Notes: generated by a model not told the origin, from the letters alone. A stretch of DNA of 64,000 nt from a bacterium (GCA_024229275.1 JAAESQ010000884.1:6120-70119); one strand, 5' to 3'. Shown: positions 1 to 64,000, counted from the first letter of the stretch. Numbers and translations: made by a program.

Positions 1-60
1 AACGCAATTTCCAACTACGCCATGGCGGCGACATTGGATGTAGTAGAGTTGTCCGCTCAT
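1..60 (-). CDS. hypothetical protein, first 20 codons only (gene runs off left edge)
   Basis: ATG at 60 overlaps the TGA of ORF 57..251 (ATGA). It reads MSGQLYYIQCRRHGVVGNCV to the window edge. It is the last visible member of a chain of 4-nt-overlapping minus-strand ORFs. Confidence 0.3.
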   Translation of the reverse strand, partial: MSGQLYYIQCRRHGVVGNCV

Positions 61-251
61 ACCCGCGCCTCCCAGGTCGGGCAGTCGCCGTGGGGATATT
101 CACGCAACAATTGTTTGCGATCGATTACTAGACATGAAGGTGTCGCAACTGGGATGGGAATCTCAAATGCGCAACGCCCCCACCACGAGCTAGCATTAGC
201 CCACTCGGCCCAGCGGCAGTTGAGGCAGGTCGGCGGCGCGGGCGAGCTCAT
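57..251 (-). CDS. small Cys-rich hypothetical protein (64 aa)
   Basis: ORF track. The CLNC...GRC cysteine pairs suggest a small zinc-binding protein. ATGA overlaps at both ends. Confidence 0.45.
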   Translation of the reverse strand: MSSPAPPTCLNCRWAEWANASSWWGRCAFEIPIPVATPSCLVIDRKQLLREYPHGDCPTWEARV

Positions 252-523
252 GCGCGTTTCTCCAAACTGAGTTCACCAAGACGATTAGTTACACGATTCA
301 GTCTCCAGCTCAGCGATTCGCGCAGCTTGCGCAACTTGTCAATACCAGCAGAAACAGCTTGGGCTTTCGACTCAAAGCAGTCTGTTCCGAGATTTTCCCG
401 TCGGGCCTTCTTGCCGGCCGCGTTACTGGTTACGAATTTGTACCTGCCGTGGTCTAAGACGGTTCCCTTGAAGCTTTCAAGGCCGCGAGTCTCCACATAC
501 TTGACGCTGTAGAATGTGCTCAC
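248..523 (-). CDS. hypothetical protein (91 aa from GTG)
   Basis: GTG at 523 is preceded by GGAGACGGAGGGA and overlaps the upstream stop (GTGA). The longer 248..589 version in the ORF track would overlap 520..894 by 70 nt. Confidence 0.4.
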   Translation of the reverse strand: MSTFYSVKYVETRGLESFKGTVLDHGRYKFVTSNAAGKKARRENLGTDCFESKAQAVSAGIDKLRKLRESLSWRLNRVTNRLGELSLEKRA

Positions 524-894
524 CGTCCCTCCGTCTCCCCGCCCGCGGGCTCTCCTCTGGCCTTGGCGATCGCGGCCCGCATCTTGCAACGGGCATCGTC
601 GGCGTACGGGAAACAGAACTCACACTTCTCTGGCACGTCTTCCGGATCGTGCTCTTCGCAGTTGGCGACCTTATTGTCCAGCTTCTCGTAAGCCTTCAGA
701 GCCGCGTACATCTCCGGCGCGGCGGCGTACAGTTGAGCAGTCGCTCGGGCTTCCGCAGGACGCAGAACCCGGTAATATCCAGGAGGCTGCGATGGCTCAG
801 CGAAATAGCAGATTGGATCGCCATCGTCAGCGAAAATACCAATCAAATCAGTGTCGCCATCGTCAACGATATGCGGCCCCGGTGTGTGCCTCAT
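520..894 (-). CDS. hypothetical acidic protein (124 aa)
   Basis: ORF track. C-terminal CEEH..CEFC..C cysteines. ATGA overlap with 891..1097. Confidence 0.5.
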   Translation of the reverse strand: MRHTPGPHIVDDGDTDLIGIFADDGDPICYFAEPSQPPGYYRVLRPAEARATAQLYAAAPEMYAALKAYEKLDNKVANCEEHDPEDVPEKCEFCFPYADDARCKMRAAIAKARGEPAGGETEGR

Positions 895-1097
895 CCTCGC
901 GTCTCCTCGGCAGGCGCGGCGTCCAGATCCACCGGCACCAGCTTGAACGGCTCCATGCTGGCGATGTTGCGCTCAGCAACGATGTTGGGTACCTCGGCAC
1001 GGGTAACCCTCAGATCCGCCGCCCCCTGACAGGGGAAGTACATCCGTCCGCCATCGTCCGCGAACGTGACGACGAGCATGTGGGTAGGTCTTGTCAT
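891..1097 (-). CDS. hypothetical protein (68 aa)
   Basis: ORF track. ATGA overlaps on both sides. No domain recognised. Confidence 0.4.
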   Translation of the reverse strand: MTRPTHMLVVTFADDGGRMYFPCQGAADLRVTRAEVPNIVAERNIASMEPFKLVPVDLDAAPAEETRG

Positions 1098-1330
1098 CCG
1101 ATCGTGTCCTCCTCAAGTTCCGCGTTGAACCGCAACAGCCGCGCTATCTCGCGGTCGGGAATCTCTGATACCTTGATGTCCTCCAGGGGCACAGTCAGCG
1201 ACCACTCCCGCACCTTCAAGCATTGCAGGCACTGGTCGCCGTGCTCGGCGATCACCAGTTCCTCATGCAGCTTCGGAACACAGCGCTCCGCGAGCCCAGA
1301 GTCATCCGTGATGGACAGAAAGAGCATCAA
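1094..1330 (-). CDS. hypothetical protein (78 aa)
   Basis: ORF track. It starts 12 nt after the RHH gene. No domain recognised. Confidence 0.4.
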   Translation of the reverse strand: MMLFLSITDDSGLAERCVPKLHEELVIAEHGDQCLQCLKVREWSLTVPLEDIKVSEIPDREIARLLRFNAELEEDTIG

Positions 1331-1342
1331 TGGGCCTCCGAC

Positions 1343-1540
1343 CTATTGTTTCCGGCGACCGTTCGTCCGCTTCGAGTTGCGCCGCAGCCAATCCTCCAGA
1401 GCCTGTTCGACACATTCCCTAAAGGACAGATCTAGATGGAGCGCCTCCATTCGAACACGCTTCTTTAGCTCTCGGTCCATCCGCATCGTGACGGAGGCTC
1501 GGTCCACTGCAGAAATCTCTTGCTTTTGTGGTTTAGTCAT
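1343..1540 (-). CDS. ribbon-helix-helix (CopG/Arc/MetJ-type) DNA-binding protein
   Basis: 65 aa. VTMRMDRELKKRVRMEALHLDLSFRECVEQALEDWL fits the strand plus two helices of an RHH fold. It is the first gene of the leftward operon and is divergent from 1620..2096. Confidence 0.6.
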   Translation of the reverse strand: MTKPQKQEISAVDRASVTMRMDRELKKRVRMEALHLDLSFRECVEQALEDWLRRNSKRTNGRRKQ

Positions 1541-1637
1541 ACTACCGTAGTACTATTGCTGCGTACTGCTTGACAGCTTGCTTGCTTTCTGTCATCATTG
1601 TGGTCTGGCACTGTGAAGATTGTATACAAGCACAATC
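1540..1637. promoter_or_regulatory. divergent control region with palindromic operator-like sites
   Basis: Palindrome TACTAC-c-GTAGTA (1540-1552) lies over the RHH start codon. TTGACA (1570-1575), 17 nt, CATCAT (1593-1598) faces right. AGCTTGCTTGC sits at 1575-1585. The perfect palindrome TTGTATACAA (1620-1629) is nested in GATTGT..ACAATC (1618-1637). Confidence 0.4.
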
Positions 1638-2096
1638 ATGATGTCAAGGGAAACCCTTATGGAAGCATCAGATCTTGTCAGTTTCACCTTCAGGCTCGAA
1701 CGCTCCGACAGAAAGAAGCTGAATCTAGTTGCCACTCAACGAGATACAACGGTTCAGAAGATTCTTCTGGAGTTTGTTGACAGCCTCCTGCGACCGTCTG
1801 TTCCGGATTCCGAACAGAAAGGGTTCAGGTGTGTCAGTCCTGACACGCTCCATCCTATTGATTCGAGTGGGCGTGTTCTGTTTTTGGAAAATATCGACCC
1901 ATCGGGCAAAAAAGTCGTTCTCGCCATACAGTCCTCTCATTTAGAATGGTTGCGCATGCTAGCCGACGTGCTCTCGGATGGCAGCGAAAAGCTGTGTGCG
2001 TCCCTCAAGCAGATCATAGAGGGATGCTCGGAGGCCCTGCGCTTTGAGCGGGAACGAGACAGAATTATCCGAGGAAGAAATGAAGAAGCTTCGTGA
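1620..2096 (+). CDS. putative RHH-type regulator with C-terminal extension (158 aa)
   Basis: VSFTFRLERSDRKKLNLVATQRDTTVQKILLEFVDSLL looks like an RHH fold. The start is uncertain (TTG 1620 or ATG 1638/1641). Confidence 0.5.
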   Translation: MYTSTIMMSRETLMEASDLVSFTFRLERSDRKKLNLVATQRDTTVQKILLEFVDSLLRPSVPDSEQKGFRCVSPDTLHPIDSSGRVLFLENIDPSGKKVVLAIQSSHLEWLRMLADVLSDGSEKLCASLKQIIEGCSEALRFERERDRIIRGRNEEAS

Positions 2097-2280
2097 ACTG
2101 GCGGCACGCGCTGGAGCCAAGATGTCATCTGGGCTCCGCGACCTCACCACGTATGTCGGTGAGGATTTGCTGCAACACGCCCCGGAGGACGAGAACTTGC
2201 GTCGGATCGGTCGAATAGCTGAGTCCCTGAATAACGGCGATGATCGAGACGACGCATTACATACTCCTATGGATTCTTAG
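2044..2280 (+). CDS. possible third RHH/MobC-like small protein (78 aa)
   Basis: TELSEEEMKKLRELAARAGAKMSSGLRDL resembles the strand-helix-helix of RHH proteins. The call is weak because of a TTG start and a 53-nt overlap with the previous ORF. Confidence 0.3.
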   Translation: MSGNETELSEEEMKKLRELAARAGAKMSSGLRDLTTYVGEDLLQHAPEDENLRRIGRIAESLNNGDDRDDALHTPMDS

Positions 2281-2971
2281 GGTTGAGTACCTGGCGGCGG
2301 CGGTCGTCTTCACCCTGGCAGCAGTGCTGCCGGCACCTGCACATTCGCAGGCGCCGGGTCGGCGCTGGTCATGGTGGACATTGTTCCTGTGGGCGGCGTT
2401 CGCCAAGGCAATCGTGTTTGACCTCTGGCAGTGGTATTGGCTGGCGCGGGTTGAGCTGATCGTCATTCCCTTGAAGATTGCAGCAACCTACGAAGTAATC
2501 GGACTGGCCACGGCGGAGATGCGTTCCGACAAGCGGGTCGGTGCCAAGATCTTCCTGACACTCTGTGGATTGGGGGGTTTGGCGATTGGTGCCATGAATC
2601 CTCGATACGGAACGGCTGACTTCGGATGGGTGCGGAATGTCACAGTGGCGGTCGATTCCGGGCTGGGGTTCATGGCTGTGACGGGGCTCTCGGTGCAGTT
2701 CCTGAATCGGTGGGAGATGACCGCGGAGCACCGCTGGCACGCCCTTTGGTGGGCGCTGTACCTGATAGGCTACGGAACCGCAACGGCCATCCCCACCAGA
2801 CTCCGTGGGCCGCTTCTGATTCACAACGGCATCCATCGGGTGTGGAATGTTTGCTGTATTCTGGCTTGGCTGGTGCCCCTCATTAGGGTCCGCTACCGGG
2901 CCACGGATCGTCCCACGGGTCAGAAAAGCTCACTTGATCCGCCTGGCTACCGCTATGCGTGGCGACGGTGA
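2240..2971 (+). CDS. polytopic membrane protein (243 aa)
   Basis: About 6-7 hydrophobic segments, Trp-rich (WSWWTLFLWAAFAKAIVF, WHALWWALYLIGYG). No family recognised. Confidence 0.5.
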   Translation: MIETTHYILLWILRVEYLAAAVVFTLAAVLPAPAHSQAPGRRWSWWTLFLWAAFAKAIVFDLWQWYWLARVELIVIPLKIAATYEVIGLATAEMRSDKRVGAKIFLTLCGLGGLAIGAMNPRYGTADFGWVRNVTVAVDSGLGFMAVTGLSVQFLNRWEMTAEHRWHALWWALYLIGYGTATAIPTRLRGPLLIHNGIHRVWNVCCILAWLVPLIRVRYRATDRPTGQKSSLDPPGYRYAWRR

Positions 2972-3020
2972 GCCCACCGATGGCAAAGACCAGCACGAGC
3001 ACGAAAAGTGCTAATCGCAT
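2883..3020 (-). CDS. possible 45-aa secreted peptide
   Basis: Not in the ORF track (<60 aa). AAAGGAGG lies 6 nt upstream of ATG 3020. MRLALFVLVLVFAIGGLTVATHSGSQ is signal-peptide-like. It overlaps the 3' end of 2240..2971 on the other strand. Confidence 0.3.
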   Translation of the reverse strand: MRLALFVLVLVFAIGGLTVATHSGSQADQVSFSDPWDDPWPGSGP

Positions 3021-3065
3021 GGACTACCTCCTTTCGTTGGGGATGTCCTCCGATGGAGCAATTAT

Positions 3066-3266
3066 ATGACTGCTGAGCAGGATAATGGTGGCGGCGTCGA
3101 CGCCAGAGCCAAAGCTCTCTTTTCCGCCCTAGACGAACTTGTGAACTGGCTTGACAAACATGCTGACCTCATGGAGATCCGGGCGCCAGAAGGGATGATG
3201 GAGAACGCCCGGAAGGCCCTGCGCGGTGGAGTTGATCTGTGGGACACCCAATCTGGTGTATCCTGA
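3066..3266 (+). CDS. hypothetical helical protein (66 aa)
   Basis: ORF track. No domain recognised. Confidence 0.4.
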   Translation: MTAEQDNGGGVDARAKALFSALDELVNWLDKHADLMEIRAPEGMMENARKALRGGVDLWDTQSGVS

Positions 3267-3293
3267 GAGCAATGGGAAAGGAGGCCAGACATT

Positions 3294-3479
3294 GTGGAGA
3301 ACGCCGAACCGCTATTCGTACTGCACGTTGCCCTGCGGCTCCTTGGGGACATCAGGGACGACGCAGCGGTGAAGCCTGAACGGCGGCGGGAGATCGCTGT
3401 CTTTCTGCGCACGCACACAAAGGATCGCTCGCCTCAAACGCTAGAGTTGGCTTTGGAACCGGAGTACAGCTCCAGGTAG
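3294..3479 (+). CDS. hypothetical protein (61 aa)
   Basis: ORF track, GTG start. Weak call. Confidence 0.3.
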   Translation: MENAEPLFVLHVALRLLGDIRDDAAVKPERRREIAVFLRTHTKDRSPQTLELALEPEYSSR

Positions 3480-3531
3480 ACGTCAATCAAATCCGCGAAG
3501 GCGTAGAACCGCCAGAATTCGTATGCCCACT

Positions 3532-3867
3532 CTATTGCTGAGAATCGGGGCTGCGGCGAGCGAGGCACCCGCGGACGATTGTCCTCATGTCCTGCACTTC
3601 CTTGGCGAGCGAGCTCGACTCGGCTTCGGATGTACTCGTATGCTTCAGAAACGCGCGCTCGATACGTCCGAGGATCTCCTGGATCTGCTGTAATCCAGTG
3701 GCGGTGCCTTGGTGCAATCTCACAAGCTCCTGCAGCCGGAAGATATCCTTCAGTGCCCGCCGGATGAAATACCAAACCAACCCTGCAAGGGCCAACGTTG
3801 CTATCGAAAGTACCTTCTCCAGTGCGGTCAACTCGAACTGCAAGATCTTCTCGATCAGGTGCTCCAT
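3532..3867 (-). CDS. single-pass membrane protein (111 aa)
   Basis: One TM (LSIATLALAGLVWYFI) followed by a long charged helix. Confidence 0.5.
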   Translation of the reverse strand: MEHLIEKILQFELTALEKVLSIATLALAGLVWYFIRRALKDIFRLQELVRLHQGTATGLQQIQEILGRIERAFLKHTSTSEAESSSLAKEVQDMRTIVRGCLARRSPDSQQ

Positions 3868-3905
3868 TCATAGGCTCCCCTCGGCCGGCCCCTCTCCGGC
3901 CAGGT

Positions 3906-4103
3906 TCAATGAATCTCTTTCGGTTGATGGTGCACGACGGCACCGATAATGCCTCCAGGTACTTCGAGCCTGAAGGTGGTTTGCTCCCTGATCTCATCCA
4001 TGGTTTTGCGCCCCAGCATGAGCTGCCAAGCGATCAGCCCAAGCATGAAGCACACTGGCACGACGACCATGGCCGCGATGAGAACCAGGTTCGATAGGCT
4101 CAT
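3906..4103 (-). CDS. small single-pass membrane protein (65 aa)
   Basis: N-terminal TM LVLIAAMVVVPVCFMLGLIAW. AAGGAG precedes ATG 4103. Confidence 0.45.
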   Translation of the reverse strand: MSLSNLVLIAAMVVVPVCFMLGLIAWQLMLGRKTMDEIREQTTFRLEVPGGIIGAVVHHQPKEIH

Positions 4104-4266
4104 GCGTCTCCTTGTTGTGAAGGTTCTTCCATCGTTCTTCGAGCTGTTTCAAGCCGGAGTCAATGCTCTCTGTCCGCCGGCAGATGCAGTCGAGCTGACG
4201 CTTCAGCAGCCAGATCAGAATGATGAGCACGGCAAGCAGCACGGCGATCACAAGGTTACCCATCAT
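3994..4266 (-). CDS. small single-pass membrane protein (~90 aa)
   Basis: ATGATG at 4266/4263. TM NLVIAVLLAVLIILIWLL, then a helical tail. It overlaps the neighbouring ORFs at both ends. Confidence 0.4.
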   Translation of the reverse strand: MMGNLVIAVLLAVLIILIWLLKRQLDCICRRTESIDSGLKQLEERWKNLHNKETHEPIEPGSHRGHGRRASVLHAWADRLAAHAGAQNHG

Positions 4267-4510
4267 CGCTATCGCTCCAAGCGTCCCTGCAGATCGGACA
4301 AGTAGCGACAATGACGGCTAGTCGTTTGTCGATCTTGTGAATGTCATCCTTCATCGCACGGGCATCTTCCTTGACTTGGAGTTGGTCCGCCCTCAATGAC
4401 CGAACATCCTTCTTCAGTCCGTTGAGGCCGTACTTCACCGCCAAGCCGCCAGCGATCATCATGACGATGATGCTGCCAATGTGGAAGATGAGATCCAGGG
4501 TTGCCGTCAC
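4256..4510 (-). CDS. small single-pass membrane protein (84 aa)
   Basis: TM IGSIIVMMIAGGLAV, then a charged coiled-coil-like helix and a C-terminal CPIC. Confidence 0.5.
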   Translation of the reverse strand: MTATLDLIFHIGSIIVMMIAGGLAVKYGLNGLKKDVRSLRADQLQVKEDARAMKDDIHKIDKRLAVIVATCPICRDAWSDSDDG

Positions 4511-4512
4511 AA

Positions 4513-4794
4513 TCAGAGCGGGTCCTTCCGGACGACTTTAAGGCTGGAATCGAACTCCACCTGATGATCTCGAAGTACTGCCGTGAAAGCCTCCCCAGCC
4601 CGCGTGCCGAATTCAGTAGCACGGTCTAGTAGTGCCTCCACGGACTTGTCTATTCCGAAGAGCTGAGCTGAGGCAGCGCCGCCATGGCCCTCGACACCAC
4701 CAAGCGCATCAACGATAGCTACCTTGTGTTCGATCGGGAGTTCAGCAACATGCTCCCTGATCCACAGCAACGCTTCTCTGAGATCATCGGTCAT
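4513..4794 (-). CDS. hypothetical helical protein (93 aa)
   Basis: Start taken at ATG 4794 (MTDDLREALLWIREH). The ORF-track version begins at 4845. Confidence 0.45.
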   Translation of the reverse strand: MTDDLREALLWIREHVAELPIEHKVAIVDALGGVEGHGGAASAQLFGIDKSVEALLDRATEFGTRAGEAFTAVLRDHQVEFDSSLKVVRKDPL

Positions 4795-5440
4795 CAGATC
4801 GCATCCTTTCTTCAGGTGATTGGCGAAAGTTGCCCGGCCCTCCAAGAACGGTCAGGCCATACTTGACCTGCATTGGGTCCGCCTCGTATTTGTACTTCTT
4901 GGAGTGGGCTTCGGGTACGACATTGGTGAATGTCAGGCCGGTGACACACTGCTGTGCATCGAGATCCAGCTCTGCTGGCAGCACACGGGTCAAATCGATC
5001 TCCTGTGCTTTGGACTGCTCGTCAGCCCATTCTCCCAACCGCTTCATCAGGGGGGCACCGACAACAAGGGCGGCCCCAACTCCAGCCGAAGCCGAGATGG
5101 TCTCCATTGCGATCAGCCCCACTCCTATCGTGGCGCCAGCGCTGAGCCCTTTGCCGGCCAACGCCAGCGGCTTCCACTTCCGCTTTCCCCGCACCAACAG
5201 TTTGCCCGTCTCGGTGCCGATGAATTCGATTGGAGCGGGGGATGCAATGAAGACCCACTCCATGTCCAAACGTACACGGTGATCGGCCATGCTGCAGACC
5301 CGGACAGTCCAAGTGTCAACCTCGGTTACATCGCTGGCAACCACCCGCTTCGCCTTCATTTTGATCGGGGTGATTTCAACGATCAGCTGTGCCGACAGGT
5401 TGAGTGTCAGCAGGCTTATCAGCAGCATTGAGCGCAGCAA
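4784..5440 (-). CDS. secreted/membrane-associated protein (218 aa)
   Basis: Signal peptide MLRSMLLISLLTLNLSAQ. Central Gly/Ala-rich hydrophobic stretch. Confidence 0.5.
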   Translation of the reverse strand: MLRSMLLISLLTLNLSAQLIVEITPIKMKAKRVVASDVTEVDTWTVRVCSMADHRVRLDMEWVFIASPAPIEFIGTETGKLLVRGKRKWKPLALAGKGLSAGATIGVGLIAMETISASAGVGAALVVGAPLMKRLGEWADEQSKAQEIDLTRVLPAELDLDAQQCVTGLTFTNVVPEAHSKKYKYEADPMQVKYGLTVLGGPGNFRQSPEERMRSDDR

Positions 5441-5774
5441 GGTGTTCCTCCATTCCGGCCATCTTCAGTCGTAATTCCTCATTAGCCGCCATCAGGTGAG
5501 CCATGACCCCCTCGGCGCCAAGCCGCCGCACCTCCGGATAGGGCTTCGGGGGTTTGCGCACGAGGCCGTTGTTGCCCGCAAAACGATGGCACAAACGGAA
5601 GAAAAACAAGTAGGCTCGTGATCCCCCCTCAACAGGGCTCACGAGTGACTGGGTGAAATTACTGAAAACATAAGTCACGAGCCACGTCAGCGCCAACAAC
5701 ACACCGACGGGAACGCCAGGCAGAAGATAGGTGACCACCTGCGTGATCGGGTCCATTGCTTGTGTGGGGTCCAT
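5376..5774 (-). CDS. membrane protein (132 aa)
   Basis: Two hydrophobic segments, then an amphipathic C-terminus. The 3' end overlaps 4784..5440 by 65 nt. Confidence 0.45.
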   Translation of the reverse strand: MDPTQAMDPITQVVTYLLPGVPVGVLLALTWLVTYVFSNFTQSLVSPVEGGSRAYLFFFRLCHRFAGNNGLVRKPPKPYPEVRRLGAEGVMAHLMAANEELRLKMAGMEEHLAALNAADKPADTQPVGTADR

Positions 5775-5775
5775 G

Positions 5776-6267
5776 TCAGCCCTCCTCGACCACGTACCAG
5801 TAGCGCACTACTATCGACACGGGATGAGGGATAACCCGCAGCTCATACGTCTTGCCGTTTTCATGCACCTCCTGGTGCCCGTGAGGGAAGTTCACGTAGT
5901 GCGGCACGTAAAGCGGAGACATTGGGTCTCTGGAATTAACGGGGTTGCCAAACACAGGCCCCGTAGGCGGCGGCTGCTCCCAACTGTGCTTCGGTATGGG
6001 ATCAACCACAAGGTCTGGGCCAAACGTCAGCTGGATCTTGCCCTGGTCAACCGTGGCCCCGTCCTCAACTACCACGCGGATGACCGGATCGGGCGGGGGG
6101 TTCGTGGTGTCTCGGCCTCCGCCCCGGTAATTCTGCTCGGCATTGTCAAACCGATGATGGAAGTCGACTATTGCCGCATCGTTTGCGCGGTCAGCGTCCT
6201 GCTCCATTTTCGCCAGCATAAGCTGAAACACCGCTTCTGGTGAGAACTCATATAATGGTTCGCTCAT
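5776..6267 (-). CDS. hypothetical protein (163 aa)
   Basis: ORF track. Pro-rich centre. It starts 11 nt downstream of the 921-aa gene. Confidence 0.5.
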   Translation of the reverse strand: MSEPLYEFSPEAVFQLMLAKMEQDADRANDAAIVDFHHRFDNAEQNYRGGGRDTTNPPPDPVIRVVVEDGATVDQGKIQLTFGPDLVVDPIPKHSWEQPPPTGPVFGNPVNSRDPMSPLYVPHYVNFPHGHQEVHENGKTYELRVIPHPVSIVVRYWYVVEEG

Positions 6268-6278
6268 TCTTATCCTTT

Positions 6279-9044
6279 CTAATTCGCCCTTCGCTCACGA
6301 GCCCTCGGGGTTATGATGCGGTAGACACGCACATCGAACTCGCCGAAGGTGTCGGAGAACTGGCTGGCTATGAGTGGAAGTTTCGTCCCCGCTGGGTACT
6401 CGGTCACAACGGCGCCGGCCGGCTCGTTGGCCAACGTGAACGTGAGGCTTTGGGGATCCTCGCAGAGGTTCGTAGCAAAGATCCACTGGTCGCCGTTGTC
6501 CATCTGCTTGGTGACGTAGCGGTAGGGCTCGTCATAGCCCTTGCAGGTGGCGGTTGGAAATCCCGAGAGGTCTGTTGCCACTGAGGTAAGCACTACCCCC
6601 GTGCCCAGCTCGTTAGAGTCCTGGGGAGCGGCCAGCAGCACATCCTCAATGTCCATGATCTCGGCAGCAACTCGGAAGTGGTCTAGCAGCGGCTGCCAAT
6701 GCCCCTTCACCTTGATTGCATTCTCCATACCGGCAGATGACACCCAGCCCCAAGTGAGAACGCCGCCAACCGATCCCCAGTTCTGGTGACCGATGATGGC
6801 CTTCCAGGCTTGGGTGCGCAGCTCGTCGTATGGGTAGCCACAGCCATAGGAGCCCGTGCGGTTGTACTGTTGGATGACGTGCCACTGTGGACGGGAGCCG
6901 TGGGTGATCTTGCCGCTGTGATCGGTCCAGAGGTCGACTAGGGACGGGCCATTACCATTGATGTCTGTGTCAGTCGCATCCTGCGCAGCGGGGGTGCAGT
7001 CGTACAGGGTGGCAGAGCGAGCGCTGGTGCCCATCCAGTTCTGGTCTGCACCCTTGGCGAGCTGGTAGCCGTATGGATCATTGGCTGGAATGTCCAGGAT
7101 GTCACGGTAGTAGAGTTGCGCGTAGGGGCGCAGCGACGGCAAGCCATAGACCAGAAGGCCGGGTGCGTAGGTGCTGAGCTTCTCATGGAATTTGTGCGAC
7201 CAGCCCTTCGCCCCGATGGCGCATTCGTCACAGGGATACATGCCAGCCCCGTCGTTGGCCAGCAGAATATCCGCCACGTCCTCCCACAGCGTCTCTTCTG
7301 ATGCGGCATCACCATCCGCCCAACTCACCAGGGCGTCTGTGGCGTCCTCTGTCGGCAGCGCAATCTGGGAGTCGATGACGCTGGTGATCTCAACGTCGGC
7401 GCCGCAGTCCTGGAAGCCGGTAAATTGCCGAGTGAATAGATTGTCGGCAGGTTCACCAGCACCGGCTGACGTAGCAGCATAGATCATCCACCCGACCTGG
7501 GCGTCCGAGGCGCAAGCAGCCAGAGTGACGGTAACCTTGTTGGTGGAGCCGCTCAGCGGACCAACACTATCGCTGGCGCTGTCATTGGTTTCTGTCTGAT
7601 TCCCGTTGAAAATATTGTATCCGACCCCTGCCACCCTTACCCATACATAGTCCTCTGATATGCTCCCTCCGCTGGCGCTATTAGCGATGGACGGAGCCGA
7701 GGGATCTTGGGATGTACAAGTGCCCGATATCAGGTGTCCTTGGTACAGATTCGAGATCTGGAGTTGCCCGATGCCGTAATCTGACCAAGCATCCACGAGT
7801 GGGCCGAGTTGGTCAGGAGTCAGCCACGGAGATCCAATACGCGCCCCACTGGCGGGACTGAAATAGATGGTCGCGTTGTGGCGGGCACGCCGTTCATCAG
7901 AGAGCCAGTTGGCAACCTTACCCAGGACGGTGGCTTGCGGTAGCCCACCCGGTGTGAACCCTTCGATCTGGTTCACATATTCTGCCTTGGTATCCCAGAC
8001 GCAGCCGCCGCAAGAGTTAGAGCTATAGCGATTGAATGTTCCCCAAGCGAATTGGGCCACACCGTTGTGGTACCAGCGGCCGCGGTCGTCGATGTAGTTT
8101 AGGAGGGCGTCGCGGTAGGTGGTGTTCTTCTTGACGATCTTCCAATCAGGGTAGTCGGCGACCAAGCTGGAGTCACTGATGAGCTGGAGTTCGCTGCAGA
8201 CGTAGTGCGTGCTGTCCACCGCCAGGGAGTCCCCATCCAGGCTCCAGAGGGTCTCCGCCGTAGACACCGGGTTGATGGTGGTGCTGTCTATCGGGCTGGC
8301 GCAGTCGGCAGTCGTATCCAAGCTAATGATGAGCTTGTAGTCCCCAAGCACGTCCCCGACCTTGGGGGAAATCTCGGTCACGCCGCAGATTTCCTCGTTG
8401 TCATAGGACGAGCACTGCCACGGGTCCACGGTGTCCCACAGCAGCCCCTTGTAGTTTGGATACTTAAGGAAGGTGCGTTGCGGGTACCACGTCTCTTCAA
8501 TAGTGAAGTCGTCCAGCCAAATGGAACCAGCAGTTTGATCCTGAATGCGGAAGCGGATGGTCCAAGTGTCGCCACCATGTTTGGGTACGTCGAAGATGCG
8601 CTCGTGGTATTGTTCAAGCCAGTCCTGGTCGGCGTTCACACTTTCGTGGTAACGGCCTGAGTAGACGGTAGCAGCCAGCACCGCGCCGTCGAATATGCGA
8701 ATGTCATGGGTGCCGTCAAAGGATGCGTCGGTCTTGACCCACCAGCGAACGCGGAAGTGACCACCCTGGCGAGTACCTACCGTGATAGTGCGGGTGAGGG
8801 CGGTGGCGCTATCGCAGGTTGTTCCCTTGGCACTCCAGCCTCCAGTCCTAGTCTCATCGCTGGCGGCAGCCACACAGCCGCTGGTAGCCCAGTCAGTGAG
8901 GTCACCGTCCTCGAAGCCGAGGTTGGTGCTCGTGAGTGCGGCGGCTTGGTTCGGCCATGGCGGTGGATCTACGACACCCCCTAAGCCCCACAGCAGGGAC
9001 GGCAACAGCAGCAGTAGCAACAATCTCATCAACGTTCCCACCAC
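6279..9044 (-). CDS. large signal-peptide protein with N-terminal carbohydrate-binding-like jelly-roll; possible glycan-degrading receptor-binding protein or exoprotein
   Basis: 921 aa. Signal peptide MRLLLLLLLPSLLWG. The first ~170 aa (GFEDGDLTDW ... IWLDDFTIEE) resemble a CBM4/9- or galactose-binding-type module. The function of the remainder is inferred only. Confidence 0.6.
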   Translation of the reverse strand: MVGTLMRLLLLLLLPSLLWGLGGVVDPPPWPNQAAALTSTNLGFEDGDLTDWATSGCVAAASDETRTGGWSAKGTTCDSATALTRTITVGTRQGGHFRVRWWVKTDASFDGTHDIRIFDGAVLAATVYSGRYHESVNADQDWLEQYHERIFDVPKHGGDTWTIRFRIQDQTAGSIWLDDFTIEETWYPQRTFLKYPNYKGLLWDTVDPWQCSSYDNEEICGVTEISPKVGDVLGDYKLIISLDTTADCASPIDSTTINPVSTAETLWSLDGDSLAVDSTHYVCSELQLISDSSLVADYPDWKIVKKNTTYRDALLNYIDDRGRWYHNGVAQFAWGTFNRYSSNSCGGCVWDTKAEYVNQIEGFTPGGLPQATVLGKVANWLSDERRARHNATIYFSPASGARIGSPWLTPDQLGPLVDAWSDYGIGQLQISNLYQGHLISGTCTSQDPSAPSIANSASGGSISEDYVWVRVAGVGYNIFNGNQTETNDSASDSVGPLSGSTNKVTVTLAACASDAQVGWMIYAATSAGAGEPADNLFTRQFTGFQDCGADVEITSVIDSQIALPTEDATDALVSWADGDAASEETLWEDVADILLANDGAGMYPCDECAIGAKGWSHKFHEKLSTYAPGLLVYGLPSLRPYAQLYYRDILDIPANDPYGYQLAKGADQNWMGTSARSATLYDCTPAAQDATDTDINGNGPSLVDLWTDHSGKITHGSRPQWHVIQQYNRTGSYGCGYPYDELRTQAWKAIIGHQNWGSVGGVLTWGWVSSAGMENAIKVKGHWQPLLDHFRVAAEIMDIEDVLLAAPQDSNELGTGVVLTSVATDLSGFPTATCKGYDEPYRYVTKQMDNGDQWIFATNLCEDPQSLTFTLANEPAGAVVTEYPAGTKLPLIASQFSDTFGEFDVRVYRIITPRARERRAN

Positions 9045-11821
9045 ATCAGCCAGGAGTCCACCATCAGATTGATGTCAGCGGCGGTCAGGTTGTCGATACT
9101 GAGAGTGACGCCAACATCGTTCGGCTCAAGATCAGTGGTTTGGTTGGAGACTACCTCAACACCATCAATAAAGAAGTCACAGCTGCTGCTGGCACATCTG
9201 ATCTCTAGGTCAACCCAGTTGGTTGTTGCGGCGGTACTGGTATCTGTCGAGGTATCCGTGCCGTCGTGGGTGACGGCATACCAGTTAGCGGAGGTGCCGG
9301 TATCAAACTCGAAGTAGAAACCCTGGTTGGCTTCACATCCGTGGTTCTCGCACAGGCCAACATGGACCCGGACGTTGCTGGTAGTACTGACCTTGACGTA
9401 AGCCTGGAATGACCAAGTCTCATCATCCATTCCGAAGAACTGGTCGTTGGCGATGGCGTCACTCAAAAACAGTATGCAGAGACTGCTGTCCGTGCCGCCA
9501 GTGGAGAGGGTCATAGCGCCCGGATGACCCTCAGTTCCCGATACACGGTCTATGCCTGCCGTGCCGGTCAGATCACGTTTCCACCCGAGGTCACCAATGC
9601 TCCCATCAGTGTTGTCATCGCCGCCCACAAAGGTGTCGTGGATAACCTCCATGTCGCGTAGGGAGGGACGGAAGTCCACTCCAGAACCCGTAAGGTCCAG
9701 CCAATCCTCTGCGGTTGTTGTTTCACCGCCGCCAGCGAGCGCGGACTGGCTAGTCATTTGGAAGTTGATACCGTCGTAGACGCCACACACCCACTGATCG
9801 TCCTCAATGGCGTTATTAGCCGGATCTTGGTCCCGTTGGAGCTTGATGGGTAGGGCTCCAATGGCGTTCATATTGATGCTGGCGGCACCGGTGTTTGCAG
9901 CATCGGACTTGAAGCAGTACTCAGGCCCTTCAACGTAGGCGCTGAAGGCTGGCGTTGTAGTGCAAGCGAAAGTGTCAGTACCTCCACTGGGCTGACATGT
10001 GGTGTTCTGGAGAGTGCGGACGAAGTCAGCGCTGTCTGCCGTGGCCTTCGTGCTGCTGATGCACCAGAAGCCGTCTGTGTCACACGGGAAGAAACAACTC
10101 AGGAACGATGGACTGCCGTAGCCACAGTAGTTGAATGGCTCGCTGTTGCTGGCACCATCACCGGCTTCGCCAGTGAAACTGGAAGGGCCGGTGTCGCCGG
10201 CAATGCCGAGTGTCTCGTCTATCCCCGTGGTGACCAGCTTCCCCCAGATGGGCAACCCGGTGGCGAGGTCGATGGTGGCCGTGTTGTTGTTGCTGACATC
10301 GTAATAATCGATCTCTTCGTTGGCGTCGTCGAATCGGATACGGGGCAGCTCTGAGACGGCTGTACCGGTTCCCGCGTAGTAGGTGAGGTAACTCTCCGTC
10401 CCAGAGTTAACCGTGCCGGATCCGCCACCGCCTCCACACACTCCGCCAGAATCCACCAGGTCGCCATCTGCATTCCACTCGGAGCAGTTTCCAGACGCGC
10501 CCGCCGTGCCCGTGATCAGTGTAGTGTCAGCACCGCTCTTCAACGCTGCGGCGAGTTCTGTGATGGCGTCCACGGCATCGGAGGGCAACAAGAAGCTTGA
10601 GGCGCCCGAGAAATCGGTTGTTCCAGTGGTGGCCAAATCAGCGAGAAACGCTTTTCCCCCGACCTCCAGATCATCCTGAACACCGAGATCTGCTCCTGTG
10701 CCGCCTGTGTCGCAGTCAATGTTGGAGAAGTTCGTTGAGCAGAGAATGTTCTCGTCCACGTTGCCGATGGTCGCCGCCGGCCCGATGACCATACTGCGCG
10801 GGTTGTAGGTGGCGAGGTCGGCCCCTTCCGCCGCGAGCACGAATCGCGGTAGGTCGGACGGACCGAAAAAGATGAACGATATGTCCTCGGCAAGGACCGC
10901 TGCGTTGTTATAGAAGATCCCAACATCATCGAGAACCGTGGTGCTGATCGTCTGGTTGGCTTGTCCAACGGTGAGCGTTCCTAGGGATATCTGCCCCTCA
11001 TCGGCATCGCCGAACGCCATATCCTTTGTGAGCGGGCTCCAGGTGTGGCTCCCAACATCGGCGGTGGTCGCCCCAGTGAAGGCCGGGGCAGTTGAAAACA
11101 CAAGCGATCCGGTTCCCGTTTCGTCCGAGATGTTTGCGGCCACGCCAGCCGAATCCGTGATCGACGTGATCACGCCGGTCGTGGTGGCCACACGCATGAA
11201 GCCGCTCGAAAGCGCCGCCAATGCCTGTTCATCGGTCAGCGTGCCGTTGGCGGTTTGGGTGATGTAGGTGGCGTCCGTAGGTGCTCCGCCGCCCACACCA
11301 CAGGCGGCGCTGGCGCTTTCCAGTTTGGAGCCGTCAGAGGCAACTTGCACACAACGAGAGTTCGTCCAAGAACTGTTATTCGTTCCGCCCTTACTGAGAG
11401 GCAGCGTCCCCGTCAATTGGGACATCGGGAATGTCGCCGATGGCCCGCTGGGGTTCGACGTAATAACGTCGCCAAGCGCTGCTGGCGTACTCGTGCCGAC
11501 GACCCACTGCTCAGTATGGCTGTCAGACAACGGCCCCTTCCGCAGCTCATAGCGGACCTCGTAATAGGTGTCGTTGCACGTACTGTTCGCCGGCAGGGTG
11601 ACGGTGAACACTCCCGATGAGACAGCCACCGGGAAGTTGCTCACGGCGATCGGGACATTGGTCGTGTCCTGAATGCAGTGAAACTCGAAATCGACGAGCA
11701 AGCGCCCCTCAGCAAGAGTCCCGTCGGCCATGTAGACGGTGTCGGTGACTGTTGTGAGGGTGGGCTGGGCCCAGAGCGTGCCCACTAGCATCATCGCCAA
11801 AAGAGGCAGCTTCTTCCACAT
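9029..11821 (-). CDS. large signal-peptide beta-rich protein with C-terminal ConA/LamG-like lectin domain
   Basis: 930 aa. N-terminus MWKKLPLLAMMLVGTLWAQP. T/G/S/D-rich. The C-terminal ~190 aa (WSFQAYVKV..GFYFEFD..WVDLEIRC..FFIDG) look like a lectin/glucanase jelly-roll. 16-nt overlap with the next gene. Confidence 0.6.
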   Translation of the reverse strand: MWKKLPLLAMMLVGTLWAQPTLTTVTDTVYMADGTLAEGRLLVDFEFHCIQDTTNVPIAVSNFPVAVSSGVFTVTLPANSTCNDTYYEVRYELRKGPLSDSHTEQWVVGTSTPAALGDVITSNPSGPSATFPMSQLTGTLPLSKGGTNNSSWTNSRCVQVASDGSKLESASAACGVGGGAPTDATYITQTANGTLTDEQALAALSSGFMRVATTTGVITSITDSAGVAANISDETGTGSLVFSTAPAFTGATTADVGSHTWSPLTKDMAFGDADEGQISLGTLTVGQANQTISTTVLDDVGIFYNNAAVLAEDISFIFFGPSDLPRFVLAAEGADLATYNPRSMVIGPAATIGNVDENILCSTNFSNIDCDTGGTGADLGVQDDLEVGGKAFLADLATTGTTDFSGASSFLLPSDAVDAITELAAALKSGADTTLITGTAGASGNCSEWNADGDLVDSGGVCGGGGGSGTVNSGTESYLTYYAGTGTAVSELPRIRFDDANEEIDYYDVSNNNTATIDLATGLPIWGKLVTTGIDETLGIAGDTGPSSFTGEAGDGASNSEPFNYCGYGSPSFLSCFFPCDTDGFWCISSTKATADSADFVRTLQNTTCQPSGGTDTFACTTTPAFSAYVEGPEYCFKSDAANTGAASINMNAIGALPIKLQRDQDPANNAIEDDQWVCGVYDGINFQMTSQSALAGGGETTTAEDWLDLTGSGVDFRPSLRDMEVIHDTFVGGDDNTDGSIGDLGWKRDLTGTAGIDRVSGTEGHPGAMTLSTGGTDSSLCILFLSDAIANDQFFGMDDETWSFQAYVKVSTTSNVRVHVGLCENHGCEANQGFYFEFDTGTSANWYAVTHDGTDTSTDTSTAATTNWVDLEIRCASSSCDFFIDGVEVVSNQTTDLEPNDVGVTLSIDNLTAADINLMVDSWLMWWER

Positions 11822-11831
11822 GGTTGTGTCC

Positions 11832-13406
11832 TTATTGGTTCGCTAACTCCCCGTTTGCCCCGCCGCTGAAGTACCCTACCTGATACCAATAGTCACCCCG
11901 CCAGACTGTGCCGCTCACATAGTCGTCTGCAACGCCGTCGACTCTCCTGGCGTAGAGCTTGTTGAGAGTACCGCCGCTGCGGTCCTCGATTGTCAAGGCC
12001 GAGGTAGTCTTTTGCCAGCTGTAGACGGTCTTTGCTTGGTTGATCCACAGCATTGCGCCCCAGTTGCCGTCAGCGTCCCAGGCATAACCCGTGCTCGACT
12101 CCGCATTTGCCTTGTGGGTGTCGTCATCATCCCCAAGAGTCACATCCGACGCGCCCACCGTCGACCCCTTGTCGAAAATGCCGTCGTTCAGTGGTAGCAT
12201 CGCACCGTAAGCGAAAGTGGTGCCGCCTGGCACGTCGAATGTAAACCGCCACTGCGTATGGAGTCCGTAGGTTGGGTGCAGAGTGTAAGTGGCGACCATC
12301 GTCCCAATGTCTCCTACCTCGGCGTTATCCAGCGTGGACGTGCGGACGGCTCTGACCTTCCGTCCGCCGTAGACGGTCATTACATAGGCATCCTCAGCTG
12401 GCGTGACCGCCGCTCCGTCAACAGTAATTGCCAAGGAGGATTCGGTGTCGTGGTCATGCCCGTTCCCCACCCAATCAGTACAAGAGGTGGTTGCACCAGT
12501 GGGGCAGAACTGGATGGCGTACTCGTAGGTGCTCTGCTCGTCCATGAGGATGGTATGCTGTGCCATTACTAAGTCGGTTGAACCGCTGGTGCCAGCGCTA
12601 TCCATGCGCTGAGTTCCATCCGAGGAGAAAAACCCCGTGATGTAGGCGCGTGTATCGCCGGAAGCAGCCTGCTTTTCTCCAGACACCGTCAGGCGGACAG
12701 TGTGCTGACCAGCCGTCAGGGAGGAGTTGAACAGAGTCGGCACGTCCTTGTCGGCAACCGCTGCATACTGATTCAGAACGCGGTCGGTAGGGTTTAGATT
12801 CCCGCCATTGGCGACCAGTACGTCAGACGACAGCGTGGTCGCGTCCACGAGGTCTTGTGCCGTGGGAAGTAAGTCGGCTGCGGTAGCGTCTCCATCAATC
12901 GAAACCACAGAAACACCCGCGTTACTGATGTCAAGACCCCGAACTCCAACAACCGTCGTGCTTGCCGGGCTTGTCCACTCGGCGTAGTCAGTGGCGGTAT
13001 TACTCCTGCGGTAGTAGTCGAGGTAGACAAGCCCGGCATCGCTAACCTTAGCCCATGTGCCGTTCAGTGTGACCGATGCGTCCTCCTGGTCCACCGACGT
13101 GCCAAGCACCCTGATCTCGGATTGCTGGAGGTGATGATTGTCGCTTGGTACGCCGAGTGGATAGTCATCCAGGGCAACACACCAGTAGTAGGTATCACCA
13201 ATGAACTCACACAGCCAGTAAGTGCTGGACCCAGAGCCTCGGTCCTCACGGAAGATCCCAACATCTCGGCCCGGTGCTCTGAATTTCACCGCAATAGGAC
13301 CGGTTGGGAATGATCTCTTCCTGAAGAATGTGAGTAGGCGGCTCTGCGGAAAGGCACTCAGAGTCAGGACTGCCAGCACCAGTACGAACACGATACCGCG
13401 TGTCAT
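11832..13406 (-). CDS. signal-peptide beta-rich protein (524 aa)
   Basis: MTRGIVFVLVLAVLTLSAFPQS signal peptide. No domain recognised. Confidence 0.55.
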   Translation of the reverse strand: MTRGIVFVLVLAVLTLSAFPQSRLLTFFRKRSFPTGPIAVKFRAPGRDVGIFREDRGSGSSTYWLCEFIGDTYYWCVALDDYPLGVPSDNHHLQQSEIRVLGTSVDQEDASVTLNGTWAKVSDAGLVYLDYYRRSNTATDYAEWTSPASTTVVGVRGLDISNAGVSVVSIDGDATAADLLPTAQDLVDATTLSSDVLVANGGNLNPTDRVLNQYAAVADKDVPTLFNSSLTAGQHTVRLTVSGEKQAASGDTRAYITGFFSSDGTQRMDSAGTSGSTDLVMAQHTILMDEQSTYEYAIQFCPTGATTSCTDWVGNGHDHDTESSLAITVDGAAVTPAEDAYVMTVYGGRKVRAVRTSTLDNAEVGDIGTMVATYTLHPTYGLHTQWRFTFDVPGGTTFAYGAMLPLNDGIFDKGSTVGASDVTLGDDDDTHKANAESSTGYAWDADGNWGAMLWINQAKTVYSWQKTTSALTIEDRSGGTLNKLYARRVDGVADDYVSGTVWRGDYWYQVGYFSGGANGELANQ

Positions 13407-13409
13407 GTG

Positions 13410-13757
13410 TCAGACCTCTGCCATCAGGAACGTCAGCGAGCGTTCCGCGGCTTCCGATGAGCCGCTTACAACCTTGAAGCGAGTCAATGGAGCCATTGTG
13501 GACGGATCCAGGACAATGAAACGGCTAGCTGCCACCGAGATGCTCACCTGGCCCCCGTCGGAATCATAAACCGCTGTCCATGTGGTGCCATCGAATGACT
13601 GAAGCAGCGTCAGGCTCGTGCCGGTAAACGCGCCAGGCATCAGCACACCAAGAGCGGCGTAGCCATTGGTCTGGATTTCTTCAGACGTCGTCTGGCCGTT
13701 CGCGATCGTCGCTGTTACCATGTGGCGGTTCCGGTCGGTCAGTTGAGTGGTTGTCAT
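13410..13757 (-). CDS. small beta-rich structural-module protein (115 aa)
   Basis: ORF track. Its start is immediately adjacent to the stop of the giant gene. Confidence 0.5.
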   Translation of the reverse strand: MTTTQLTDRNRHMVTATIANGQTTSEEIQTNGYAALGVLMPGAFTGTSLTLLQSFDGTTWTAVYDSDGGQVSISVAASRFIVLDPSTMAPLTRFKVVSGSSEAAERSLTFLMAEV

Positions 13758-16700
13758 TTAGTCACCTCCCGCTTTCTCTTTCGCTCGCACTTCGGTGCGC
13801 ACTTGCTTGGCCGCACCCATAATCTCTTTCACCTTGCCCTTGAGGACTTCGTTCCAATACTCTTCGGCCTTGGTGAGCTGCTCCTTTTGCTCTCCGTCCA
13901 GGCTTTCCAGGAACTCCTTGCGGTCCTTCTTGCGAATGTCGTTCAGCGGATCCATGTTCTGAAGCGACGTCTTGATGCCTGTCAGGTTGCCGCCCAGCGC
14001 GAAGTACTCGGCCAGATGCCGTTCTAGGGCTTCGCCGTCCTTGTACCGCCACGCCTGCTTTACGTTGTAGAGCGCTTCACTCTTCCCGCTGGAATCCCCG
14101 CCCCAGCTAACATCTCCATAGCCCTGGTCTTTATTGAATCTCCGGACCTCATCCTTCGCGCCGTAGTAGGCGATCTCGCCCGGATCGTACTCGTACACCA
14201 CGGCCTTCCAGAGCGCTTTCGTTGCCCAGTTCTTGGGTGCTGGCTTGCCTACCAGCTTCCGGTAGGCATCCTTTGGGACTCCGAGCTGTGTAGCCAGGAA
14301 CTCCTGGCGATCATGAATGGTCCGCGGCTTGAAGACGTCGGGGAACGCAGACCGCGAAAAACCAAGCTCACCGATCAACTTGTACTGCGGCATCAACCCA
14401 CTGGCAATCTTGTTCGCGGGGCTCTTGGCCATTTCTACGGCGATCTCTCGCAGCGTTCGCCGGCCGTTCAGGTACTGCCTAGCGTATTCCTGGGTACCGT
14501 CCAGTCCGAACCACTCAAGGAAGTCGTCCGCAATCCCGATGCGGTTGAACGTGACCACTTTCCCGTCTTCCGTGCGGCCCAACACGATGTGCGTTTTCTG
14601 CCGCTCGTTCTCTGGAATGTCTTTCTCTTCCTCAGGGGATCGCCAATCGTTGAGAGCAGCCATTAACGCCTTGAACGCTAGCACCTTCACGGTGAGAGAC
14701 CCGATGCGATAGAGGGTGTATGGACTCGCGGCCTTGCCAAGAACCTTCCGCCCTACAGTAGTCGCTAGCTTGCCGTCGCTAGCTGCATTCCTGTAGAGTC
14801 TGCCGTATCGGCGCGCGTTGATTTCCTGGAAACTCCAGAACGGGTAGAAGTACTTGCGAATCGCTTGGCCGGCGACTGAGATGTCGTCGTAGGCGCCGAT
14901 CATGTCGTTCGACAGTTTGAACGCTTTGTCGTGAATGCTGTCAAGGGCGTCAACTTCCTCACGCAGCGAGGCCCCGTAGTTGGCAGGTTGCCCGTCGGTC
15001 TTCTCTAGTTGGTCCAAGTACTCAAGGTAATTGGCGTACCGCAACACGGATTCGCGGAAGTTGGTAGCCTTCTGGACCGTGCCCCAGTAGTAGCTGTTCC
15101 ATGCGCGCTTGAGTAGATTCGGCTTGCTGTGTCTGCGGTTGACAAGGCTCTCCAGTTGCTCAAGGCGGTTCAAGTCGCCTATCTCCTGAACTTGCAGCAA
15201 ACTGCCGATACCACCACGGTCGAACCATGTGCGAAGTTCGGGTGACATCTCCCCGTCGCCGAAGAACATTTGCTTCAGATCCTTCATCGCACGCCTGAGC
15301 TGGCGGAAGGCTTTCGGGTTGCCGACGAATGTAGCCTCGGCGTCTCCGGAGAGGTTGCGTAGGTTGTACTTGATAGCCCGCGTCGGCATCAGCAGCATCC
15401 ACTGCTTCCACGCTCGCAAGGTCTTGCCAAACGCTACCTTCATCGCACGCTCAACACCCTTGCCACGGTCAGCATCGCCGAAGTCCTTCAGTGTCGCGGC
15501 CACTTCCTTCGTGAGGATGATCTGGCGCCGCTTCCCGCCCACTAGTAGAGCCCGGCGCAGATCATCAGCCGTGATGCCAACCTCTTTCCCTCCGGCTTCC
15601 AGAATTTGCTCTGCCAGCTTTTCTTCCACCGTCTGCCCGGAATAGAAGACATTGCCCTTGTCTGGCTGCCAGACCTCGTGAGTCCGCCGACCAAAGGCTT
15701 TCACCATCCGCTTGGGGTCCGCCGGATTGATCCAGTGCTCACCGGCCAAGTCCTGAATCTCGCGCTGCGTGAGGCCTTTGTAGAGTTTCTCCGGGGTAGT
15801 GTCCTGCTCCTTTGCCGCCGCTTCTAGCTTCGGCAGCACAATGGACTTGTTGTGCTCGTGGGCCTTCTGCTTGAACTCTCCGGTCTCATTGATGCCGTTC
15901 TTTTCGTCCTCAATCCATGCGATAGCCTCGGCCCGCCGGGCATCCCACATCATCTGCTGCAGCACTTCGAATTGCGCCTGTAGATAGTCGGTTGAGAAAT
16001 TCAGCGGGTTCGCCACCCGGCCCCTCATGTAGCTCGAGCGTGGGCTTGAGAGTTCCCTGGCAGCCGAAGCATAATCCTTGTTGCCAGCGGCTACCTGCTC
16101 CTCGATGTACTCAATGACGCGGTGATGGTAATAGTCCTCCCGGTTGAGTTTCTCTGCCACGTCGTTGCGGTCGATGGCCCGCATTGCCTCGATCAGTTCC
16201 GTTTTCGCCTCGTTCAGATAGCGCTTGTGCTCCGAGATCGCTTTCTGGATGGCGGGGTCTGCATCTGCGGCGGCGGTGGCCTTCTTCTGCGATTCCTTCA
16301 GTTGCTCCGGCGTGAGCTTGAACGGAAGATCGTTCCACTCGGTACCATCCTTGGTCATCCGGTCATGAGTCTCGACCATGTCGTCGATGATGACCTTCTC
16401 GATAAACTCTCGATACTGCTTCTGGTCGAGTGATCCAACGGTGTCGATGACTGCTTGGGAGGCATCGTGGATGGCGACGCTTCTCTGCTTCTCAAGCCGC
16501 TGAAGTTCGAAGATCAGGCCACCGTAGAGTTTGCGATCCAGTTCCAGGTAGGAACGCGAGACGGCGTGCCATCCCCTGCTCAACCGGTTCTTCCACTTGG
16601 TGATAGCCGACGGTGCCGGAACTTCTGCCGCAGCCTCGAACTCAGCGGCGGCTTCCGGTGGGAGAGCAGACTCGAAGCCCTCCATCTCGTCTGGAATCGG

Positions 16701-19700
16701 CTTGGGGGAGAGTGAGCCGCGTTGGCCTTCGCGGCGCTGCTCTGCTGGGGTGAGCTCTACTGGCTCGGCTTCTGCTTCTTCTAATAGGCCGGGGGTAGCG
16801 GGGGCCGCTGGACCGCTGAGCTGTCCAGCAGTTTCTTCACCTTCCGTAGAAACTGTCTGAGCTTTTCTTCCGAGAAGCGAGGATACAGCCTCTCGGACTG
16901 CTCCGTAGGCTTCTTCTCTGACGGCATTGGCATTCTTCCCGGACGCCAAGTCCTTAGCGCCCTTGCGGATGGCATCGTCAACTGGGCCACTCCGCAGTGC
17001 CAGTTTATCATAGATTTCCAGACTTTCAGCAACGCCTTTTGCAATGGCGGCGTTCCGTTCTGCTTGAATCACATTCCCCGCTTCGCCGAGTTGCGCTGCG
17101 GCGGCTTCCTTGCCAACCATCTCGAACAGCTTCTTTTCGCGGGAGAGGCGCTTTCTGATGTAGCTGTCAAGCTGTGCTTCCTCAACTGCAAGATTCTGCA
17201 GGACTTCCACATCTCCAAACAGGGTCTGCTCAGTTTCCGAAACTCGCTCAGCCCGTGTAACGCGACGGGCCAGCGTCTCAACCTCGCTGTTCGTCAGGCG
17301 CTTGCCTTTTTGTTGCGCCCTGTTCAGCAGCTCGAGGGCTGCTTTCTGGTCGGCCGGTTCAGCCAGCGTATCTCCGATGATGGCCCCATGCTTGAGGTCG
17401 AGGTCCCCAGAGGTCACCATCTCGAAGATTGGGGCCGTAAGGCGGGACAGTGCGACACCCTCACGGGCAAGTGGCTCGCGCAACGTTATGCTATGTTCCT
17501 GAAGTTTTTCTGGCGTGATCCCCATATCCCGAAAGAGTGTCGCCGCGTCTATAGCGCTACCGCGCCCTTCGGCGATGTTGATCAACGCTCCCTCGGCTCT
17601 GGCTTCTTGTGCGGTGTCGGCGTCCAGATATTGCACGTCGATGTTTTTCTGGCCGGTCCGCTGGGCCAATTCCAGACGATGATGCCCATTTACAACGTAG
17701 GTCTTGCCATCCGCCGGATCTTTCCAAACTGAGATCTCGCCACCAAGCTTTGGGACAAATTTTTCTACATCTTTCAGCGTTTCGCTGACGCCGGCTTTGC
17801 CGCCGGTCTCCCGTTTGAACTGAAACCGGACCGGGTCAACCGCGATGCTGTCTACGGGAAGTTCGAACACCCGAGAGGAGGGAGCGACCGCTCCGGCTAA
17901 CGCTTTCGGCGTCGTCACTCCACCGGAGAGAATCTCGCCCACCTGTATTCTCGCTGGCAATTGCGTGTGACCAGATTTCTCCGATGCCGCAAGCCGAAAA
18001 TTCCCCTCTACCAGCCTGACTAGATTGCGCTTCGGGTCATACCAGAGGATGAGCGGGGTTTCCACCCCGTTCTCGGCCATGTCTGCGGCAAGCTGGTCGA
18101 TGTACTGCTCAGTCGGCAGGCCCTCCCTGGTTTTTGGCCGCTGCTTGGGATCGCGCCGGTCAAATTCCGCGATGGACCGCAGTTCTTCGACCGGAATCAT
18201 GGTCGCCTGTTCCCATTCTGCCGAGGGCTTTTCCTTGATTCGGGCCTCGGTGAGCGCCTGCCCCTTGCCTGCTTTGGCGGGAGGAGGAGCCGGTGCACCA
18301 GCCGCCTCCTCCTCGGGTTTTTCGATAGCAGGGCTAACGTCCAAGGCGGTGGGAGCCCCTTCCGCCCCTCTTGCCGGAGCTTTCACGCTGCCATCTGGCT
18401 GCCGCTCGACCAAGCCTTCGTTGACCATTCGGTCAAGTACTTGGCCAGCCTGATCGAGCGAGATACCGAATTCGCGCCGGAGCTTCGTCTTGCCGAAATA
18501 GGGGCGCTTCTCGTCTTTCGCCCAGTCCGAGATTTGGCCGTACAGTTCGTCCGAGACCTCCTCCGGCACCGCTTCCGGCTTTTTGGGTGGCTTTGCCTTC
18601 TTCTTCCGCAGTAGCTTGTCAGCGGCTTCTCGCGTGCCAGAAAAGATGGTCTCGCCACCTTGCTTCAGGCGAACCCATGGCGTCTCGGTGATACCGGTCT
18701 CCTCGGTAATGGGCGGCTCACCGTCGATGGGAATCTCAGTCGGTGGTTCTGCCTTGGCCTTTGGTTTCGACGCAGCCGATGGGTGAACAATCGCTCCGGC
18801 ACCAACACCACCCAAGAATCCCCCCAACGCCTCAATGCCTGAGCCTTCCCATGGGTAGAACTCCGGCATTCCAGGAAATGCTTCCTGTAAAACCGACCGG
18901 CCAGTGGCTCCCTGTAACACCTCTTGAACAGGCTCAGACACGCCACCAGCCAGAGCCCGAACTCCACGGTTACGAATGAACGGGTTTAGAAGCCCCGCGA
19001 AGTTCAACGCCGCTGTGACTGGAACGTCCTTGGCGAACGACTCCACAAATAGGTCCCCTGCGGCCTTGTCGCTTTTCCCATACTCCTTCGCGGTGTCATA
19101 GGTTTCACCAGCGTTCACAAAGCTCTCGGAGAGAGATAGTGCCCCAGTGGCCTTCGCCGCCCCGCTCACCGTGTTGATGCCCTTGAGCATCCTCGCCATC
19201 GGCATCAGGAATGTCAGCATAGAGCCGCCAGCATTCCCAGCGTGGTGCGCGATGTATTCCGCGTCGAGCAGTAGCCATGGGGCCTCAAGCGGGTCCGTGG
19301 CGAACTTCTCAGCCTTCTCCGCCGTCGCTGGTAGTGAACCTTCGATAGCTTGCTTGCTGAACTTCTGGATCTCTTTCCCCACAGCCTTGAGAAGCGGGGC
19401 CCCTGCCTCATCCAGCAAGGTCTTGCGCATGGCGACATCTGGGGTCTGTTCCAGAATTGTTCCCAATGCTTCGAATCCAGACCCGGCCGTGCTCAAGACT
19501 CCATGCACGCCCATGCTCCCAGCTCGCATGAACGTGTCAAGGAGGCCCGGAACGTCTGCCTCGGTTGTACCAGCCAATGATGGCGGTTCAAGCGCGCGCT
19601 CCGTGGACGCCGCTGCGGCCGTCAGGACAGGGTCCGGCGGGGTTGGAATTCCGGGAAGGCCAGTTTGTTCTGCCCCTGGAGGTATGGGGACAGCCGTCTC

Positions 19701-20033
19701 GGCGGGACCGATTGGCGGGGTGACGCCACTGCTGATGAAGTCCGGCTGTTCCGGCGCATCCACGAACGCGCCCCGCTGGAGCCGGTCCAGTTCCTGCTCG
19801 ATGCCGGGACGGGGATCTGCTGGCGTCGCTGTCAGATTCTCCAGGTCCAGCACCATCTCCGGCTCGGGGCGCAGCCTCGGATCGGCGAGAAACTTGTGCT
19901 GCTCCTCTTTCGAAAGTTCGGTGAACTCCGGATCCGCCCATTGGACCACCTTGACTTGCTCATCAAGTGGGAGTTCGCGGAATTCCGGGTCCAGAAGGAT
20001 CTGCGGAACTGGCGGATAGTTAAACGTGGCCAT
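13758..20033 (-). CDS. giant (2091 aa) multidomain virion-module protein with two ParB/Srx-like domains; putative ejected polyvalent protein
   Basis: Single uninterrupted ORF. ParB-like motifs are LVEGNFRLAASEKSG (~nt 17934-18200) and VVNGHHRLELAQRTG (~nt 17619-17870). There is a winged-helix stretch resembling FtsK-gamma, KTKLRREFGISLDQAGQVLDRMVNEGLV (~nt 18384-18536). The protein also has a Pro-rich N-terminus and a Gly-zipper hydrophobic region. It sits in the slot that T7 gp16 occupies. Confidence 0.7.
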   Translation of the reverse strand: MATFNYPPVPQILLDPEFRELPLDEQVKVVQWADPEFTELSKEEQHKFLADPRLRPEPEMVLDLENLTATPADPRPGIEQELDRLQRGAFVDAPEQPDFISSGVTPPIGPAETAVPIPPGAEQTGLPGIPTPPDPVLTAAAASTERALEPPSLAGTTEADVPGLLDTFMRAGSMGVHGVLSTAGSGFEALGTILEQTPDVAMRKTLLDEAGAPLLKAVGKEIQKFSKQAIEGSLPATAEKAEKFATDPLEAPWLLLDAEYIAHHAGNAGGSMLTFLMPMARMLKGINTVSGAAKATGALSLSESFVNAGETYDTAKEYGKSDKAAGDLFVESFAKDVPVTAALNFAGLLNPFIRNRGVRALAGGVSEPVQEVLQGATGRSVLQEAFPGMPEFYPWEGSGIEALGGFLGGVGAGAIVHPSAASKPKAKAEPPTEIPIDGEPPITEETGITETPWVRLKQGGETIFSGTREAADKLLRKKKAKPPKKPEAVPEEVSDELYGQISDWAKDEKRPYFGKTKLRREFGISLDQAGQVLDRMVNEGLVERQPDGSVKAPARGAEGAPTALDVSPAIEKPEEEAAGAPAPPPAKAGKGQALTEARIKEKPSAEWEQATMIPVEELRSIAEFDRRDPKQRPKTREGLPTEQYIDQLAADMAENGVETPLILWYDPKRNLVRLVEGNFRLAASEKSGHTQLPARIQVGEILSGGVTTPKALAGAVAPSSRVFELPVDSIAVDPVRFQFKRETGGKAGVSETLKDVEKFVPKLGGEISVWKDPADGKTYVVNGHHRLELAQRTGQKNIDVQYLDADTAQEARAEGALINIAEGRGSAIDAATLFRDMGITPEKLQEHSITLREPLAREGVALSRLTAPIFEMVTSGDLDLKHGAIIGDTLAEPADQKAALELLNRAQQKGKRLTNSEVETLARRVTRAERVSETEQTLFGDVEVLQNLAVEEAQLDSYIRKRLSREKKLFEMVGKEAAAAQLGEAGNVIQAERNAAIAKGVAESLEIYDKLALRSGPVDDAIRKGAKDLASGKNANAVREEAYGAVREAVSSLLGRKAQTVSTEGEETAGQLSGPAAPATPGLLEEAEAEPVELTPAEQRREGQRGSLSPKPIPDEMEGFESALPPEAAAEFEAAAEVPAPSAITKWKNRLSRGWHAVSRSYLELDRKLYGGLIFELQRLEKQRSVAIHDASQAVIDTVGSLDQKQYREFIEKVIIDDMVETHDRMTKDGTEWNDLPFKLTPEQLKESQKKATAAADADPAIQKAISEHKRYLNEAKTELIEAMRAIDRNDVAEKLNREDYYHHRVIEYIEEQVAAGNKDYASAARELSSPRSSYMRGRVANPLNFSTDYLQAQFEVLQQMMWDARRAEAIAWIEDEKNGINETGEFKQKAHEHNKSIVLPKLEAAAKEQDTTPEKLYKGLTQREIQDLAGEHWINPADPKRMVKAFGRRTHEVWQPDKGNVFYSGQTVEEKLAEQILEAGGKEVGITADDLRRALLVGGKRRQIILTKEVAATLKDFGDADRGKGVERAMKVAFGKTLRAWKQWMLLMPTRAIKYNLRNLSGDAEATFVGNPKAFRQLRRAMKDLKQMFFGDGEMSPELRTWFDRGGIGSLLQVQEIGDLNRLEQLESLVNRRHSKPNLLKRAWNSYYWGTVQKATNFRESVLRYANYLEYLDQLEKTDGQPANYGASLREEVDALDSIHDKAFKLSNDMIGAYDDISVAGQAIRKYFYPFWSFQEINARRYGRLYRNAASDGKLATTVGRKVLGKAASPYTLYRIGSLTVKVLAFKALMAALNDWRSPEEEKDIPENERQKTHIVLGRTEDGKVVTFNRIGIADDFLEWFGLDGTQEYARQYLNGRRTLREIAVEMAKSPANKIASGLMPQYKLIGELGFSRSAFPDVFKPRTIHDRQEFLATQLGVPKDAYRKLVGKPAPKNWATKALWKAVVYEYDPGEIAYYGAKDEVRRFNKDQGYGDVSWGGDSSGKSEALYNVKQAWRYKDGEALERHLAEYFALGGNLTGIKTSLQNMDPLNDIRKKDRKEFLESLDGEQKEQLTKAEEYWNEVLKGKVKEIMGAAKQVRTEVRAKEKAGGD

Positions 20034-20034
20034 T

Positions 20035-21204
20035 TCAGAATGATGGCGAAATCAGATATTTTTGTCGGAAAGATTCGGCTGTCTTCTCTGGCGGCTTGCC
20101 TTGTGGGTAGTCTTTCTTGTCGTCCTCCTGGAAGATGCCCCATTGCTGGAATTTCGCCTGAAGCCGTGGCACAATCACTTCCCGCATGTTCCGGCTGGCC
20201 TTCAAATCGGCCCCTTTGCCCAAGAGAGTTTGGTAGTCATCTTCAATCTTTTGAGCACGCTTCACGTAGCTATCGACAGCTCTCTTGAATGGCCCAGTGT
20301 CCCCAGCCAGGTACTTGTCGTAGAGTTGTGTCCAGGCGTCTTTCGAGATATCGTCGTCCTCTTCTGTGTCCTGCAGCGCCTCCATCTTGGTCGCCCTGTT
20401 CTCCTCCAACACGGCAAGATGCTGCGGGCTATAAGGGCGTTTCCCTGTTTGCCGTGGCTGTCTCGGCGGGGCATCGGCTGGGCCTAAGTCCCAAGGCGTA
20501 ACTTTCCCGTCCTCATAAACATCGAGCCACTTGTGCCCGCCTTGATAGCGTGTTTCGAAATGTGGTGCTGGGCCTTTCTGCTCATCTGGTGTGGGTTCTA
20601 CCTCCCATTTGCCCTTGGTGACGTTGTACAGGCCCCCGCTGGTTTGCAGGATGCGGTCCTTCGTGGTAGCTTCGACTTCCCATTTGCCTTTCGTGACGTT
20701 GTATAAACCGCCGCCGACGGACCGGATGGTGTCGGCCGGCGGTGCCGGCTTCGCGTTCCGCGCCCGCTGCAGCTGCCCCATGTAGGCCGCCAACCGGGCT
20801 CGGCTTTCGATCCCTCGACTCTGGACATTCTGAATGGCGGAAACGCCTCTGATCTTGGCCAGTGTCCGATCCAACTCCCTGTCTTCCTGGCCCTGGATGT
20901 AGCCTTGCGCGCCCATCAGCCCTCGAAAGACGTCCGTCGGGCCACCGGTCGTCGACGGCGTAGCGGCAGCGGCGATACCTGGTCCCAGCAAGCCCTGCAA
21001 CACTGGAGCTATCCGCCGTCGCTGGCTTTTCTTCTTCGGTTTGCTACGCACAAAGGGAGGGGTACGAGCATCGACAGGGGCTGGGCCGGCATCTCCGTTC
21101 AGGAGGATCTTGAGCAGTTCTTCGGAGATAATCGGCTCATCCTCATAGAACAGCCCGCCGATGCGCCGTGGTATCTGTCTGAGGAAGCCGCCAACGTCTG
21201 GCAT
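20035..21204 (-). CDS. putative internal virion protein (389 aa)
   Basis: Basic N-terminus. Tandem repeat GGLYNVTKGKWEVE x2. Its position matches a T7 gp15-type core protein (inference). Confidence 0.5.
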   Translation of the reverse strand: MPDVGGFLRQIPRRIGGLFYEDEPIISEELLKILLNGDAGPAPVDARTPPFVRSKPKKKSQRRRIAPVLQGLLGPGIAAAATPSTTGGPTDVFRGLMGAQGYIQGQEDRELDRTLAKIRGVSAIQNVQSRGIESRARLAAYMGQLQRARNAKPAPPADTIRSVGGGLYNVTKGKWEVEATTKDRILQTSGGLYNVTKGKWEVEPTPDEQKGPAPHFETRYQGGHKWLDVYEDGKVTPWDLGPADAPPRQPRQTGKRPYSPQHLAVLEENRATKMEALQDTEEDDDISKDAWTQLYDKYLAGDTGPFKRAVDSYVKRAQKIEDDYQTLLGKGADLKASRNMREVIVPRLQAKFQQWGIFQEDDKKDYPQGKPPEKTAESFRQKYLISPSF

Positions 21205-21225
21205 CTGAGCGTGTCCTCCCTTCGT

Positions 21226-22770
21226 TTAGAAATAAGCCGGTATCGTCGGCCACAGTCCTGGGTTTGCTCCAGGGGAGGGACGCGTGGGAAGCGCACCGCC
21301 ACCGCCACCGCCGCCCGGCTTCAGCAGACCAGCTAGCGCCCCGGCTCCACCACCCGTAAACATATTCAGCGCTCCCATGCCGACCCCGCCGAGAGCCTTG
21401 GTCAGCCAGGCAGAGCTTGGCAACTCGTTAGCGTAGGTCTGAGCGTAGTTTCTGGAAGCGTCGTTGCCGAAGCCGCGGGCCGCATTGGCGGAATTGAGCA
21501 TATTTATAATGTCCTGCTGGCCCATTCCCGCGATTTCCTGGAACGGCTGATTCTGTATGTCCCGCATCCACTGCTCGAACTGCTGGCCTTGCCCGAACTG
21601 CTCCTTCCCGAGCTGGACCCCCAGGAGGTCCATCTGGTTCATCTGCTGCTTGATGTTCGAGACAGCTTCCCAGTCCTGCTGCTGCATCGCCCGCTGCAGT
21701 TGGGCATTGAGGGCGCGTTGTTGCAGGAGTTGGTTTGAACGATCCGCTGTGCGCTCGACGTTGCCTTCGGCTCTACCGGAGCGAATGCCTTCAATCCCGA
21801 GTTGCCGCGCGAGATCGGTCTCCTTCAGCCCCTGGACATTGCCAGACAGCGCCTGGCGGAGACCGATATCGGTGCCCATCTGAGCCTGCCCTAGCCCGAG
21901 CTCGCCAGCCAGTTCCTGCCGAGCTGCATCACTGAGAGCGCCACCCTTGGTCAGCGCCAACCGCATCGCGCGATCGGCGAACGCACCGCTCTCGCGGCCG
22001 ATCACGTCGTCTATGGCCCGAGCCCGCTGTCCGCCAACCCGAGACATCGCCGCCTGCCCCTCTGGAGAGTTCGGGTCGATGCCGAACTTCTTCAGGGACC
22101 GCATCGTCCGGGCGACTTCCGGCGCGAACGACCGAGCCACTGTGCCGGCGCGGAATTCGCCAGTCGGACGGGTCTGCTCCAACTCGTCGTAGGCAGTGGT
22201 GAACCCCTCGCCGAGGAGGTCGCGGACATCATCGAATGCCGCCCGATTCCGACCGCGGAGCTCGCCGAAGCCCTGGCCGGCGATGTCGATCAAGTTGCCG
22301 TAGTCGTCCGTCGCCCCCTCCACCAACTCGTTGGTCTTGCGGGAGGAGATGCCCGCCTCCCGGAGAGCGGATTCGGTGATCTCGTCGCGGACCTGATCAC
22401 TGGTACGGCCGATATTGCCGGCCTGTTCATCCATGAAGCGGGAGATCTGGTCAGCGGTCATGTTGGCCGGGGTGACACCTTGCTGGTAGGCCGACAAGAT
22501 GTCTTCCAGGCGACCGCCACCCTTGGCCAACACATCCTTGAACGGCATGATCTGCTCGCCAGTCCCCCGGACGTCGCCCACGTCGGGCGCACCAGCGGCA
22601 GCTTGCTGTTTCCAGTACTGGAGGGCGAGATCTCTCATCGCCTGGCCGCTCTGTCCGAACTTCTCCGACTTGTCGAGCCAGTTCTTGAACTGCTTGAAAG
22701 TCCACGCTCCCATTTCGCGCGGGAAGCCCTTCGCTTCCTTGCCTGCTGTGGAAAGTCCGAAAGCTGGCAT
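21226..22770 (-). CDS. putative internal virion protein (514 aa)
   Basis: Long Q/A/R-rich helical protein ending in a Gly-rich hydrophobic tail (GGVGMGALNMFTGGGAGALAGLLKPGGGGGGG). Its position matches a T7 gp14-type protein (inference). Confidence 0.5.
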   Translation of the reverse strand: MPAFGLSTAGKEAKGFPREMGAWTFKQFKNWLDKSEKFGQSGQAMRDLALQYWKQQAAAGAPDVGDVRGTGEQIMPFKDVLAKGGGRLEDILSAYQQGVTPANMTADQISRFMDEQAGNIGRTSDQVRDEITESALREAGISSRKTNELVEGATDDYGNLIDIAGQGFGELRGRNRAAFDDVRDLLGEGFTTAYDELEQTRPTGEFRAGTVARSFAPEVARTMRSLKKFGIDPNSPEGQAAMSRVGGQRARAIDDVIGRESGAFADRAMRLALTKGGALSDAARQELAGELGLGQAQMGTDIGLRQALSGNVQGLKETDLARQLGIEGIRSGRAEGNVERTADRSNQLLQQRALNAQLQRAMQQQDWEAVSNIKQQMNQMDLLGVQLGKEQFGQGQQFEQWMRDIQNQPFQEIAGMGQQDIINMLNSANAARGFGNDASRNYAQTYANELPSSAWLTKALGGVGMGALNMFTGGGAGALAGLLKPGGGGGGGALPTRPSPGANPGLWPTIPAYF

Positions 22771-22921
22771 TGATCACCTCTCTCCCGTCTGATATAGTCC
22801 ACAAATGCCCAGAAGGCGGTTCCGTAGAATTGCTTGGGAGTTATTCCAAGGCCTCATAATCGGAAGCTTGCTTTTCTTGCTTCTCACTATCGTCTACCTC
22901 GCTGCCAATCGCTGACACCCA

Positions 22922-25900
22922 CTACGGCGTCCCCATGATGTGATTGTGACCACCATCCGCCGCAACGGCACCACCGTGATCGTGGTTCGGAGCGGATACG
23001 TTAGTGTGCGTGTGGAGGTTGTACGTTGTCGTCCCGACCTTATTAGCCAATAGAGCATCTACTTCTGCCTTCGTGTACCTGTCGTTCAATTGCGTTTGGA
23101 GCGCACTTGTTACTCCAGCTAAGTAGGCCAGCTCTACATTAGTCACTGTGCTGCTGATAAGATTCTTGCTGCCGTCCGTGTAGCAAGCCCGTAGCGCCGT
23201 TAATGTTGGCAGTTCCAGAGCACCATTTAGCCTGGACGCGCCGGACACATGGAGTGCTTCGGAGGCGTTCCTTGCGTTCGTACCCACACCTAAGAATGCA
23301 CTGATCGCGGCCCAACCGTCGGTAGCCGGATAGTCGTAGTTCACACCAAGTGCCTTCGCCTTGGCCCTGCCTACGTAGTTGACCAAAAACCCCTCTGCGT
23401 TTATGAGTGCTGTTGACGCTTGATTGGCATGGATGTTAGCCTCAATGCGAAGCTGCATAGGCCTACTGTTGCTAGTGTCCTCCAGTCGGACCTGATACGT
23501 CGTACCTATCTCGTCACTGCTCAGCGCAGCCCATAGTCCGCTAACTTCCTTCCAACCAGTATTCCCGACACCACTCTCCTTAAGCCACAGCACACCTGCA
23601 TCGTCCAATGCCAAAGATCCAGCATTTGCCGTGATCACGCCCTCAGGAGTTCCATTCAGAGACTCAATCTTTTTCACAAAGGTCGGGCTGTCATTAATTC
23701 CAAGCTCAATGTGATCATCTACCTTCAGGATTTCGTACTGGTTCCCGATATGCTGGGCCTGCCATTTGCCAGCGCCATAGCACATGAGCAGAACGACTTG
23801 GTCATCCCGCTCCAGCCGATATGTTGCGGCATTGTTAATGGTATCAGCTCCAGCCGCATCCAGGATCACTGCGTTGCCGCCGGTCAGATTCTGAATGAAA
23901 TACCACATCCCAGAACGTGTCAAATCACTGCCGTCTGGTAACGTCAGCGTGATGTCTCCCGTAGTCGTATCAACCGCGATCATGTGTATGGTGTCGCCAA
24001 GTGAGTCGTTCGCATCGAGAAAGTCATACCCAAGGCCGTTGCCGAAGCGGGCCAGGGGCATCCAGCTTGATGCATTATTGAATACCCATCCATAGGGCTC
24101 TACCTTCTCCGGTAGCGTATTAAAGACTACATCGCCCACATCATGATCCGAATCCGTTGGGATGGCAGAAGCCAGCTCGTAAGCGATCGGTGTCACCTGA
24201 ATTGACTCTAGTTCTGCAACCGTGTTGTCGAAGATCAGAAATAGCTCGCCATCGCCTCGTCTCGATGATGGCAGCCGTCCAGTATGGCGAAAGTACGTCG
24301 CCTTGGTCGTATCACTGTGTCCGTGTGTCTGATTGTACAGTTCGTCTCTGTGGCGTAGGTAATGTGTCCCGACTCCTGTGTCGGTAATATCCACTGCAGC
24401 GCCACCCTGCGATGTAGATACTTGTAACGTATTAGCGGTGGCGTTGATTACCCAATAGCTCGTTCCTTGGACCAATGGATCTGGCAACGTAGCGGTAGTT
24501 CTGAATTGCACGCGATCATCATTGTTCTGGCCGTGGCCCGTACTGCTGATAACGTCCGTTCCCGCATCGACCGTACACGTGCCGACATCCTCCAGATAAA
24601 ACGCGGATTGCCCACCACCCGCTGTGATTTTGCGAGCCCAATACTCAAACAGCAACCGGCGATGAGATGGGCGCTTCAATGACGTGTTCCAAAACAGTGA
24701 CCCGGTTGTCACTTGGAACACCCATCGCCCGGTCACGCCGCTTTGTATGAATGGGTAACTTGACAAGACAGGACCACTCACACCTTGCCAATTCTTGTAG
24801 TCTAGGCGATACTCATCATAAGCACCGTCTTGAAGCGGGGCATCTGGTAACGGTAATTCTGGGTCATTGTCAAGAAATCTAACGTGCTGTTGATAGGTTG
24901 TACTCCAGCTGTTCGTGGTGATTTTTGCCGTCACTTCCGGGACGCCGCCAACTCCAACGTTCCATGTATTATGCGCGAATTCAAGGCCCCATCGCGGATC
25001 AACATCGAAGTACGGCGTTGAAGTACCAGAACCGCTCCCCTTGGTGGTGCTAAATCTGTTCTCCACCACTCTCGTCCAAAGGTCGTTGGTCGTTATCAGG
25101 TAGGTAGTGCTGTCCCGTGCGGTTGCCGGATTCTCAAAAAAGCAATTAAAGATGGTATGGTGGAGGCTGCTGTCCAGGTAGATGCCGCCAACGCGGTAGT
25201 TGACCAACATGTCGCATTGCGACAAGTTATTGGAAGAGCCAATGAAATCAACCCCGGTCACTATCTTGTATCTGCTTTGCCAATGACGGGCATTTTGATG
25301 GAGCCGCGTCGTCGATATTTCATTAATGTCACACCCGCTAAATAGAATCCCGAGTCCGTACTGGCGAAAGTCACACAAGCTGATCTGGCTGTCGAATAGC
25401 TTGTTTGTGTGGAACGCTACTCCGTAGCCACGAAGCTCGCTTAACGTGGGGGCTGTGGCGGTCTCATAGTTTGCATCCAAGGCAGAGTTATACTCACCTC
25501 GGAAATAGACCTGCCTGACAATGACACCCAAAATAAAGCCCTGCTTGTCCCAGTCGGACTCTGGGTTTTCTGGGGTGGTTACATCATCCCACTCTCGGTT
25601 TAGCTTGATACCATTCTTTGCGTAGAGCGTAAAGTTCTCAAAGCGCATTCCGGTGATGAGCGGCACTTTAGTACTTGCCGGGGTGGCCAACTCGGTGAGC
25701 ATCTCAAACGTGAAATCGTCATCACCGTTGAACAAATATACCGTGGAGCGCGAATCACCGATGAGGCGCGTGTGTTCGCCGAGCGTCACTTTACCATTGA
25801 GAATATAGGTGCCGAACGGGATTTCCACGTAGTCTACGTCGGCTAGCGCCGCGTTGAATCCATCTGTGGAATCTGGTCCTATCCCAGCCGTTGCCCCTGA

Positions 25901-26461
25901 CACTGTAGTTCCAGCCGCATCTGTCAATGTGACGGTAGCCGAATCCGTGACTGCGGAAATTGTTGTACCGTGATAGGTTCCGTCGGTACCGGCACCCTCT
26001 ATGACGACCAACCGGCCCACATCTTCAGCCGTGAAGTTGGCGGTTGCCGAAGTGAATGTTTGGGATGCCGCTGTAATCGCAGCATCATCGATCTTGCGCC
26101 CTCGCACCGCACCATACTCTAAGACTGTCCGCCGCGTGACTCCAAGGTTGAGGTCAATGTCTCTCGACACCTTGGCGCTTTCTTGGCCAGTGATAGCATT
26201 GAAACAGGACGCTACTACCGTGGACCCGCGGAACAACTGCAATGATTCCTGGGGTACTGGCAGGACGTAGTCGGGAAAACCAATATCCTTATCGATTCGG
26301 ATCAGAGTATGGGTGATGTTTGTGGTATCCGCCGGAAGACTCCACTTCAAGATGTTGTCTTCCAAGCGAATGTCTCGTGGTGGAGGGACAAACTTCCAGA
26401 GGATTTTGCCTGTGCGGGCGATGAGCTTCTCGGTGGGCGTGGTCAGGGTGGCTCTACTCAT
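22922..26461 (-). CDS. tailspike/tail fibre with probable right-handed beta-helix (pectate-lyase-like) body and HxH-rich C-terminal tip
   Basis: 1179 aa. VLEYGAVRGRKIDDAAI resembles the start of pectate-lyase-3-type depolymerases. The C-terminus is NLHTHT..NHDHGG..GGHNHIMG. ATGA overlap with the nozzle-position gene. Confidence 0.65.
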   Translation of the reverse strand: MSRATLTTPTEKLIARTGKILWKFVPPPRDIRLEDNILKWSLPADTTNITHTLIRIDKDIGFPDYVLPVPQESLQLFRGSTVVASCFNAITGQESAKVSRDIDLNLGVTRRTVLEYGAVRGRKIDDAAITAASQTFTSATANFTAEDVGRLVVIEGAGTDGTYHGTTISAVTDSATVTLTDAAGTTVSGATAGIGPDSTDGFNAALADVDYVEIPFGTYILNGKVTLGEHTRLIGDSRSTVYLFNGDDDFTFEMLTELATPASTKVPLITGMRFENFTLYAKNGIKLNREWDDVTTPENPESDWDKQGFILGVIVRQVYFRGEYNSALDANYETATAPTLSELRGYGVAFHTNKLFDSQISLCDFRQYGLGILFSGCDINEISTTRLHQNARHWQSRYKIVTGVDFIGSSNNLSQCDMLVNYRVGGIYLDSSLHHTIFNCFFENPATARDSTTYLITTNDLWTRVVENRFSTTKGSGSGTSTPYFDVDPRWGLEFAHNTWNVGVGGVPEVTAKITTNSWSTTYQQHVRFLDNDPELPLPDAPLQDGAYDEYRLDYKNWQGVSGPVLSSYPFIQSGVTGRWVFQVTTGSLFWNTSLKRPSHRRLLFEYWARKITAGGGQSAFYLEDVGTCTVDAGTDVISSTGHGQNNDDRVQFRTTATLPDPLVQGTSYWVINATANTLQVSTSQGGAAVDITDTGVGTHYLRHRDELYNQTHGHSDTTKATYFRHTGRLPSSRRGDGELFLIFDNTVAELESIQVTPIAYELASAIPTDSDHDVGDVVFNTLPEKVEPYGWVFNNASSWMPLARFGNGLGYDFLDANDSLGDTIHMIAVDTTTGDITLTLPDGSDLTRSGMWYFIQNLTGGNAVILDAAGADTINNAATYRLERDDQVVLLMCYGAGKWQAQHIGNQYEILKVDDHIELGINDSPTFVKKIESLNGTPEGVITANAGSLALDDAGVLWLKESGVGNTGWKEVSGLWAALSSDEIGTTYQVRLEDTSNSRPMQLRIEANIHANQASTALINAEGFLVNYVGRAKAKALGVNYDYPATDGWAAISAFLGVGTNARNASEALHVSGASRLNGALELPTLTALRACYTDGSKNLISSTVTNVELAYLAGVTSALQTQLNDRYTKAEVDALLANKVGTTTYNLHTHTNVSAPNHDHGGAVAADGGHNHIMGTP

Positions 26462-28605
26462 GGCCGGTTGCGCCCTCCCCCGACGTGGTAGAGGAGCCTG
26501 GCGATCGACGCGAACAGGTTATTCGTTCCTGTCAGTTCGTCCGCTGGCCGGTTGTAGGTGTCCCCGCTGCCTGAGTAATCACCCGTCAGCCGGGCCGCGA
26601 TCTTGAACAGCGTTTTGTTGTGGGATGCGAGTTTATGGCGCCAGATCCTGGCATCTCCAGCCTGTGGCCGCTGTGCTTTCTGTTGCCCGCGCTTCAGCTT
26701 GTCCGCAGTCACTGGCTCGTGGTCGGCGTACCATTCGATGGCAGTCTGCTCGTCGCCGAACACATCGACCTCACTCAGTTGCTTCACCAGGGAACCGTCG
26801 CCGAGGTCGTCCCACTGCCCTTCCCAGTAGCCGGTGATGTCCGCTTGCGTCTTGTTGTCCACGTCCACATACGACTCGTCGTAGGTGACGACATCCCCGC
26901 TCTCGTCGGCTTGGCCTTCGATGGTGTAGATGTGCTGCTTGGCGATGATGTGCTGCTGCTGGCCGGCCGTGTTCATGACCGTCGATGCGGCCGTGTAGTC
27001 CTGGCTGGTGTAGAGGTAGCCCATGCCGTCGGGCTGCTGCGGCGTCCGCAGCTTGAAATCGTGGATGAGGAGTGTCCCATCGGTGAAGTAGACACGGGCC
27101 TGATCGATCTCGTTCAGCGGGTCAACCAGGTAGGACATGAACCTGGGTGTGAGGCCATAGAGGGCGGCTTCGTAGTCGTCGGAGATGACTGAGACGTGCT
27201 CCCAGCCCTTCTGGTGCCGGACCACCTGATTACGCTGAGTCAGCCAGATAGCCCCATGATCGGTCTGGATGTAGCAGTCCTTGTTGGCGATGCCGTGTAT
27301 CGCCGAAATCTCCGTCCACTGATGATATCCGTCAGCCGCTTCAGTGACCAGGAATGACCGGGTGGCGGTGTTCACGACCAACTGCACACCGTCAGGCGCC
27401 GGGGAGACCCGGAGCGGCTCCTCGGCGCTGGGGCAGGCGGTGAAGTTTGTCAGCGGCCAGGACTCCTCCGGGTTGCCGATGAGGGTAGCGTTGGTGGTGA
27501 GGTCGCTTGCCGACTTCGAGTAGACAAGCCCCTGTCTGTAACGTTTGGCGGCGATATAGGTGAAGTCCAGCCCCTGTGTTCCGCCCGGCCGCTCCTGAAC
27601 CACCCCCGAACCGGAGCCTCCGCCGGCAAGGACTCCATAGACCCGCTGGTTGATGTAGGCCATGGAGCGCATCGGCCGAGGCGGGTGGTTGTCGATCTGC
27701 ATCTCGGAGGTGAAATCTTTCACCCAGCCGTTGCCGCCGTTGTAGATCGAGAGACTGGCCGTCGTCTCAGTGACGGCCACCTGGTGAGCATCATTCAGTG
27801 CTGCATTGAGTAGCAGATACGGCGTCTCGCCGCCCTGAATGGTGGCGTAAAAGACGAACTTCAGTTCATTGCGCTCGTCGGTGTCGATGTAGGTTGTTTT
27901 CAGCCGATCGAGATTCGAGACGGTGATCGTGCCGGTGGTGCCGCCCGTCGAGGAAATCGACCCGCAAAGGATGCCGTTTGAGAAATGACCCGTGTCGGTG
28001 TTGTAGAGCCCGACGTAGATCTTGAGCGTGCCGGTGGACTGGTTGAATCCGGCGCCAGCGGCGAAGGCCACCGACGGATTCGATGACGGAGCGTAACAGT
28101 CCAGCCCGAAGTTGCGCATGTCCGTGCCGTCCCAGCTCCAGAATGGTGGCTTGGAAAACGTACTGCCGTTGCGCACCCCGAGGCCGTTGTAGAGAATCGA
28201 CCGGTCGTTGATGTTGAGGATCGGCGCCGTCTCGGTGGTGGTCCAGTCGCCGCCGTAGTTCTGGTCGATCTCGATATCCGCTGCGTCGATCTGGAAGAAC
28301 GGGTCGAAGGTCCATACCGTGACTGCCAGCCAGCGCCAGTAGACAGTCGAGCCGTCCACTTCTTGAACGAGATGCTGATCGTAGCCCCAGGAGCGTGAGG
28401 AGCGGAAGTTGTGAAACTGATAGAAGTTGCCGGCGGCGTTGTACAGGCGTGCTTTTCGCCCACTGCGCAGCCGCAGCCAGAAGTCCGGCATGATCCGGAA
28501 ATCGTTACCAGCGGCGGCGGTGCCGATCAGGCGTTCGATGGGATTGCCACGCAGGTAGAGCCCCATGAAGTTACGTCTTTGTTGGGGCTCAATGCGATCG
28601 GCCAT
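26458..28605 (-). CDS. putative tail nozzle / tail tubular protein B-position protein (715 aa)
   Basis: Its size and its position after the adaptor-position gene match T7 gp12. There is no motif-level proof. Confidence 0.5.
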   Translation of the reverse strand: MADRIEPQQRRNFMGLYLRGNPIERLIGTAAAGNDFRIMPDFWLRLRSGRKARLYNAAGNFYQFHNFRSSRSWGYDQHLVQEVDGSTVYWRWLAVTVWTFDPFFQIDAADIEIDQNYGGDWTTTETAPILNINDRSILYNGLGVRNGSTFSKPPFWSWDGTDMRNFGLDCYAPSSNPSVAFAAGAGFNQSTGTLKIYVGLYNTDTGHFSNGILCGSISSTGGTTGTITVSNLDRLKTTYIDTDERNELKFVFYATIQGGETPYLLLNAALNDAHQVAVTETTASLSIYNGGNGWVKDFTSEMQIDNHPPRPMRSMAYINQRVYGVLAGGGSGSGVVQERPGGTQGLDFTYIAAKRYRQGLVYSKSASDLTTNATLIGNPEESWPLTNFTACPSAEEPLRVSPAPDGVQLVVNTATRSFLVTEAADGYHQWTEISAIHGIANKDCYIQTDHGAIWLTQRNQVVRHQKGWEHVSVISDDYEAALYGLTPRFMSYLVDPLNEIDQARVYFTDGTLLIHDFKLRTPQQPDGMGYLYTSQDYTAASTVMNTAGQQQHIIAKQHIYTIEGQADESGDVVTYDESYVDVDNKTQADITGYWEGQWDDLGDGSLVKQLSEVDVFGDEQTAIEWYADHEPVTADKLKRGQQKAQRPQAGDARIWRHKLASHNKTLFKIAARLTGDYSGSGDTYNRPADELTGTNNLFASIARLLYHVGGGRNRP

Positions 28606-29261
28606 CAGTTCATCGAGATAACGCGCCTTCTGGGCGCCGGTTCGGCCTCCGGCGACAGCGACACGATGCCAGCTTGGTATTCCTTCAGTTCGTTGGAATA
28701 CCGCGGGTCGCCCTCGCCCAGACGATCCGCAAGGATCAACATCCTGGTTCTGGTGACGAGCAGCCCCTGGATGTCGTTCGGCATGTACTCATCGAGGTCG
28801 GGATCCGAGACGCCCGTGAAGGGAATCAGCCATTCGTAGACGGCCCGGATGGTGGTGCTGAAATTCGACAACGCGGCCAGCTTGAACTCCCATCCGCCGG
28901 AGCCGTCGTGGACGATGTAGTACTCGGCAGGCACAACAGCCTCGGTCGAGTTCTCGGCTTCGATGATTCGTTCCGGCCGGTCTCCGATGTAGCTCATCTC
29001 GGTGTCAGAGAGGGTGCCGTCGGCGAGCGCCAGCTTGATCATGCGGAAGCGCTTCCAGTCGCTCGGGAGAGAATACGTCTTGTTAGTGGTGTCGATCGAT
29101 GTCGACCATGGCTTCACTTGCCAGAATGTCTCGCCGATCTGCTCCTTGATATCGCGGAGGAATTGGGGAACGACAACGTACCGCAGCTCGCCCGAGAGGT
29201 CGAAATTAGCGTCGGCCATCCCCTCGCGGTTGGCTATCCCGATCACGTCCTGGATTGTCAT
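28605..29261 (-). CDS. putative head-tail adaptor / tail tubular protein A-position protein (218 aa)
   Basis: Position as for T7 gp11. 1-nt stop/start overlap downstream and ATGA overlap upstream. Confidence 0.45.
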   Translation of the reverse strand: MTIQDVIGIANREGMADANFDLSGELRYVVVPQFLRDIKEQIGETFWQVKPWSTSIDTTNKTYSLPSDWKRFRMIKLALADGTLSDTEMSYIGDRPERIIEAENSTEAVVPAEYYIVHDGSGGWEFKLAALSNFSTTIRAVYEWLIPFTGVSDPDLDEYMPNDIQGLLVTRTRMLILADRLGEGDPRYSNELKEYQAGIVSLSPEAEPAPRRRVISMN

Positions 29262-30178
29262 GCGACCGCCATGTACTTCTCGAACTGCGCCCGAACCTGG
29301 GGCGGCATATAGAGCATCGGATCAAGACCACCGCCCTCGGGTGTCGCCGCCTTCTGCAGATCCTCGCGCAGGAACAGGTCCCATATCCCGTATGGGTAAT
29401 CGCCCAGGTGCCCGATGGTGGTGCTGCCATCGATGGTCGTCTGAATCCCGAGTTCCCGGAGCTTGTTCGAGAACGACCAGTCTTCAGACATCTGCCGCTG
29501 GTTGTCGGGAACGACGAAATCGAACACGCGGAGGTAGGGGTCCTTTTCGTCGGTGAATAGCCGCTTCCGTTCGTCGGCGATCCGCGCTCTCTCCCTCTCG
29601 CGGGCCTGTTTGCGAACGAGCATCCGATTGAATGTCGCGTCGTTCTGGCGCATCCAGTCATCAGCGGCGAGGTAATCGGTGATGAGATGATCAATTACGT
29701 CGCGCCTAATCATGAGAAACGCCGCGCCGAGGGCGAAGTTTCCGGTCACCGGGCCGGCTGGGATGCGGTCCATCTTCAAGTACGCCTGCGCTTGTAGGTT
29801 CCACTCCTGGACCGCCATCCGTAGCGGGGGTTCCCGATTGGTGGCCAAGGCGCTGACGACTGGCTTGTCAAGAGCCAGCAGGCGAAGCGCCGCATCTTCC
29901 TCGCAGAGCATGTCGTCATCGACGAACAGCACGTGCGTTGCTTGCTCGCGCAGGCGGATGAGAGCTTTGTTTCGCCCTTCGTGGACCAGCGAACTGCCGT
30001 AGAGCCGGAAGCCGACATCAACCCCTTCGCGAGAGGTGCGATTCATCATGCCCATGAGCGACAACAATGGCGTGGTTTTGTTGGTCCGGTAGGTGAACCA
30101 GCAGACGTCCAGCACCGGCCGGCCGGCAGTGGGCGTTCCGCCGTAGTGCCCGCTCGACAACTCTTCAACGGAATTCAT
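29258..30178 (-). CDS. GT-A fold (family-2-like) glycosyltransferase inside the structural operon
   Basis: 306 aa. The DxD region HVLFVDDDMLCEED follows a Rossmann-like N-terminus (VCWFTYRTNK.. GSSLVHEGRNKAL). It is translationally coupled (ATGA) to both structural neighbours. Confidence 0.65.
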   Translation of the reverse strand: MNSVEELSSGHYGGTPTAGRPVLDVCWFTYRTNKTTPLLSLMGMMNRTSREGVDVGFRLYGSSLVHEGRNKALIRLREQATHVLFVDDDMLCEEDAALRLLALDKPVVSALATNREPPLRMAVQEWNLQAQAYLKMDRIPAGPVTGNFALGAAFLMIRRDVIDHLITDYLAADDWMRQNDATFNRMLVRKQARERERARIADERKRLFTDEKDPYLRVFDFVVPDNQRQMSEDWSFSNKLRELGIQTTIDGSTTIGHLGDYPYGIWDLFLREDLQKAATPEGGGLDPMLYMPPQVRAQFEKYMAVA

Positions 30179-30534
30179 CTTTGCTGTTTCGCCGCAAGGT
30201 CTTTCTGGAGCTTCGCGATCAACTGGTTCTGCTCCGTGATAGTGCGACTGGCCGTTTGGAGCTTCCTGTCCACAGGCGTAGTCGCATCCAGGTACTGCGC
30301 TTCATTGAGCACATCCTTGCGCTCTTCGAGGATCTCGATGAGGGTGGGATCGTCCGTCATGAACGCCCCATAGTCGCCAACCGTTCCGGAGAACTGGACT
30401 GAGCGACCGTCCACCACCGTGGAGACGCCGTCCTGGACCACCCGTCTCGAGGGCTCGACGTAGAATCTGAAATTCGAAGACTTGTGATAGTAGCGTTTCG
30501 CTACCTTCTGCTCTGAGGTCAGTACTGTAGACAT
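30175..30534 (-). CDS. hypothetical protein with C-terminal coiled coil (119 aa)
   Basis: ORF track. It is the first gene after the capsid terminator. Confidence 0.5.
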   Translation of the reverse strand: MSTVLTSEQKVAKRYYHKSSNFRFYVEPSRRVVQDGVSTVVDGRSVQFSGTVGDYGAFMTDDPTLIEILEERKDVLNEAQYLDATTPVDRKLQTASRTITEQNQLIAKLQKDLAAKQQR

Positions 30535-30552
30535 ACGGTTCCTTCTTCTGAT

Positions 30553-30590
30553 GAAAGAAAAGCCCGGGATGGCGGCTGCCGCCCCGGGCC
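30553..30590 (-). terminator. rho-independent terminator after the capsid gene
   Basis: The minus-sense sequence GCCCGGGGCGGCAGCCGCCATCCCGGGC forms a GC-rich hairpin (7-bp outer stem plus a GCGGC/GCCGC inner stem). It is followed by TTTTCTTTC. Confidence 0.6.
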
Positions 30591-30620
30591 TCTATCAATG
30601 TTGCCGCTGAACGACGCCAG

Positions 30621-31838
30621 CTACGCCATGTAGTCGGTGACGTTGGCGAGAATCCCGTGATGCTTCTCACGTTGGACCTTGTATCCAAACTCGGTCAGGA
30701 TCTCGTCCGACTTTCCGTCAGCGCCGTTCTGGATCACGTCCCGGTACACCTTGGTGTCCCGGTTGATCCCGTTGTTGTTGAGATACAGGAAGGTCAGCTC
30801 AGCCATGTCGAGACCGATGCCGATGTTGCCCCACCCGTAGGCATCGTTCGGGTCGTTCTCAAGCATCCAGTCGCGCACGACGTCGATTGTGCCGTGAGGC
30901 GTCTGGACTTCCAGAATTTGCATGCCGAACTTGGTCTCGCGCGGCGTCACCATCAGGTGGCTGACGCCCCAGGCCTGAATTGCTTCGACGATGATCGGGG
31001 CGAACACCCCGAGCTTCCGCTTCTTGTTGCCATAGCGGAACAGGGTGCGCGACCACGCGACGAACTTTTTGTAGGTCAAGGTGCCGCTGACGTCGGTCAC
31101 GTTGGTGGTGATGGTCTCGATCAGCCCCATGGTGCTGCGGATCGGGTAACTGGTCGGCCCGCCCTGAAGCGACTGGGAAGCCTGTCCCCAGATCAGGACG
31201 GAGTTCATCTTCTGCTTGTGCTCGACCATATCCTCGATATGGGCCAGGTCGCGGTCGCTCCTGCCGGCGGTGCCGTAGGTGTTGGTGGCGATGGCGGTGT
31301 TCGAGAACTGGGTCGGAGTCCGGACGATCTGGAGATAGGTCTCCTTGCGGGTGGGGATTGCGCGCTTCTGGGACGGGAAGCTCGAATACTCTTCGAACAT
31401 CGGCCCGATGATGCGAAGCGGCTGGCTGGCGACGATCACCTGCAGGCCGCTGCCGCCCACATTGCGCGAAACTGTCAAAGCGTTGGTGGACACACTCACG
31501 ACCCGGATCATTTCTCCGATGGCGTAGGTGCCCTTGATCGGCGGAACGATGAAGCAGTCACCGGCCACGAACTTCGTGCCGTCAGCCACGTTCACCGTGA
31601 CGGAGCCGGCATTGGCGGCCGTGTAGTCCTGGTTGACTGCCCACCGTGCGAGCCGGTCCTTCTCGTACCACTCGCAGTGGGTGGATTTGACGGCCCGGCG
31701 ACGTTTCAGCGCGTTCATCATGGTGATGAGCGGTGCCGCATCGGGGTCGTAATACAGAATTTTGGGACCAACGTCGCGAACATTGCGCGTCTCGTTGATC
31801 TCCTGGTAGGTCGTAAGTGGAGTGATGTACTGTGCCAT
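30621..31838 (-). CDS. major capsid protein (HK97 fold, N4/SU10-like type)
   Basis: 405 aa, directly after the scaffold gene and before a terminator. The N-arm motif is PLITMMNALKRRRAV..EWYEKD. A small beta-barrel insertion (VADGTKFVAGDCFIV..VVSVSTNALTVSR) is typical of this capsid class, as recalled from memory. Confidence 0.8.
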   Translation of the reverse strand: MAQYITPLTTYQEINETRNVRDVGPKILYYDPDAAPLITMMNALKRRRAVKSTHCEWYEKDRLARWAVNQDYTAANAGSVTVNVADGTKFVAGDCFIVPPIKGTYAIGEMIRVVSVSTNALTVSRNVGGSGLQVIVASQPLRIIGPMFEEYSSFPSQKRAIPTRKETYLQIVRTPTQFSNTAIATNTYGTAGRSDRDLAHIEDMVEHKQKMNSVLIWGQASQSLQGGPTSYPIRSTMGLIETITTNVTDVSGTLTYKKFVAWSRTLFRYGNKKRKLGVFAPIIVEAIQAWGVSHLMVTPRETKFGMQILEVQTPHGTIDVVRDWMLENDPNDAYGWGNIGIGLDMAELTFLYLNNNGINRDTKVYRDVIQNGADGKSDEILTEFGYKVQREKHHGILANVTDYMA

Positions 31839-31846
31839 GAATTACC

Positions 31847-33061
31847 TCAGTTGTTTTTGAAGAGCTTTGTGATTCCGTCACCCTGAGAAGCTTCCCGGAT
31901 AGCGTCCCAATGCTCTTCGGTCTCCTCGCCCGGTTTGGGAGCGAGCTGGCCCGAGGTTTTGCCGCCGGCATTCAGCGCTTGCCTGGTCGTGTCCTTCGGG
32001 GTCCGCGTTACGGACTTCGCTCCGGCTTTGACGAGGTCGCTGGTGGCCTTCGCAGTGGTCGTGCGCTGACGTTTTTCGCGTTTGAAGATGCGGAACGCTT
32101 CGTGGTAGCGGGCAAGGAAGGTCTTGAGCTGGGCCTTGTGCGGATCCGGATCTTCCTTCTTGATGTCACCGATGTGACGATACTCCGCAAGTATGCGGTT
32201 GAAGGGGATCGGATCGAACCGCTTGCCGTTGATCTCAACCGGCTTGCCTTCGTCCCCACTGAGCATCTCCATGAACTCATCGCCGAACTTACCCCGGAGG
32301 ATCTGTTCGGCTTCGGCGTCGGCCCGTTCATGAATCTGTTGATTGCGCAGATTGTCAATGATCGGGGCAATGCCTTCGAGTCGTTCGGTCATCTGCTGTT
32401 CTGCAATCGCCGTGGCAACCTTAACGACAACCGGCAGGGCGGTTCCCATGAAGTTGCGGGCGAACAGCGCCTTGTGAACATCCCGGACAGCGTGGACCGC
32501 GGTTGGGCGATCCACTTCGTCGGCTTCGGCGTGTCTGTTCATTGCAGTCGTCAGCGCGTTATAGCCATCCTCTTCGGTCTTCCAGGAATCGCCGATGTCG
32601 CCAAACCTCAGCGGCTCGTCGCTGGCCGGCGGTGGAGGGGCTGCCTCCGTGGCCGGTTTTGCTTCGGTCGCTGTGGCTGGGGTGTCACCGTCGACTTCCT
32701 TGAAGAGGTCATCGAGAATGTCGAGTTCTGTGTCATCTGCTTGCTGGAATGACTCGCGAGCAGCAATCTTTTCGAGAATGCCGCGCTCTTTCTCGTCGTT
32801 GAGGTCGAGCGCGTAATCGGTGGCGAGCTTCTGAAGCGTGGCGTCATCGACAGCGGGCGCCGCGGTCTCGCCTGTTGCTTCCGTTGCGGCGGTCTCCTCG
32901 CCTGCGGCGGCGTCCGTCGATTCCCCTGTGTCGAGGTTGTCGACTTCATCCGTATCGGTGCCGCTGGCATCATCCAGCTCAATGAGGTCTGCTCCGACCC
33001 CGTCTTCCATGTCGACAGACGCTGCAGCGTCTGTTTCCGCTGTGTCTGTTTCTTGTGCCAT
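31847..33061 (-). CDS. scaffolding protein
   Basis: 404 aa. Very acidic D/E/T/A-rich N-terminus and a helical remainder. It lies between the portal and the capsid genes. Confidence 0.6.
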   Translation of the reverse strand: MAQETDTAETDAAASVDMEDGVGADLIELDDASGTDTDEVDNLDTGESTDAAAGEETAATEATGETAAPAVDDATLQKLATDYALDLNDEKERGILEKIAARESFQQADDTELDILDDLFKEVDGDTPATATEAKPATEAAPPPPASDEPLRFGDIGDSWKTEEDGYNALTTAMNRHAEADEVDRPTAVHAVRDVHKALFARNFMGTALPVVVKVATAIAEQQMTERLEGIAPIIDNLRNQQIHERADAEAEQILRGKFGDEFMEMLSGDEGKPVEINGKRFDPIPFNRILAEYRHIGDIKKEDPDPHKAQLKTFLARYHEAFRIFKREKRQRTTTAKATSDLVKAGAKSVTRTPKDTTRQALNAGGKTSGQLAPKPGEETEEHWDAIREASQGDGITKLFKNN

Positions 33062-33072
33062 AGTTTCCTTGT

Positions 33073-33447
33073 CTAAGAGGCTTGCCTAAACTTATTCTTC
33101 GCCATGTTTTCCTCGTACTTCACGGCGTAGGTGATGAAGATCCCCCAGAGGTCATCGAAGAGGGTGACTGCGGCTGCGGTGGCGCGCGCCTCTTCAAAAT
33201 CACGTGTCGCCACCTGATGGTGCATCAGCCCCAGTTGCAGCCTCTTTTGCTCGGCCACGAGCGCGTCGATGACATTGCGGAAGCGGTCCTGGTGGACCAG
33301 ATCCCACAAATAGGAATCATTGTCGAAATCGAATGGTTCGGCCGGCAGGGGGAAGGCGACCGGGCCACCCAGACGAATCGCCATACGGGCAACCCACACA
33401 GAGAGCCGCTCACGTAACGAGCGTTTGTCAAACTGGGAGTTGCTCAC
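33073..33447 (-). CDS. hypothetical protein (start ambiguous: GTG 33447 or ATG 33384)
   Basis: The ORF track gives 33073..33573, but its first ~40 codons overlap the portal 3' end and look like out-of-frame sequence. Confidence 0.4.
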   Translation of the reverse strand: MSNSQFDKRSLRERLSVWVARMAIRLGGPVAFPLPAEPFDFDNDSYLWDLVHQDRFRNVIDALVAEQKRLQLGLMHHQVATRDFEEARATAAAVTLFDDLWGIFITYAVKYEENMAKNKFRQAS

Positions 33448-35557
33448 CACTAATACCTTCCTGCCCGTTCGTGGGTGCTCCCTGCTGTTGTTGCTGTTCG
33501 GCTGCTTCGGCGGCTTCCTCCTCGTCCGTCTGGAGGTCGAGGTGTTCGCGGAGCCTGATTCGATCAGCTTCATCGACCTTGTCCCACTGGAAGCTGACCG
33601 ACATCGACCGCTTGATTTCCGGCTCGGGCGGCGGAGGCGGTTGCGGCACCCATTCCGGAATCTGATGGCGTCGTCCCATCGCGATCAGCATTTCGTCCCT
33701 AGCGCGCTCAATCCTCAGCACGTCTGGCCGGTTCATGGCTATGTCCATGAGCACCTGCGCTTGCTGTTGGCGATCCTGTGAGTCGTCAGCCAGGGTGGAG
33801 CCGGCTTCGACATTGATCTCGCCCTCTACCTGAAAGTGGATGGGCTCAACCTGCGCCCAGATCTCCTTCCACCTCTCCTCCTCGTAGGCGTAGGTGCGGT
33901 TGTACTGGTTCATCTCGAATGAGAATCCATCCGCGAGCTCGGAGCGGTTCAGCAGCCACATGATCTCGGCGTCCTCAATGACGGCACTTTGCACGAACAT
34001 GTCCTGGAGGTCTTTGGTGAGGACGTCGAGCTGCTGGGCGGTATAGCGCACGCCAGCGGCTGTACGGGTTTGCGATGGGTCCACTCCAGCGGTGGCGCTC
34101 ATCGAATTCTCACCAGTGAACATGAAGTACTGGTGCAGCATCGACTGATCCTCGGCAAGCCCGGCTTGGGCGGCGGCCAGCGCTGACATCTCCCCCTGCT
34201 GCCAGACCTGACTCGGATCACGGAGATACATCATCCGGAACCCGTGCTTCCGCTTGATGGCATCCGGGTTCGCGAGCAGTTCCCTGCTGGAAGTGGCCAC
34301 CAAGGGCCGAAGCAGATTCTTGATTAGGTCTGTCCGGTAGCCGAGCTGGTCTTGATGGACCTTGTGCAGCCCGCGCATAATGCGCGGGATAGAGTCCCCG
34401 ATGCCGGATACGATGTCATCGATGAGGACGCAATCGGTGATGGCCATGCGCCCGTTGAGGTCGTAAGGGTAGGGGATCTTTCCGATGTAGACGTTGTCGA
34501 CGGCGTACTCGATGAAAGCCTCGCGGCCGGGGACGTGGCGCGCGGTGACGAGCCACTGCCCATGCGCCGCCTGCTTCGGCTGGACTTCGCTCGCATCGAA
34601 GTTGGTTGAGCGATCGATGGTCCCGAGCATGTTCTTGAACAGCTCCTGATCATCCTCGTCGCTGTTCTGGTCCCACCGCCGACCCATACCCTTGGGATGG
34701 GCTTCCATCACATCTTCGACGCCAGACTTGGTTTGCGGGTAGTCCCGCGCCAGGCGCCGGAGCCATTCGAACCCGCGGAATTTGTTGGTGATGAACCAGT
34801 CGCTTTCCTTGATGCTCTGGAAGTGCGGCTCGGGATAGCAGTCGCCGATGAAGCAGAAGTCGGCCTTCGGCCCTTCATAGGAGCGGTAGTCGTAGCGGAT
34901 CGGCAGCAGCCCACCCCGGCCGTTCTTGTCCAGCAGATTGGTGAGGAGCATCTGGAGCGTCTCGATGTCGCCCTGCTGCAGGAAATTGCCAAGAGTCCCC
35001 GGCTCCATTTCGTAGGTCGTCTCAATCTGCCGCAATGTATCGGGGCTCTGAATGGCTTGGCCGATATCGACGCGCTTCGAGCGGGGCCACACTTCTACCG
35101 CCCAATGCCACAGCCGCGGAGACCAACCGAACAGCACGGCCTGAAGCGCGTGCTTCTTCTGTATCCGCTGCATTCGGGAACGATCCCACTGGAACATCTG
35201 GGTCCGGCCGATCAGCTCGCCAACCGAGACTTGCTGTCCGTCCGGCTTCGTCTGAATCTCGATTGACTCAGAGGACCGGAAACGGAAATTCGGGATCTGC
35301 GCGGTGACCCGGGCGACTGTCCGGCGTGCGGACGAGAAAGTCATCGGGCTGCCGAGGGAGGTCAGGTCCTCGTCCACCTTGCCGTCCTGGTCCAGTTTGA
35401 GTTCCGGCTCGGCTTTGTAGTTTTTGTACGCCTGCTCCCACTGGGGATAGAGGCCGTCGCGGAGCCAGTCGCGCGAGAGCCGCTTCAGCGCCTGCATGTG
35501 GGCGGCGGCTTCGGAGCGCTGCCCTTCGGTGAGATCGCCGCTGATGTCCTCAGCCAT
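33428..35557 (-). CDS. portal protein (putative)
   Basis: 709 aa between the terminase and the scaffold. Its size and synteny fit a portal. Acidic/Q-rich C-terminus. Confidence 0.65.
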   Translation of the reverse strand: MAEDISGDLTEGQRSEAAAHMQALKRLSRDWLRDGLYPQWEQAYKNYKAEPELKLDQDGKVDEDLTSLGSPMTFSSARRTVARVTAQIPNFRFRSSESIEIQTKPDGQQVSVGELIGRTQMFQWDRSRMQRIQKKHALQAVLFGWSPRLWHWAVEVWPRSKRVDIGQAIQSPDTLRQIETTYEMEPGTLGNFLQQGDIETLQMLLTNLLDKNGRGGLLPIRYDYRSYEGPKADFCFIGDCYPEPHFQSIKESDWFITNKFRGFEWLRRLARDYPQTKSGVEDVMEAHPKGMGRRWDQNSDEDDQELFKNMLGTIDRSTNFDASEVQPKQAAHGQWLVTARHVPGREAFIEYAVDNVYIGKIPYPYDLNGRMAITDCVLIDDIVSGIGDSIPRIMRGLHKVHQDQLGYRTDLIKNLLRPLVATSSRELLANPDAIKRKHGFRMMYLRDPSQVWQQGEMSALAAAQAGLAEDQSMLHQYFMFTGENSMSATAGVDPSQTRTAAGVRYTAQQLDVLTKDLQDMFVQSAVIEDAEIMWLLNRSELADGFSFEMNQYNRTYAYEEERWKEIWAQVEPIHFQVEGEINVEAGSTLADDSQDRQQQAQVLMDIAMNRPDVLRIERARDEMLIAMGRRHQIPEWVPQPPPPPEPEIKRSMSVSFQWDKVDEADRIRLREHLDLQTDEEEAAEAAEQQQQQGAPTNGQEGISGEQLPV

Positions 35558-35685
35558 ATGTCATCGCCAAGTTCTCGCGAAGACGTAGAAATGCAGCAGC
35601 CGCTGTCGCCACTGACGTCCTCGCGTAAGCTGCCAGAGCTTCTTGGCCGCAGGGAACAATGACCGCCGCCTGAGCGGAACGATCA

Positions 35686-36096
35686 TCAGACTGCAGCCCA
35701 GGTGCCTTTCTCTGAAAAGACGGCCCATGCGGTAGCCGAACGTCCAACGAGCACCAAACTGGCTTCTCCGTTGGATGTCTCGTCGGTAGCATTCTGATAC
35801 GCTCCGGCCGCGGACCCTCCTGCGATGGAAACGCCAGCTGGCGCCTGCAGCACGAGGTCGTTATTCGGCTCAATCTTGAAGAACGTGAAATACGCCCCCG
35901 CCTTGGGCGCTGGCAGCGTGAACGTAACCGAGCCGCTGGAGCCTTCGTTAGAAAACGCCTTGGCCGTGTCCAGAATGTCTGGGATGGTATAGGCGGCGGT
36001 TTTGGCGGCGACGCCATCCGCGCCATTGATCAAAGAACCGAAATCGGCGCGTTCGTAACCGTCGGCGCATTGCATATCACGAACATACGTTGCCAT
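35686..36096 (-). CDS. hypothetical beta-rich protein (136 aa)
   Basis: ORF track. It lies between the terminase and the portal. Its start abuts the terminase stop. Confidence 0.5.
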   Translation of the reverse strand: MATYVRDMQCADGYERADFGSLINGADGVAAKTAAYTIPDILDTAKAFSNEGSSGSVTFTLPAPKAGAYFTFFKIEPNNDLVLQAPAGVSIAGGSAAGAYQNATDETSNGEASLVLVGRSATAWAVFSEKGTWAAV

Positions 36097-37068
36097 TTAA
36101 TTGGCCCTCCTTGAAGTCATCGAACTGATGTAGCGCGGCTCCGCAGTGAGCAGATACCGCAAGTTGTCGATCATGTGGCGGCGAGCTTTGACGCCGCGCT
36201 GCCAGAGTTCCTCGTCCTGGAGTGAACCGGCCTTGCGCCCCTTGTAGCGATGCCGGCGCATCTCAAGCCGCAGTTCGTGGACGTTACTGGAAAAGTGAAG
36301 CCGCGGCCATTGCCCGAACTGGTTGTGGTGGCGGGGCTCAAGCGCTTCGTGGACAGCATCGTAGCCGGCGCGGTGCCGCTTCACCGGGTCCGCGCACTCG
36401 ATACCGAACTGCGCGAACGTATCGGCGATCGACTGCTGAGAGTCCTCATCCTTGGTGGCGATGAACCCCTTGCCGGCTTGATCCATATACCGCTCGACGA
36501 TCTTCTCTCCGCCGTTCATGGCGTAGAGGCCGTAGCAGTCCGGCGTATTCGGGTTCTGCCAGTCGATTCGGTTGCCTTCGTACCAGGCGATCGCCCCGCA
36601 GTAATCCTTGTAGTTGAACTTGGTTTCGTCGTCGCCGTCACGCGGGGTCTTGGTCTGAGCGTAGAAGTTCGACGGCCACATCTCGCGGTAGACGTACATG
36701 TCTTCCCACTGATCGACGCCGAGCCAGAGCACTGCGGTCGGTGTCCGCGGGTGCGGATCGATCGAGCAGTACATGGTCATCTCGCGTGGGATGGCCTCAT
36801 GGGGAATGACGTGGATCGACTCGTCGTACTCAGGAAAGACCAGCGAGCCGGTCAGCGCGTAGTGATCAAGGTCGATTTCCTGGCGAAAGAAAGCGTCCGA
36901 GAGGAATTGTTTTCGCTTCTCTGTGCGCCACTCCTCGGATCGCTTGTCGGGATCGGCGGTAGCGTGGACACGGAGAACGGCGTGGCCCTCGGGAGTGACG
37001 CAGAACAGCATTCCGGTGCCTGGGCGGCGGATACTGGGATCGGCGTTGAGCGCCGCTATATTAGGCAT
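36097..37068 (-). CDS. terL: large terminase, C-terminal part (ATPase lid plus RNase-H-like nuclease)
   Basis: 323 aa. Nuclease Asp motifs are MYCSIDPHP, YMDQAGKG and MIDNLRYLL. It starts 13 nt before the stop of the ATPase ORF, in another frame. Confidence 0.75.
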   Translation of the reverse strand: MPNIAALNADPSIRRPGTGMLFCVTPEGHAVLRVHATADPDKRSEEWRTEKRKQFLSDAFFRQEIDLDHYALTGSLVFPEYDESIHVIPHEAIPREMTMYCSIDPHPRTPTAVLWLGVDQWEDMYVYREMWPSNFYAQTKTPRDGDDETKFNYKDYCGAIAWYEGNRIDWQNPNTPDCYGLYAMNGGEKIVERYMDQAGKGFIATKDEDSQQSIADTFAQFGIECADPVKRHRAGYDAVHEALEPRHHNQFGQWPRLHFSSNVHELRLEMRRHRYKGRKAGSLQDEELWQRGVKARRHMIDNLRYLLTAEPRYISSMTSRRAN

Positions 37069-37844
37069 TCCACCTCATCCAGTCCCATGAGCTGTCGCAA
37101 TTCCTCGTCTTGCTCATCCTCGGCGTCATACTCTTCCGGCCAGCTCGTCGGCACTGCGGACATATCCATATCCGCGAACGGGCCGGGGTTCGGGCTCGAT
37201 AGCGCAATGATGTGCAGGCAATCGCAGCCGACCGCCGTGTTGTACGCCTGGTCGAATTCGTCGTAGTGCGCCGCCTCGTCGCAGACATAGATGGTCGGGT
37301 GCTCGGATCGGATCTTGGCGGGGTTGCCGGTCAGCGCCAGCCAGCGGGCCCGGTTGCGGAGGGTGAATTCGTGTTCCGGCTGCCTGTCCGGATCCTTGTC
37401 GACCGGCCAGCGCGCCTTCAGTTCCGGAAGCGAATTCTTCCACATCTCCTTCACGTAGCGCACGTCGTGAATCGCCCTCTCCTCGTCGGCAGACTGGAAG
37501 ATGGTGGACGTGCCGGCGTGATTGAAACCGAAGTGGGCCGTCCAGGCGGAGACGCTCCAGGAGCACATCATCGTGCGCGACTTCGGGATAAGCTTGACTT
37601 TTAGAGGGCATCGGTCAAGATAGTTCAGAATCGTCCGCAGGTATGTCTTCGCTGGGAACGGCTTGTACGGGTTCATTGGATCCTGCTCGTCCAGCGTCTT
37701 GGTCCCCCGCACCATCCAGTAGAACTTGTCCCTCAAGCAGCGCCGGACTACCAACTCCCGCTCGATCCGCTCCATTTCCTGGACGGCTTGATTGAGCGCG
37801 AATGTATTTACCCGCGGTGCGCTGGAGCTTGGTGTAGCGCTCAA
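37056..37844 (-). CDS. terL: large terminase, N-terminal ATPase part
   Basis: 262 aa. Deviant Walker A LIPKSRTMMCSWS, Walker B IYVCDEAAHY, coupling motif IIALSSPNPG, and an acidic tail. TTG start at 37844 is preceded by GGAGGAG. Confidence 0.75.
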   Translation of the reverse strand: MSATPSSSAPRVNTFALNQAVQEMERIERELVVRRCLRDKFYWMVRGTKTLDEQDPMNPYKPFPAKTYLRTILNYLDRCPLKVKLIPKSRTMMCSWSVSAWTAHFGFNHAGTSTIFQSADEERAIHDVRYVKEMWKNSLPELKARWPVDKDPDRQPEHEFTLRNRARWLALTGNPAKIRSEHPTIYVCDEAAHYDEFDQAYNTAVGCDCLHIIALSSPNPGPFADMDMSAVPTSWPEEYDAEDEQDEELRQLMGLDEVECLI

Positions 37845-38424
37845 ATAACTCCTCCACTGGAGCCTGGGTGATCAGCAACTGCCCGTCGATTTCCAATTTG
37901 TCCGGCTTGGTGGCGCCCCAGACTTTGAGGAACATTGCCACCGCCGCGTTGATGGCGGCGTTGTCTGGGGTTTCGAGCCAGATGATGTCGCCGCCGGTCC
38001 CTTTGCAGGCGGCGCACGGCCGCGTTTTGCGGTCTTCCTTCCCTGTTTTCTGAAGTTTGCGCCGTCCGGTCCCATTGCACTTGTCGCAGTCGCGTCTGAT
38101 CCGGCCCTGATGGTCGGTAAGGGGCCGCTTCTTCGTCGCTTCGAGTTGCTTGCCCAGCACTGTCAGTACGTGCTGCAGGCTGAGCCCCAGCGCGGTAGCG
38201 ACAGCTTCCGCCTCGGTGGCGACGGTATTCTGGATCTGGCGAACCTGCTCGAACTCGTGGTCGGCGACGATGACCTCGATCTCGGTGACTTTCCGCTTCC
38301 ATTTCTTTGAGGCTTTGTGGAGCCATGACCGATACTGCGTCTGATTGGTTGGCAGAGCTTCGCGGAAGTCCTGGTAGATCTCCCAACCAATATTGGCGTC
38401 CGAGAGTTCGTGGCCGAATTTCAC
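37615..38424 (-). CDS. small-terminase-position protein with DnaJ-type CxxCxGxG zinc finger
   Basis: 269 aa immediately upstream of terL. Motifs CDKCNGTG and CAACKGTG. The last ~75 codons overlap terL and look low-complexity. The function is inferred from position only. Confidence 0.4.
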   Translation of the reverse strand: MKFGHELSDANIGWEIYQDFREALPTNQTQYRSWLHKASKKWKRKVTEIEVIVADHEFEQVRQIQNTVATEAEAVATALGLSLQHVLTVLGKQLEATKKRPLTDHQGRIRRDCDKCNGTGRRKLQKTGKEDRKTRPCAACKGTGGDIIWLETPDNAAINAAVAMFLKVWGATKPDKLEIDGQLLITQAPVEELFERYTKLQRTAGKYIRAQSSRPGNGADRAGVGSPALLEGQVLLDGAGDQDAGRAGSNEPVQAVPSEDIPADDSELS

Positions 38425-38816
38425 AATGCAACGTACTGTTGTCCGACGGGGAAGTGATCGCCGACGGTGGCCTCGCCTTTGTCGTCAAGGGAATAGGGGG
38501 CGGCGTAGGTGACGCCGTCCTTGGAGAAGATGACCGTGTCGTCATCGATCTCGCGGGGCCAGGGCGATGACGCAGGCTCCTTGCCGTCCTTGCTCTCCTT
38601 TTGGAATCTGCCCCTCAGCACTTTCGAAATGGCCTCTTCCTTGTTGTGCTCGCTCTGCTTCGTCTTCATGACGACGCTGCCCGACTTCGGTTTGCGTGCC
38701 GGCCTGTGCTCCCGCTGGAACTGTTGCGAGACGCTTTCGCGGGCGAGCGGGTGATTCGGTCCGGTGACGTAACCGGTGCGCTTGAAGCGCTCACGGACGG
38801 TTTCGCGTCTGGTCAC
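38421..38816 (-). CDS. hypothetical basic protein (131 aa)
   Basis: ORF track. ATGA-type overlap with both neighbours. Confidence 0.5.
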   Translation of the reverse strand: MTRRETVRERFKRTGYVTGPNHPLARESVSQQFQREHRPARKPKSGSVVMKTKQSEHNKEEAISKVLRGRFQKESKDGKEPASSPWPREIDDDTVIFSKDGVTYAAPYSLDDKGEATVGDHFPVGQQYVAL

Positions 38817-39097
38817 GAGGTTGTCCTCCGTCTCTGGCGCGGTGGCGGCTTCGGAGCAGCCGGTTTCGGGGCGGGCGCCGGCGGTGGCGGAGGCGCCGGG
38901 GTCGGCTCAAACGGCCCGGTCTCTTCCTCCTGGAGCACGAGACGGTACTCGCCATTCGAGTGCGGGCACTGGGAATTGGTACAGCGAAGCAGCTCTGGCT
39001 GCCCGACCACGGCATCCATGATGAAGCCGCATTCACACGTTACCTTAGATTCTTTGAGGTTTGGGGTGAAGCTTGTCATAGTAAACTCCTCATTCAA
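38813..39097 (-). CDS. zinc-ribbon protein with poly-Pro/basic tail (94 aa)
   Basis: CECG..(15)..CTNSQCPH cysteines, then PPPPPAPAPKPAAPKPPPRQRRR. Confidence 0.5.
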   Translation of the reverse strand: MNEEFTMTSFTPNLKESKVTCECGFIMDAVVGQPELLRCTNSQCPHSNGEYRLVLQEEETGPFEPTPAPPPPPAPAPKPAAPKPPPRQRRRTTS

Positions 39098-39843
39098 ACC
39101 GTGAAGTTGTTGACCGGAACTGGGGCCGGCTGGGGTCTGTAGGGCTGGATTTGCTGCTGCCCGCCGGCGAAGCCGCCGCCCATGCGCTGTCGGAGCATCT
39201 GCATCATCCGCTGGATCATCTGGGGATTGGCCGCAAAAGGATTGCCCTGCCCGCCGCCGAATCCACCACTCGCGAACGGCGGGGACTGGCCCGGGAACGG
39301 CTGACCCGTCGCCGGATTGATGGTGTTCTGGGTCGGCTGTATTGGTGTTGGCAATTGCGCCTGCCCTTCTGTGCCCGCCGGTACCGGAGGCGGTGCTGCT
39401 GGCGTTCTAGCCATCAACCGAGGCTGGTTGACGCTCCGGAAGCCTCCCGGCGGTGGCCGGAACATGCCAGATCTCATGCGTTGCTCTCGTAGACTTCTTG
39501 CTTCCGCCATGGCGGCATCGCGCTTCTCCGGGGTGTCTATGACTCCTGGAGCGCCGCCAGGCCCATATTGGCCCTTCAATCCCTCCATCAGCGTCGGGCT
39601 TCGGCCCATCACTGGAGCCGGTGCGCCGCCCATGCCTTGGAGCGCCTGCATGATGTCGCCAAAGCGACCTCTCTGGCCAAGTCCGAAGAAGCCGCCTCTG
39701 CCACCTCCGCGCCCGATGCGCCGTGGTGCTGGTCGGCGTGCCATGGCTTGGGTGCCTTGTGGGGCTGGCGTCCGGCCCATGAGCCGATCCATGGTCGCTG
39801 ACCCAGGTGTCTGTCTGCGGGGAACTGCTGCAAATCCTGCCAT
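39094..39843 (-). CDS. intrinsically disordered G/P/Q/R/M-rich protein (249 aa)
   Basis: RGG-like IGRGGGRGGFFGLGQRGRFG. The remainder is P/Q/G/M-rich (GGFGGGQGNPFAANPQMIQRMMQMLRQRMGGGFAGGQQQ). No globular region is evident. Confidence 0.5.
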   Translation of the reverse strand: MAGFAAVPRRQTPGSATMDRLMGRTPAPQGTQAMARRPAPRRIGRGGGRGGFFGLGQRGRFGDIMQALQGMGGAPAPVMGRSPTLMEGLKGQYGPGGAPGVIDTPEKRDAAMAEARSLREQRMRSGMFRPPPGGFRSVNQPRLMARTPAAPPPVPAGTEGQAQLPTPIQPTQNTINPATGQPFPGQSPPFASGGFGGGQGNPFAANPQMIQRMMQMLRQRMGGGFAGGQQQIQPYRPQPAPVPVNNFTV

Positions 39844-39844
39844 G

Positions 39845-40018
39845 TCAGTGTCTCCTCAGCGAGCCGACACGGGGGTGGTGCCGGCCTTTTTTCTTGTTGA
39901 TGGTGCGGTAGAAGACTTCCTCGCCCCGTTCACCGTAGGTATTGGCCATGCCCCGTTTGGCTTTGGCCGCGGAGCCTTTCTCGCCGCCGAAGTAGCGGTT
40001 GTACTTGGAGATAGGCAT
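39845..40018 (-). CDS. small basic protein (57 aa)
   Basis: Not listed as such in the ORF track. ATG 40018 overlaps the TGA of the upstream ORF (TGATG). The protein begins MPISKYNRYFGGEKGSAAKAKRGMANTYGERGEEVFY. Confidence 0.4.
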   Translation of the reverse strand: MPISKYNRYFGGEKGSAAKAKRGMANTYGERGEEVFYRTINKKKGRHHPRVGSLRRH

Positions 40019-40503
40019 CAGCTTATTGGGTAGATACCAGCATCCTTTGGCCGAAAGACCTTCAGCGACATAGAAGTTGCTGCAGCCCGAGACAATACGA
40101 AGCCCCTGCCTGTGTGTGTCGAATTCTCGATGATCTTGTGGCTGCGGCTCGCCTCTTGTAGTTGCTTCTTGCTGAAGACAAAGACGATGTCGTGGTTCCC
40201 GATGATGTAAAGCCAGCCATTGTCGTTTCTGAATATTCCGGAGTCGATCCAATGCTCATTCTCTGGATGAGACTTCTCTTGGACTTCGATGAATACATTG
40301 CGCGTCTCGGCTAGTAGGCGATCGAACTTGATTTCAAAACCGGCACGGTTCTCTCCCTTGTCGTCCTGGTAGAGTTTGCTCTTATACGGGACGATGGCAA
40401 TGCCATGAGCACAGAGAAGTTCGGTAACAAAATCCTCATATTCCGCGCCCTGTTCTAGTTTGCGTGCGTAGTACTCGTCGTAGTCGGAGCTTGGTTGCCC
40501 CAT
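40018..40503 (-). CDS. possible PD-(D/E)xK-type nuclease-like protein (161 aa)
   Basis: DDKGENRAGFEIKFD ... VFIEVQEK resembles D..ExK nuclease motifs. It is directly downstream of, and overlaps, the methyltransferase gene. The assignment is tentative. Confidence 0.35.
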   Translation of the reverse strand: MGQPSSDYDEYYARKLEQGAEYEDFVTELLCAHGIAIVPYKSKLYQDDKGENRAGFEIKFDRLLAETRNVFIEVQEKSHPENEHWIDSGIFRNDNGWLYIIGNHDIVFVFSKKQLQEASRSHKIIENSTHTGRGFVLSRAAATSMSLKVFRPKDAGIYPIS

Positions 40504-41531
40504 GTATCCCAGCCCTCGGGTGCTTCTCTGGCAAACACTTCGATCCGGTTGCCATTCGGATACAGCTTGTCTATCAACTCTCGGAAGTAAGCCGGTTTCT
40601 CGGAATGCTTGTGGGTACGCTGAATAGAGACAACGCTGTCGTGGAGTTCCTTCACGTCAGGCAGGCAGCTTCCCTTGGTGGCGATGAGCAGGTACTCGTG
40701 GCGCACTGAGACGTAGTTGCCATAATTGTGACGAACCTTGTCCCACACCATCGACGCCTTATACTCGAAGCCCCAAGCTTCGATGACTTGGATGGCGTCT
40801 GGTAGCATTGGCGATGTCGTCCAGAGGAACAGGACGGAATCCTCGGCTGACGCTTCGATGATCTGCTGCGCAAGCGGTGGTTTCGTCTCATCGCCGCCTT
40901 GCCCAACACGGCACAGTTCTGAGGTGCTCATCGTGCCATAGTGCCGCTCAGCGTGTCCGTAGTCATCAAGCCCTTTACTGCCGTACTCCCAAGGCGGATC
41001 GGCGTAGAGGACTCGATAAATGCCGTCAATGGGCTCCGGCGTCTCTACGTTGGCGTGCGCCAGCATTCGGTGGACCTCACTGATGGTTTTGCGGTTCTCG
41101 CGGATCTCTTCATGAAGCGGCGGGTGGTCATTTAGGAGATCGCAAAGCCAGACACACTCCACTGCTTCGTTCTTCGTCAACCCCAGCTCGGCCAGCGTGG
41201 GCGCGGTCTGTTCTAGCGGTTCCTGTCGGGTACCACCAGAAGCGTCCCGCCCCTTGAGTTGCCCTCTGGTGCCCTCGTTCTTGTCTGCGTCCTTCCAGAA
41301 GGCTCCGAGCGTCGTCCGGCCGTCGATCTTGACTGCGTGGGCGAAGTTGATGGCCTCTATCCCCATCCGCTGTCTTTTGGCATACTCCTCAGCAGCGTAG
41401 GCCATATCTGCCACTTTCTTGGCGTCGCCGATCGTCTTGACTTCGGAAAGAAGCTGCAGGGCCTTCTCTAACTTCTGCTGAAGTTCGTTGCTCTGCGGCT
41501 TGAACTCAATCACCGACTGTGCTGCTGGCAC
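40455..41531 (-). CDS. MT-A70 family N6-adenine DNA methyltransferase with N-terminal helical domain
   Basis: Catalytic motif YADPPWEY and downstream VLFLWTT, EAWGF, HSEKP. Start taken at GTG 41531, after AAAGGAA. The ORF-track version (to 41732) adds a junk-like Arg/Ser-rich 67 aa. Confidence 0.8.
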   Translation of the reverse strand: MPAAQSVIEFKPQSNELQQKLEKALQLLSEVKTIGDAKKVADMAYAAEEYAKRQRMGIEAINFAHAVKIDGRTTLGAFWKDADKNEGTRGQLKGRDASGGTRQEPLEQTAPTLAELGLTKNEAVECVWLCDLLNDHPPLHEEIRENRKTISEVHRMLAHANVETPEPIDGIYRVLYADPPWEYGSKGLDDYGHAERHYGTMSTSELCRVGQGGDETKPPLAQQIIEASAEDSVLFLWTTSPMLPDAIQVIEAWGFEYKASMVWDKVRHNYGNYVSVRHEYLLIATKGSCLPDVKELHDSVVSIQRTHKHSEKPAYFRELIDKLYPNGNRIEVFAREAPEGWDTWGNQAPTTTSTTHAN

Positions 41532-41565
41532 GTCAATATTCCTTTTGGTTGTTGACAATAGGCAT

Positions 41566-42036
41566 CTATACCTCCAGCGGAGCCTTATGATTGGCCCCAA
41601 TCTCCGAGATGACCGGTCTGTCGGTCGTCGTCGTTGGCCCCGCCGGAGGCAACCTGGGCCCATTGACATGGGCGTTGACCTGGAACTGTGTAAGGGAGCC
41701 ATGCTGGGCGGCGCAGACGGCCTGATCCGCACGCTGGAGCCAGCGCAGGCCTTTGGCGCGTCTGCGGGAGATGTAGTTTTTGCTCAATGGGACAGAGAGC
41801 CCGGCGCGGATCGCCCGTTGCGCAACCATGATGGGGACGAGCAGCAACAGGGAACGAAGCTTGGTGTGATGCCGATTGAAGTCGGCATCGACCATGCTCT
41901 GCTCGACCAATGGGCGCACTTCTTTCGCCGGGGCCGTAAAGAGGAGCAATCTAGAATCCCTGCAACGAACAGGGATTTTGACCGCTGGATTCTCGAAAAG
42001 GTAATTCAGGATGGCCGTGCGTAGGATTGCCTGCAT
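41566..42036 (-). CDS. hypothetical protein (156 aa)
   Basis: ORF track. It may be the first gene of the long minus-strand transcription unit. No family recognised. Confidence 0.4.
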   Translation of the reverse strand: MQAILRTAILNYLFENPAVKIPVRCRDSRLLLFTAPAKEVRPLVEQSMVDADFNRHHTKLRSLLLLVPIMVAQRAIRAGLSVPLSKNYISRRRAKGLRWLQRADQAVCAAQHGSLTQFQVNAHVNGPRLPPAGPTTTTDRPVISEIGANHKAPLEV

Positions 42037-42280
42037 CGACGCCGGGTTGGGAATGGCGCTTTACTGGACCAGAAGCCCTCTGGCGGAGGCGAAGCGGCCG
42101 GGGCCGCTGTGTCAGTACGCACACACAGTTTGGCACAGCCCGAACAGCAATTGCAAGTGCTTGTTTCCGATAGGCTTACCGACGATACCGTGCAATCGCC
42201 GTGAGATTCGTAGCACGATCAGCATACGTTCCACGTGAAACTTGCTACGGAAGTCGGTGAAATCTGGTAGGATACGGGGC

Positions 42281-42688
42281 ATGAGGACCATTCTGCTACT
42301 GCTCTCTCTTTCGTTTTTGCTGCTCGCTCAAGATCCGCTGCCGATGCGTTCCTGGGCGTTCTTGTTCAGTCCAGCGCACTCTGTGCATGACGCGGACGAA
42401 CCGAAGCCTGTTTACAGCGCCAGCGTTCACATCGTCTTTGAGGTGACGAACTCGGGTCCTTTCCGAATCGATCTGACATTGGTCACCAAAGAGACCGCAG
42501 ACTTGCCGGAGGCAGATCAAGACATTTACCAGATGCAGACAGCGAATATCGTTGCCAGCAGTGCTGAGGTGGCGCGGGGCGCGGCGACCACCATGATGGC
42601 CATCACGAGGCCCGATCTCATCATCAAGGCGGCGAATGTGTTCAGGATGGTGGAAGAGCACCACAGTCAGGTAACGCCAGTGCAGTAG
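42281..42688 (+). CDS. secreted protein (135 aa), isolated plus-strand gene
   Basis: MRTILLLLSLSFLLLAQDP signal peptide. TAGGAT lies 7 nt before the ATG, so the mRNA may be leaderless or short-leader. It is flanked by minus-strand genes. Confidence 0.5.
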   Translation: MRTILLLLSLSFLLLAQDPLPMRSWAFLFSPAHSVHDADEPKPVYSASVHIVFEVTNSGPFRIDLTLVTKETADLPEADQDIYQMQTANIVASSAEVARGAATTMMAITRPDLIIKAANVFRMVEEHHSQVTPVQ

Positions 42689-42710
42689 GGCGCTTCTCCA
42701 GGGCGGCCAC

Positions 42711-43622
42711 TCACCATAGCCGCAGTTGAGCGTGCTGGCCGGCTATGTTGTAGCCTAGGCCGTACTCGGCGATGATCTGTTTCCCGTCACATACCACATT
42801 CATCGGGAAGATCTTCAGCCGCCTGGATACGCCATTCCCTTCGAGAACGAGCATGTCGAGGTCGTCGAGATTCACTGAGAAGGCGAGGACGTCGCTGTCG
42901 TCGAGCATGGGTTCGTGGCAGATGGTCCAGATCTCGCTCGAAATATCCAATTTTGAGCCGCACCAACGCTCGAATTCTTGCAGCAACATGGTGGAGGTGA
43001 TCAAAAGCCTGCGCCGTTTGTTTGGGGGACGGTGATCGGGGCAGGTGATGGCATATTCGGCAAACTCTATGAAGTTGTTTCGATTCAACTGGCCGTTGCA
43101 ACTCCAGACTCGATCTTCGGTGAGTTGGGCGAGCCCCATGGTTGTCCTGAGTGGCGCGACGAATGACGGTTGGGGATAAGGCCTTGACACTGTGGTCGAT
43201 TTTCGCGCTGCGGTGCCAAACAGAAACGCCAAGTTCATACTTTGCTTCGTTTTGCGGATCATGTCGGCGATGCTATCGTCATGCGCCACCGGGTGGCTGA
43301 ATTCCGGCACTACAGCCAAAGTCGGCCCGAGATTCCGGAATATCTGGGTGTAGGTGGTTCGACCGTCAGGCAGCGAAATCTCGACATCCTTGACGCTGCG
43401 GGTGCGATCACGCGCCAGGGCGGTGATGAGCGGCTGTTCGTCGGGATGGAGGCCATAAAGCTCGTCGTGAACATCGAATTCGTTACCGGTCGGCTGCCAG
43501 CGTGGGCGATAACTCTGTTCGTACCAAGGTGTTGGGTCTGATTCCTGCTCCACCACTTTGGCAGCTGTGGCCGCCGCGACCGGGGCTCCGAGCAACGTAG
43601 CAACAAACTCTTTGCGTGTCAT
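42711..43622 (-). CDS. truncated HK97-type capsid-like paralog with signal-like N-terminus (303 aa)
   Basis: It shares collinear motifs with the capsid gene 30621..31838. The pairs are PLITALARDRTRSV/PLITMMNALKRRRAV, TTYTQIFRN/ETYLQIVRT, IADMIRKTKQSMNLAFLFG/IEDMVEHKQKMNSVLIWG and RTTMGLAQL/RSTMGLIET. Further pairs are KRRRLLITSTMLLQEFERW/KKRKLGVFAPIIVEAIQAW and IIAEYGLGY/ILTEFGYKV. It lacks the beta-barrel insertion. Its N-terminus is MTRKEFVATLLGAPVAAATAAKV. Confidence 0.6.
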   Translation of the reverse strand: MTRKEFVATLLGAPVAAATAAKVVEQESDPTPWYEQSYRPRWQPTGNEFDVHDELYGLHPDEQPLITALARDRTRSVKDVEISLPDGRTTYTQIFRNLGPTLAVVPEFSHPVAHDDSIADMIRKTKQSMNLAFLFGTAARKSTTVSRPYPQPSFVAPLRTTMGLAQLTEDRVWSCNGQLNRNNFIEFAEYAITCPDHRPPNKRRRLLITSTMLLQEFERWCGSKLDISSEIWTICHEPMLDDSDVLAFSVNLDDLDMLVLEGNGVSRRLKIFPMNVVCDGKQIIAEYGLGYNIAGQHAQLRLW

Positions 43623-43747
43623 CGAGATCTATTCTACACTGGAAGGCAACGAGAGAGAACAACCTCGAAGTTCATCCGACGCAGGTCCGGGGCCGGTCAT
43701 TTCATCGTGGCCGGCCCTTTCCGTTGCGGGTGTATACTGGGAGCGGA

Positions 43748-44089
43748 ATGAGCAAGCGTAAAGCCTTCATGGACAAGCTGAAGACGATTTTCTGCGCCGT
43801 GTTCCGGCACAGCAACATCGAGGAGCAGTTCTGGGGCGAGCACTATTGCGGCCGTTGCCGCGCCAAGCTCGGAGACAGTCTGGCCGGGGTGTACAGGAAC
43901 AGCCAAGTGGTCGGCATCCACTGCGACTGCGAGGGCTGCCGGGAGCGGTACGCCAAGATGGGCTGGATGGACAAGTTTCTGGCTGCCAAGCCGGAATGGC
44001 TCGGCGAGCCGCCCGGCTATGCGGAGCGTAAGCGCAAAGAGATTGATCTGGATCTGGAGAGGTTGCCACCCGGAGTCGAGCAGTTATGA
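43748..44089 (+). CDS. Cys-rich small protein (113 aa)
   Basis: Start at ATG 43748 after GGGAGCGGA. CGRC ... CDCEGC cysteine clusters. Confidence 0.5.
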   Translation: MSKRKAFMDKLKTIFCAVFRHSNIEEQFWGEHYCGRCRAKLGDSLAGVYRNSQVVGIHCDCEGCRERYAKMGWMDKFLAAKPEWLGEPPGYAERKRKEIDLDLERLPPGVEQL

Positions 44090-44319
44090 CCCGCCGAACA
44101 CTACTCTCGCTGATCGGCGCCTTGGCTGGCGCAAAGGCGTGGGCGCGGGAGCGCATCGTGGTGCGGCTCCGACAACGGCAGCCGTTCTACCCTGATGCGC
44201 GCATCATCGTCGTCTCACCCGACAAGCAATCCGGAAGCAGGTTCTTGAAGGATGAGATTATGAGGATCACGCACGCCTCCGGTGGCCGGATCACAGTGCA
44301 GCGGGGGCGCAAAGCCTGA
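44086..44319 (+). CDS. small protein with twin-arginine-like signal (77 aa)
   Basis: MTRRTLLSLIGALAGAKAWA. ATGA overlap with the upstream ORF. Confidence 0.45.
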   Translation: MTRRTLLSLIGALAGAKAWARERIVVRLRQRQPFYPDARIIVVSPDKQSGSRFLKDEIMRITHASGGRITVQRGRKA

Positions 44320-44347
44320 TCTTCCCCCTCTGTTCCCCAGAAAAGAC

Positions 44348-44376
44348 TTGACACGGTAGCACGAATCGGCGAGAAT
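44348..44376 (+). promoter_or_regulatory. sigma70-type promoter for the rightward G-poor operon
   Basis: TTGACA (44348-44353), a 17-nt spacer, then GAGAAT (44371-44376). Confidence 0.5.
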
Positions 44377-44461
44377 GTGTGCGTCGTCCTCACGCGGCAC
44401 GACTGGCATGTTCGGCTTACAGTTGAATATCGCCGTCAAAGCTCAGGGGCGGGCTGAGGTT

Positions 44462-44496
44462 ACCAGACCAGTCAGCCTGCCCCGGTCTGGTCTGGT
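44462..44496 (+). promoter_or_regulatory. 5'-UTR hairpin immediately before the first island ORF
   Basis: ACCAGACCAG (44462-44471) pairs with CTGGTCTGGT (44487-44496). A second register is possible because of the GGTCT tandem. The hairpin ends 3 nt before GTG 44500 and is followed by only TTT. Confidence 0.4.
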
Positions 44497-44499
44497 TTC

Positions 44500-44805
44500 G
44501 TGGGTAAGAAAAAGCCCAAACGTCCGACATCCAAACCCCGCCGCACAAATTACCGCCTGAATCCCCGTCAAGATCCACCACCGCCCGGCCCCGTAACCCA
44601 ACACGTCCGGGACGGTGAGCCGCTCACCGAAACCGGCGCCAAGCTCCTACGCCCCGTCCCCAGACCACCCTTCGTCCGTACCCCACCCCCACCCGGCACC
44701 TGCATGGCCTGCCACGGTCATTTCCGCATGACCGACTACCTCGTCTGCGACACCTGCTTCCTCAAAGCCCGAAAAGTCCTTGAAGACTGGAGAGCCAGGC
44801 AATGA
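44500..44805 (+). CDS. basic/Pro-rich zinc-ribbon protein (101 aa)
   Basis: GTG start. CMAC..(12)..CDTC. G-poor coding strand. Confidence 0.5.
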   Translation: MGKKKPKRPTSKPRRTNYRLNPRQDPPPPGPVTQHVRDGEPLTETGAKLLRPVPRPPFVRTPPPPGTCMACHGHFRMTDYLVCDTCFLKARKVLEDWRARQ

Positions 44806-45140
44806 GCGAATCCCCCCGTTTCTCCCGCGTCCCCATCGAAATCCTCGAAGATCGCACCCTCAACCATTCTGACCTCCGCGTCTACGCCATTCTCAGCCTC
44901 CACGCCATCAGAACCAACCTCGTCTGGGTCGGCCAGCGCAGAATCGCCGAACTCGCCAGCATGAACCGCCGCCATGTCCGCCGTTCCCTCGAAAAACTCG
45001 CCCGCGCCGGCCATATCTCCGTCTCTATCCACAGAATCACCCGACGCCATGTGTTCCAGCTCAATAGCCCCGTCTTCCTCGAAGAACGCGCCAATCGCGA
45101 AATCCCCAGGTATCCAAAACCATCCCCAACCCTCCAATAG
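44802..45140 (+). CDS. winged-helix DNA-binding protein (lambda O N-terminal-like / replication-regulator-like), 112 aa
   Basis: VPIEILEDRTLNHSDLRVYAILSLHA...GQRRIAELASMNRRHVRRSLEKLARAGHI. ATGA overlap. Codons are almost all C- or A-ending. Confidence 0.55.
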   Translation: MSESPRFSRVPIEILEDRTLNHSDLRVYAILSLHAIRTNLVWVGQRRIAELASMNRRHVRRSLEKLARAGHISVSIHRITRRHVFQLNSPVFLEERANREIPRYPKPSPTLQ

Positions 45141-45295
45141 ACCCTGTGGAAAACTCCAGGTGCGCAAATTTTGCCGGGTACCAGGATGCGCCCATGAAAG
45201 GGCCCCTACAGGTACCCACGTATATACTCTATAGAAGGGGGCTCCCCTCCGAAAAGGTGCGGTCCAATCCCCCACCCCCGTGATACACTAACCCC

Positions 45296-45496
45296 ATGAG
45301 CCGTACCGTTTATCTCAAACTCGGAGAGTCGGTCTCTACCATCCACAACCCCGTCATCGCAGACTTGATCCGCGGTCCCCTTGGAACCCAGATCCGGATC
45401 ACACACGCCGGCGGCGAAATACTCACCGGCCCAATGCCACCCACCGAAGCTGAAACATTGGCCAACCGCCTTAATGAACCCCGACTAACCCCATGA
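45296..45496 (+). CDS. hypothetical small protein (66 aa)
   Basis: ORF track. Start context CTAACCCCATGA with no Shine-Dalgarno. Confidence 0.45.
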   Translation: MSRTVYLKLGESVSTIHNPVIADLIRGPLGTQIRITHAGGEILTGPMPPTEAETLANRLNEPRLTP

Positions 45497-45756
45497 CTTC
45501 CACCTTTACCGTCCAAGATGCCACCCTCCACCGCCCCGGCGACGCCATCTCCATCAACGGCCACACCTTCATCATCCGCTCCACCACCCCAACCACTATC
45601 CGCCTCTTTGCCCCCACCTTCTTCGGTCGCCTCGCCGGCCGTATCTTCCACTTCTTCATCAAGTTACGAGCTAAACTCTGGCTCTGGACCCGAATCGTCG
45701 AGTCCTACGACTCCACCGACCCCGAAGATTCCGCGTACCTGAGGAAACTGCTGTGA
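45493..45756 (+). CDS. hypothetical small protein (87 aa)
   Basis: ORF track. ATGA overlap within CTAACCCCATGA. Confidence 0.45.
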   Translation: MTSTFTVQDATLHRPGDAISINGHTFIIRSTTPTTIRLFAPTFFGRLAGRIFHFFIKLRAKLWLWTRIVESYDSTDPEDSAYLRKLL

Positions 45757-46172
45757 GCCCCACCTCCGAACTCCTCCTCCTCAAAGTCGCCCGCGTCCTC
45801 CTTGAGGAAACCTGTCGCCAACACACCCTCCTCACCGAACTCGATACCCAAATCTCCCACATCGAGAATGACCCTAACCCCATGACCCAGCAACTCCGTG
45901 CCCAACGCGCCCCTGACAACAACGCCTCCTTCAACTCCACCAATGAACTCCCCAAAACAGGCGCCTGCCGCCTCTGCGGCCGCCCAGATGTCGAACTCAC
46001 CCCTGTCGTCACACCCTACGTCAACATCGCCGTCTGTGAAACCTGCTGCTTGCTCGTCGCTTCCCACAGGCGCTTCTTCCTCGAAAACCAACCCCCAGCC
46101 CAACACCAAACTGAATCCAAGCCAGCCGAAACCAAGGCCAACTTGCCCGAATCGCAACGCCCTCAACCATGA
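45753..46172 (+). CDS. hypothetical protein with CxxC..CxxCC zinc-ribbon-like motif (139 aa)
   Basis: GTGA overlap. CRLCG ... CETCC. There is an internal in-frame Met at 45882 in the same CTAACCCCATGA context. Confidence 0.45.
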   Translation: MSPTSELLLLKVARVLLEETCRQHTLLTELDTQISHIENDPNPMTQQLRAQRAPDNNASFNSTNELPKTGACRLCGRPDVELTPVVTPYVNIAVCETCCLLVASHRRFFLENQPPAQHQTESKPAETKANLPESQRPQP

Positions 46173-46549
46173 AACTCTCCACCCGCTCCTCCAACTATCG
46201 CTCCGATAACGCCAGATTGTCCTACTGCCCCCCACTCCCCACTCTCCCGCCTCCTCACCTCCTTCCCTCTAACCCCTCCCGTATCACCTCCCCAGCCGAG
46301 GCTTACTCCATCCCTTACAACACCGCCCTCCAATTCGACTCCCTCGCCCGCGCCCGCTCCATCATCACCACAATTATCGACAACGAAAAAGGTGACCTCT
46401 GGTACCTTACTCCAGGCCCCGGCAGAACTCCACCAAGAGACCGCTCCGGCCGCTTTATCAGGGTCTACGTCTTCCTCTACAACATCCTCAACCACCTCGA
46501 TGACCAGCTACAAACTTGCCTCCAACCACCCCCTGAACCGAGACCGTAA
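46169..46549 (+). CDS. hypothetical Pro/Ser-rich protein (126 aa)
   Basis: ORF track. ATGA overlap. Confidence 0.4.
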   Translation: MKLSTRSSNYRSDNARLSYCPPLPTLPPPHLLPSNPSRITSPAEAYSIPYNTALQFDSLARARSIITTIIDNEKGDLWYLTPGPGRTPPRDRSGRFIRVYVFLYNILNHLDDQLQTCLQPPPEPRP

Positions 46550-46553
46550 CCCC

Positions 46554-46625
46554 ATGACCAGACGTCACTTATTCGCCACCTTCGTTGCCGCCATAACCGG
46601 TGCCAATCTTCCCCAATCTCAATAG
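46554..46625 (+). CDS. possible 23-aa micro-ORF with twin-arginine-like sequence
   Basis: MTRRHLFATFVAAITGANLPQSQ. The ATG sits in TAACCCCATGA directly after the previous stop. Confidence 0.25.
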   Translation: MTRRHLFATFVAAITGANLPQSQ

Positions 46626-46647
46626 GTTACCCCATGAAACTCCCACC

Positions 46648-46833
46648 ATGACCCCAACCCAACTCCGCATTCTCCATATCTCTTCCATCGACGCCTCCCT
46701 TATCGTCAAACGCTTGCTCCAACCCCCCATCTCCGACGACGGTGCCGCCATCCTCCGCCGTGTCTACCAATCCCTTCAAATTCAACAACTCGCCACCCTC
46801 GCCGCCCTTCGTTGCGTTGCCGATTCTCAATGA
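46648..46833 (+). CDS. hypothetical small protein (61 aa)
   Basis: Start taken at ATG 46648 (MTPTQLRILHISS). It is the last gene of the rightward G-poor operon. Confidence 0.4.
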   Translation: MTPTQLRILHISSIDASLIVKRLLQPPISDDGAAILRRVYQSLQIQQLATLAALRCVADSQ

Positions 46834-46943
46834 CCCCTACCTCCTCCCACAACCCCTGAAACCCTAGAAAATACTCCACTTCCTACCCCTCTACTTTTTC
46901 CCGAATCACAACCCCCAAACCTTAAACGTCGAGAACGGCGGAA

Positions 46944-46996
46944 GGGTTTTTAGGGGGGGGGCGCCCCTTGGGGGGGGCGACATCGCACGCAGGGGG
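46944..46996 (+). repeat. G-tract cluster (GGG, G9, G8, G5) with embedded palindrome GGGGCGCCCC at the convergence point
   Basis: Sequence GGGTTTTTAGGGGGGGGGCGCCCCTTGGGGGGGGCGACATCGCACGCAGGGGG. It lies where the plus strand switches from C-rich to G-rich. It may form a G-quadruplex or hairpin, or act as a bidirectional terminator. Confidence 0.5.
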
Positions 46997-47174
46997 CCGC
47001 CGAACCACCTACCAGGGCAGCAGCAGCACGTTGACCGGCCGACGACTCACCGACAGCAGTGCTTCGAGGTGCTCTCAGCCATGGCTCTACCGATAATCAC
47101 CATTATCGTGAGTGCTCCATAGCGCACCACTGGCCACCACAGGGCATGCCTCTAAGTGCTACAGTGCGCTGAGC

Positions 47175-47498
47175 TTACGAGCGTCCGGGGGGAAGCGGGG
47201 GATATGCTGGTGTGGGGCGTTCTGGGCCTGTTGAGCTAGGTGCGGTTCTCTCGGGCAATGGTGCAACGAGCACGGGGTGTAAGAGGTGCTCAACCCACCA
47301 ACGAGGGATCCGGAGGCGTGCGCTCCGTTCAGTCCCAGCCTTACAGACTGGAACTTGTCCCCTGTAGCACTTGATGCGAAGGGACCTCGGGGTGATACGG
47401 AGGATGTTCGCAACCTCTTCAATAGTAAGGAGTTGGATGTCTTCGAGTCTCCGCTGGGGTTGGTTGGTGTGCTGGTCCAGGAGCGGGTTAGCGCTCAT
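47175..47498 (-). CDS. excisionase/AlpA-type helix-turn-helix protein (107 aa)
   Basis: LLTIEEVANILRITPRSLRIKCYRGQVP..RIPRWWVEHLL. Start at ATG 47498 in the context CTAACCATGAG. Confidence 0.55.
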   Translation of the reverse strand: MSANPLLDQHTNQPQRRLEDIQLLTIEEVANILRITPRSLRIKCYRGQVPVCKAGTERSARLRIPRWWVEHLLHPVLVAPLPERTAPSSTGPERPTPAYPPLPPGRS

Positions 47499-47568
47499 GG
47501 TTAGAGTGTAGCACAGTGTTGAGGCCTTCGTTACCAACGACGACAGCCGCGATGGCGGCGGGTTGTGG

Positions 47569-48027
47569 TCATAGGAATAAGGCGGTGGCGAGTGTAGCGC
47601 CGACGATGGAACCACAAACGAAGGCAAGCCAGGGTTTTATGGGCTGGGGATCGGGTGGTGGTGTGGAGTCGTGGAATGGCTGATCTTTGACGGGCCCGAA
47701 CTGGTGGCTACCTTCGTGGTCTTGGTCGAGGATGCAACGTTGGGTGGCTAGGGTGGCACAGCCTTGACCGGCGGAGCATTGCTGGGGTGAGTTCTGCGGC
47801 GGTTCCCATTGTTCGAATAGCTTGCAGTGGCCCTTGTTGATGGTGGAACAGGGAGCGTAATCGGGTCGGCCGGAGACGGGGTTAAGTTCTATTGGGGATG
47901 CGAGGCAGTGAGTAGGAGAGGTGGAACCGCGCCAAGCTTCTGAGAGGGAAGGGCGAGAGTCTTTGGTGATGTGGCCGTAGGTGGGGTCGAAATAGCTGGC
48001 GTGCTTGCAGTTGGCGCAGATGGTCAT
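47569..48027 (-). CDS. Cys-rich protein with C-terminal membrane anchor (152 aa)
   Basis: Start at ATG 48027 (MTICANCKHASYF). Multiple Cys. The C-terminus WLAFVCGSIVGATLATALFL is hydrophobic. Confidence 0.45.
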   Translation of the reverse strand: MTICANCKHASYFDPTYGHITKDSRPSLSEAWRGSTSPTHCLASPIELNPVSGRPDYAPCSTINKGHCKLFEQWEPPQNSPQQCSAGQGCATLATQRCILDQDHEGSHQFGPVKDQPFHDSTPPPDPQPIKPWLAFVCGSIVGATLATALFL

Positions 48028-48046
48028 GGCTGTCCGTTTGGGTGGT

Positions 48047-48421
48047 TCATGGTTGCAGCGGCCTCCGGCAATTGGGGCAGGTTGTACCTGGGATGCCCGT
48101 GACAAATATTACGTAGCAATGTGGACAGGCAAACGGGCCGTGAGGTGGTGATTCCTGGGTGCTGGGGCTCGCTGGTGGGGTTTGTGGGGGTTCTGGCGAT
48201 GTCTCGGGCGTTTGAGGGGGATCGGTGGGCTGAGGGGGTTGTTCGGGGGTTTTACGGGGTTTGCGGTTGCGGCGTTTGCCAGCTGTGGCACGTCCACCGG
48301 CTGCGGCTATCTCGGAGCGGCGTTTGGGGGAAAGCTTGGCGGCGCGGCGCCTGGCCAGTAGGGACATAGCGTACGAGATCGTCTGTTGATCGTCGCACTC
48401 GTCCTGTGGTTCGTCGGGCAT
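48047..48421 (-). CDS. small basic protein with Pro/Thr linker and zinc ribbon (124 aa)
   Basis: RRAAKLSPKRRSEIAAAGGRA is followed by a PQPTDPPQTPETSPEPPQTPP linker, then CPHC..(14)..CPNC. It is the first gene of the leftward G-poor operon. Confidence 0.5.
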   Translation of the reverse strand: MPDEPQDECDDQQTISYAMSLLARRRAAKLSPKRRSEIAAAGGRATAGKRRNRKPRKTPEQPPQPTDPPQTPETSPEPPQTPPASPSTQESPPHGPFACPHCYVIFVTGIPGTTCPNCRRPLQP

Positions 48422-48484
48422 CGTTTCGTGGCCGGCGACGGCTCAGGGAAGCCGCATACCTCGTCAGGTTGCCGGCCGAGTTCC

Positions 48485-48513
48485 ATGATATCATTATGGT
48501 TAGCTTGCTGCAA
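48485..48513 (-). promoter_or_regulatory. sigma70-type promoter for the leftward G-poor operon
   Basis: On the minus sense: TTGCAG (48513-48508), 17 nt, TATCAT (48490-48485). It overlaps the palindrome CTTGCTGCAAG (48504-48514). Confidence 0.45.
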
Positions 48514-48544
48514 GTGGTAATGTGAAAATAGTTGAAAAAAAAGC

Positions 48545-48573
48545 TTGACACGTGGTTTAGCTTGCGGTAAGCT
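48545..48573 (+). promoter_or_regulatory. sigma70-type promoter, probably giving a leaderless mRNA for 48580..48828
   Basis: TTGACA (48545-48550), 17 nt, TAAGCT (48568-48573). ATG 48580 lies 7 nt after the -10 hexamer. AGCTTG copies sit at 48502, 48542, 48559 and 48570. Confidence 0.45.
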
Positions 48574-48579
48574 TGATGC

Positions 48580-48828
48580 ATGATGGCGAACACGAAACAG
48601 GAAACAGACAAGGCAGTTTGGCTACTCGAACAAAGGTGCTATCGGCGGGCAGACTACTCGGAAGCGAGCGTTGCTTTCTATCTGGCAAACGACAGCATAA
48701 TGGCGGTTCTCAGGTTGCCCGCGGGCGAGGATATCGCCCCGTCAGTGGTTCGCGGTAACGGAGCCGTGGCTGCCTACAAGAACTGGTGTTCCGACCAAGA
48801 GCGTATCGGTCGCCGGATCAATGCCTAA
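48580..48828 (+). CDS. hypothetical small protein (82 aa), first gene of rightward operon
   Basis: ORF track. Normal (balanced G/C) composition resumes here. Confidence 0.45.
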   Translation: MMANTKQETDKAVWLLEQRCYRRADYSEASVAFYLANDSIMAVLRLPAGEDIAPSVVRGNGAVAAYKNWCSDQERIGRRINA

Positions 48829-48894
48829 CCGGACCATGGCGCACAGTACGCTGTGTTCCATGGCCTGCTGAGGCAGGGAAAGGACTTGCTGACG

Positions 48895-49353
48895 ATGAGC
48901 ACACGCTGTACGACTCACTTCAAGCACGGCAAAACACTTGCCGCTATTATCTACCGCCACACGGACGGCTACCCAAATGGGGCAGGTGCTGACCTATTAG
49001 GGTTTTTCGACGAGTGCGCAAAGCTGAAAGACAGTCGGCTGGGCGACCCGACCTACTTGGCTGCGAAGTACGTTGTCTTTCTCGCGGATCAATTCAACTG
49101 GGACTGGCAATACGAAGGCGACAAGGCAAAGAAGGTCCGGCCCGAATCCCGGCTGGACTTCCTCTCTGTCGGTGTGATGATGGCAGATCCCGGCGACGAA
49201 GAGTATCGCTATGAGGTTGACTGCGACAACTTGGTGGACGGCAAGCCAGTGACTACTTGCTTCCGGCGCGAGGGAACCTGGGATGCCCCCGAGTGGAAGA
49301 ACCTCGGGCCGCTGCCTGTCACCGAAGACGACGAAGACGATGAAGACCTCTGA
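48895..49353 (+). CDS. hypothetical protein with acidic tail (152 aa)
   Basis: Start at ATG 48895 (MSTRCTTHF). IYRHTDGYPNGAGADLL motif. C-terminus EDDEDDEDL. Confidence 0.5.
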   Translation: MSTRCTTHFKHGKTLAAIIYRHTDGYPNGAGADLLGFFDECAKLKDSRLGDPTYLAAKYVVFLADQFNWDWQYEGDKAKKVRPESRLDFLSVGVMMADPGDEEYRYEVDCDNLVDGKPVTTCFRREGTWDAPEWKNLGPLPVTEDDEDDEDL

Positions 49354-49586
49354 GCCATCACCGAGGCGTCATTCGATGAGTGGCGCCGCATGGAGGTTCA
49401 GGTCTGGTGACACAATGGCCACGGCTAACAAGCGGCGAAAACAACACTACGGTGCCGATGCAAAAAGCGGGAGTAGTTGCGCGTTAGTTCAAAACGGGGC
49501 TGCAGACCCGGCTCTGACCATGAAACTACATGGGCAAGGGTGCAACACCAAGCGGGCCTAAACTTCCTTGAATGGAGGCTTGGACG

Positions 49587-49850
49587 ATGAAAGCTACGTA
49601 CAGAATTGACTATGACCCGCCCGAGGGCGGAATGGCCGCAGATGATCCACTGAACGGCACCACGTATGACTCGCTGGAAGCGGCCAGAGCCGCCATACAG
49701 GGTCTGCTCGGCGCTGATATCGCACCGTGGAGTGGACCAGACCCAAGTGAGCCCGGATGGCGCACACTGGAGGCGTACTGCGAGGACCAAGCATCCAGGG
49801 ATGACGGTGGCACACCGGGAGATTACTACATCTGGGAGAGCCTGACCTAG
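49587..49850 (+). CDS. hypothetical acidic protein (87 aa)
   Basis: GGAGG lies 8 nt before ATG 49587. Confidence 0.5.
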   Translation: MKATYRIDYDPPEGGMAADDPLNGTTYDSLEAARAAIQGLLGADIAPWSGPDPSEPGWRTLEAYCEDQASRDDGGTPGDYYIWESLT

Positions 49851-49932
49851 ACCGCGGACCCCGGCGGCATTCTGCGGAGTGTCGCCCGGCCTGCGGTTTG
49901 GCAGGAACTTGAAAAATGAAAGGACGTCTAGC

Positions 49933-50184
49933 ATGACTAAGAAGCACTTCATAGCGCTGGCGGATGCACTCAAGGTAGTCCGCCCTGAAATGGATGAGGA
50001 AAAAGCGATAGCCGAAGGGTCAACCGAATTGTTTCGGCCGTTCCGCGAGGGACGACGCGATCAGTGGAGGCTGACGCTTCACGAACTTGCCGATTTCTGC
50101 GCATCACAAAACAGCCGTTTCGACCGGGAAAGGTGGCTTGCCTACATCAACGGCGAGTGTGGGCCGAATGGGGGGAAGGTCTGA
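49933..50184 (+). CDS. hypothetical protein (83 aa)
   Basis: AAAGGA lies 9 nt before ATG 49933. Confidence 0.5.
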   Translation: MTKKHFIALADALKVVRPEMDEEKAIAEGSTELFRPFREGRRDQWRLTLHELADFCASQNSRFDRERWLAYINGECGPNGGKV

Positions 50185-50879
50185 TGAGAGATCCAGTGTT
50201 GGCGGCGAAAACCATCAAGCCCGCATGGTCGAAAGTGTCACTGACAATCAAGGCTTGCGGCGGGCTGCACTATCTGAGGGGCAACTCTGCGCCGTATTTC
50301 ACCCTGACTGCAGACCAGCACCGCAAAGGGTTTCCGCACCAGTGCCAAAGTGGTGGAGCGGATCACGAGGCGATTCTCAAGCATTGGCCACAGTTTGCCG
50401 ACCTTGCCGCACTCCATCTGAGCGACATCAACGGCACGCCGATGCACGCCGAGGCAAACGGCTGGTACGCACTAGCAGGGGCGTTGCCAGATAACGCAGG
50501 TGAGAAGTTCCACTGCGGTAACTCCGAGCAACACATGCCGAAGCCGCCGGAGAAACGGCAGCACGAATGGGATGCGACCGAGTACCGCAAGCCAACGCCT
50601 GATGAGTGTCTCGCACAGTTCGCCCGACACGCGCGGATAAGCGTTGAGACAGCACAGACTGTCTGTGAGGAAGTCGTCTGCGTGTTCAACGAGTGGTGGA
50701 CACACGAGCTAAGTCGTCCTGAAACCGAACGACGAACACAACAGGCGTGTTGGCAGCGTGCTCGACAACGCTTTGGCGAATGGATTGCCGATCAGCAACC
50801 ACGCTGGAAACGCGAGGCAGATGAGTGCATCCAAAAGTACGCGCTGAAGGTCTACGGCGACAAGTGGAAAGCCGTCTGA
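50184..50879 (+). CDS. hypothetical protein (231 aa)
   Basis: ATG 50184 overlaps the upstream TGA (TGATG). No family recognised. Confidence 0.5.
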   Translation: MRDPVLAAKTIKPAWSKVSLTIKACGGLHYLRGNSAPYFTLTADQHRKGFPHQCQSGGADHEAILKHWPQFADLAALHLSDINGTPMHAEANGWYALAGALPDNAGEKFHCGNSEQHMPKPPEKRQHEWDATEYRKPTPDECLAQFARHARISVETAQTVCEEVVCVFNEWWTHELSRPETERRTQQACWQRARQRFGEWIADQQPRWKREADECIQKYALKVYGDKWKAV

Positions 50880-50937
50880 GCGATCTCCCCGTCTCGCGCG
50901 GCGGGCCGGGGTGGAGGTTCAGTACAAAGGAGACTTT

Positions 50938-51285
50938 ATGACATTTACGGACTTGCTGAAGGAACTGAAGAACCAACGTCAGCGGCTGGATGATGATATC
51001 CGCACAATAGGGGACATCATCAGACGCTACGAAACCAAACCGACGAATCCGAAGGAAGTGAACCCGCCGACCAAACAGAAAAGCGCAGCGCAAAACAGCC
51101 GGCTGCACAGCTTAGTTCAAAAGCATACGAAAGTCGGGAAACCTTTTCGGTTGATGAGCTTGCCGACGCCAAGAGGAGCAGGGAAACACTACCGGAAAAC
51201 CACTATCTTCACCGAGGCTACCGTCTTGGTGAATCAAGGCATTCTGGATCGCTTGGGAGGTGGCGAGTACAAACGGCTGAAGTGA
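50938..51285 (+). CDS. hypothetical protein (115 aa)
   Basis: AAGGAGA lies 4-5 nt before ATG 50938. N-terminal coiled coil. The C-terminal basic region may bind DNA. Confidence 0.5.
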   Translation: MTFTDLLKELKNQRQRLDDDIRTIGDIIRRYETKPTNPKEVNPPTKQKSAAQNSRLHSLVQKHTKVGKPFRLMSLPTPRGAGKHYRKTTIFTEATVLVNQGILDRLGGGEYKRLK

Positions 51286-51353
51286 CGCCTGAAGCCGGAC
51301 CCGCCCGCTCTGTTGAGTTGGCGGGCCTGCCGTCAGGCGGGAGAAAGGAAAGT

Positions 51354-51617
51354 ATGTCACTTAGTACAGAAGAACTGATCGCGAAGGGCGAGCAAATCGA
51401 AGACCTCAGATACCCGCTGGGCCGTGCTGTCCGTCGCCTGCGGAGCGCCGTCGAACATGCTACGGCCGCGCTGGAGTCTCTCCCGGATAAGCACCTGCCG
51501 GATCTCGCCATGGCGCTGAGCGATGCCCAGCAGGCTATCACCCACATCAAGCAGGTGATACCCGCTGAAATGCTGGCGGAGTTCCACGAGGCAGAGAAAG
51601 CGGTGAAGAAGTCCTGA
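51354..51617 (+). CDS. hypothetical helical protein (87 aa)
   Basis: AAGGAA precedes ATG 51354. Confidence 0.5.
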   Translation: MSLSTEELIAKGEQIEDLRYPLGRAVRRLRSAVEHATAALESLPDKHLPDLAMALSDAQQAITHIKQVIPAEMLAEFHEAEKAVKKS

Positions 51618-51662
51618 TCCCTGCGGAGCGCGCATTGCCGCAGTGTGCGCTCTGGAGAGATT

Positions 51663-51902
51663 ATGACAGCATTGAACAACGGACGAACCATCACCCGCGA
51701 GACCGGCGTCAAGGTCCGAGGGCGGACGCTGGTGGTGGAGGCCGGCGAGAGAACGGTCAGCCTCCGCCGGAAAGGGACACGTGCCGAGGTTGCCACCGTC
51801 CCGTGGGACGTGATCTACGACCTCGGGCTCAAGCGCCAAGCTGCAGCCCACGGGATTAGCGTGCCGGCGCGTGCTGGCGGAAGGAAGAAGTACCGGGTAT
51901 GA
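51663..51902 (+). CDS. hypothetical basic protein (79 aa)
   Basis: GGAGAG precedes ATG 51663. Confidence 0.45.
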   Translation: MTALNNGRTITRETGVKVRGRTLVVEAGERTVSLRRKGTRAEVATVPWDVIYDLGLKRQAAAHGISVPARAGGRKKYRV

Positions 51903-52120
51903 CGAAACAGCGTTTAGGCTTTGCGTCATCCCTGCTGTTTTGCATAGGCGCGGCGTTGCTGATGGCTCTTTTCCTGATGGCTGGCAAACCAACCTGGAAG
52001 GAGATATACCAACAGAACGAAATCCACTCCCTCAAGACCCAGCGCGAGCAGTGCCGAAGAGATCATCTGAGGAAACTGCGGGAATGTAATCAGGAACTCC
52101 GAGATCTGAGGAGAAAATGA
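51899..52120 (+). CDS. single-pass membrane protein with coiled coil (73 aa)
   Basis: TM LGFASSLLFCIGAALLMALFLMA. ATGA overlaps on both sides. Confidence 0.5.
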   Translation: MTKQRLGFASSLLFCIGAALLMALFLMAGKPTWKEIYQQNEIHSLKTQREQCRRDHLRKLRECNQELRDLRRK

Positions 52121-53034
52121 CCGCCCTAACCCCAGTACGCCCGAACCTCGAAGAACTGGTGGCTGTGGCTACTGCGGCGGTGGACTCGGAGCATAGCCGG
52201 CGCGCGTACTCCCGAGCGCTCCGGGACTTCCTGTCGTGGTGCCAAGCGCGAGAACTGCCGTTTGAGCGGGCGACGGTGCAGCGGTACCGCATGGAGCTCG
52301 CCCAGCAGAAGGCCCCGGCGAGCGTGAATCAGGCGCTCAGCGCAATCAAGTCCCTTGCCCGTGAAGCGATGGACCGTTTTGTGCTACCAGACGCCACAGG
52401 TGCCGCTATCGTCCAGGTACGGAGCGTTCCTCAGCGCGGCCGACGCGCGGGTAACTGGCTCACCTTGGACCAAGCCAAGCGGCTGATTGACGCGCCGCCG
52501 GCCAACAGTTTGTCAGGACTCCGGGACCGGGCACTGCTCGGGGTGTTGCTCGGATCCGGAGTCCGCCGGCAGGAGTGCGCCAGCATCCAGGTGGAGCAGG
52601 TAGTCCGGCGCTCCGGCCGGTGGGTGGTGCTCGACCTCGCGCGGAAGCGCGATCGGGTGGCCACCGTGCCGCTGCCTGCCTGGGTGCGGCCCCGGCTCAA
52701 AGCATGGTGGGCGGCTGCCGACATCACCGCCGGGCCGGCGTTCCGCGCGGTCGGGCAAGGTGACCGGCTGCTGGGGCCGCTCAGCGATTCCGGGGTCTGG
52801 TGGGTGGTCCAGGCGTGGGGCCAGCGGCTGGGGTTGGAGGTCAGACCTCACGACCTCCGCAGAACTGGCGCCGCCCTGGCGCTCGATGGCGGGGCGAGTC
52901 TCCGCCAGATTCAGGTGATGCTCGGCCATGCCTCCATCCAGACCACCGAGCGGTACCTCCGGACCATCACAGAACTGCACGATCCGGCGTGCGATAAGAT
53001 CGAGCTAGGGGGAAAGGAGAAAGAGGGAGAATGA
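52117..53034 (+). CDS. int: tyrosine recombinase / phage integrase (XerC/D-like, 305 aa)
   Basis: N-terminal SAM-like core-binding region (RAYSRALRDFLSWC). Catalytic-domain motifs are RDRALLGVLLGSGVRRQE, HDLRRTGA and LGHASIQTTERYL. Confidence 0.85.
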   Translation: MTALTPVRPNLEELVAVATAAVDSEHSRRAYSRALRDFLSWCQARELPFERATVQRYRMELAQQKAPASVNQALSAIKSLAREAMDRFVLPDATGAAIVQVRSVPQRGRRAGNWLTLDQAKRLIDAPPANSLSGLRDRALLGVLLGSGVRRQECASIQVEQVVRRSGRWVVLDLARKRDRVATVPLPAWVRPRLKAWWAAADITAGPAFRAVGQGDRLLGPLSDSGVWWVVQAWGQRLGLEVRPHDLRRTGAALALDGGASLRQIQVMLGHASIQTTERYLRTITELHDPACDKIELGGKEKEGE

Positions 53035-53252
53035 CCCTGCGGATCGAATACCATTGTGCTCAGTGCGAGAAGGTAGTCGTGGCCGATATTGCGAGTATTG
53101 ACTATGGGCAGTACGACGAGCACGACGACTGGACCGAATTGCAGTTGTGGTGCAAGGGCCGGCACCGCACAGTGATGAGCATTCTGCAGTGTGTCAAGCG
53201 CCCGGAAGATCTACGCGATGATCCTTGGGCGGACTCAGTCATGAGGGGCTAG
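53031..53252 (+). CDS. small Cys-containing protein (73 aa)
   Basis: ATGA overlap with int. CAQC ... C..(9)..C. Confidence 0.45.
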   Translation: MTLRIEYHCAQCEKVVVADIASIDYGQYDEHDDWTELQLWCKGRHRTVMSILQCVKRPEDLRDDPWADSVMRG

Positions 53253-53261
53253 AAGGAGGAC

Positions 53262-53291
53262 ACTACCCCGAAAAAAGAGGGTAGTTTTTTC
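53262..53291 (+). terminator. rho-independent terminator of the integrase operon
   Basis: ACTACCC (53262-53268), loop cgaaaaaaga, GGGTAGT (53279-53285), then TTTTT(T). Confidence 0.7.
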
Positions 53292-53406
53292 GGACAACCA
53301 ACACAGAAAGGGGGTGATGCCTTCTGACTACATTATTGAGCCGCTGGTCCCGGGCGATGTGCTGCGCGAGCTTAATCGCGAGCTGCGCATCAGCCCAGGC
53401 GGCGGC

Positions 53407-54330
53407 TCATAGCGCGCGGGCTGAGGGCGGGGTAGGCCCTGCGCGAGTTAGTAACCCGCACCTTTCTCCAATCCCAAACAGGTCCAACCCTTGGAACTTT
53501 TCTCTGCCGTGCTGCTCCAGGAGCCGCTTCACGTCCTGCTCGTACCACGATCCCCCGTTGTCGCTGAAGTCCAGGTGGTGCATTAGCTCCTGGTCCCACC
53601 AGGAGGGCTCGACGTTGCGGAAGAGCTGGGGCTGCGCACGTGTGCCCGGTTGCCGCCACCAGGAGTACATGCGCCTGATTCGCGCTGCACCGAGGTGCGG
53701 CCAGCGAAGCAGCTCAATCATCTGGTTGCGTGCATGCTTGGCGCGAGACGCGCGATCACGGGCGAACTGGAGGTGAAGCACCCCGCCGCTGGGCACGCTA
53801 GGCGACCATCCACACTGATCGAGCGCGTGCGGTAGCCGGCGATGGTGCTGATAGCCGTCCGCCCGGGGCTCCCAGCAGTAATGCGGCCGGTCCTCGAACA
53901 CAATGGAGAACGCACAGCCCAGCGGGCCGTCGTAGCGATACTGCTCAAGCCCGCACCAGGGATGAATGCCTGGGAGTGCCAGACAATGGCCGGCCGGCGT
54001 CTGCTCCACCAGCCCGCGGACCTCCGGGACCAGGTTAGCGGTCAGCGCTTCATCCGAGTCGACCACGGCGATGTGGGTGGCGCCGCCCCGCCGGGCCGCC
54101 TCAAGCAGCCCTTGCCGGTGCTCCATCTCGTTCCAGGTCGGTTCCGGATCGACAAACGTGTTGACCCTGTCGGGGTGTTCCTTCGCTACCGTGTTGGCTA
54201 TCTCCTGCGTGCTGGGGCCCGAAGCGTGGACGAGAATGTACAGCTTGTCCACCCAGCGGAGTGCCATCCGGGCGGTATAGCCGAAACACCAGTCCTCGTT
54301 GCGGACGGGCATCAGGCCAGCGATTGTCAC
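53407..54330 (-). CDS. family-2-like glycosyltransferase (307 aa)
   Basis: The N-terminus GLMPVRNEDW.. is typical of GT2. DxD region HIAVVDSDEAL. GTGA overlap with the upstream ORF. Confidence 0.65.
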   Translation of the reverse strand: MTIAGLMPVRNEDWCFGYTARMALRWVDKLYILVHASGPSTQEIANTVAKEHPDRVNTFVDPEPTWNEMEHRQGLLEAARRGGATHIAVVDSDEALTANLVPEVRGLVEQTPAGHCLALPGIHPWCGLEQYRYDGPLGCAFSIVFEDRPHYCWEPRADGYQHHRRLPHALDQCGWSPSVPSGGVLHLQFARDRASRAKHARNQMIELLRWPHLGAARIRRMYSWWRQPGTRAQPQLFRNVEPSWWDQELMHHLDFSDNGGSWYEQDVKRLLEQHGREKFQGLDLFGIGERCGLLTRAGPTPPSARAL

Positions 54331-54665
54331 GGGGTCGTCCCTCCATCATCGACCGCCTCGTAGAATCGGCACTCGCCTATTCTGTTAACTTTCAGGCAAT
54401 GCTCATAACGGTTTTTAGTTATGAAGCCGGCTTTCGTGACGAATGCTTGCTTTCCTGTCACAAAGTCATCTATGCGTTCGTGCTCAACAGCTTTACACCG
54501 ATGCTCAACCCAGGGATGCTCAGCATCAGGCGTTGGATGATGGGTTCCCAAGAGGACTAGCCGAAACCCCGGCGGATCTGGCTTCACCGTGGCCGCGAAG
54601 ACTGGATCGCGTTTCATCAGGTGGTGCTTACAGTGAATACAGATAGTCTTTCCGGTCTCAGACAT
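54327..54665 (-). CDS. Cys/His-rich small protein (112 aa)
   Basis: MSETGKTICIHCKHH.. plus further Cys/His residues. ATG 54665 overlaps the end of the upstream GT by 8 nt. The ORF-track version extends to 54854 over the GT gene. Confidence 0.45.
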   Translation of the reverse strand: MSETGKTICIHCKHHLMKRDPVFAATVKPDPPGFRLVLLGTHHPTPDAEHPWVEHRCKAVEHERIDDFVTGKQAFVTKAGFITKNRYEHCLKVNRIGECRFYEAVDDGGTTP

Positions 54666-55449
54666 TCCGCCACTTACTCCCGTCAAGGCTCTGCGCCACC
54701 CGTGTCGACTTCTGGCTGAATAGCTGCGGGTATAGATCCCAGTCCTGCGGACAGTCCGCGCCGAACTCGCACGCCTCCCGGTGCAGACGCCAGCCGTTCT
54801 TGTGGACCAGGTTCGTGAAGATAGCCTGCTCTGTGCGGTGCTCGCGGAAGCCACGGTGCTCCGGCGCCAGCACGCTCGGGTCGAAGGTCTGGCAGTGCCG
54901 GTTCACACAGTAGGCCAGCCATTCCTGCAGGAACTGGTTGATGCGCCATCTCCCTTTCTCTAAGAGTATGAACCGCGCGACTGCGCAGCCGGCATCTCGG
55001 TAACGCTTGGTGTCTTGCCCCATAGCGATCAGGCAGTCGCGTTTGTTCCAGTCGCCGTTGCGGAGCGCCCGGTCCTTCCCGGTCGCCATGAATACCATGG
55101 AGCCGAGATGGTCCTCGCAGATGTCGTACAGCACCCCGAGGTCGGCAATCGGGTAGGTGTCGGCATCTACGTAGAGCACAATGTCACCGTCGCTCATGTA
55201 GTCCCGCATGGCGCACTGGATGAGGAAAGGTTTCCAACTGAACCATCCAAAGCCCCGGCCGCGGCCTTCGTTGCCCGGCCCACGGTGCAACCAGAGCCAC
55301 TGATTCTGATGATAGAAATCCGTCCGCTTCAGCCAAACATCATCGTAGACCCGTACCTCGTCCACGCCGAAGTCAGGGGCACGCTTGATGATCTTCTCAG
55401 TCGTCTTGTCGTAGGCCGCGCCGCTGAACGTGATGAGGAGCCGCTTCAC
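54658..55449 (-). CDS. putative nucleotide-diphospho-sugar glycosyltransferase (263 aa)
   Basis: FSWKPFLI..GDIVLYVDADT (DxD) after a Rossmann-like N-terminus. ATGA overlap with the transaldolase gene. Confidence 0.5.
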   Translation of the reverse strand: MKRLLITFSGAAYDKTTEKIIKRAPDFGVDEVRVYDDVWLKRTDFYHQNQWLWLHRGPGNEGRGRGFGWFSWKPFLIQCAMRDYMSDGDIVLYVDADTYPIADLGVLYDICEDHLGSMVFMATGKDRALRNGDWNKRDCLIAMGQDTKRYRDAGCAVARFILLEKGRWRINQFLQEWLAYCVNRHCQTFDPSVLAPEHRGFREHRTEQAIFTNLVHKNGWRLHREACEFGADCPQDWDLYPQLFSQKSTRVAQSLDGSKWRNV

Positions 55450-56165
55450 AGCGTGTACCCCGCCTTCTGCGCGTCGTCGTGGAACTGGCGCACGGTTTCC
55501 AGTGAACGCTGTTCCAAGGATGCCCCGATACTGTCCAACTTGGCCAGTATCTCCGGGGAGACGGTGATGATGTCGCAGCCCGCCCGATCAGCATGGATTA
55601 TGTCGTAGACCTGCCGCGTGCTCGCCCAAAGCAACTGGGCTTCACCCCAGCCAGAATACAAGGTCACTGTCCAGTCCGCCCGCTTCATGTGTTCTACGGG
55701 ATCGCCCCCGAGGTCAGCAATTCTCCCTGCGAAGACCGAAAGAATCATCGATGTCTTGTCGCTGTAGGCACCGAGCGCAAGCTGCAACTGATAGGCCGTG
55801 AAAATACTGGTGATGTTAAGCTTAATGCCGTCGGCGGCAAGCTCGGCGATAATACTCTCTGTCGTCGCCCCCTGTGTGTTGACGATCGGGATCTTGACGT
55901 AGACGTTGTCATCCCACGCAGAAATCACTCGGGCCTGCTTCGCCATCTCATCCACATCATCGGTGACAACCGGGAACGAGATCGGCTTACCACCAGCCGC
56001 TGGCAACGCCTGCTCAACGAACTCCTGGTAGTTTGTCCAGCCAGCCTTGGCCATCAGTGTAGCATTGGTCGTGTAGCCATTCACCAGCGGATGATCGTAG
56101 TACTTCAGCTCCGCGCTATCGAGATATATCTCGATATTCGTTTCCTCGATCTGTAGGGGATTCAT
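55446..56165 (-). CDS. tal: transaldolase / fructose-6-phosphate aldolase family protein (TalC/FSA-like, 239 aa)
   Basis: It is collinear with E. coli FSA from memory. Shared motifs are IYLDSA, NGYTTNATL (GVTTNPS), the YVKIP catalytic-Lys motif, NITSIF, SVFAGRI and AGCDIITVSPE. Confidence 0.75.
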   Translation of the reverse strand: MNPLQIEETNIEIYLDSAELKYYDHPLVNGYTTNATLMAKAGWTNYQEFVEQALPAAGGKPISFPVVTDDVDEMAKQARVISAWDDNVYVKIPIVNTQGATTESIIAELAADGIKLNITSIFTAYQLQLALGAYSDKTSMILSVFAGRIADLGGDPVEHMKRADWTVTLYSGWGEAQLLWASTRQVYDIIHADRAGCDIITVSPEILAKLDSIGASLEQRSLETVRQFHDDAQKAGYTL

Positions 56166-56797
56166 TTCTTCACCAGCACTACGTTCTCCGGGCTGAGGTA
56201 GACTTCCCGGTAGCCCGCCAGTGTAGCTGCCTTTCTTATGGCGTCCAATTCCTGGTCGTACTCAACACAGATCACCTCCGGAAGAGTCAGTGTCGCACTC
56301 ATACTGAGGGTGTAAATAGCGAGGAGATCCAGCAGCAACGCCCCCGAGGTCCCCTCAGTGTCAATGCTGACGAAACTGAAAGGGCCATAGCGGGCGTAAA
56401 TTTCCTCCCAAGTGACAACGCCAACATCAAACTTGCCGCGAAATTCAACCGTTCGCTTCCACTTCTCGTAGTTGAGTAAAGTTGATGTGGTGTAGGCGTC
56501 ATCGTTGGCGAACATCTCAAGAAGGCGACTTTTCCTTTGCTCGGTCTCGGGCCAGGTAACGAGAGCCGCAAGCACGAGATTGATCTTCTCGTGTCTCCCG
56601 TACTCCTCCAGCAATGCGGCGAACGGGACCGGCGCCGGCTCAATCATCACACCGCCCCAGCCGTATTCTACCAGCGCCCTCGTGTTGGAATACTTGAACG
56701 GGTCGAACGCGCCCACGTCGAGAAAACGGCGCCGTGTGCTCGGGTCATTGAGTGCCTGCAGGATCGCAGCCTCTTCGTCGTTCTGTGAATATCTCAT
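56162..56797 (-). CDS. FkbM-family SAM-dependent methyltransferase (211 aa)
   Basis: MRYSQNDEEAAIL..RRFLDVGAFDP..SNT..GWGGVMIEPAP pattern. ATG 56797 overlaps the upstream stop (ATGA). The ORF-track version starts at 57013. Confidence 0.6.
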   Translation of the reverse strand: MRYSQNDEEAAILQALNDPSTRRRFLDVGAFDPFKYSNTRALVEYGWGGVMIEPAPVPFAALLEEYGRHEKINLVLAALVTWPETEQRKSRLLEMFANDDAYTTSTLLNYEKWKRTVEFRGKFDVGVVTWEEIYARYGPFSFVSIDTEGTSGALLLDLLAIYTLSMSATLTLPEVICVEYDQELDAIRKAATLAGYREVYLSPENVVLVKK

Positions 56798-57483
56798 AGC
56801 GGTATCCGCAAGCGTCGGCAATCCAAAAAGCCTTCGGCGCGATGTTTCTCGAAGAGCGCTTTTCCTTCCTCCCAGCGGGCCGGAGTGTTTTTCTCTACCA
56901 AGTGATCCGGTAGCGGGGAGCCATCTCCCTTGCGGAGCCAGTGATCGTGATACTGGTTCAGATCCGGCCTTTGCCAGAACACTCCCTGCTGGATAGCTGC
57001 GCATTGGAGGCATTCATCCACGAAGTTGTGGTAGTAGTCTGGATGCAGCGGCCCTCTTCCCTGGTGAGCTTCTAGACACCATGCCCGCCCCATCCAGGGG
57101 CTGTAAGCTACACGCTCACTGCACGACTTTCCTTCTGCGTCTAACATCCACTTATCGCCTATCGGCTGCATCACGCCGTAAAGGTCAGGAAAGTGCTCGG
57201 AACACTCAGCCGCGATGCTTTCTGGCGACTGACTCGGATCCGGGCTGATATCGTCTCCGCCAGTGACTATCCACTCGGTGTCTGGGTAGGTAGCCAGAAT
57301 TCCATCCACCAATATATTCACCGCTTTCGCGTAGCCGGGGTACGGCTGGCAGACCAGAAAGTCGCAATGGATGGCTTCGAATACATCACGCAGAACGGCC
57401 GTTCGATACCCGGCCTTCTGCCATTCACGCACAGTGCCACCGAAGGCGCGCGCCGAGGGGATAGCGTACCAGACGTCGCTCAC
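56794..57483 (-). CDS. hypothetical protein, possibly glycosyltransferase-like (229 aa from GTG)
   Basis: GTG 57483 follows GAGAGG. The sequence WYAIPSAR..GYAKAVN..VTGGDDISPDP..HNFVDECL suggests a Rossmann-type enzyme. It is the first gene of the coupled glycan cassette. The functional call is speculative. Confidence 0.4.
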   Translation of the reverse strand: MSDVWYAIPSARAFGGTVREWQKAGYRTAVLRDVFEAIHCDFLVCQPYPGYAKAVNILVDGILATYPDTEWIVTGGDDISPDPSQSPESIAAECSEHFPDLYGVMQPIGDKWMLDAEGKSCSERVAYSPWMGRAWCLEAHQGRGPLHPDYYHNFVDECLQCAAIQQGVFWQRPDLNQYHDHWLRKGDGSPLPDHLVEKNTPARWEEGKALFEKHRAEGFLDCRRLRIPL

Positions 57484-57493
57484 CGCGCACCTC

Positions 57494-57724
57494 TCAACAC
57501 CCAGTCCACCGCCCGTGCCAACCAACTCGCCCGGCACGGTACGTCCCACGTATTGGAGCACTCGTCGGATACCACCTGGCCGATCCATTCGGGCGCCCGT
57601 GTGTCGGCTGCACAATCGGTCGGCCCTTGCTGTCGATCGCTGTCACCTTGCCCCGGTAGACGCCCGGCAAGCCCTTCAGCGTGAAGTGGAGCTCGTCGCC
57701 GATAGTGAAGCCGTTAGCGGTCAT
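57494..57724 (-). CDS. small beta-rich (SH3/KOW-like) protein (76 aa)
   Basis: MTANGFTIGDELHFTLKGLPGVYRGKVTAIDSKGRPIV. ATGA overlap with the upstream ORF. Confidence 0.4.
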   Translation of the reverse strand: MTANGFTIGDELHFTLKGLPGVYRGKVTAIDSKGRPIVQPTHGRPNGSARWYPTSAPIRGTYRAGRVGWHGRWTGC

Positions 57725-58152
57725 TTTGTTCCGGCCGACAGATTGCCTGTGTTGAAGTTGGTGGCTGTGCTGTTGATGATCTCCTCGCTGCTGACTGTGT
57801 CGCGCCACATGCCATCATTGGCATGCGTCCAGATCAAGCTTGAATCGGTAATATTGCCAGTAGCCGTTTCCCGCGCGGCAATCGTCACGACGACCTTCTC
57901 ACCGATGATTTGGACGCTGCGGCGCCCTCCGTGGCCATACCGCTCCTTGATTTCGAGCATTGTTTCGTCGGTGGCTTTGACAGCCGCTTCCAGCTTTTCG
58001 CGGGCCGCGTCATACTCCCGTTTCGCTTCGATTACACCTTGGTAAGCGGCTTGGATCTCACGGTGTTCCGAGTCCTTGAGATCGTAGTGGATCGCGTCTC
58101 CAGCGCTCAGCGAGAGCACCAAGACGATCATGATTGTGAATAGTGTTTTCAT
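57721..58152 (-). CDS. secreted protein (143 aa)
   Basis: AAGGAG precedes ATG 58152. Signal peptide MKTLFTIMIVLVLSLSAGDA. Confidence 0.55.
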   Translation of the reverse strand: MKTLFTIMIVLVLSLSAGDAIHYDLKDSEHREIQAAYQGVIEAKREYDAAREKLEAAVKATDETMLEIKERYGHGGRRSVQIIGEKVVVTIAARETATGNITDSSLIWTHANDGMWRDTVSSEEIINSTATNFNTGNLSAGTK

Positions 58153-58156
58153 GGGT

Positions 58157-58537
58157 TTACTCCTTTGTTTGTTTCTCCCGCACGGTGCGTTCCCAGAGCG
58201 GCTCATATAGCATCGGCCAGCCAGTCGCCCGGCGATCGCGCTGCCCTGCCAGCCAGGCGCGCCACCAGTCGCTATAACCCCGCGCTTCTCGGTCACAGAT
58301 GCGCGCTTCGCTGAGCGACATCCTGTGGCGGTCACGGTACCCGGTCTGATACCCGCACTCGAGGGCCGTCCGCGCAACTGGCGTCGGGTGTCGCAGCTCG
58401 AGGCAGCGTACCGGCGGCGGCGAGAGAATCAGCGGCTTCGGCTTCGCTGCTTGGCGGTTGCGCCGCTCGACAGCCCGCGGAGCAACAACCCGGGCCGCTC
58501 GCCGTGTCTGGCTGATCTCGTGCAACACCGACGCCAT
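58157..58537 (-). CDS. hypothetical basic protein (126 aa)
   Basis: Start at ATG 58537 overlaps the upstream TGA. Confidence 0.4.
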   Translation of the reverse strand: MASVLHEISQTRRAARVVAPRAVERRNRQAAKPKPLILSPPPVRCLELRHPTPVARTALECGYQTGYRDRHRMSLSEARICDREARGYSDWWRAWLAGQRDRRATGWPMLYEPLWERTVREKQTKE

Positions 58538-58878
58538 CAGGCGACCTCCTGCGGGGCTGTGCGACAGGAGCAAGGCGCCATCGTGCCTTGGCCTGCGAGA
58601 GAGACACGCACCAGTCCCTTGCCGTGGCACTGCGGACAAGCTCCCCGCGGCCGATTCGGTGCCAGGTCATGAGCCACACGCCGAATCTCCATCGGGACTG
58701 GACAGTTGGGAACGGATTCGATGATCTGCCTGAGAACAGCATCCCCATGTTCCTTGCTGTGAATGCAATCTCCCACGGTGTCAACGAGTTGCTTAAGTGC
58801 TGAACGTTCGCTCGGGAAGTAATTCAGACAGGCGAGTTTGCCCACGAGAGACTTCGCCTGTGATCTTGGAATCGGCAT
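58537..58878 (-). CDS. Cys-rich protein with CxxCxGxG motif (113 aa)
   Basis: Start at ATG 58878 overlaps the rep stop. CPQCHGKG is present. Its position immediately after the initiator suggests a replication accessory role (inference). Confidence 0.45.
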   Translation of the reverse strand: MPIPRSQAKSLVGKLACLNYFPSERSALKQLVDTVGDCIHSKEHGDAVLRQIIESVPNCPVPMEIRRVAHDLAPNRPRGACPQCHGKGLVRVSLAGQGTMAPCSCRTAPQEVA

Positions 58879-59642
58879 CAGATTCCCTCCATGGCTTGGT
58901 CGAGTTTGCTCTTTGACTGCATGATGGCTGGTGGTTTGCGAATCCAGGCGCGATCGGAGAGGAACTTCCGCCCGTTCGGCGCAAACCGCCCGCTGTGCTT
59001 GTAGTACGCCACCCAAGCCGAGAGATTCTCGGAGAGCTTGTCGGCTTGGCCAATCAGATACGAATCGAACTTGAGCCAAATATCCTCAGGGACATCAGCC
59101 ACTTCGGAATATTCAGCGACGAATCGCGAGCACAGATCGTGCGGCGGGGCAGTTCTACGTTGTTCCCGTTCTTCCCCTTCTTTACGTTCTTCTTTAGTGT
59201 GCCCCTCATTTGCCCCTCGTTTGCCCTCCATTTGCCCTCCATTTGCCCCTCGTTTGCCCGAGTGTGTGCCCTCCGGCTTGTCCGCGATTTGGTAACTACT
59301 GTAGTTTGTAACGGTTATCAACGTTTTACTCTGTGCCCTAGTGTGTGCCGCAAACTCCAGATTCGCCAGATGCTGCATGGCAACGCGGACCTGTTTCACC
59401 GTGAGACCTGTGTCTTCCGCAAGTTTGCGAACACTCGAAACAAAGGAGCCGGCCGGCACAGGAATCTGTCGGCTCCCATCGTAAAACTTACTCGGCTGCC
59501 ATCGTGCTTCCATGATGTAGTGCAGCGCGAGCTTGAGAACTCCAGGCTTGAGCTGAGTCCACAGCGGTGACTCCCGGATCTTTCTGTGAATCCGGATATA
59601 GCCTGTATTCCTCGGGTCATCCAAATCAGGCAATCCTCCCAA
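58878..59642 (-). CDS. replication initiator, lambda O-like winged-helix protein (254 aa)
   Basis: N-terminal YIRIHRKIRESPLW..SVRKLAEDTGLTVKQVRVAMQHLANLEF. Iteron array inside the gene. TTG start (59642 or 59624). Confidence 0.6.
   Translation of the reverse strand: MGGLPDLDDPRNTGYIRIHRKIRESPLWTQLKPGVLKLALHYIMEARWQPSKFYDGSRQIPVPAGSFVSSVRKLAEDTGLTVKQVRVAMQHLANLEFAAHTRAQSKTLITVTNYSSYQIADKPEGTHSGKRGANGGQMEGKRGANEGHTKEERKEGEEREQRRTAPPHDLCSRFVAEYSEVADVPEDIWLKFDSYLIGQADKLSENLSAWVAYYKHSGRFAPNGRKFLSDRAWIRKPPAIMQSKSKLDQAMEGI
59199..59275. repeat. iteron array (about 6-7 tandem 11-bp repeats), probable origin of replication
   Basis: Plus-strand repeats are GTGCCCCTCA, TTTGCCCCTCG, TTTGCCCTCCA, TTTGCCCTCCA, TTTGCCCCTCG, TTTGCCCGAGT and GTGTGCCCTCC. 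An AT-richer stretch follows at 59281-59335. The array encodes GKRGANGGQMEGKRGANEG in the initiator. Confidence 0.55.
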
Positions 59643-59721
59643 AGCGTTTTCTCGGCCAGGCCCACAGCACGCGCAGCGGCAGCAGTGGGACGAAGGCCAG
59701 GGGCAGGGCGGCCGGCTTCAT
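59626..59721 (-). CDS. possible 31-aa hydrophobic micro-ORF
   Basis: MKPAALPLAFVPLLPLRVLWAWPRKRFGRIA. ATGA overlap with the preceding micro-ORF. Not in the ORF track. Confidence 0.3.
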   Translation of the reverse strand: MKPAALPLAFVPLLPLRVLWAWPRKRFGRIA

Positions 59722-59795
59722 CGGCCGCACATCTCCAGCGCCAACATGATCAGGCCTGCCGGCACGGCGATAATCAACGCAAAGAGCTTCTTCAC
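59718..59795 (-). CDS. possible 25-aa hydrophobic micro-ORF
   Basis: VKKLFALIIAVPAGLIMLALEMCGR. GTG is preceded by AAGGAGG and overlaps the previous stop (GTGA). Confidence 0.35.
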   Translation of the reverse strand: MKKLFALIIAVPAGLIMLALEMCGR

Positions 59796-59860
59796 GGGGC
59801 CTCCTTTCTCCAGCGTATCCAGTTGTAGAACCAGAACCACAGTCTAACGAGTAGCTTCAT
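59792..59860 (-). CDS. possible 22-aa Trp-rich micro-ORF
   Basis: MKLLVRLWFWFYNWIRWRKEAP. AAAGGAGAG lies 6 nt before ATG 59860. Confidence 0.3.
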   Translation of the reverse strand: MKLLVRLWFWFYNWIRWRKEAP

Positions 59861-59873
59861 GGTGTCTCTCCTT

Positions 59874-60242
59874 TCATCCGATCCCCTTCCCGAGCGCCGC
59901 AAGGTCGATCACGGTGAACTGTTCCGCGGAGCCCGCCATCATGCTTAGCAGGTGATCCCCGTCGAGGGCTTGGACCGTGCTCCCGTGGCTGCCGACAGCA
60001 AGGTAACCTCCCATGATGAGCCGCTTGAGCCGACAGCGGCGGATCCGCTGGAGCGATAGCCCAGAACTCAACAGAGCCTCGATGAGCGTCAGCAGAAGCA
60101 CCTGGCGGCGGTTGTAGTAGCGATCAGCGCCCGGGCGTGACCGTAGCGCTGTCACGAAGCCGGATTCGTCCCAGGCCTGCAGCTGGCGGATAGAGAGGCC
60201 GGTCAGCTCGGCTACCTCGGCGGTGGTGTAGGTCTCAGGCAT
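59874..60242 (-). CDS. MerR-family helix-turn-helix protein (122 aa)
   Basis: YTTAEVAELTGLSIRQLQAWDESGF..RYYNRRQVLLLTLI. Confidence 0.65.
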   Translation of the reverse strand: MPETYTTAEVAELTGLSIRQLQAWDESGFVTALRSRPGADRYYNRRQVLLLTLIEALLSSGLSLQRIRRCRLKRLIMGGYLAVGSHGSTVQALDGDHLLSMMAGSAEQFTVIDLAALGKGIG

Positions 60243-60408
60243 GGGAATCAGTCCTATTTGCGAGCATCTCCTTTACTGCCGCCTCAATGGCTTGGATGAT
60301 CGTGGCCGGGGGTGTCAATTTCAATAGACGCCCAAGAAAAGCAGCGCAGTCGCATCCGCTACGGTTCCCGCAGACAACGCAAGTCTTACTGATTGTCACA
60401 TCAGGCAC
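60235..60408 (-). CDS. small Cys-containing protein (57 aa)
   Basis: GTG 60408 follows GGAGG. CVVCGNRSGCDC. It overlaps both neighbours by 8 nt. Confidence 0.35.
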   Translation of the reverse strand: MPDVTISKTCVVCGNRSGCDCAAFLGRLLKLTPPATIIQAIEAAVKEMLANRTDSHA

Positions 60409-61336
60409 GCTGCACCTCCGGCATCTGGCGCACGTGCAAGTCCTTGGGCCATTCGGACATGTCGGAGCCTTTACTGGAGAGGATGGGCTCTGTAGCGTTT
60501 TTCCATTCAACCTCATCAGGCCATCGCGAGGTCTGGCGATAGCGTGGCACATCAAATGGCTTCGCCCCCAACTGCTTCACAAACACTGGCAGCCCAGTCT
60601 CTTTGCACTGCCGCACCACCTGCCGAATCCACGACACGTTGCACGGCCGCGCTCCCGGGCCGCTCTCTCCGCCGACGATCACCCAGTCGATGCCCTCAAA
60701 GTTGAGCGTGCCGAGGTCTTCCAGCAACGGCTCCAAACTGAGGAACCGGATAGCGGCTGGCGTCTTGCGCAGCCAGTCGATGCGGTCAAGCGTGGCGCGG
60801 TTCTCAACGGAGACGCCGAGGTGGATGTTAGAAAACGGCAGTGACGGGAGCGAGTGCTTCCCTCCGAATGAAGGATGACCTTGACCTGGGCGAAGGCGAT
60901 CAGCGGCTAGCTCGATTTGATTGTGTGTGTCCCTCGTCCAATGCCGTTTGTACATCTGCTCCGCCCGCTTCGTGAGCACCTGAAACGTGTGCTGTGGGCA
61001 CAGCGCCATCACCGCGAAGACTTCGTCTATCACCTTGTCCGGTAGCGACTCGTGGAACAGGTCCGACATCGAGTTGACGAACACCGTGCGCGGCTTGCGC
61101 CAGTGCAGCGGAGCCTGCAATCGCTCAGGAGCGAGCGTTATCTTGCCGGTCCATTTCAGCGGCTGCCCCTTCGGTGTAACAACATCCCGGTATAAGTCGC
61201 TGATGACAGGATCTGGATTGTAGGCCAACCGACGTGCCTCTCGAATCGCATAGCAATTCTTGCAGCCAGGACTGCATTTCTCGCATCCAACGGTCGGATT
61301 CCAGGCTTCCTCGGTCCACTCAATCTTAGTCGGCAT
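60401..61336 (-). CDS. phage Gp37/Gp68 (DUF5131)-like protein
   Basis: Start at ATG 61336. TKIEWTEEAWNPTVGCEKCSPGCKNCYA is the signature N-terminus of this family, as recalled from memory. Confidence 0.65.
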   Translation of the reverse strand: MPTKIEWTEEAWNPTVGCEKCSPGCKNCYAIREARRLAYNPDPVISDLYRDVVTPKGQPLKWTGKITLAPERLQAPLHWRKPRTVFVNSMSDLFHESLPDKVIDEVFAVMALCPQHTFQVLTKRAEQMYKRHWTRDTHNQIELAADRLRPGQGHPSFGGKHSLPSLPFSNIHLGVSVENRATLDRIDWLRKTPAAIRFLSLEPLLEDLGTLNFEGIDWVIVGGESGPGARPCNVSWIRQVVRQCKETGLPVFVKQLGAKPFDVPRYRQTSRWPDEVEWKNATEPILSSKGSDMSEWPKDLHVRQMPEVQRA

Positions 61337-61508
61337 CCTGACCTCGCTTCCGCACGCACTCGGGATGCGGGCAGTGCTGATCGCACCAGAATCCCGTAGT
61401 GACAACGTGGATCGGGTCTGCAGCTTCGAGGAAGTCACAATCCGGATGTTGGCAACAGGCCCCGATGATGCTACCGCTCATGACGTGGTCCGGGCGCTTG
61501 TCAGGCAT
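61326..61508 (-). CDS. small Cys/His-rich protein (60 aa)
   Basis: CCQHPDC ... CDQHCPHPEC. It overlaps both neighbours by 8-11 nt. Confidence 0.4.
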   Translation of the reverse strand: MPDKRPDHVMSGSIIGACCQHPDCDFLEAADPIHVVTTGFWCDQHCPHPECVRKRGQDAD

Positions 61509-61728
61509 CGCTGGCCTCCGGTGGTCCTGGTAGTGGCATCCAGTGTGTCGGGCGAAGGTGCCAGCCGCTGCCGTTGCCGGTCACCCATCTCTCAACCTGG
61601 AAATTGTCCCGATTCTCAGGATGTTCACAGAAGGCAATCACGCAGCCACGGCTTTTCGGCCCTTCGTGCCAGATCATAACGATGGTTTGGTCCTTTGGCG
61701 CGGTGGCGATTGGTTGCCAGTCAGCCAC
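61501..61728 (-). CDS. small phage protein with WxPIxTAPKD motif (75 aa)
   Basis: ADWQPIATAPKDQTIVMIW ... THWMPLP. This motif is common in small phage proteins of unknown function (from memory). GTG start. Confidence 0.5.
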   Translation of the reverse strand: MADWQPIATAPKDQTIVMIWHEGPKSRGCVIAFCEHPENRDNFQVERWVTGNGSGWHLRPTHWMPLPGPPEASDA

Positions 61729-61784
61729 GCCAGCCCTCCAACCGCTCCCACGCGAATATCGCCGCGAAGACGGCCACGATGGTG

Positions 61785-61988
61785 CTATCCAGAATCGCCA
61801 GTAGAGTCATCGATCACAGTTACCTCAACTCGTCTCAGATCCTCGTAGCATTTCCGGCCGGCCTTCCTTGAGCGGAACAGATCGGCCTTCAGGACGCCAT
61901 CATAGTAGTCCGGATCGGTGTAGAAGGACGGCTTTCCTTCGCTAAATCCAAGCCACAGTTTCACTACAAACCTCTCTCCTTCATCCAC
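61785..61988 (-). CDS. hypothetical small protein (start uncertain)
   Basis: GTG 61988 or 61964 (after GAAGGAGAGAGG). The ORF-track version extends to 62105 over the nuclease gene. Confidence 0.35.
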   Translation of the reverse strand: MDEGERFVVKLWLGFSEGKPSFYTDPDYYDGVLKADLFRSRKAGRKCYEDLRRVEVTVIDDSTGDSG

Positions 61989-61998
61989 GCCTGCAGGT

Positions 61999-62310
61999 TC
62001 ACGATGCCCGCTCCAATCTCTTCGCCAGATGCACAATCCGGTTGATAGCATCCTCGGCCGAAATTGCCACGATGACCTGGCCAGCCCATTTCGCGTGCCA
62101 ATCATTCTCGGCTACCGTCAGGCGCCGATGCGCCGGAAACTTGTCGCCGTCTTTGATTTCCACGAGGAAATTGTACCCGCGCCAGCCCACGAGGATGTCA
62201 GGACATCCTTGGCCAATCGATGATAGGTCCTGTACGCTGGCCGCAAGCTGCTTCCTGATTGCGGCCACTATTTTCTTGTGATTGCTGTCCACTCGGGCTG
62301 CGCGTCGCAT
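61999..62310 (-). CDS. PD-(D/E)xK nuclease (VRR-NUC / resolvase-like, 103 aa)
   Basis: GCPDILVGWRGYNFLVEIKDG is a PD..ExK motif. AGGTGA precedes ATG 62310. Confidence 0.55.
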   Translation of the reverse strand: MRRAARVDSNHKKIVAAIRKQLAASVQDLSSIGQGCPDILVGWRGYNFLVEIKDGDKFPAHRRLTVAENDWHAKWAGQVIVAISAEDAINRIVHLAKRLERAS

Positions 62311-62437
62311 ATCACCTCAACTGGCGGCTCCGAAAGGGTGCCCGGTGTTCCTGCCAGGAATCGTCCGGGGAATATGCAAATATGTTCGAAGCCGCCGGTT
62401 CAGGGGAGCGACCTACCCGATGTGACCGCTCCCAAAC

Positions 62438-63067
62438 TCATGCGTTCGGTTTGTTGTCTTCGGTCAGGGATTCATCGGCACCTCCTTCCGTTCGGTCGTC
62501 GATGAACTTGCGGCGGATGGTTGCCTGCGTGCTATCTTCACCGATGTGTCCATCTGTCTCATTGGCAATCTTCGCGCATCTCTCCGCCGTCTCCCGCGTG
62601 ATGCGCTCGGTGTGGGCGGTGGCGGCTGGCTGGGGAGAGTTAAGGAAAGCAATGGCCTTCGGGCTTCCGCTGATCTTCTGTCCTTCACATTGAGCGCATT
62701 CGTACTCGGGATACTGGCACTTGTGTCCGGGGATTTCTGCCATACACCCGTCGCAGTCGAGCACCATGATTCCGGTCCCTTCACAGGTATCGCAGTAGGT
62801 CGTTTCCTTCAGCGCGTCCACCGCCGCCGCGAGCTGGGCCTGGAGGTCCTGAATTTCCCTAGAACTTGCCTCATGTAAGCCTCTTCCTGCTTGGACTAGT
62901 TTCTTCTCACGCTTCTGCAGCCGCTCCACCTCGTCCAGCAGCTCGCGGACAAGATCGCGTACAGGTGCCGTGGTGATGAACGCCCCAAAGTCCTCATCCG
63001 GAACATGCCACCGCTCCCGTATCTCCGCCAGCCGCTCGGCAGCCATCCCACCCGTTGTCTCGCTCAT
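62438..63067 (-). CDS. coiled-coil protein with CxxCxGxG zinc finger (209 aa)
   Basis: CDTCEGTG ... CDGC ... CAQCEGQK. Its N-terminus is paralogous to the next gene (MSETT..AERL). Confidence 0.5.
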   Translation of the reverse strand: MSETTGGMAAERLAEIRERWHVPDEDFGAFITTAPVRDLVRELLDEVERLQKREKKLVQAGRGLHEASSREIQDLQAQLAAAVDALKETTYCDTCEGTGIMVLDCDGCMAEIPGHKCQYPEYECAQCEGQKISGSPKAIAFLNSPQPAATAHTERITRETAERCAKIANETDGHIGEDSTQATIRRKFIDDRTEGGADESLTEDNKPNA

Positions 63068-63552
63068 GCTGTCGCCTTCCGTTTGTCCCGTCGTTCATCG
63101 ACGGCGATACACAGGTTAGTAAACTTCACAGGGATGTCCAGCGAGATGGTTCGCGTGTACCACGGATTCGGGCTTCTGATGTCGTACTCGGGATCTTCCA
63201 TGACGCTCTCGTCCCTTGCTTCCTCGGCAAGCTTCCACGCTTCGTCCCGTTCAGCCGCCAGATCCTGGATTCGTTCATAGTGCGCGTGAACTTGGCCTTC
63301 GAGGATGTCGTTCTCCGTCCGCAGCCGACGCACCTCGCGCAGCAGCTCTCCCACGCAGCCCCAATCTGCCAGCGTGTGCGAAGTGTCGAGCCATAAGTTC
63401 CATATCCATTTCAGCCGCTCCGCGCTCATCGCCGTTGTCTCGCTCATGGGTTTGCCTTCCATTGAATGCTGATTCGGAACCGCCAGTGCTGCCAGGCTTT
63501 CGCGCAGGTGCCGGCCCATGAGCAGTACAGCGGCCGTGGCTAGCTCGGTCAT
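63064..63552 (-). CDS. coiled-coil protein, N-terminal paralog of 62438..63067
   Basis: ATG 63552 overlaps the upstream stop (ATGA). An alternative internal start at ATG 63447 (MSETTAMSAERL, after GGAAGG) matches the paralog's N-terminus. Confidence 0.45.
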   Translation of the reverse strand: MTELATAAVLLMGRHLRESLAALAVPNQHSMEGKPMSETTAMSAERLKWIWNLWLDTSHTLADWGCVGELLREVRRLRTENDILEGQVHAHYERIQDLAAERDEAWKLAEEARDESVMEDPEYDIRSPNPWYTRTISLDIPVKFTNLCIAVDERRDKRKATA

Positions 63553-63755
63553 GCTGCCGGCGTCGCCTCCTGCGTCTCGGGCGCCTTCTGGGCGTTCTTG
63601 CTGCCAGGTGGCCGGCCCCGCCTGCTTTTCGGCCTCGCTGCCTCCATCCTCTGGAATCGCCTCAGCGTCTTCTGGAACTCGTTGGCCTCCTCGGTTGTCA
63701 GCGCCGCAAAGGCTTCGAGGGCTCGCTCTACTGGATCAATTGGCTGTCTCGCCAT
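63549..63755 (-). CDS. small AT-hook-like DNA-binding protein (68 aa)
   Basis: The SRRGRPPGSKN motif follows a helical N-terminus. Confidence 0.4.
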   Translation of the reverse strand: MARQPIDPVERALEAFAALTTEEANEFQKTLRRFQRMEAARPKSRRGRPPGSKNAQKAPETQEATPAA

Positions 63756-63765
63756 GGTTCTCCTT

Positions 63766-64000
63766 TCAGTCCACTACTAACTTGTTCGCCCCGAAATGCT
63801 TATCTGCGCCGGGTACTGTCTCGCCTGAGTCGAGCGCAAATTTGATAGCGCGTTTGTTCGGTGCTGGTGGTGGTTGCTCCGCTTGCGGTGGCTGTCGCCA
63901 GAACTTCTCAGGAAGTGTGCTCTCATCGTGGACGATCACGAAGTCAGGATTCTTGCGGAGCTTGAATGTTGCCGTATGACCTTCAAGAGACTTCACCTCT
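63766..64000 (-). CDS. Gp157-like phage protein, C-terminal part (open to window edge)
   Basis: ATFKLRKNPDFVIVHDESTLPEKFW..PAPNKRAIKFALDSGETVPGA resembles the C-terminus of the siphovirus Gp157 family (from memory). The frame stays open beyond 63996. Confidence 0.4.
   Translation of the reverse strand, partial: EVKSLEGHTATFKLRKNPDFVIVHDESTLPEKFWRQPPQAEQPPPAPNKRAIKFALDSGETVPGADKHFGANKLVVD

Follow-up and report, generated by a model that had tools for sequence, protein, structure and literature searches.

The window analysed here, the whole 64,000-nt stretch GCA_024229275.1 JAAESQ010000884.1:6120-70119, is from an uncultured temperate phage. Between its structural genes and the integrase lies a compositionally biased island of about 3.9 kb (44495-48431). 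The island consists of two operons that converge, each preceded by a promoter-like site, the left arm on the plus strand and the right arm on the minus strand. Its products include zinc-ribbon proteins, a winged-helix HTH_36 protein and an HTH_17-like protein. An earlier, sequence-only reading had proposed about 12 small proteins; the island of small proteins stands, but the number does not, 10 ORFs plus several mini-ORFs being counted. The CxxC zinc ribbons of that reading are present as CxxC pairs in 44500-44805, 45753-46172 and 48047-48421. Direct repeats flanking the island were looked for and not found. The literature yielded no description of such a module, and the earlier reading likewise knew of none. 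The features, from left to right, are:

44348..44376, plus strand: promoter-like TTGACA-17-GAGAAT marking the left arm's outer edge (consensus-scan score 10/12)
44385..44499, plus strand: leader, unbiased in composition (skew 0.00)
44500..44805, plus strand: 101-aa basic Pro-rich protein with a C-terminal zinc ribbon (CMAC...CDTC), third-position skew -0.59
44802..45140, plus strand: 112-aa winged-helix protein, conserved anchor of the module (Pfam HTH_36; G3 0.07, C3 0.65)
45141..45295, plus strand: intergenic region of weaker skew (-0.19) with CCCACGTATATAC at 45215-45227 (sequence, composition)
45296..46549, plus strand: four ORFan genes, 45296-45496, 45493-45756, 45753-46172 (zinc ribbon) and 46169-46549
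46555..46833, plus strand: mini-ORF chain (46555-46626, 46634-46651), then a 61-aa gene, 46648-46833
46834..46935, plus strand: G-poor tail 3' of the last plus-strand gene (G 6%, C 44%, skew -0.76)
46936..47174, no strand: skew-switch junction (skew 0.01), with G9 and G8 runs at 46953-46977
47175..47498, minus strand: 107-aa HTH_17-like (excisionase/AlpA-type) protein (HTH_17 E 4.8e-5, 24 bits, cutoff 27)
47569..48027, minus strand: 152-aa Cys-rich protein with a hydrophobic C-terminus, third-position skew -0.70
48047..48421, minus strand: 124-aa Pro-rich protein with a C-terminal zinc ribbon (CPHC...CPNC), third-position skew -0.39
48520-48493, minus strand: promoter-like site TTACCA-16-CATAAT for the minus-strand operon (consensus scan)
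48493..48582, no strand: three operator-like TTAGCTTGCTGCAAG copies and the minus-operon promoter-like site, at the outer edge of the right arm

Immediately before the GTG start of the first left-arm gene lies a 10-bp inverted repeat without mismatch (44462-44471 / 44487-44496). The product of this gene has no match in Pfam or PHROG, and its stop overlaps the start of the winged-helix gene (ATGA). The four genes of 45296..46549 are translationally coupled by ATGA or GTGA overlaps and have third-position skews of -0.61 to -0.80. The tail, 46834..46935, contains at most one 9-codon mini-ORF and includes the longest plus-strand G-free run of the window (35 nt). Within the junction lies the palindrome CCGATAAT-CACC-ATTATCG (47090-47108). 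The right-arm operon opens with 48047..48421. A homologue search with the 47569..48027 protein found none. The Xis/AlpA-like helix-turn-helix assigned earlier to 47175..47498 is upheld by the HTH_17 match, though this falls just under the Pfam cutoff, and the protein also matches an HTH protein of phrog_10045 (E 2e-4). This is the least biased gene of the island (third-position skew -0.27).

Plus-strand GC skew, by exact counts, is -0.44 over 44495-46930 (C 1027, G 399) and +0.32 over 47170-48431 (G 502, C 258). In 1-kb bins it is -0.39 and -0.47 at 45-47 kb and +0.23 and +0.19 at 47-49 kb; all remaining bins of the window stay within +/-0.11. The 2.4-kb windows outside 44-49 kb (n=541) have a mean of -0.012 (sd 0.047, range -0.10 to +0.08). 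Cumulative skew, taken across the window, reaches its minimum at about 47 kb, and outside the island the phage is without replication skew. Measured on the sense strand over all codon positions, skew runs from -0.23 to -0.55 in the ten island genes (z = -5 to -11 relative to 44 other genes). Third-position skew, given for nine of them, is -0.59 to -0.80 in seven and -0.27 and -0.39 in two; 46648-46833 is represented by G3 0.05 instead, from the frame 46600-46833 (C3 0.56). The other genes of the window range from -0.27 to +0.17. The bias described in the earlier reading is real and extreme. Its hand count for ORF 45493-45756 matches the program's exactly (44 G, 111 C), the structural genes are G/C balanced as it stated, and in the window the skew changes sign where the coding strand does.

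At four-fold sites G falls from 0.33 elsewhere to 0.07 in the island and C rises from 0.37 to 0.64, with A and T unchanged. In the island, 3-10% of codons in four-fold families end in G, versus 20-46% elsewhere, and GAA, AAA and CAA take 65-77% of their own families versus 29-39%, which bears out the reported avoidance of G-ending codons. A single codon phase with C 0.5-0.8 and G 0.03-0.12 runs across the whole island; this three-base periodicity and the ATGA-coupled starts show that the ORFs are coding, as had been supposed. The first codon position shifts too (G1 0.37 to 0.24, C1 0.24 to 0.37), so that all three positions are affected. Odds shifts are alike at four-fold and two-fold sites (A/G up 4.6-fold versus 5.0-fold; C/T up 1.7-fold versus 1.4-fold). 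Because all codon positions and the near-untranslated tail shift, and the four-fold and two-fold odds agree, the force acts on nucleotides and not on tRNA choice. Amino-acid use has moved with it (Pro 5% to 12.5%, Gly 8.4% to 4.2%). Dinucleotide relative abundances match those of the remaining phage for GA (1.14 versus 1.17), GG (0.97 versus 0.94), CG, AG and TG, and differ modestly for GC (0.92 versus 1.04) and GT (1.02 versus 0.83). Avoidance of G-containing dinucleotides beyond base composition was not found in the island, nor was any enriched motif.

Substitution modelling gives a poor fit with transitions only, and every exit from G needs an increase of about 4-7 fold. We know of no bacterial or phage process that raises all G exits on one strand. 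The unchanged A/T at four-fold sites and the poor transitions-only fit mean that the signature is not that of classical deamination, and we agree with the earlier argument that deamination of the non-template strand would give the opposite sign. Transcription-associated mutational asymmetry (C-to-T, non-transcribed strand) resembles the window in that the bias is co-extensive with transcription units. The sense strand it is known to produce is G+T-rich, whereas that of the island is C-rich and slightly A-rich.

The winged-helix assignment of 44802..45140 was confirmed, HTH_36 scoring above the Pfam cutoff (E 6.5e-8, 32.7 bits versus 25); the AlphaFold model has pLDDT 89.8. Homologues comprise 69 representatives at E<1e-10. 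The protein is weakly similar to replication initiators (phrog_8102, E 7e-4), to an annotated phage initiator (tblastn E 1e-3) and to plasmid RepA N-terminal domains (TM about 0.6). Clear bias is present in five of the nine HTH_36-family loci with DNA (third-position skew -0.57 to -0.88) and is little or absent in the other four. The HTH_36 homologues have third-position skews of -0.88 (locus L022), -0.83 (L019), -0.80 (L017) and -0.57 (L016). The biased homologues are only 40-59% identical in protein and occupy separate tree branches; at this distance synonymous sites are presumably saturated, so the bias must be actively maintained. The HTH_36 gene is the sole gene common to the loci (tblastn), yet its non-homologous neighbours are biased nonetheless, so that the bias is independent of gene content. 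An exception is L017 4441-4653, an unbiased gene inside the zone. Upstream of its HTH_36 operon L017 has a counterpart of the left-arm promoter-like site (TTGACA-17-CATAAT). The loci of the relatives are short contigs. Wherever flanking DNA suffices, the polarity is the same: the side with HTH_36 has negative skew and the sequence past it positive skew, a pattern that is clear in the window and L016 but only weak in L017 and L022.

The window itself cannot separate DNA strand from transcript sense, because left-arm genes are all on the plus strand and right-arm genes all on the minus strand. The relatives can. A bona fide HTH_17 gene of L017, 3124-3309 on the minus strand (40.8 bits), lies in a plus-strand C-rich zone and has G3 0.71 and C3 0.11; 2876-3151 of the same locus and strand has G3 0.55. 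L022 2373-2732, on the minus strand, has G3 0.59 and C3 0.10; its codon-position profile is canonical and its N-terminus resembles a signal peptide. L016 6900-7151, on the plus strand in a G-rich arm, has G3 0.57. Pfam support exists for one reversed-bias gene only (L017 3124-3309), and L022 2373-2732 is a predicted gene, from its sequence features. The bias is thus independent of gene orientation, and the statement that it tracks transcript sense and not the DNA strand fails on the G-rich minus-strand genes of L017 (3124-3309) and L022 in C-rich-strand zones. It belongs to a DNA strand, or to a transcript running over antisense genes.

We favour, tentatively, a substitution pressure that is specific to one strand and depends on position, with the HTH_36 module as its anchor. 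In the zone one DNA strand has exchanged G for C, which could reflect an unusual mutation or repair bias or selection acting on that strand. The polarity is that of a replication origin, the G-rich strand running 5' to 3' away from the junction (about 47.0 kb) on both sides. The effect is strongest at third codon positions, where protein constraint would filter the pressure least, and is still strong enough to alter amino-acid use. G-poor, nearly structure-free mRNAs, a C>G composition like that of Rho-loading (rut) sites, and starts that mostly lack a Shine-Dalgarno sequence would be by-products. The pressure is taken as positional because non-homologous neighbours of HTH_36 carry the bias. 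We infer a positional, mutational cause in preference to selection on RNA, and a replication-related site at the junction or in the HTH_36 region. Several observations count against this. In the window the bias sets in abruptly, its limits coinciding with promoter-like sites and first start codons; a gene 180 nt upstream of the zone has a third-position skew of 0.00, and the 5' leaders of both operons are unbiased. These features would be expected of a property of transcription units. The little or no bias in four of nine family members and the unbiased L017 gene 4441-4653 were also counted against positional pressure. In the right arm the least biased gene is the one closest to the junction and no clean gradient is seen, which was likewise counted against it.

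The main rival, possible but less probable, is that dominant early or regulatory transcripts were selected to be G-poor and C-rich. Such transcripts would be unstructured, permitting Shine-Dalgarno-independent and termination-reinitiation translation. They would form giant Rho-loading sites on which transcription continues only while ribosomes follow closely, and genes lying antisense beneath them would turn G-rich in their own sense. The window's zone edges and switch do fall at promoter-like sites and the operon convergence point. In 120-nt stretches, the folding energy of island sense RNA is -20 and -26 kcal/mol versus -37 for other genes, and the antisense RNA of the island folds as ordinary genes do. 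The unstructured mRNAs suggested earlier thus stand as a consequence, not as a demonstrated purpose. Shine-Dalgarno sequences are absent at most island starts and present at many other phage genes, island genes are coupled by ATGA overlaps, and the junction motif TAACCCCATGA is found four times, though it is absent from the relatives. C-rich ribosome-binding sites can function in vitro (PMC3310771). The constant A/T and pure log-odds shift are equally compatible with selection and with mutation.

Rut sites (C>G bubbles) are about 60-90 nt long and usually untranslated. The island resembles them in its C-rich, G-poor, unstructured RNA of at least 78 nt: 78-nt windows with C/G >2 make up 70% of the left arm and 43% of the right, versus 0.3% elsewhere. 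The most G-poor stretch, moreover, is the largely untranslated tail 46834-46935 after the last gene. Rho-loading sites are, by the accepted description, C>G-skewed, unstructured and YC-rich (PMC6144790). The island differs from rut sites in its 3.7 kb of translated sequence, and relatives carry the property antisense to real genes. Selection on RNA would require hypothetical antisense transcripts over real genes in L017 and L022. A minus-strand promoter-like site in L016 (7298-7269) could carry a transcript over the G-rich plus-strand ORF, but the plus strand upstream of the L017 zone shows no such site. Nor are the 5' leaders G-poor, though structure there matters most for initiation; L017 lacks bias in the gene that opens its operon, and four of nine family members manage without bias. 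Per-site selection would have to shift amino acids in about ten unrelated ORFans, and a Rho role presumes that the host has Rho.

Selection on DNA is improbable. G-rich template and C-rich non-template strands of the inward genes would suppress R-loops and leave outward transcription R-loop-prone, or the polarity would serve a translocase or helicase. A strand-based bias with a centre of symmetry, and a palindrome common to the window and L016 at the switch point, fit this. A G-rich non-template strand reportedly predisposes to R-loops, and the island's inward genes have the R-loop-averse configuration. GC-skewed R-loop regions (CpG-island promoters, immunoglobulin switch regions) share a kilobase-scale G/C strand asymmetry tied to transcription direction. 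Those regions, however, are eukaryotic and G-rich in the non-template strand, where the island's main genes are C-rich. This purely inferential reading lacks evidence of outward promoters at the junction; G-quadruplex-type runs are absent from the left arm and form a single cluster in the right arm, and the bias is mononucleotide-level with no motif enriched.

Recent acquisition from a donor with such composition throughout, with drift to the new genome incomplete, is more doubtful still. The island proteins are ORFans and its edges are sharp, but its G+C of 0.58-0.60 equals that of the remaining phage and its dinucleotide relative abundances are near the rest. Recurrence around 40-59% identical HTH_36 homologues amid different neighbours rules out a single recent transfer, so the very different donor proposed earlier is unlikely; no class of donor combining G3 near 0.07 with GC3 near 0.7 is known to us. 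Translational selection for a tRNA pool (C-ending and A-ending codons pair G34 and U34 anticodons, and the capsid gene likewise favours C3, 0.50), or evasion of a factor recognizing a short G-containing motif such as GA, GG or GGAG (RNA-modifying toxins, RNases, internal Shine-Dalgarno-like pauses), the short-motif form of the escape suggested earlier, is very improbable and largely refuted: the capsid gene retains G 0.34 at four-fold sites, first and second codon positions and the largely untranslated tail are shifted, the relatives' opposite-strand genes are G-rich, and the dinucleotide abundances give motif evasion no support.

Two known systems bear on positional strand-specific pressure. 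Vertebrate mitochondria, G-depleted in the light-strand sense by asymmetric single-stranded exposure, are similar in having sense G3 <0.1 in nearly all genes, amino-acid composition dragged along and reversed bias in other-strand genes. That process is transition-driven and A rises with C, whereas the island swaps G for C at constant A/T and occupies a minor fraction of a double-stranded DNA phage genome rather than an entire replicon. Replication GC skew at a bidirectional origin shares the minus-to-plus sign change at one point, the G-rich strand 5' to 3' outward and an adjoining gene, here a weakly initiator-like winged-helix gene. The claim that replication skew cannot explain the bias was too strong in this respect, the flip being origin polarity; size, sharp edges and unchanged A/T do misfit replication. 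Chromosomal replication skew is usually several-fold smaller than that of the island (third-position up to -0.8). The island is confined to 1.3-2.5 kb per arm with sharp edges in an otherwise skew-free phage, and has no T over A excess at four-fold sites. DnaA-box-like sites are at chance level, and iterons were not found. Counted in favour of positional pressure are two cis elements held in common with relatives: CCCACGTATATAC, which recurs 3' of the HTH_36 gene in L022, and the junction palindrome, identical in L016 near its own skew switch.

The island at 44495-48431 differs sharply from the rest of the phage in strand composition. Plus-strand GC skew, (G-C)/(G+C), is -0.39 and -0.47 in the 1-kb bins from 45 to 47 kb, and +0.23 and +0.19 from 47 to 49 kb. 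The remaining 1-kb bins of the 64-kb window lie within +/-0.11. Exact counts give a skew of -0.44 for the left arm (44495-46930) and +0.32 for the right arm (47170-48431), compared with a range of -0.10 to +0.08 in 541 control windows of 2.4 kb. The overall skew of the ten island genes lies 5-11 standard deviations from that of 44 other genes. The sequence-only reading had described a C-rich, G-poor left arm and an inverted bias in the right; that description is accurate, and its hand count for the open reading frame (ORF) 45493-45756 is exact at 44 G and 111 C. The island ORFs are coding, since a single codon phase with C at 0.5-0.8 and G at 0.03-0.12 persists throughout both arms and successive genes share ATGA or GTGA overlaps. 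This strong three-base periodicity and coupling exclude a non-coding or artefactual reading. Long ORFs also lie opposite the island genes (44736-45275, 45705-46235 and 46163-46495, all minus strand; 110-179 aa, rich in Gly, Val, Glu, Asp and Ala). These ORFs are what NNC codons should cast as shadows, since a GNN codon on the antisense strand is never a stop, and they should not be annotated as genes.

The window carries the genes of a phage, including an SU10-type capsid gene, an MT-A70 methylase and a tyrosine integrase (52117-53034). The island is located between minus-strand structural genes, which end at 43622, and a plus-strand block leading to the integrase. Its parts are arranged as follows.

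44348-44376, left arm, promoter-like site
Following this site, left arm, unbiased leader with a 10-bp hairpin
Preceding the HTH_36 gene, left arm, zinc-ribbon gene
44802-45140, plus strand, HTH_36 winged-helix gene (Pfam, 32.7 bits)
Following the HTH_36 gene, left arm, intergenic region of 155 nt
Further along the left arm, four coupled ORFans, then mini-ORFs, then the last small gene
46834-46935, plus strand, tail at the left-arm end, 6% G, untranslated except for one 9-codon mini-ORF
46936-47174, junction of 240 nt where the arms meet, balanced composition, G9 and G8 runs and a palindrome
Right arm, minus strand, genes for a zinc-ribbon protein, a Cys-rich membrane-anchored ORFan and an HTH_17-like protein
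48520-48493, minus strand, promoter-like site at the start of the right arm, flanked by three operator-like repeats

The winged-helix protein belongs to Pfam family HTH_36 (PF13730), scoring above the cutoff of 25 bits. Its AlphaFold model has three helices and a beta-hairpin wing (pLDDT 89.8). The right-arm match to Pfam HTH_17 scores 24 bits, below the cutoff of 27 (E 4.8e-5), and the same protein matches phrog_10045 (E 2e-4). Its resemblance to these excisionase/AlpA-like proteins, judged from sequence, is likely to be real though sub-threshold. A homologue search with the Cys-rich protein (47572-48027) returned none, and neither known RNA families nor tRNAs were found. Mini-ORFs of 5-23 codons (46555-46626, 46634-46651 and 46830-46859; on the minus strand, 48050-48024 and 47572-47531) overlap adjacent genes at ATGA or lie a few bases from them, and this chaining suggests termination-reinitiation relays. 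The mini-ORF MTRRHLFATFVAAITGANLPQSQ resembles a truncated twin-arginine signal peptide. N-termini of this type occur in full-length proteins encoded at 44086-44319 in the window and at 3736-4311 and 2443-2682 in L017, a locus of a relative.

Four-fold sites of the island have A 0.138, C 0.642, G 0.066 and T 0.154, compared with A 0.148, C 0.373, G 0.329 and T 0.149 in the other genes; C has thus taken the place of G, and A and T are unchanged. The A/G odds in the island are up 5.0-fold in two-fold purine-ending codons and 4.6-fold at four-fold sites, and the C/T odds 1.4 to 1.7-fold. The first codon position shifts from G 0.37 to 0.24 and from C 0.24 to 0.37, so that Pro, Arg, His and Leu are enriched and Gly, Ala, Val, Asp and Glu depleted. 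The second position is likewise affected. The tail shows the full bias and both 5' leaders none. The bias is a pressure on single nucleotides, without tRNA adaptation. In a four-state substitution model every exit from G must rise 4 to 7-fold, and a transitions-only fit is poor. Classical deamination during replication or exposure of single-stranded DNA has the wrong signature: loss of C on one strand should appear as a gain of T, hence a rise of A on the complementary strand, and the four-fold frequencies of A and T are level. Deamination of the non-template strand has the wrong sign. Transcription-associated mutational asymmetry, in which the sense strand is enriched in G+T relative to C+A, is also of opposite sign, as on the island sense strand C far exceeds G, and A is no lower than T.

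No close relatives of the phage were found in the cultured-phage collection, IMG/VR or JGI metagenome contigs. The neighbourhoods of MT-A70 homologues (L001-L005) belong to unrelated phages and are without skew islands. A profile search with the HTH_36 protein defines a family of small proteins with 69 representatives at E<1e-10. The family alignment is highly diverse, and the DNA of relatives was located with a hand-made degenerate DNA pattern. DNA was recovered for eight further members (L016-L023), giving nine loci including the window.

Third-position skew of the HTH_36 gene at the nine loci
L022, -0.88
L019, -0.83
Window, -0.80
L017, -0.80
L016, -0.57
L018, -0.35
L021, -0.19
L023, -0.18
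L020, -0.15

Protein identity among the strongly biased loci is only 40-59%, and these loci are scattered over a star-like tree; the bias is therefore maintained and not passively inherited. Homology between the loci is confined to the HTH_36 gene, and its non-homologous neighbours are also biased (L017 3736-4311; L022 1642-1881; L016 5520-5708 and 6205-6564). L016 comes from an Actinomycetes metagenome-assembled genome, the sole hint to a host. This locus repeats the whole architecture, with a skew of -0.31 to -0.36 on the HTH_36 side and +0.26 to +0.35 in the convergent minus-strand operon. Public gene calls fail in skewed zones: about 950 nt of L017 (5195-6147) lack any called gene, and the gene called at L022 2140-2742 is a 200-aa G-rich shadow ORF that overlaps a better candidate in another frame of that strand. 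Annotation of such modules in metagenomes is therefore probably incomplete.

In the window alone, a bias of the DNA strand and a bias of gene sense are indistinguishable. The related loci separate them. L017 has a zone with a C-rich plus strand, in which an HTH_17 gene on the minus strand (3124-3309; 40.8 bits) has third-position G of 0.71 and C of 0.11; its minus-strand neighbour (2876-3151) has third-position G of 0.55. The minus-strand gene 2373-2732 of L022 has corresponding values of 0.59 for G and 0.10 for C; it starts like a signal peptide, and its codon-position profile is canonical. L016 6900-7151, on the plus strand within the G-rich arm, is G-rich. Genes that face the switch point are C-rich, and those that face away are G-rich. 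The central inference drawn earlier from the window, that the bias tracks the sense of the transcript, is contradicted by these opposite-strand G-rich genes. One escape exists, namely long transcripts that cross opposite-strand genes in antisense. The conclusion draws on nine loci, mostly short metagenomic contigs, with only one reversed-bias gene supported by a profile, and needs a larger sample.

A position-dependent, strand-specific substitution pressure is the top-ranked explanation, a tentative one at somewhat less than an even chance. The process could be local hypermutation or repair tied to the start of replication in phages of the HTH_36 family. A replication origin at the skew switch matches the polarity. 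The skew changes sign at about 47.0 kb, and, as at a bidirectional origin, the G-rich strand runs 5' to 3' away from the junction; the same polarity is present in L016 and weakly in L017 and L022. The anchor is a winged helix with weak likeness to replication initiators (phrog_8102, E 7e-4; tblastn, E 1e-3). Its model matches RepA N-terminal domains (TM 0.6, E 4-8e-3) amid many MarR/ArsR-type regulators, so that regulator and initiator are not separable by structure search, and at only 112 aa the protein has no helicase-recruiting domain. Several observations count against an origin. (i) DnaA-box-like sites are at chance level (21 found, 18 expected), and tandem-repeat and direct-repeat searches detected no iterons. 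(ii) The junction is 65% G+C, and the DNA elements of an origin, initiator-binding repeats and an AT-rich unwinding element, were not found. (iii) The edges of the zone are sharp and coincide with promoter-like sites. (iv) One unbiased gene lies within the L017 zone. (v) The skew has no gradient away from the junction, and its signature, with all exits from G raised, is unlike deamination.

A possible but doubtful alternative to strand-specific substitution is selection for dominant transcripts that are low in G, lack structure and are coupled to Rho or translation. The design would be one of nearly G-free, structure-free, Rho-gated early transcripts. Folding energies of the sense RNA are -20 and -26 kcal/mol per 120 nt in the two arms, compared with -37 for other genes, and those of the antisense RNA are ordinary. 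C/G exceeds 2 in 70% and 43% of the 78-nt windows of the two arms versus 0.3% elsewhere, and exceeds 1 in 99% and 96%. The island thus has the composition of Rho-loading sites, which are described by C>G composition and low structure (PMC6144790). On composition it offers uninterrupted, structure-poor C>G stretches of at least about 78 nt, with folding energy roughly half that of other genes. RNA free of ribosomes, as Rho loading requires, would be expected in the tail, apart from its mini-ORF; the rest of the island is tightly coupled coding sequence. Shine-Dalgarno sequences of the GGAG type precede many other phage genes and are absent from most island genes, and the junction motif TAACCCCATGA is common to four island starts. 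This 11-mer has four exact copies and one with a single mismatch, in the left arm only (45289-45299, 45486-45496, 45875-45885, 46547-46557 and 46627-46637). Most span stop and start codons and one lies inside 45753-46172; by our estimate, local composition predicts about 0.001 exact copies. The motif is absent from the related loci. A search for paired copies returned only an unrelated 48-nt tandem repeat in IMG/VR viral contigs of ordinary skew (L006-L015), with five copies that each contain TAACCCCATGA.

Selection at the level of DNA is unlikely. G-quadruplex design is excluded, with zero motifs in the left arm. Foreign origin is less probable still: G+C equals that of the remaining phage, the dinucleotide signature is similar, a search for flanking repeats was negative, and the integrase lies 3.7 kb off in DNA of normal composition. 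Translational selection or avoidance of motifs is hardly credible, because codon positions 1 and 2 and the largely untranslated tail are shifted too, G still makes up 0.34 of four-fold sites in the capsid gene, which excludes tRNA adaptation, the pattern is not the synonymous-only bias common to top-expressed genes, and dinucleotide relative abundances match the remaining phage, so that no particular G-containing motif (GA, GG, CG or Shine-Dalgarno-like) is avoided.

Strand asymmetry is normally weak and genome-wide, and is explained by deamination during replication or transcription. The asymmetry of the island is about as strong as that of animal mitochondria, yet local, and differs from the normal kind in that G is exchanged for C with A and T constant. 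No description of comparable skew islands was found in the literature. As far as can be told, a local G-for-C swap of mitochondrial strength, recurring round one gene family in double-stranded DNA phages, is new. Its recurrence round the same anchor gene in diverged relatives is part of why it matters. A mutational cause points to a novel process specific to one strand, be it a lesion or the work of a polymerase, at a defined locus of the phage; under selection, the island would be a natural example of near structure-free operons coupled to Rho or translation. A speculative generalization is that a family of soil phages and prophages carries a kilobase-scale zone round a small winged-helix gene in which G is turned into C by an undescribed strand-specific process or by RNA design. 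Under either, codon and amino-acid use would be reshaped in whatever genes land in the zone.

Cis elements shared with the relatives comprise only one palindrome and one short TATATAC patch. CCCACGTATATAC lies downstream of the HTH_36 gene in the window (45215-45227) and in L022 (2353-2365). The region 3' of this gene in L022 and L017 (L017 5204-5250) contains paired 15-19-nt direct repeats followed by an AT-rich patch, an arrangement that could represent an operator or origin. A candidate shared protein-binding site is the palindrome CCGATAAT-N4/5-(A)TTATCG, found once each in the window (47090-47108) and L016 (6066-6085), in both cases near the skew switch and 80-140 nt beyond where the minus-strand operon ends. 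Where the operons of the window converge (46953-46977), G9 and G8 runs flank the palindrome GGGGCGCCCC. Such G homopolymer runs are slippage-prone and could contribute to a bidirectional terminator. The operator-like TTAGCTTGCTGCAAG, with the core palindrome CTTGC-N-GCAAG, is present in three copies at 48500-48582, between the minus-strand operon and the plus-strand genes leading to the integrase, in what is likely a genetic-switch region.

Beyond the island, the minus-strand gene 13758-20033 encodes a 2091-aa protein. Its residues 704-1052 show a match to the C-terminal region of phrog_21 and a weak one to a ParB-like family. The protein looks polyvalent and may travel in the virion. Three other genes have possible roles in auxiliary metabolism and DNA modification.

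40455-41732, minus strand, MT-A70 adenine methyltransferase
55446-56165, minus strand, transaldolase-family gene (E 1.4e-33)
60401-61438, minus strand, DUF5131 protein
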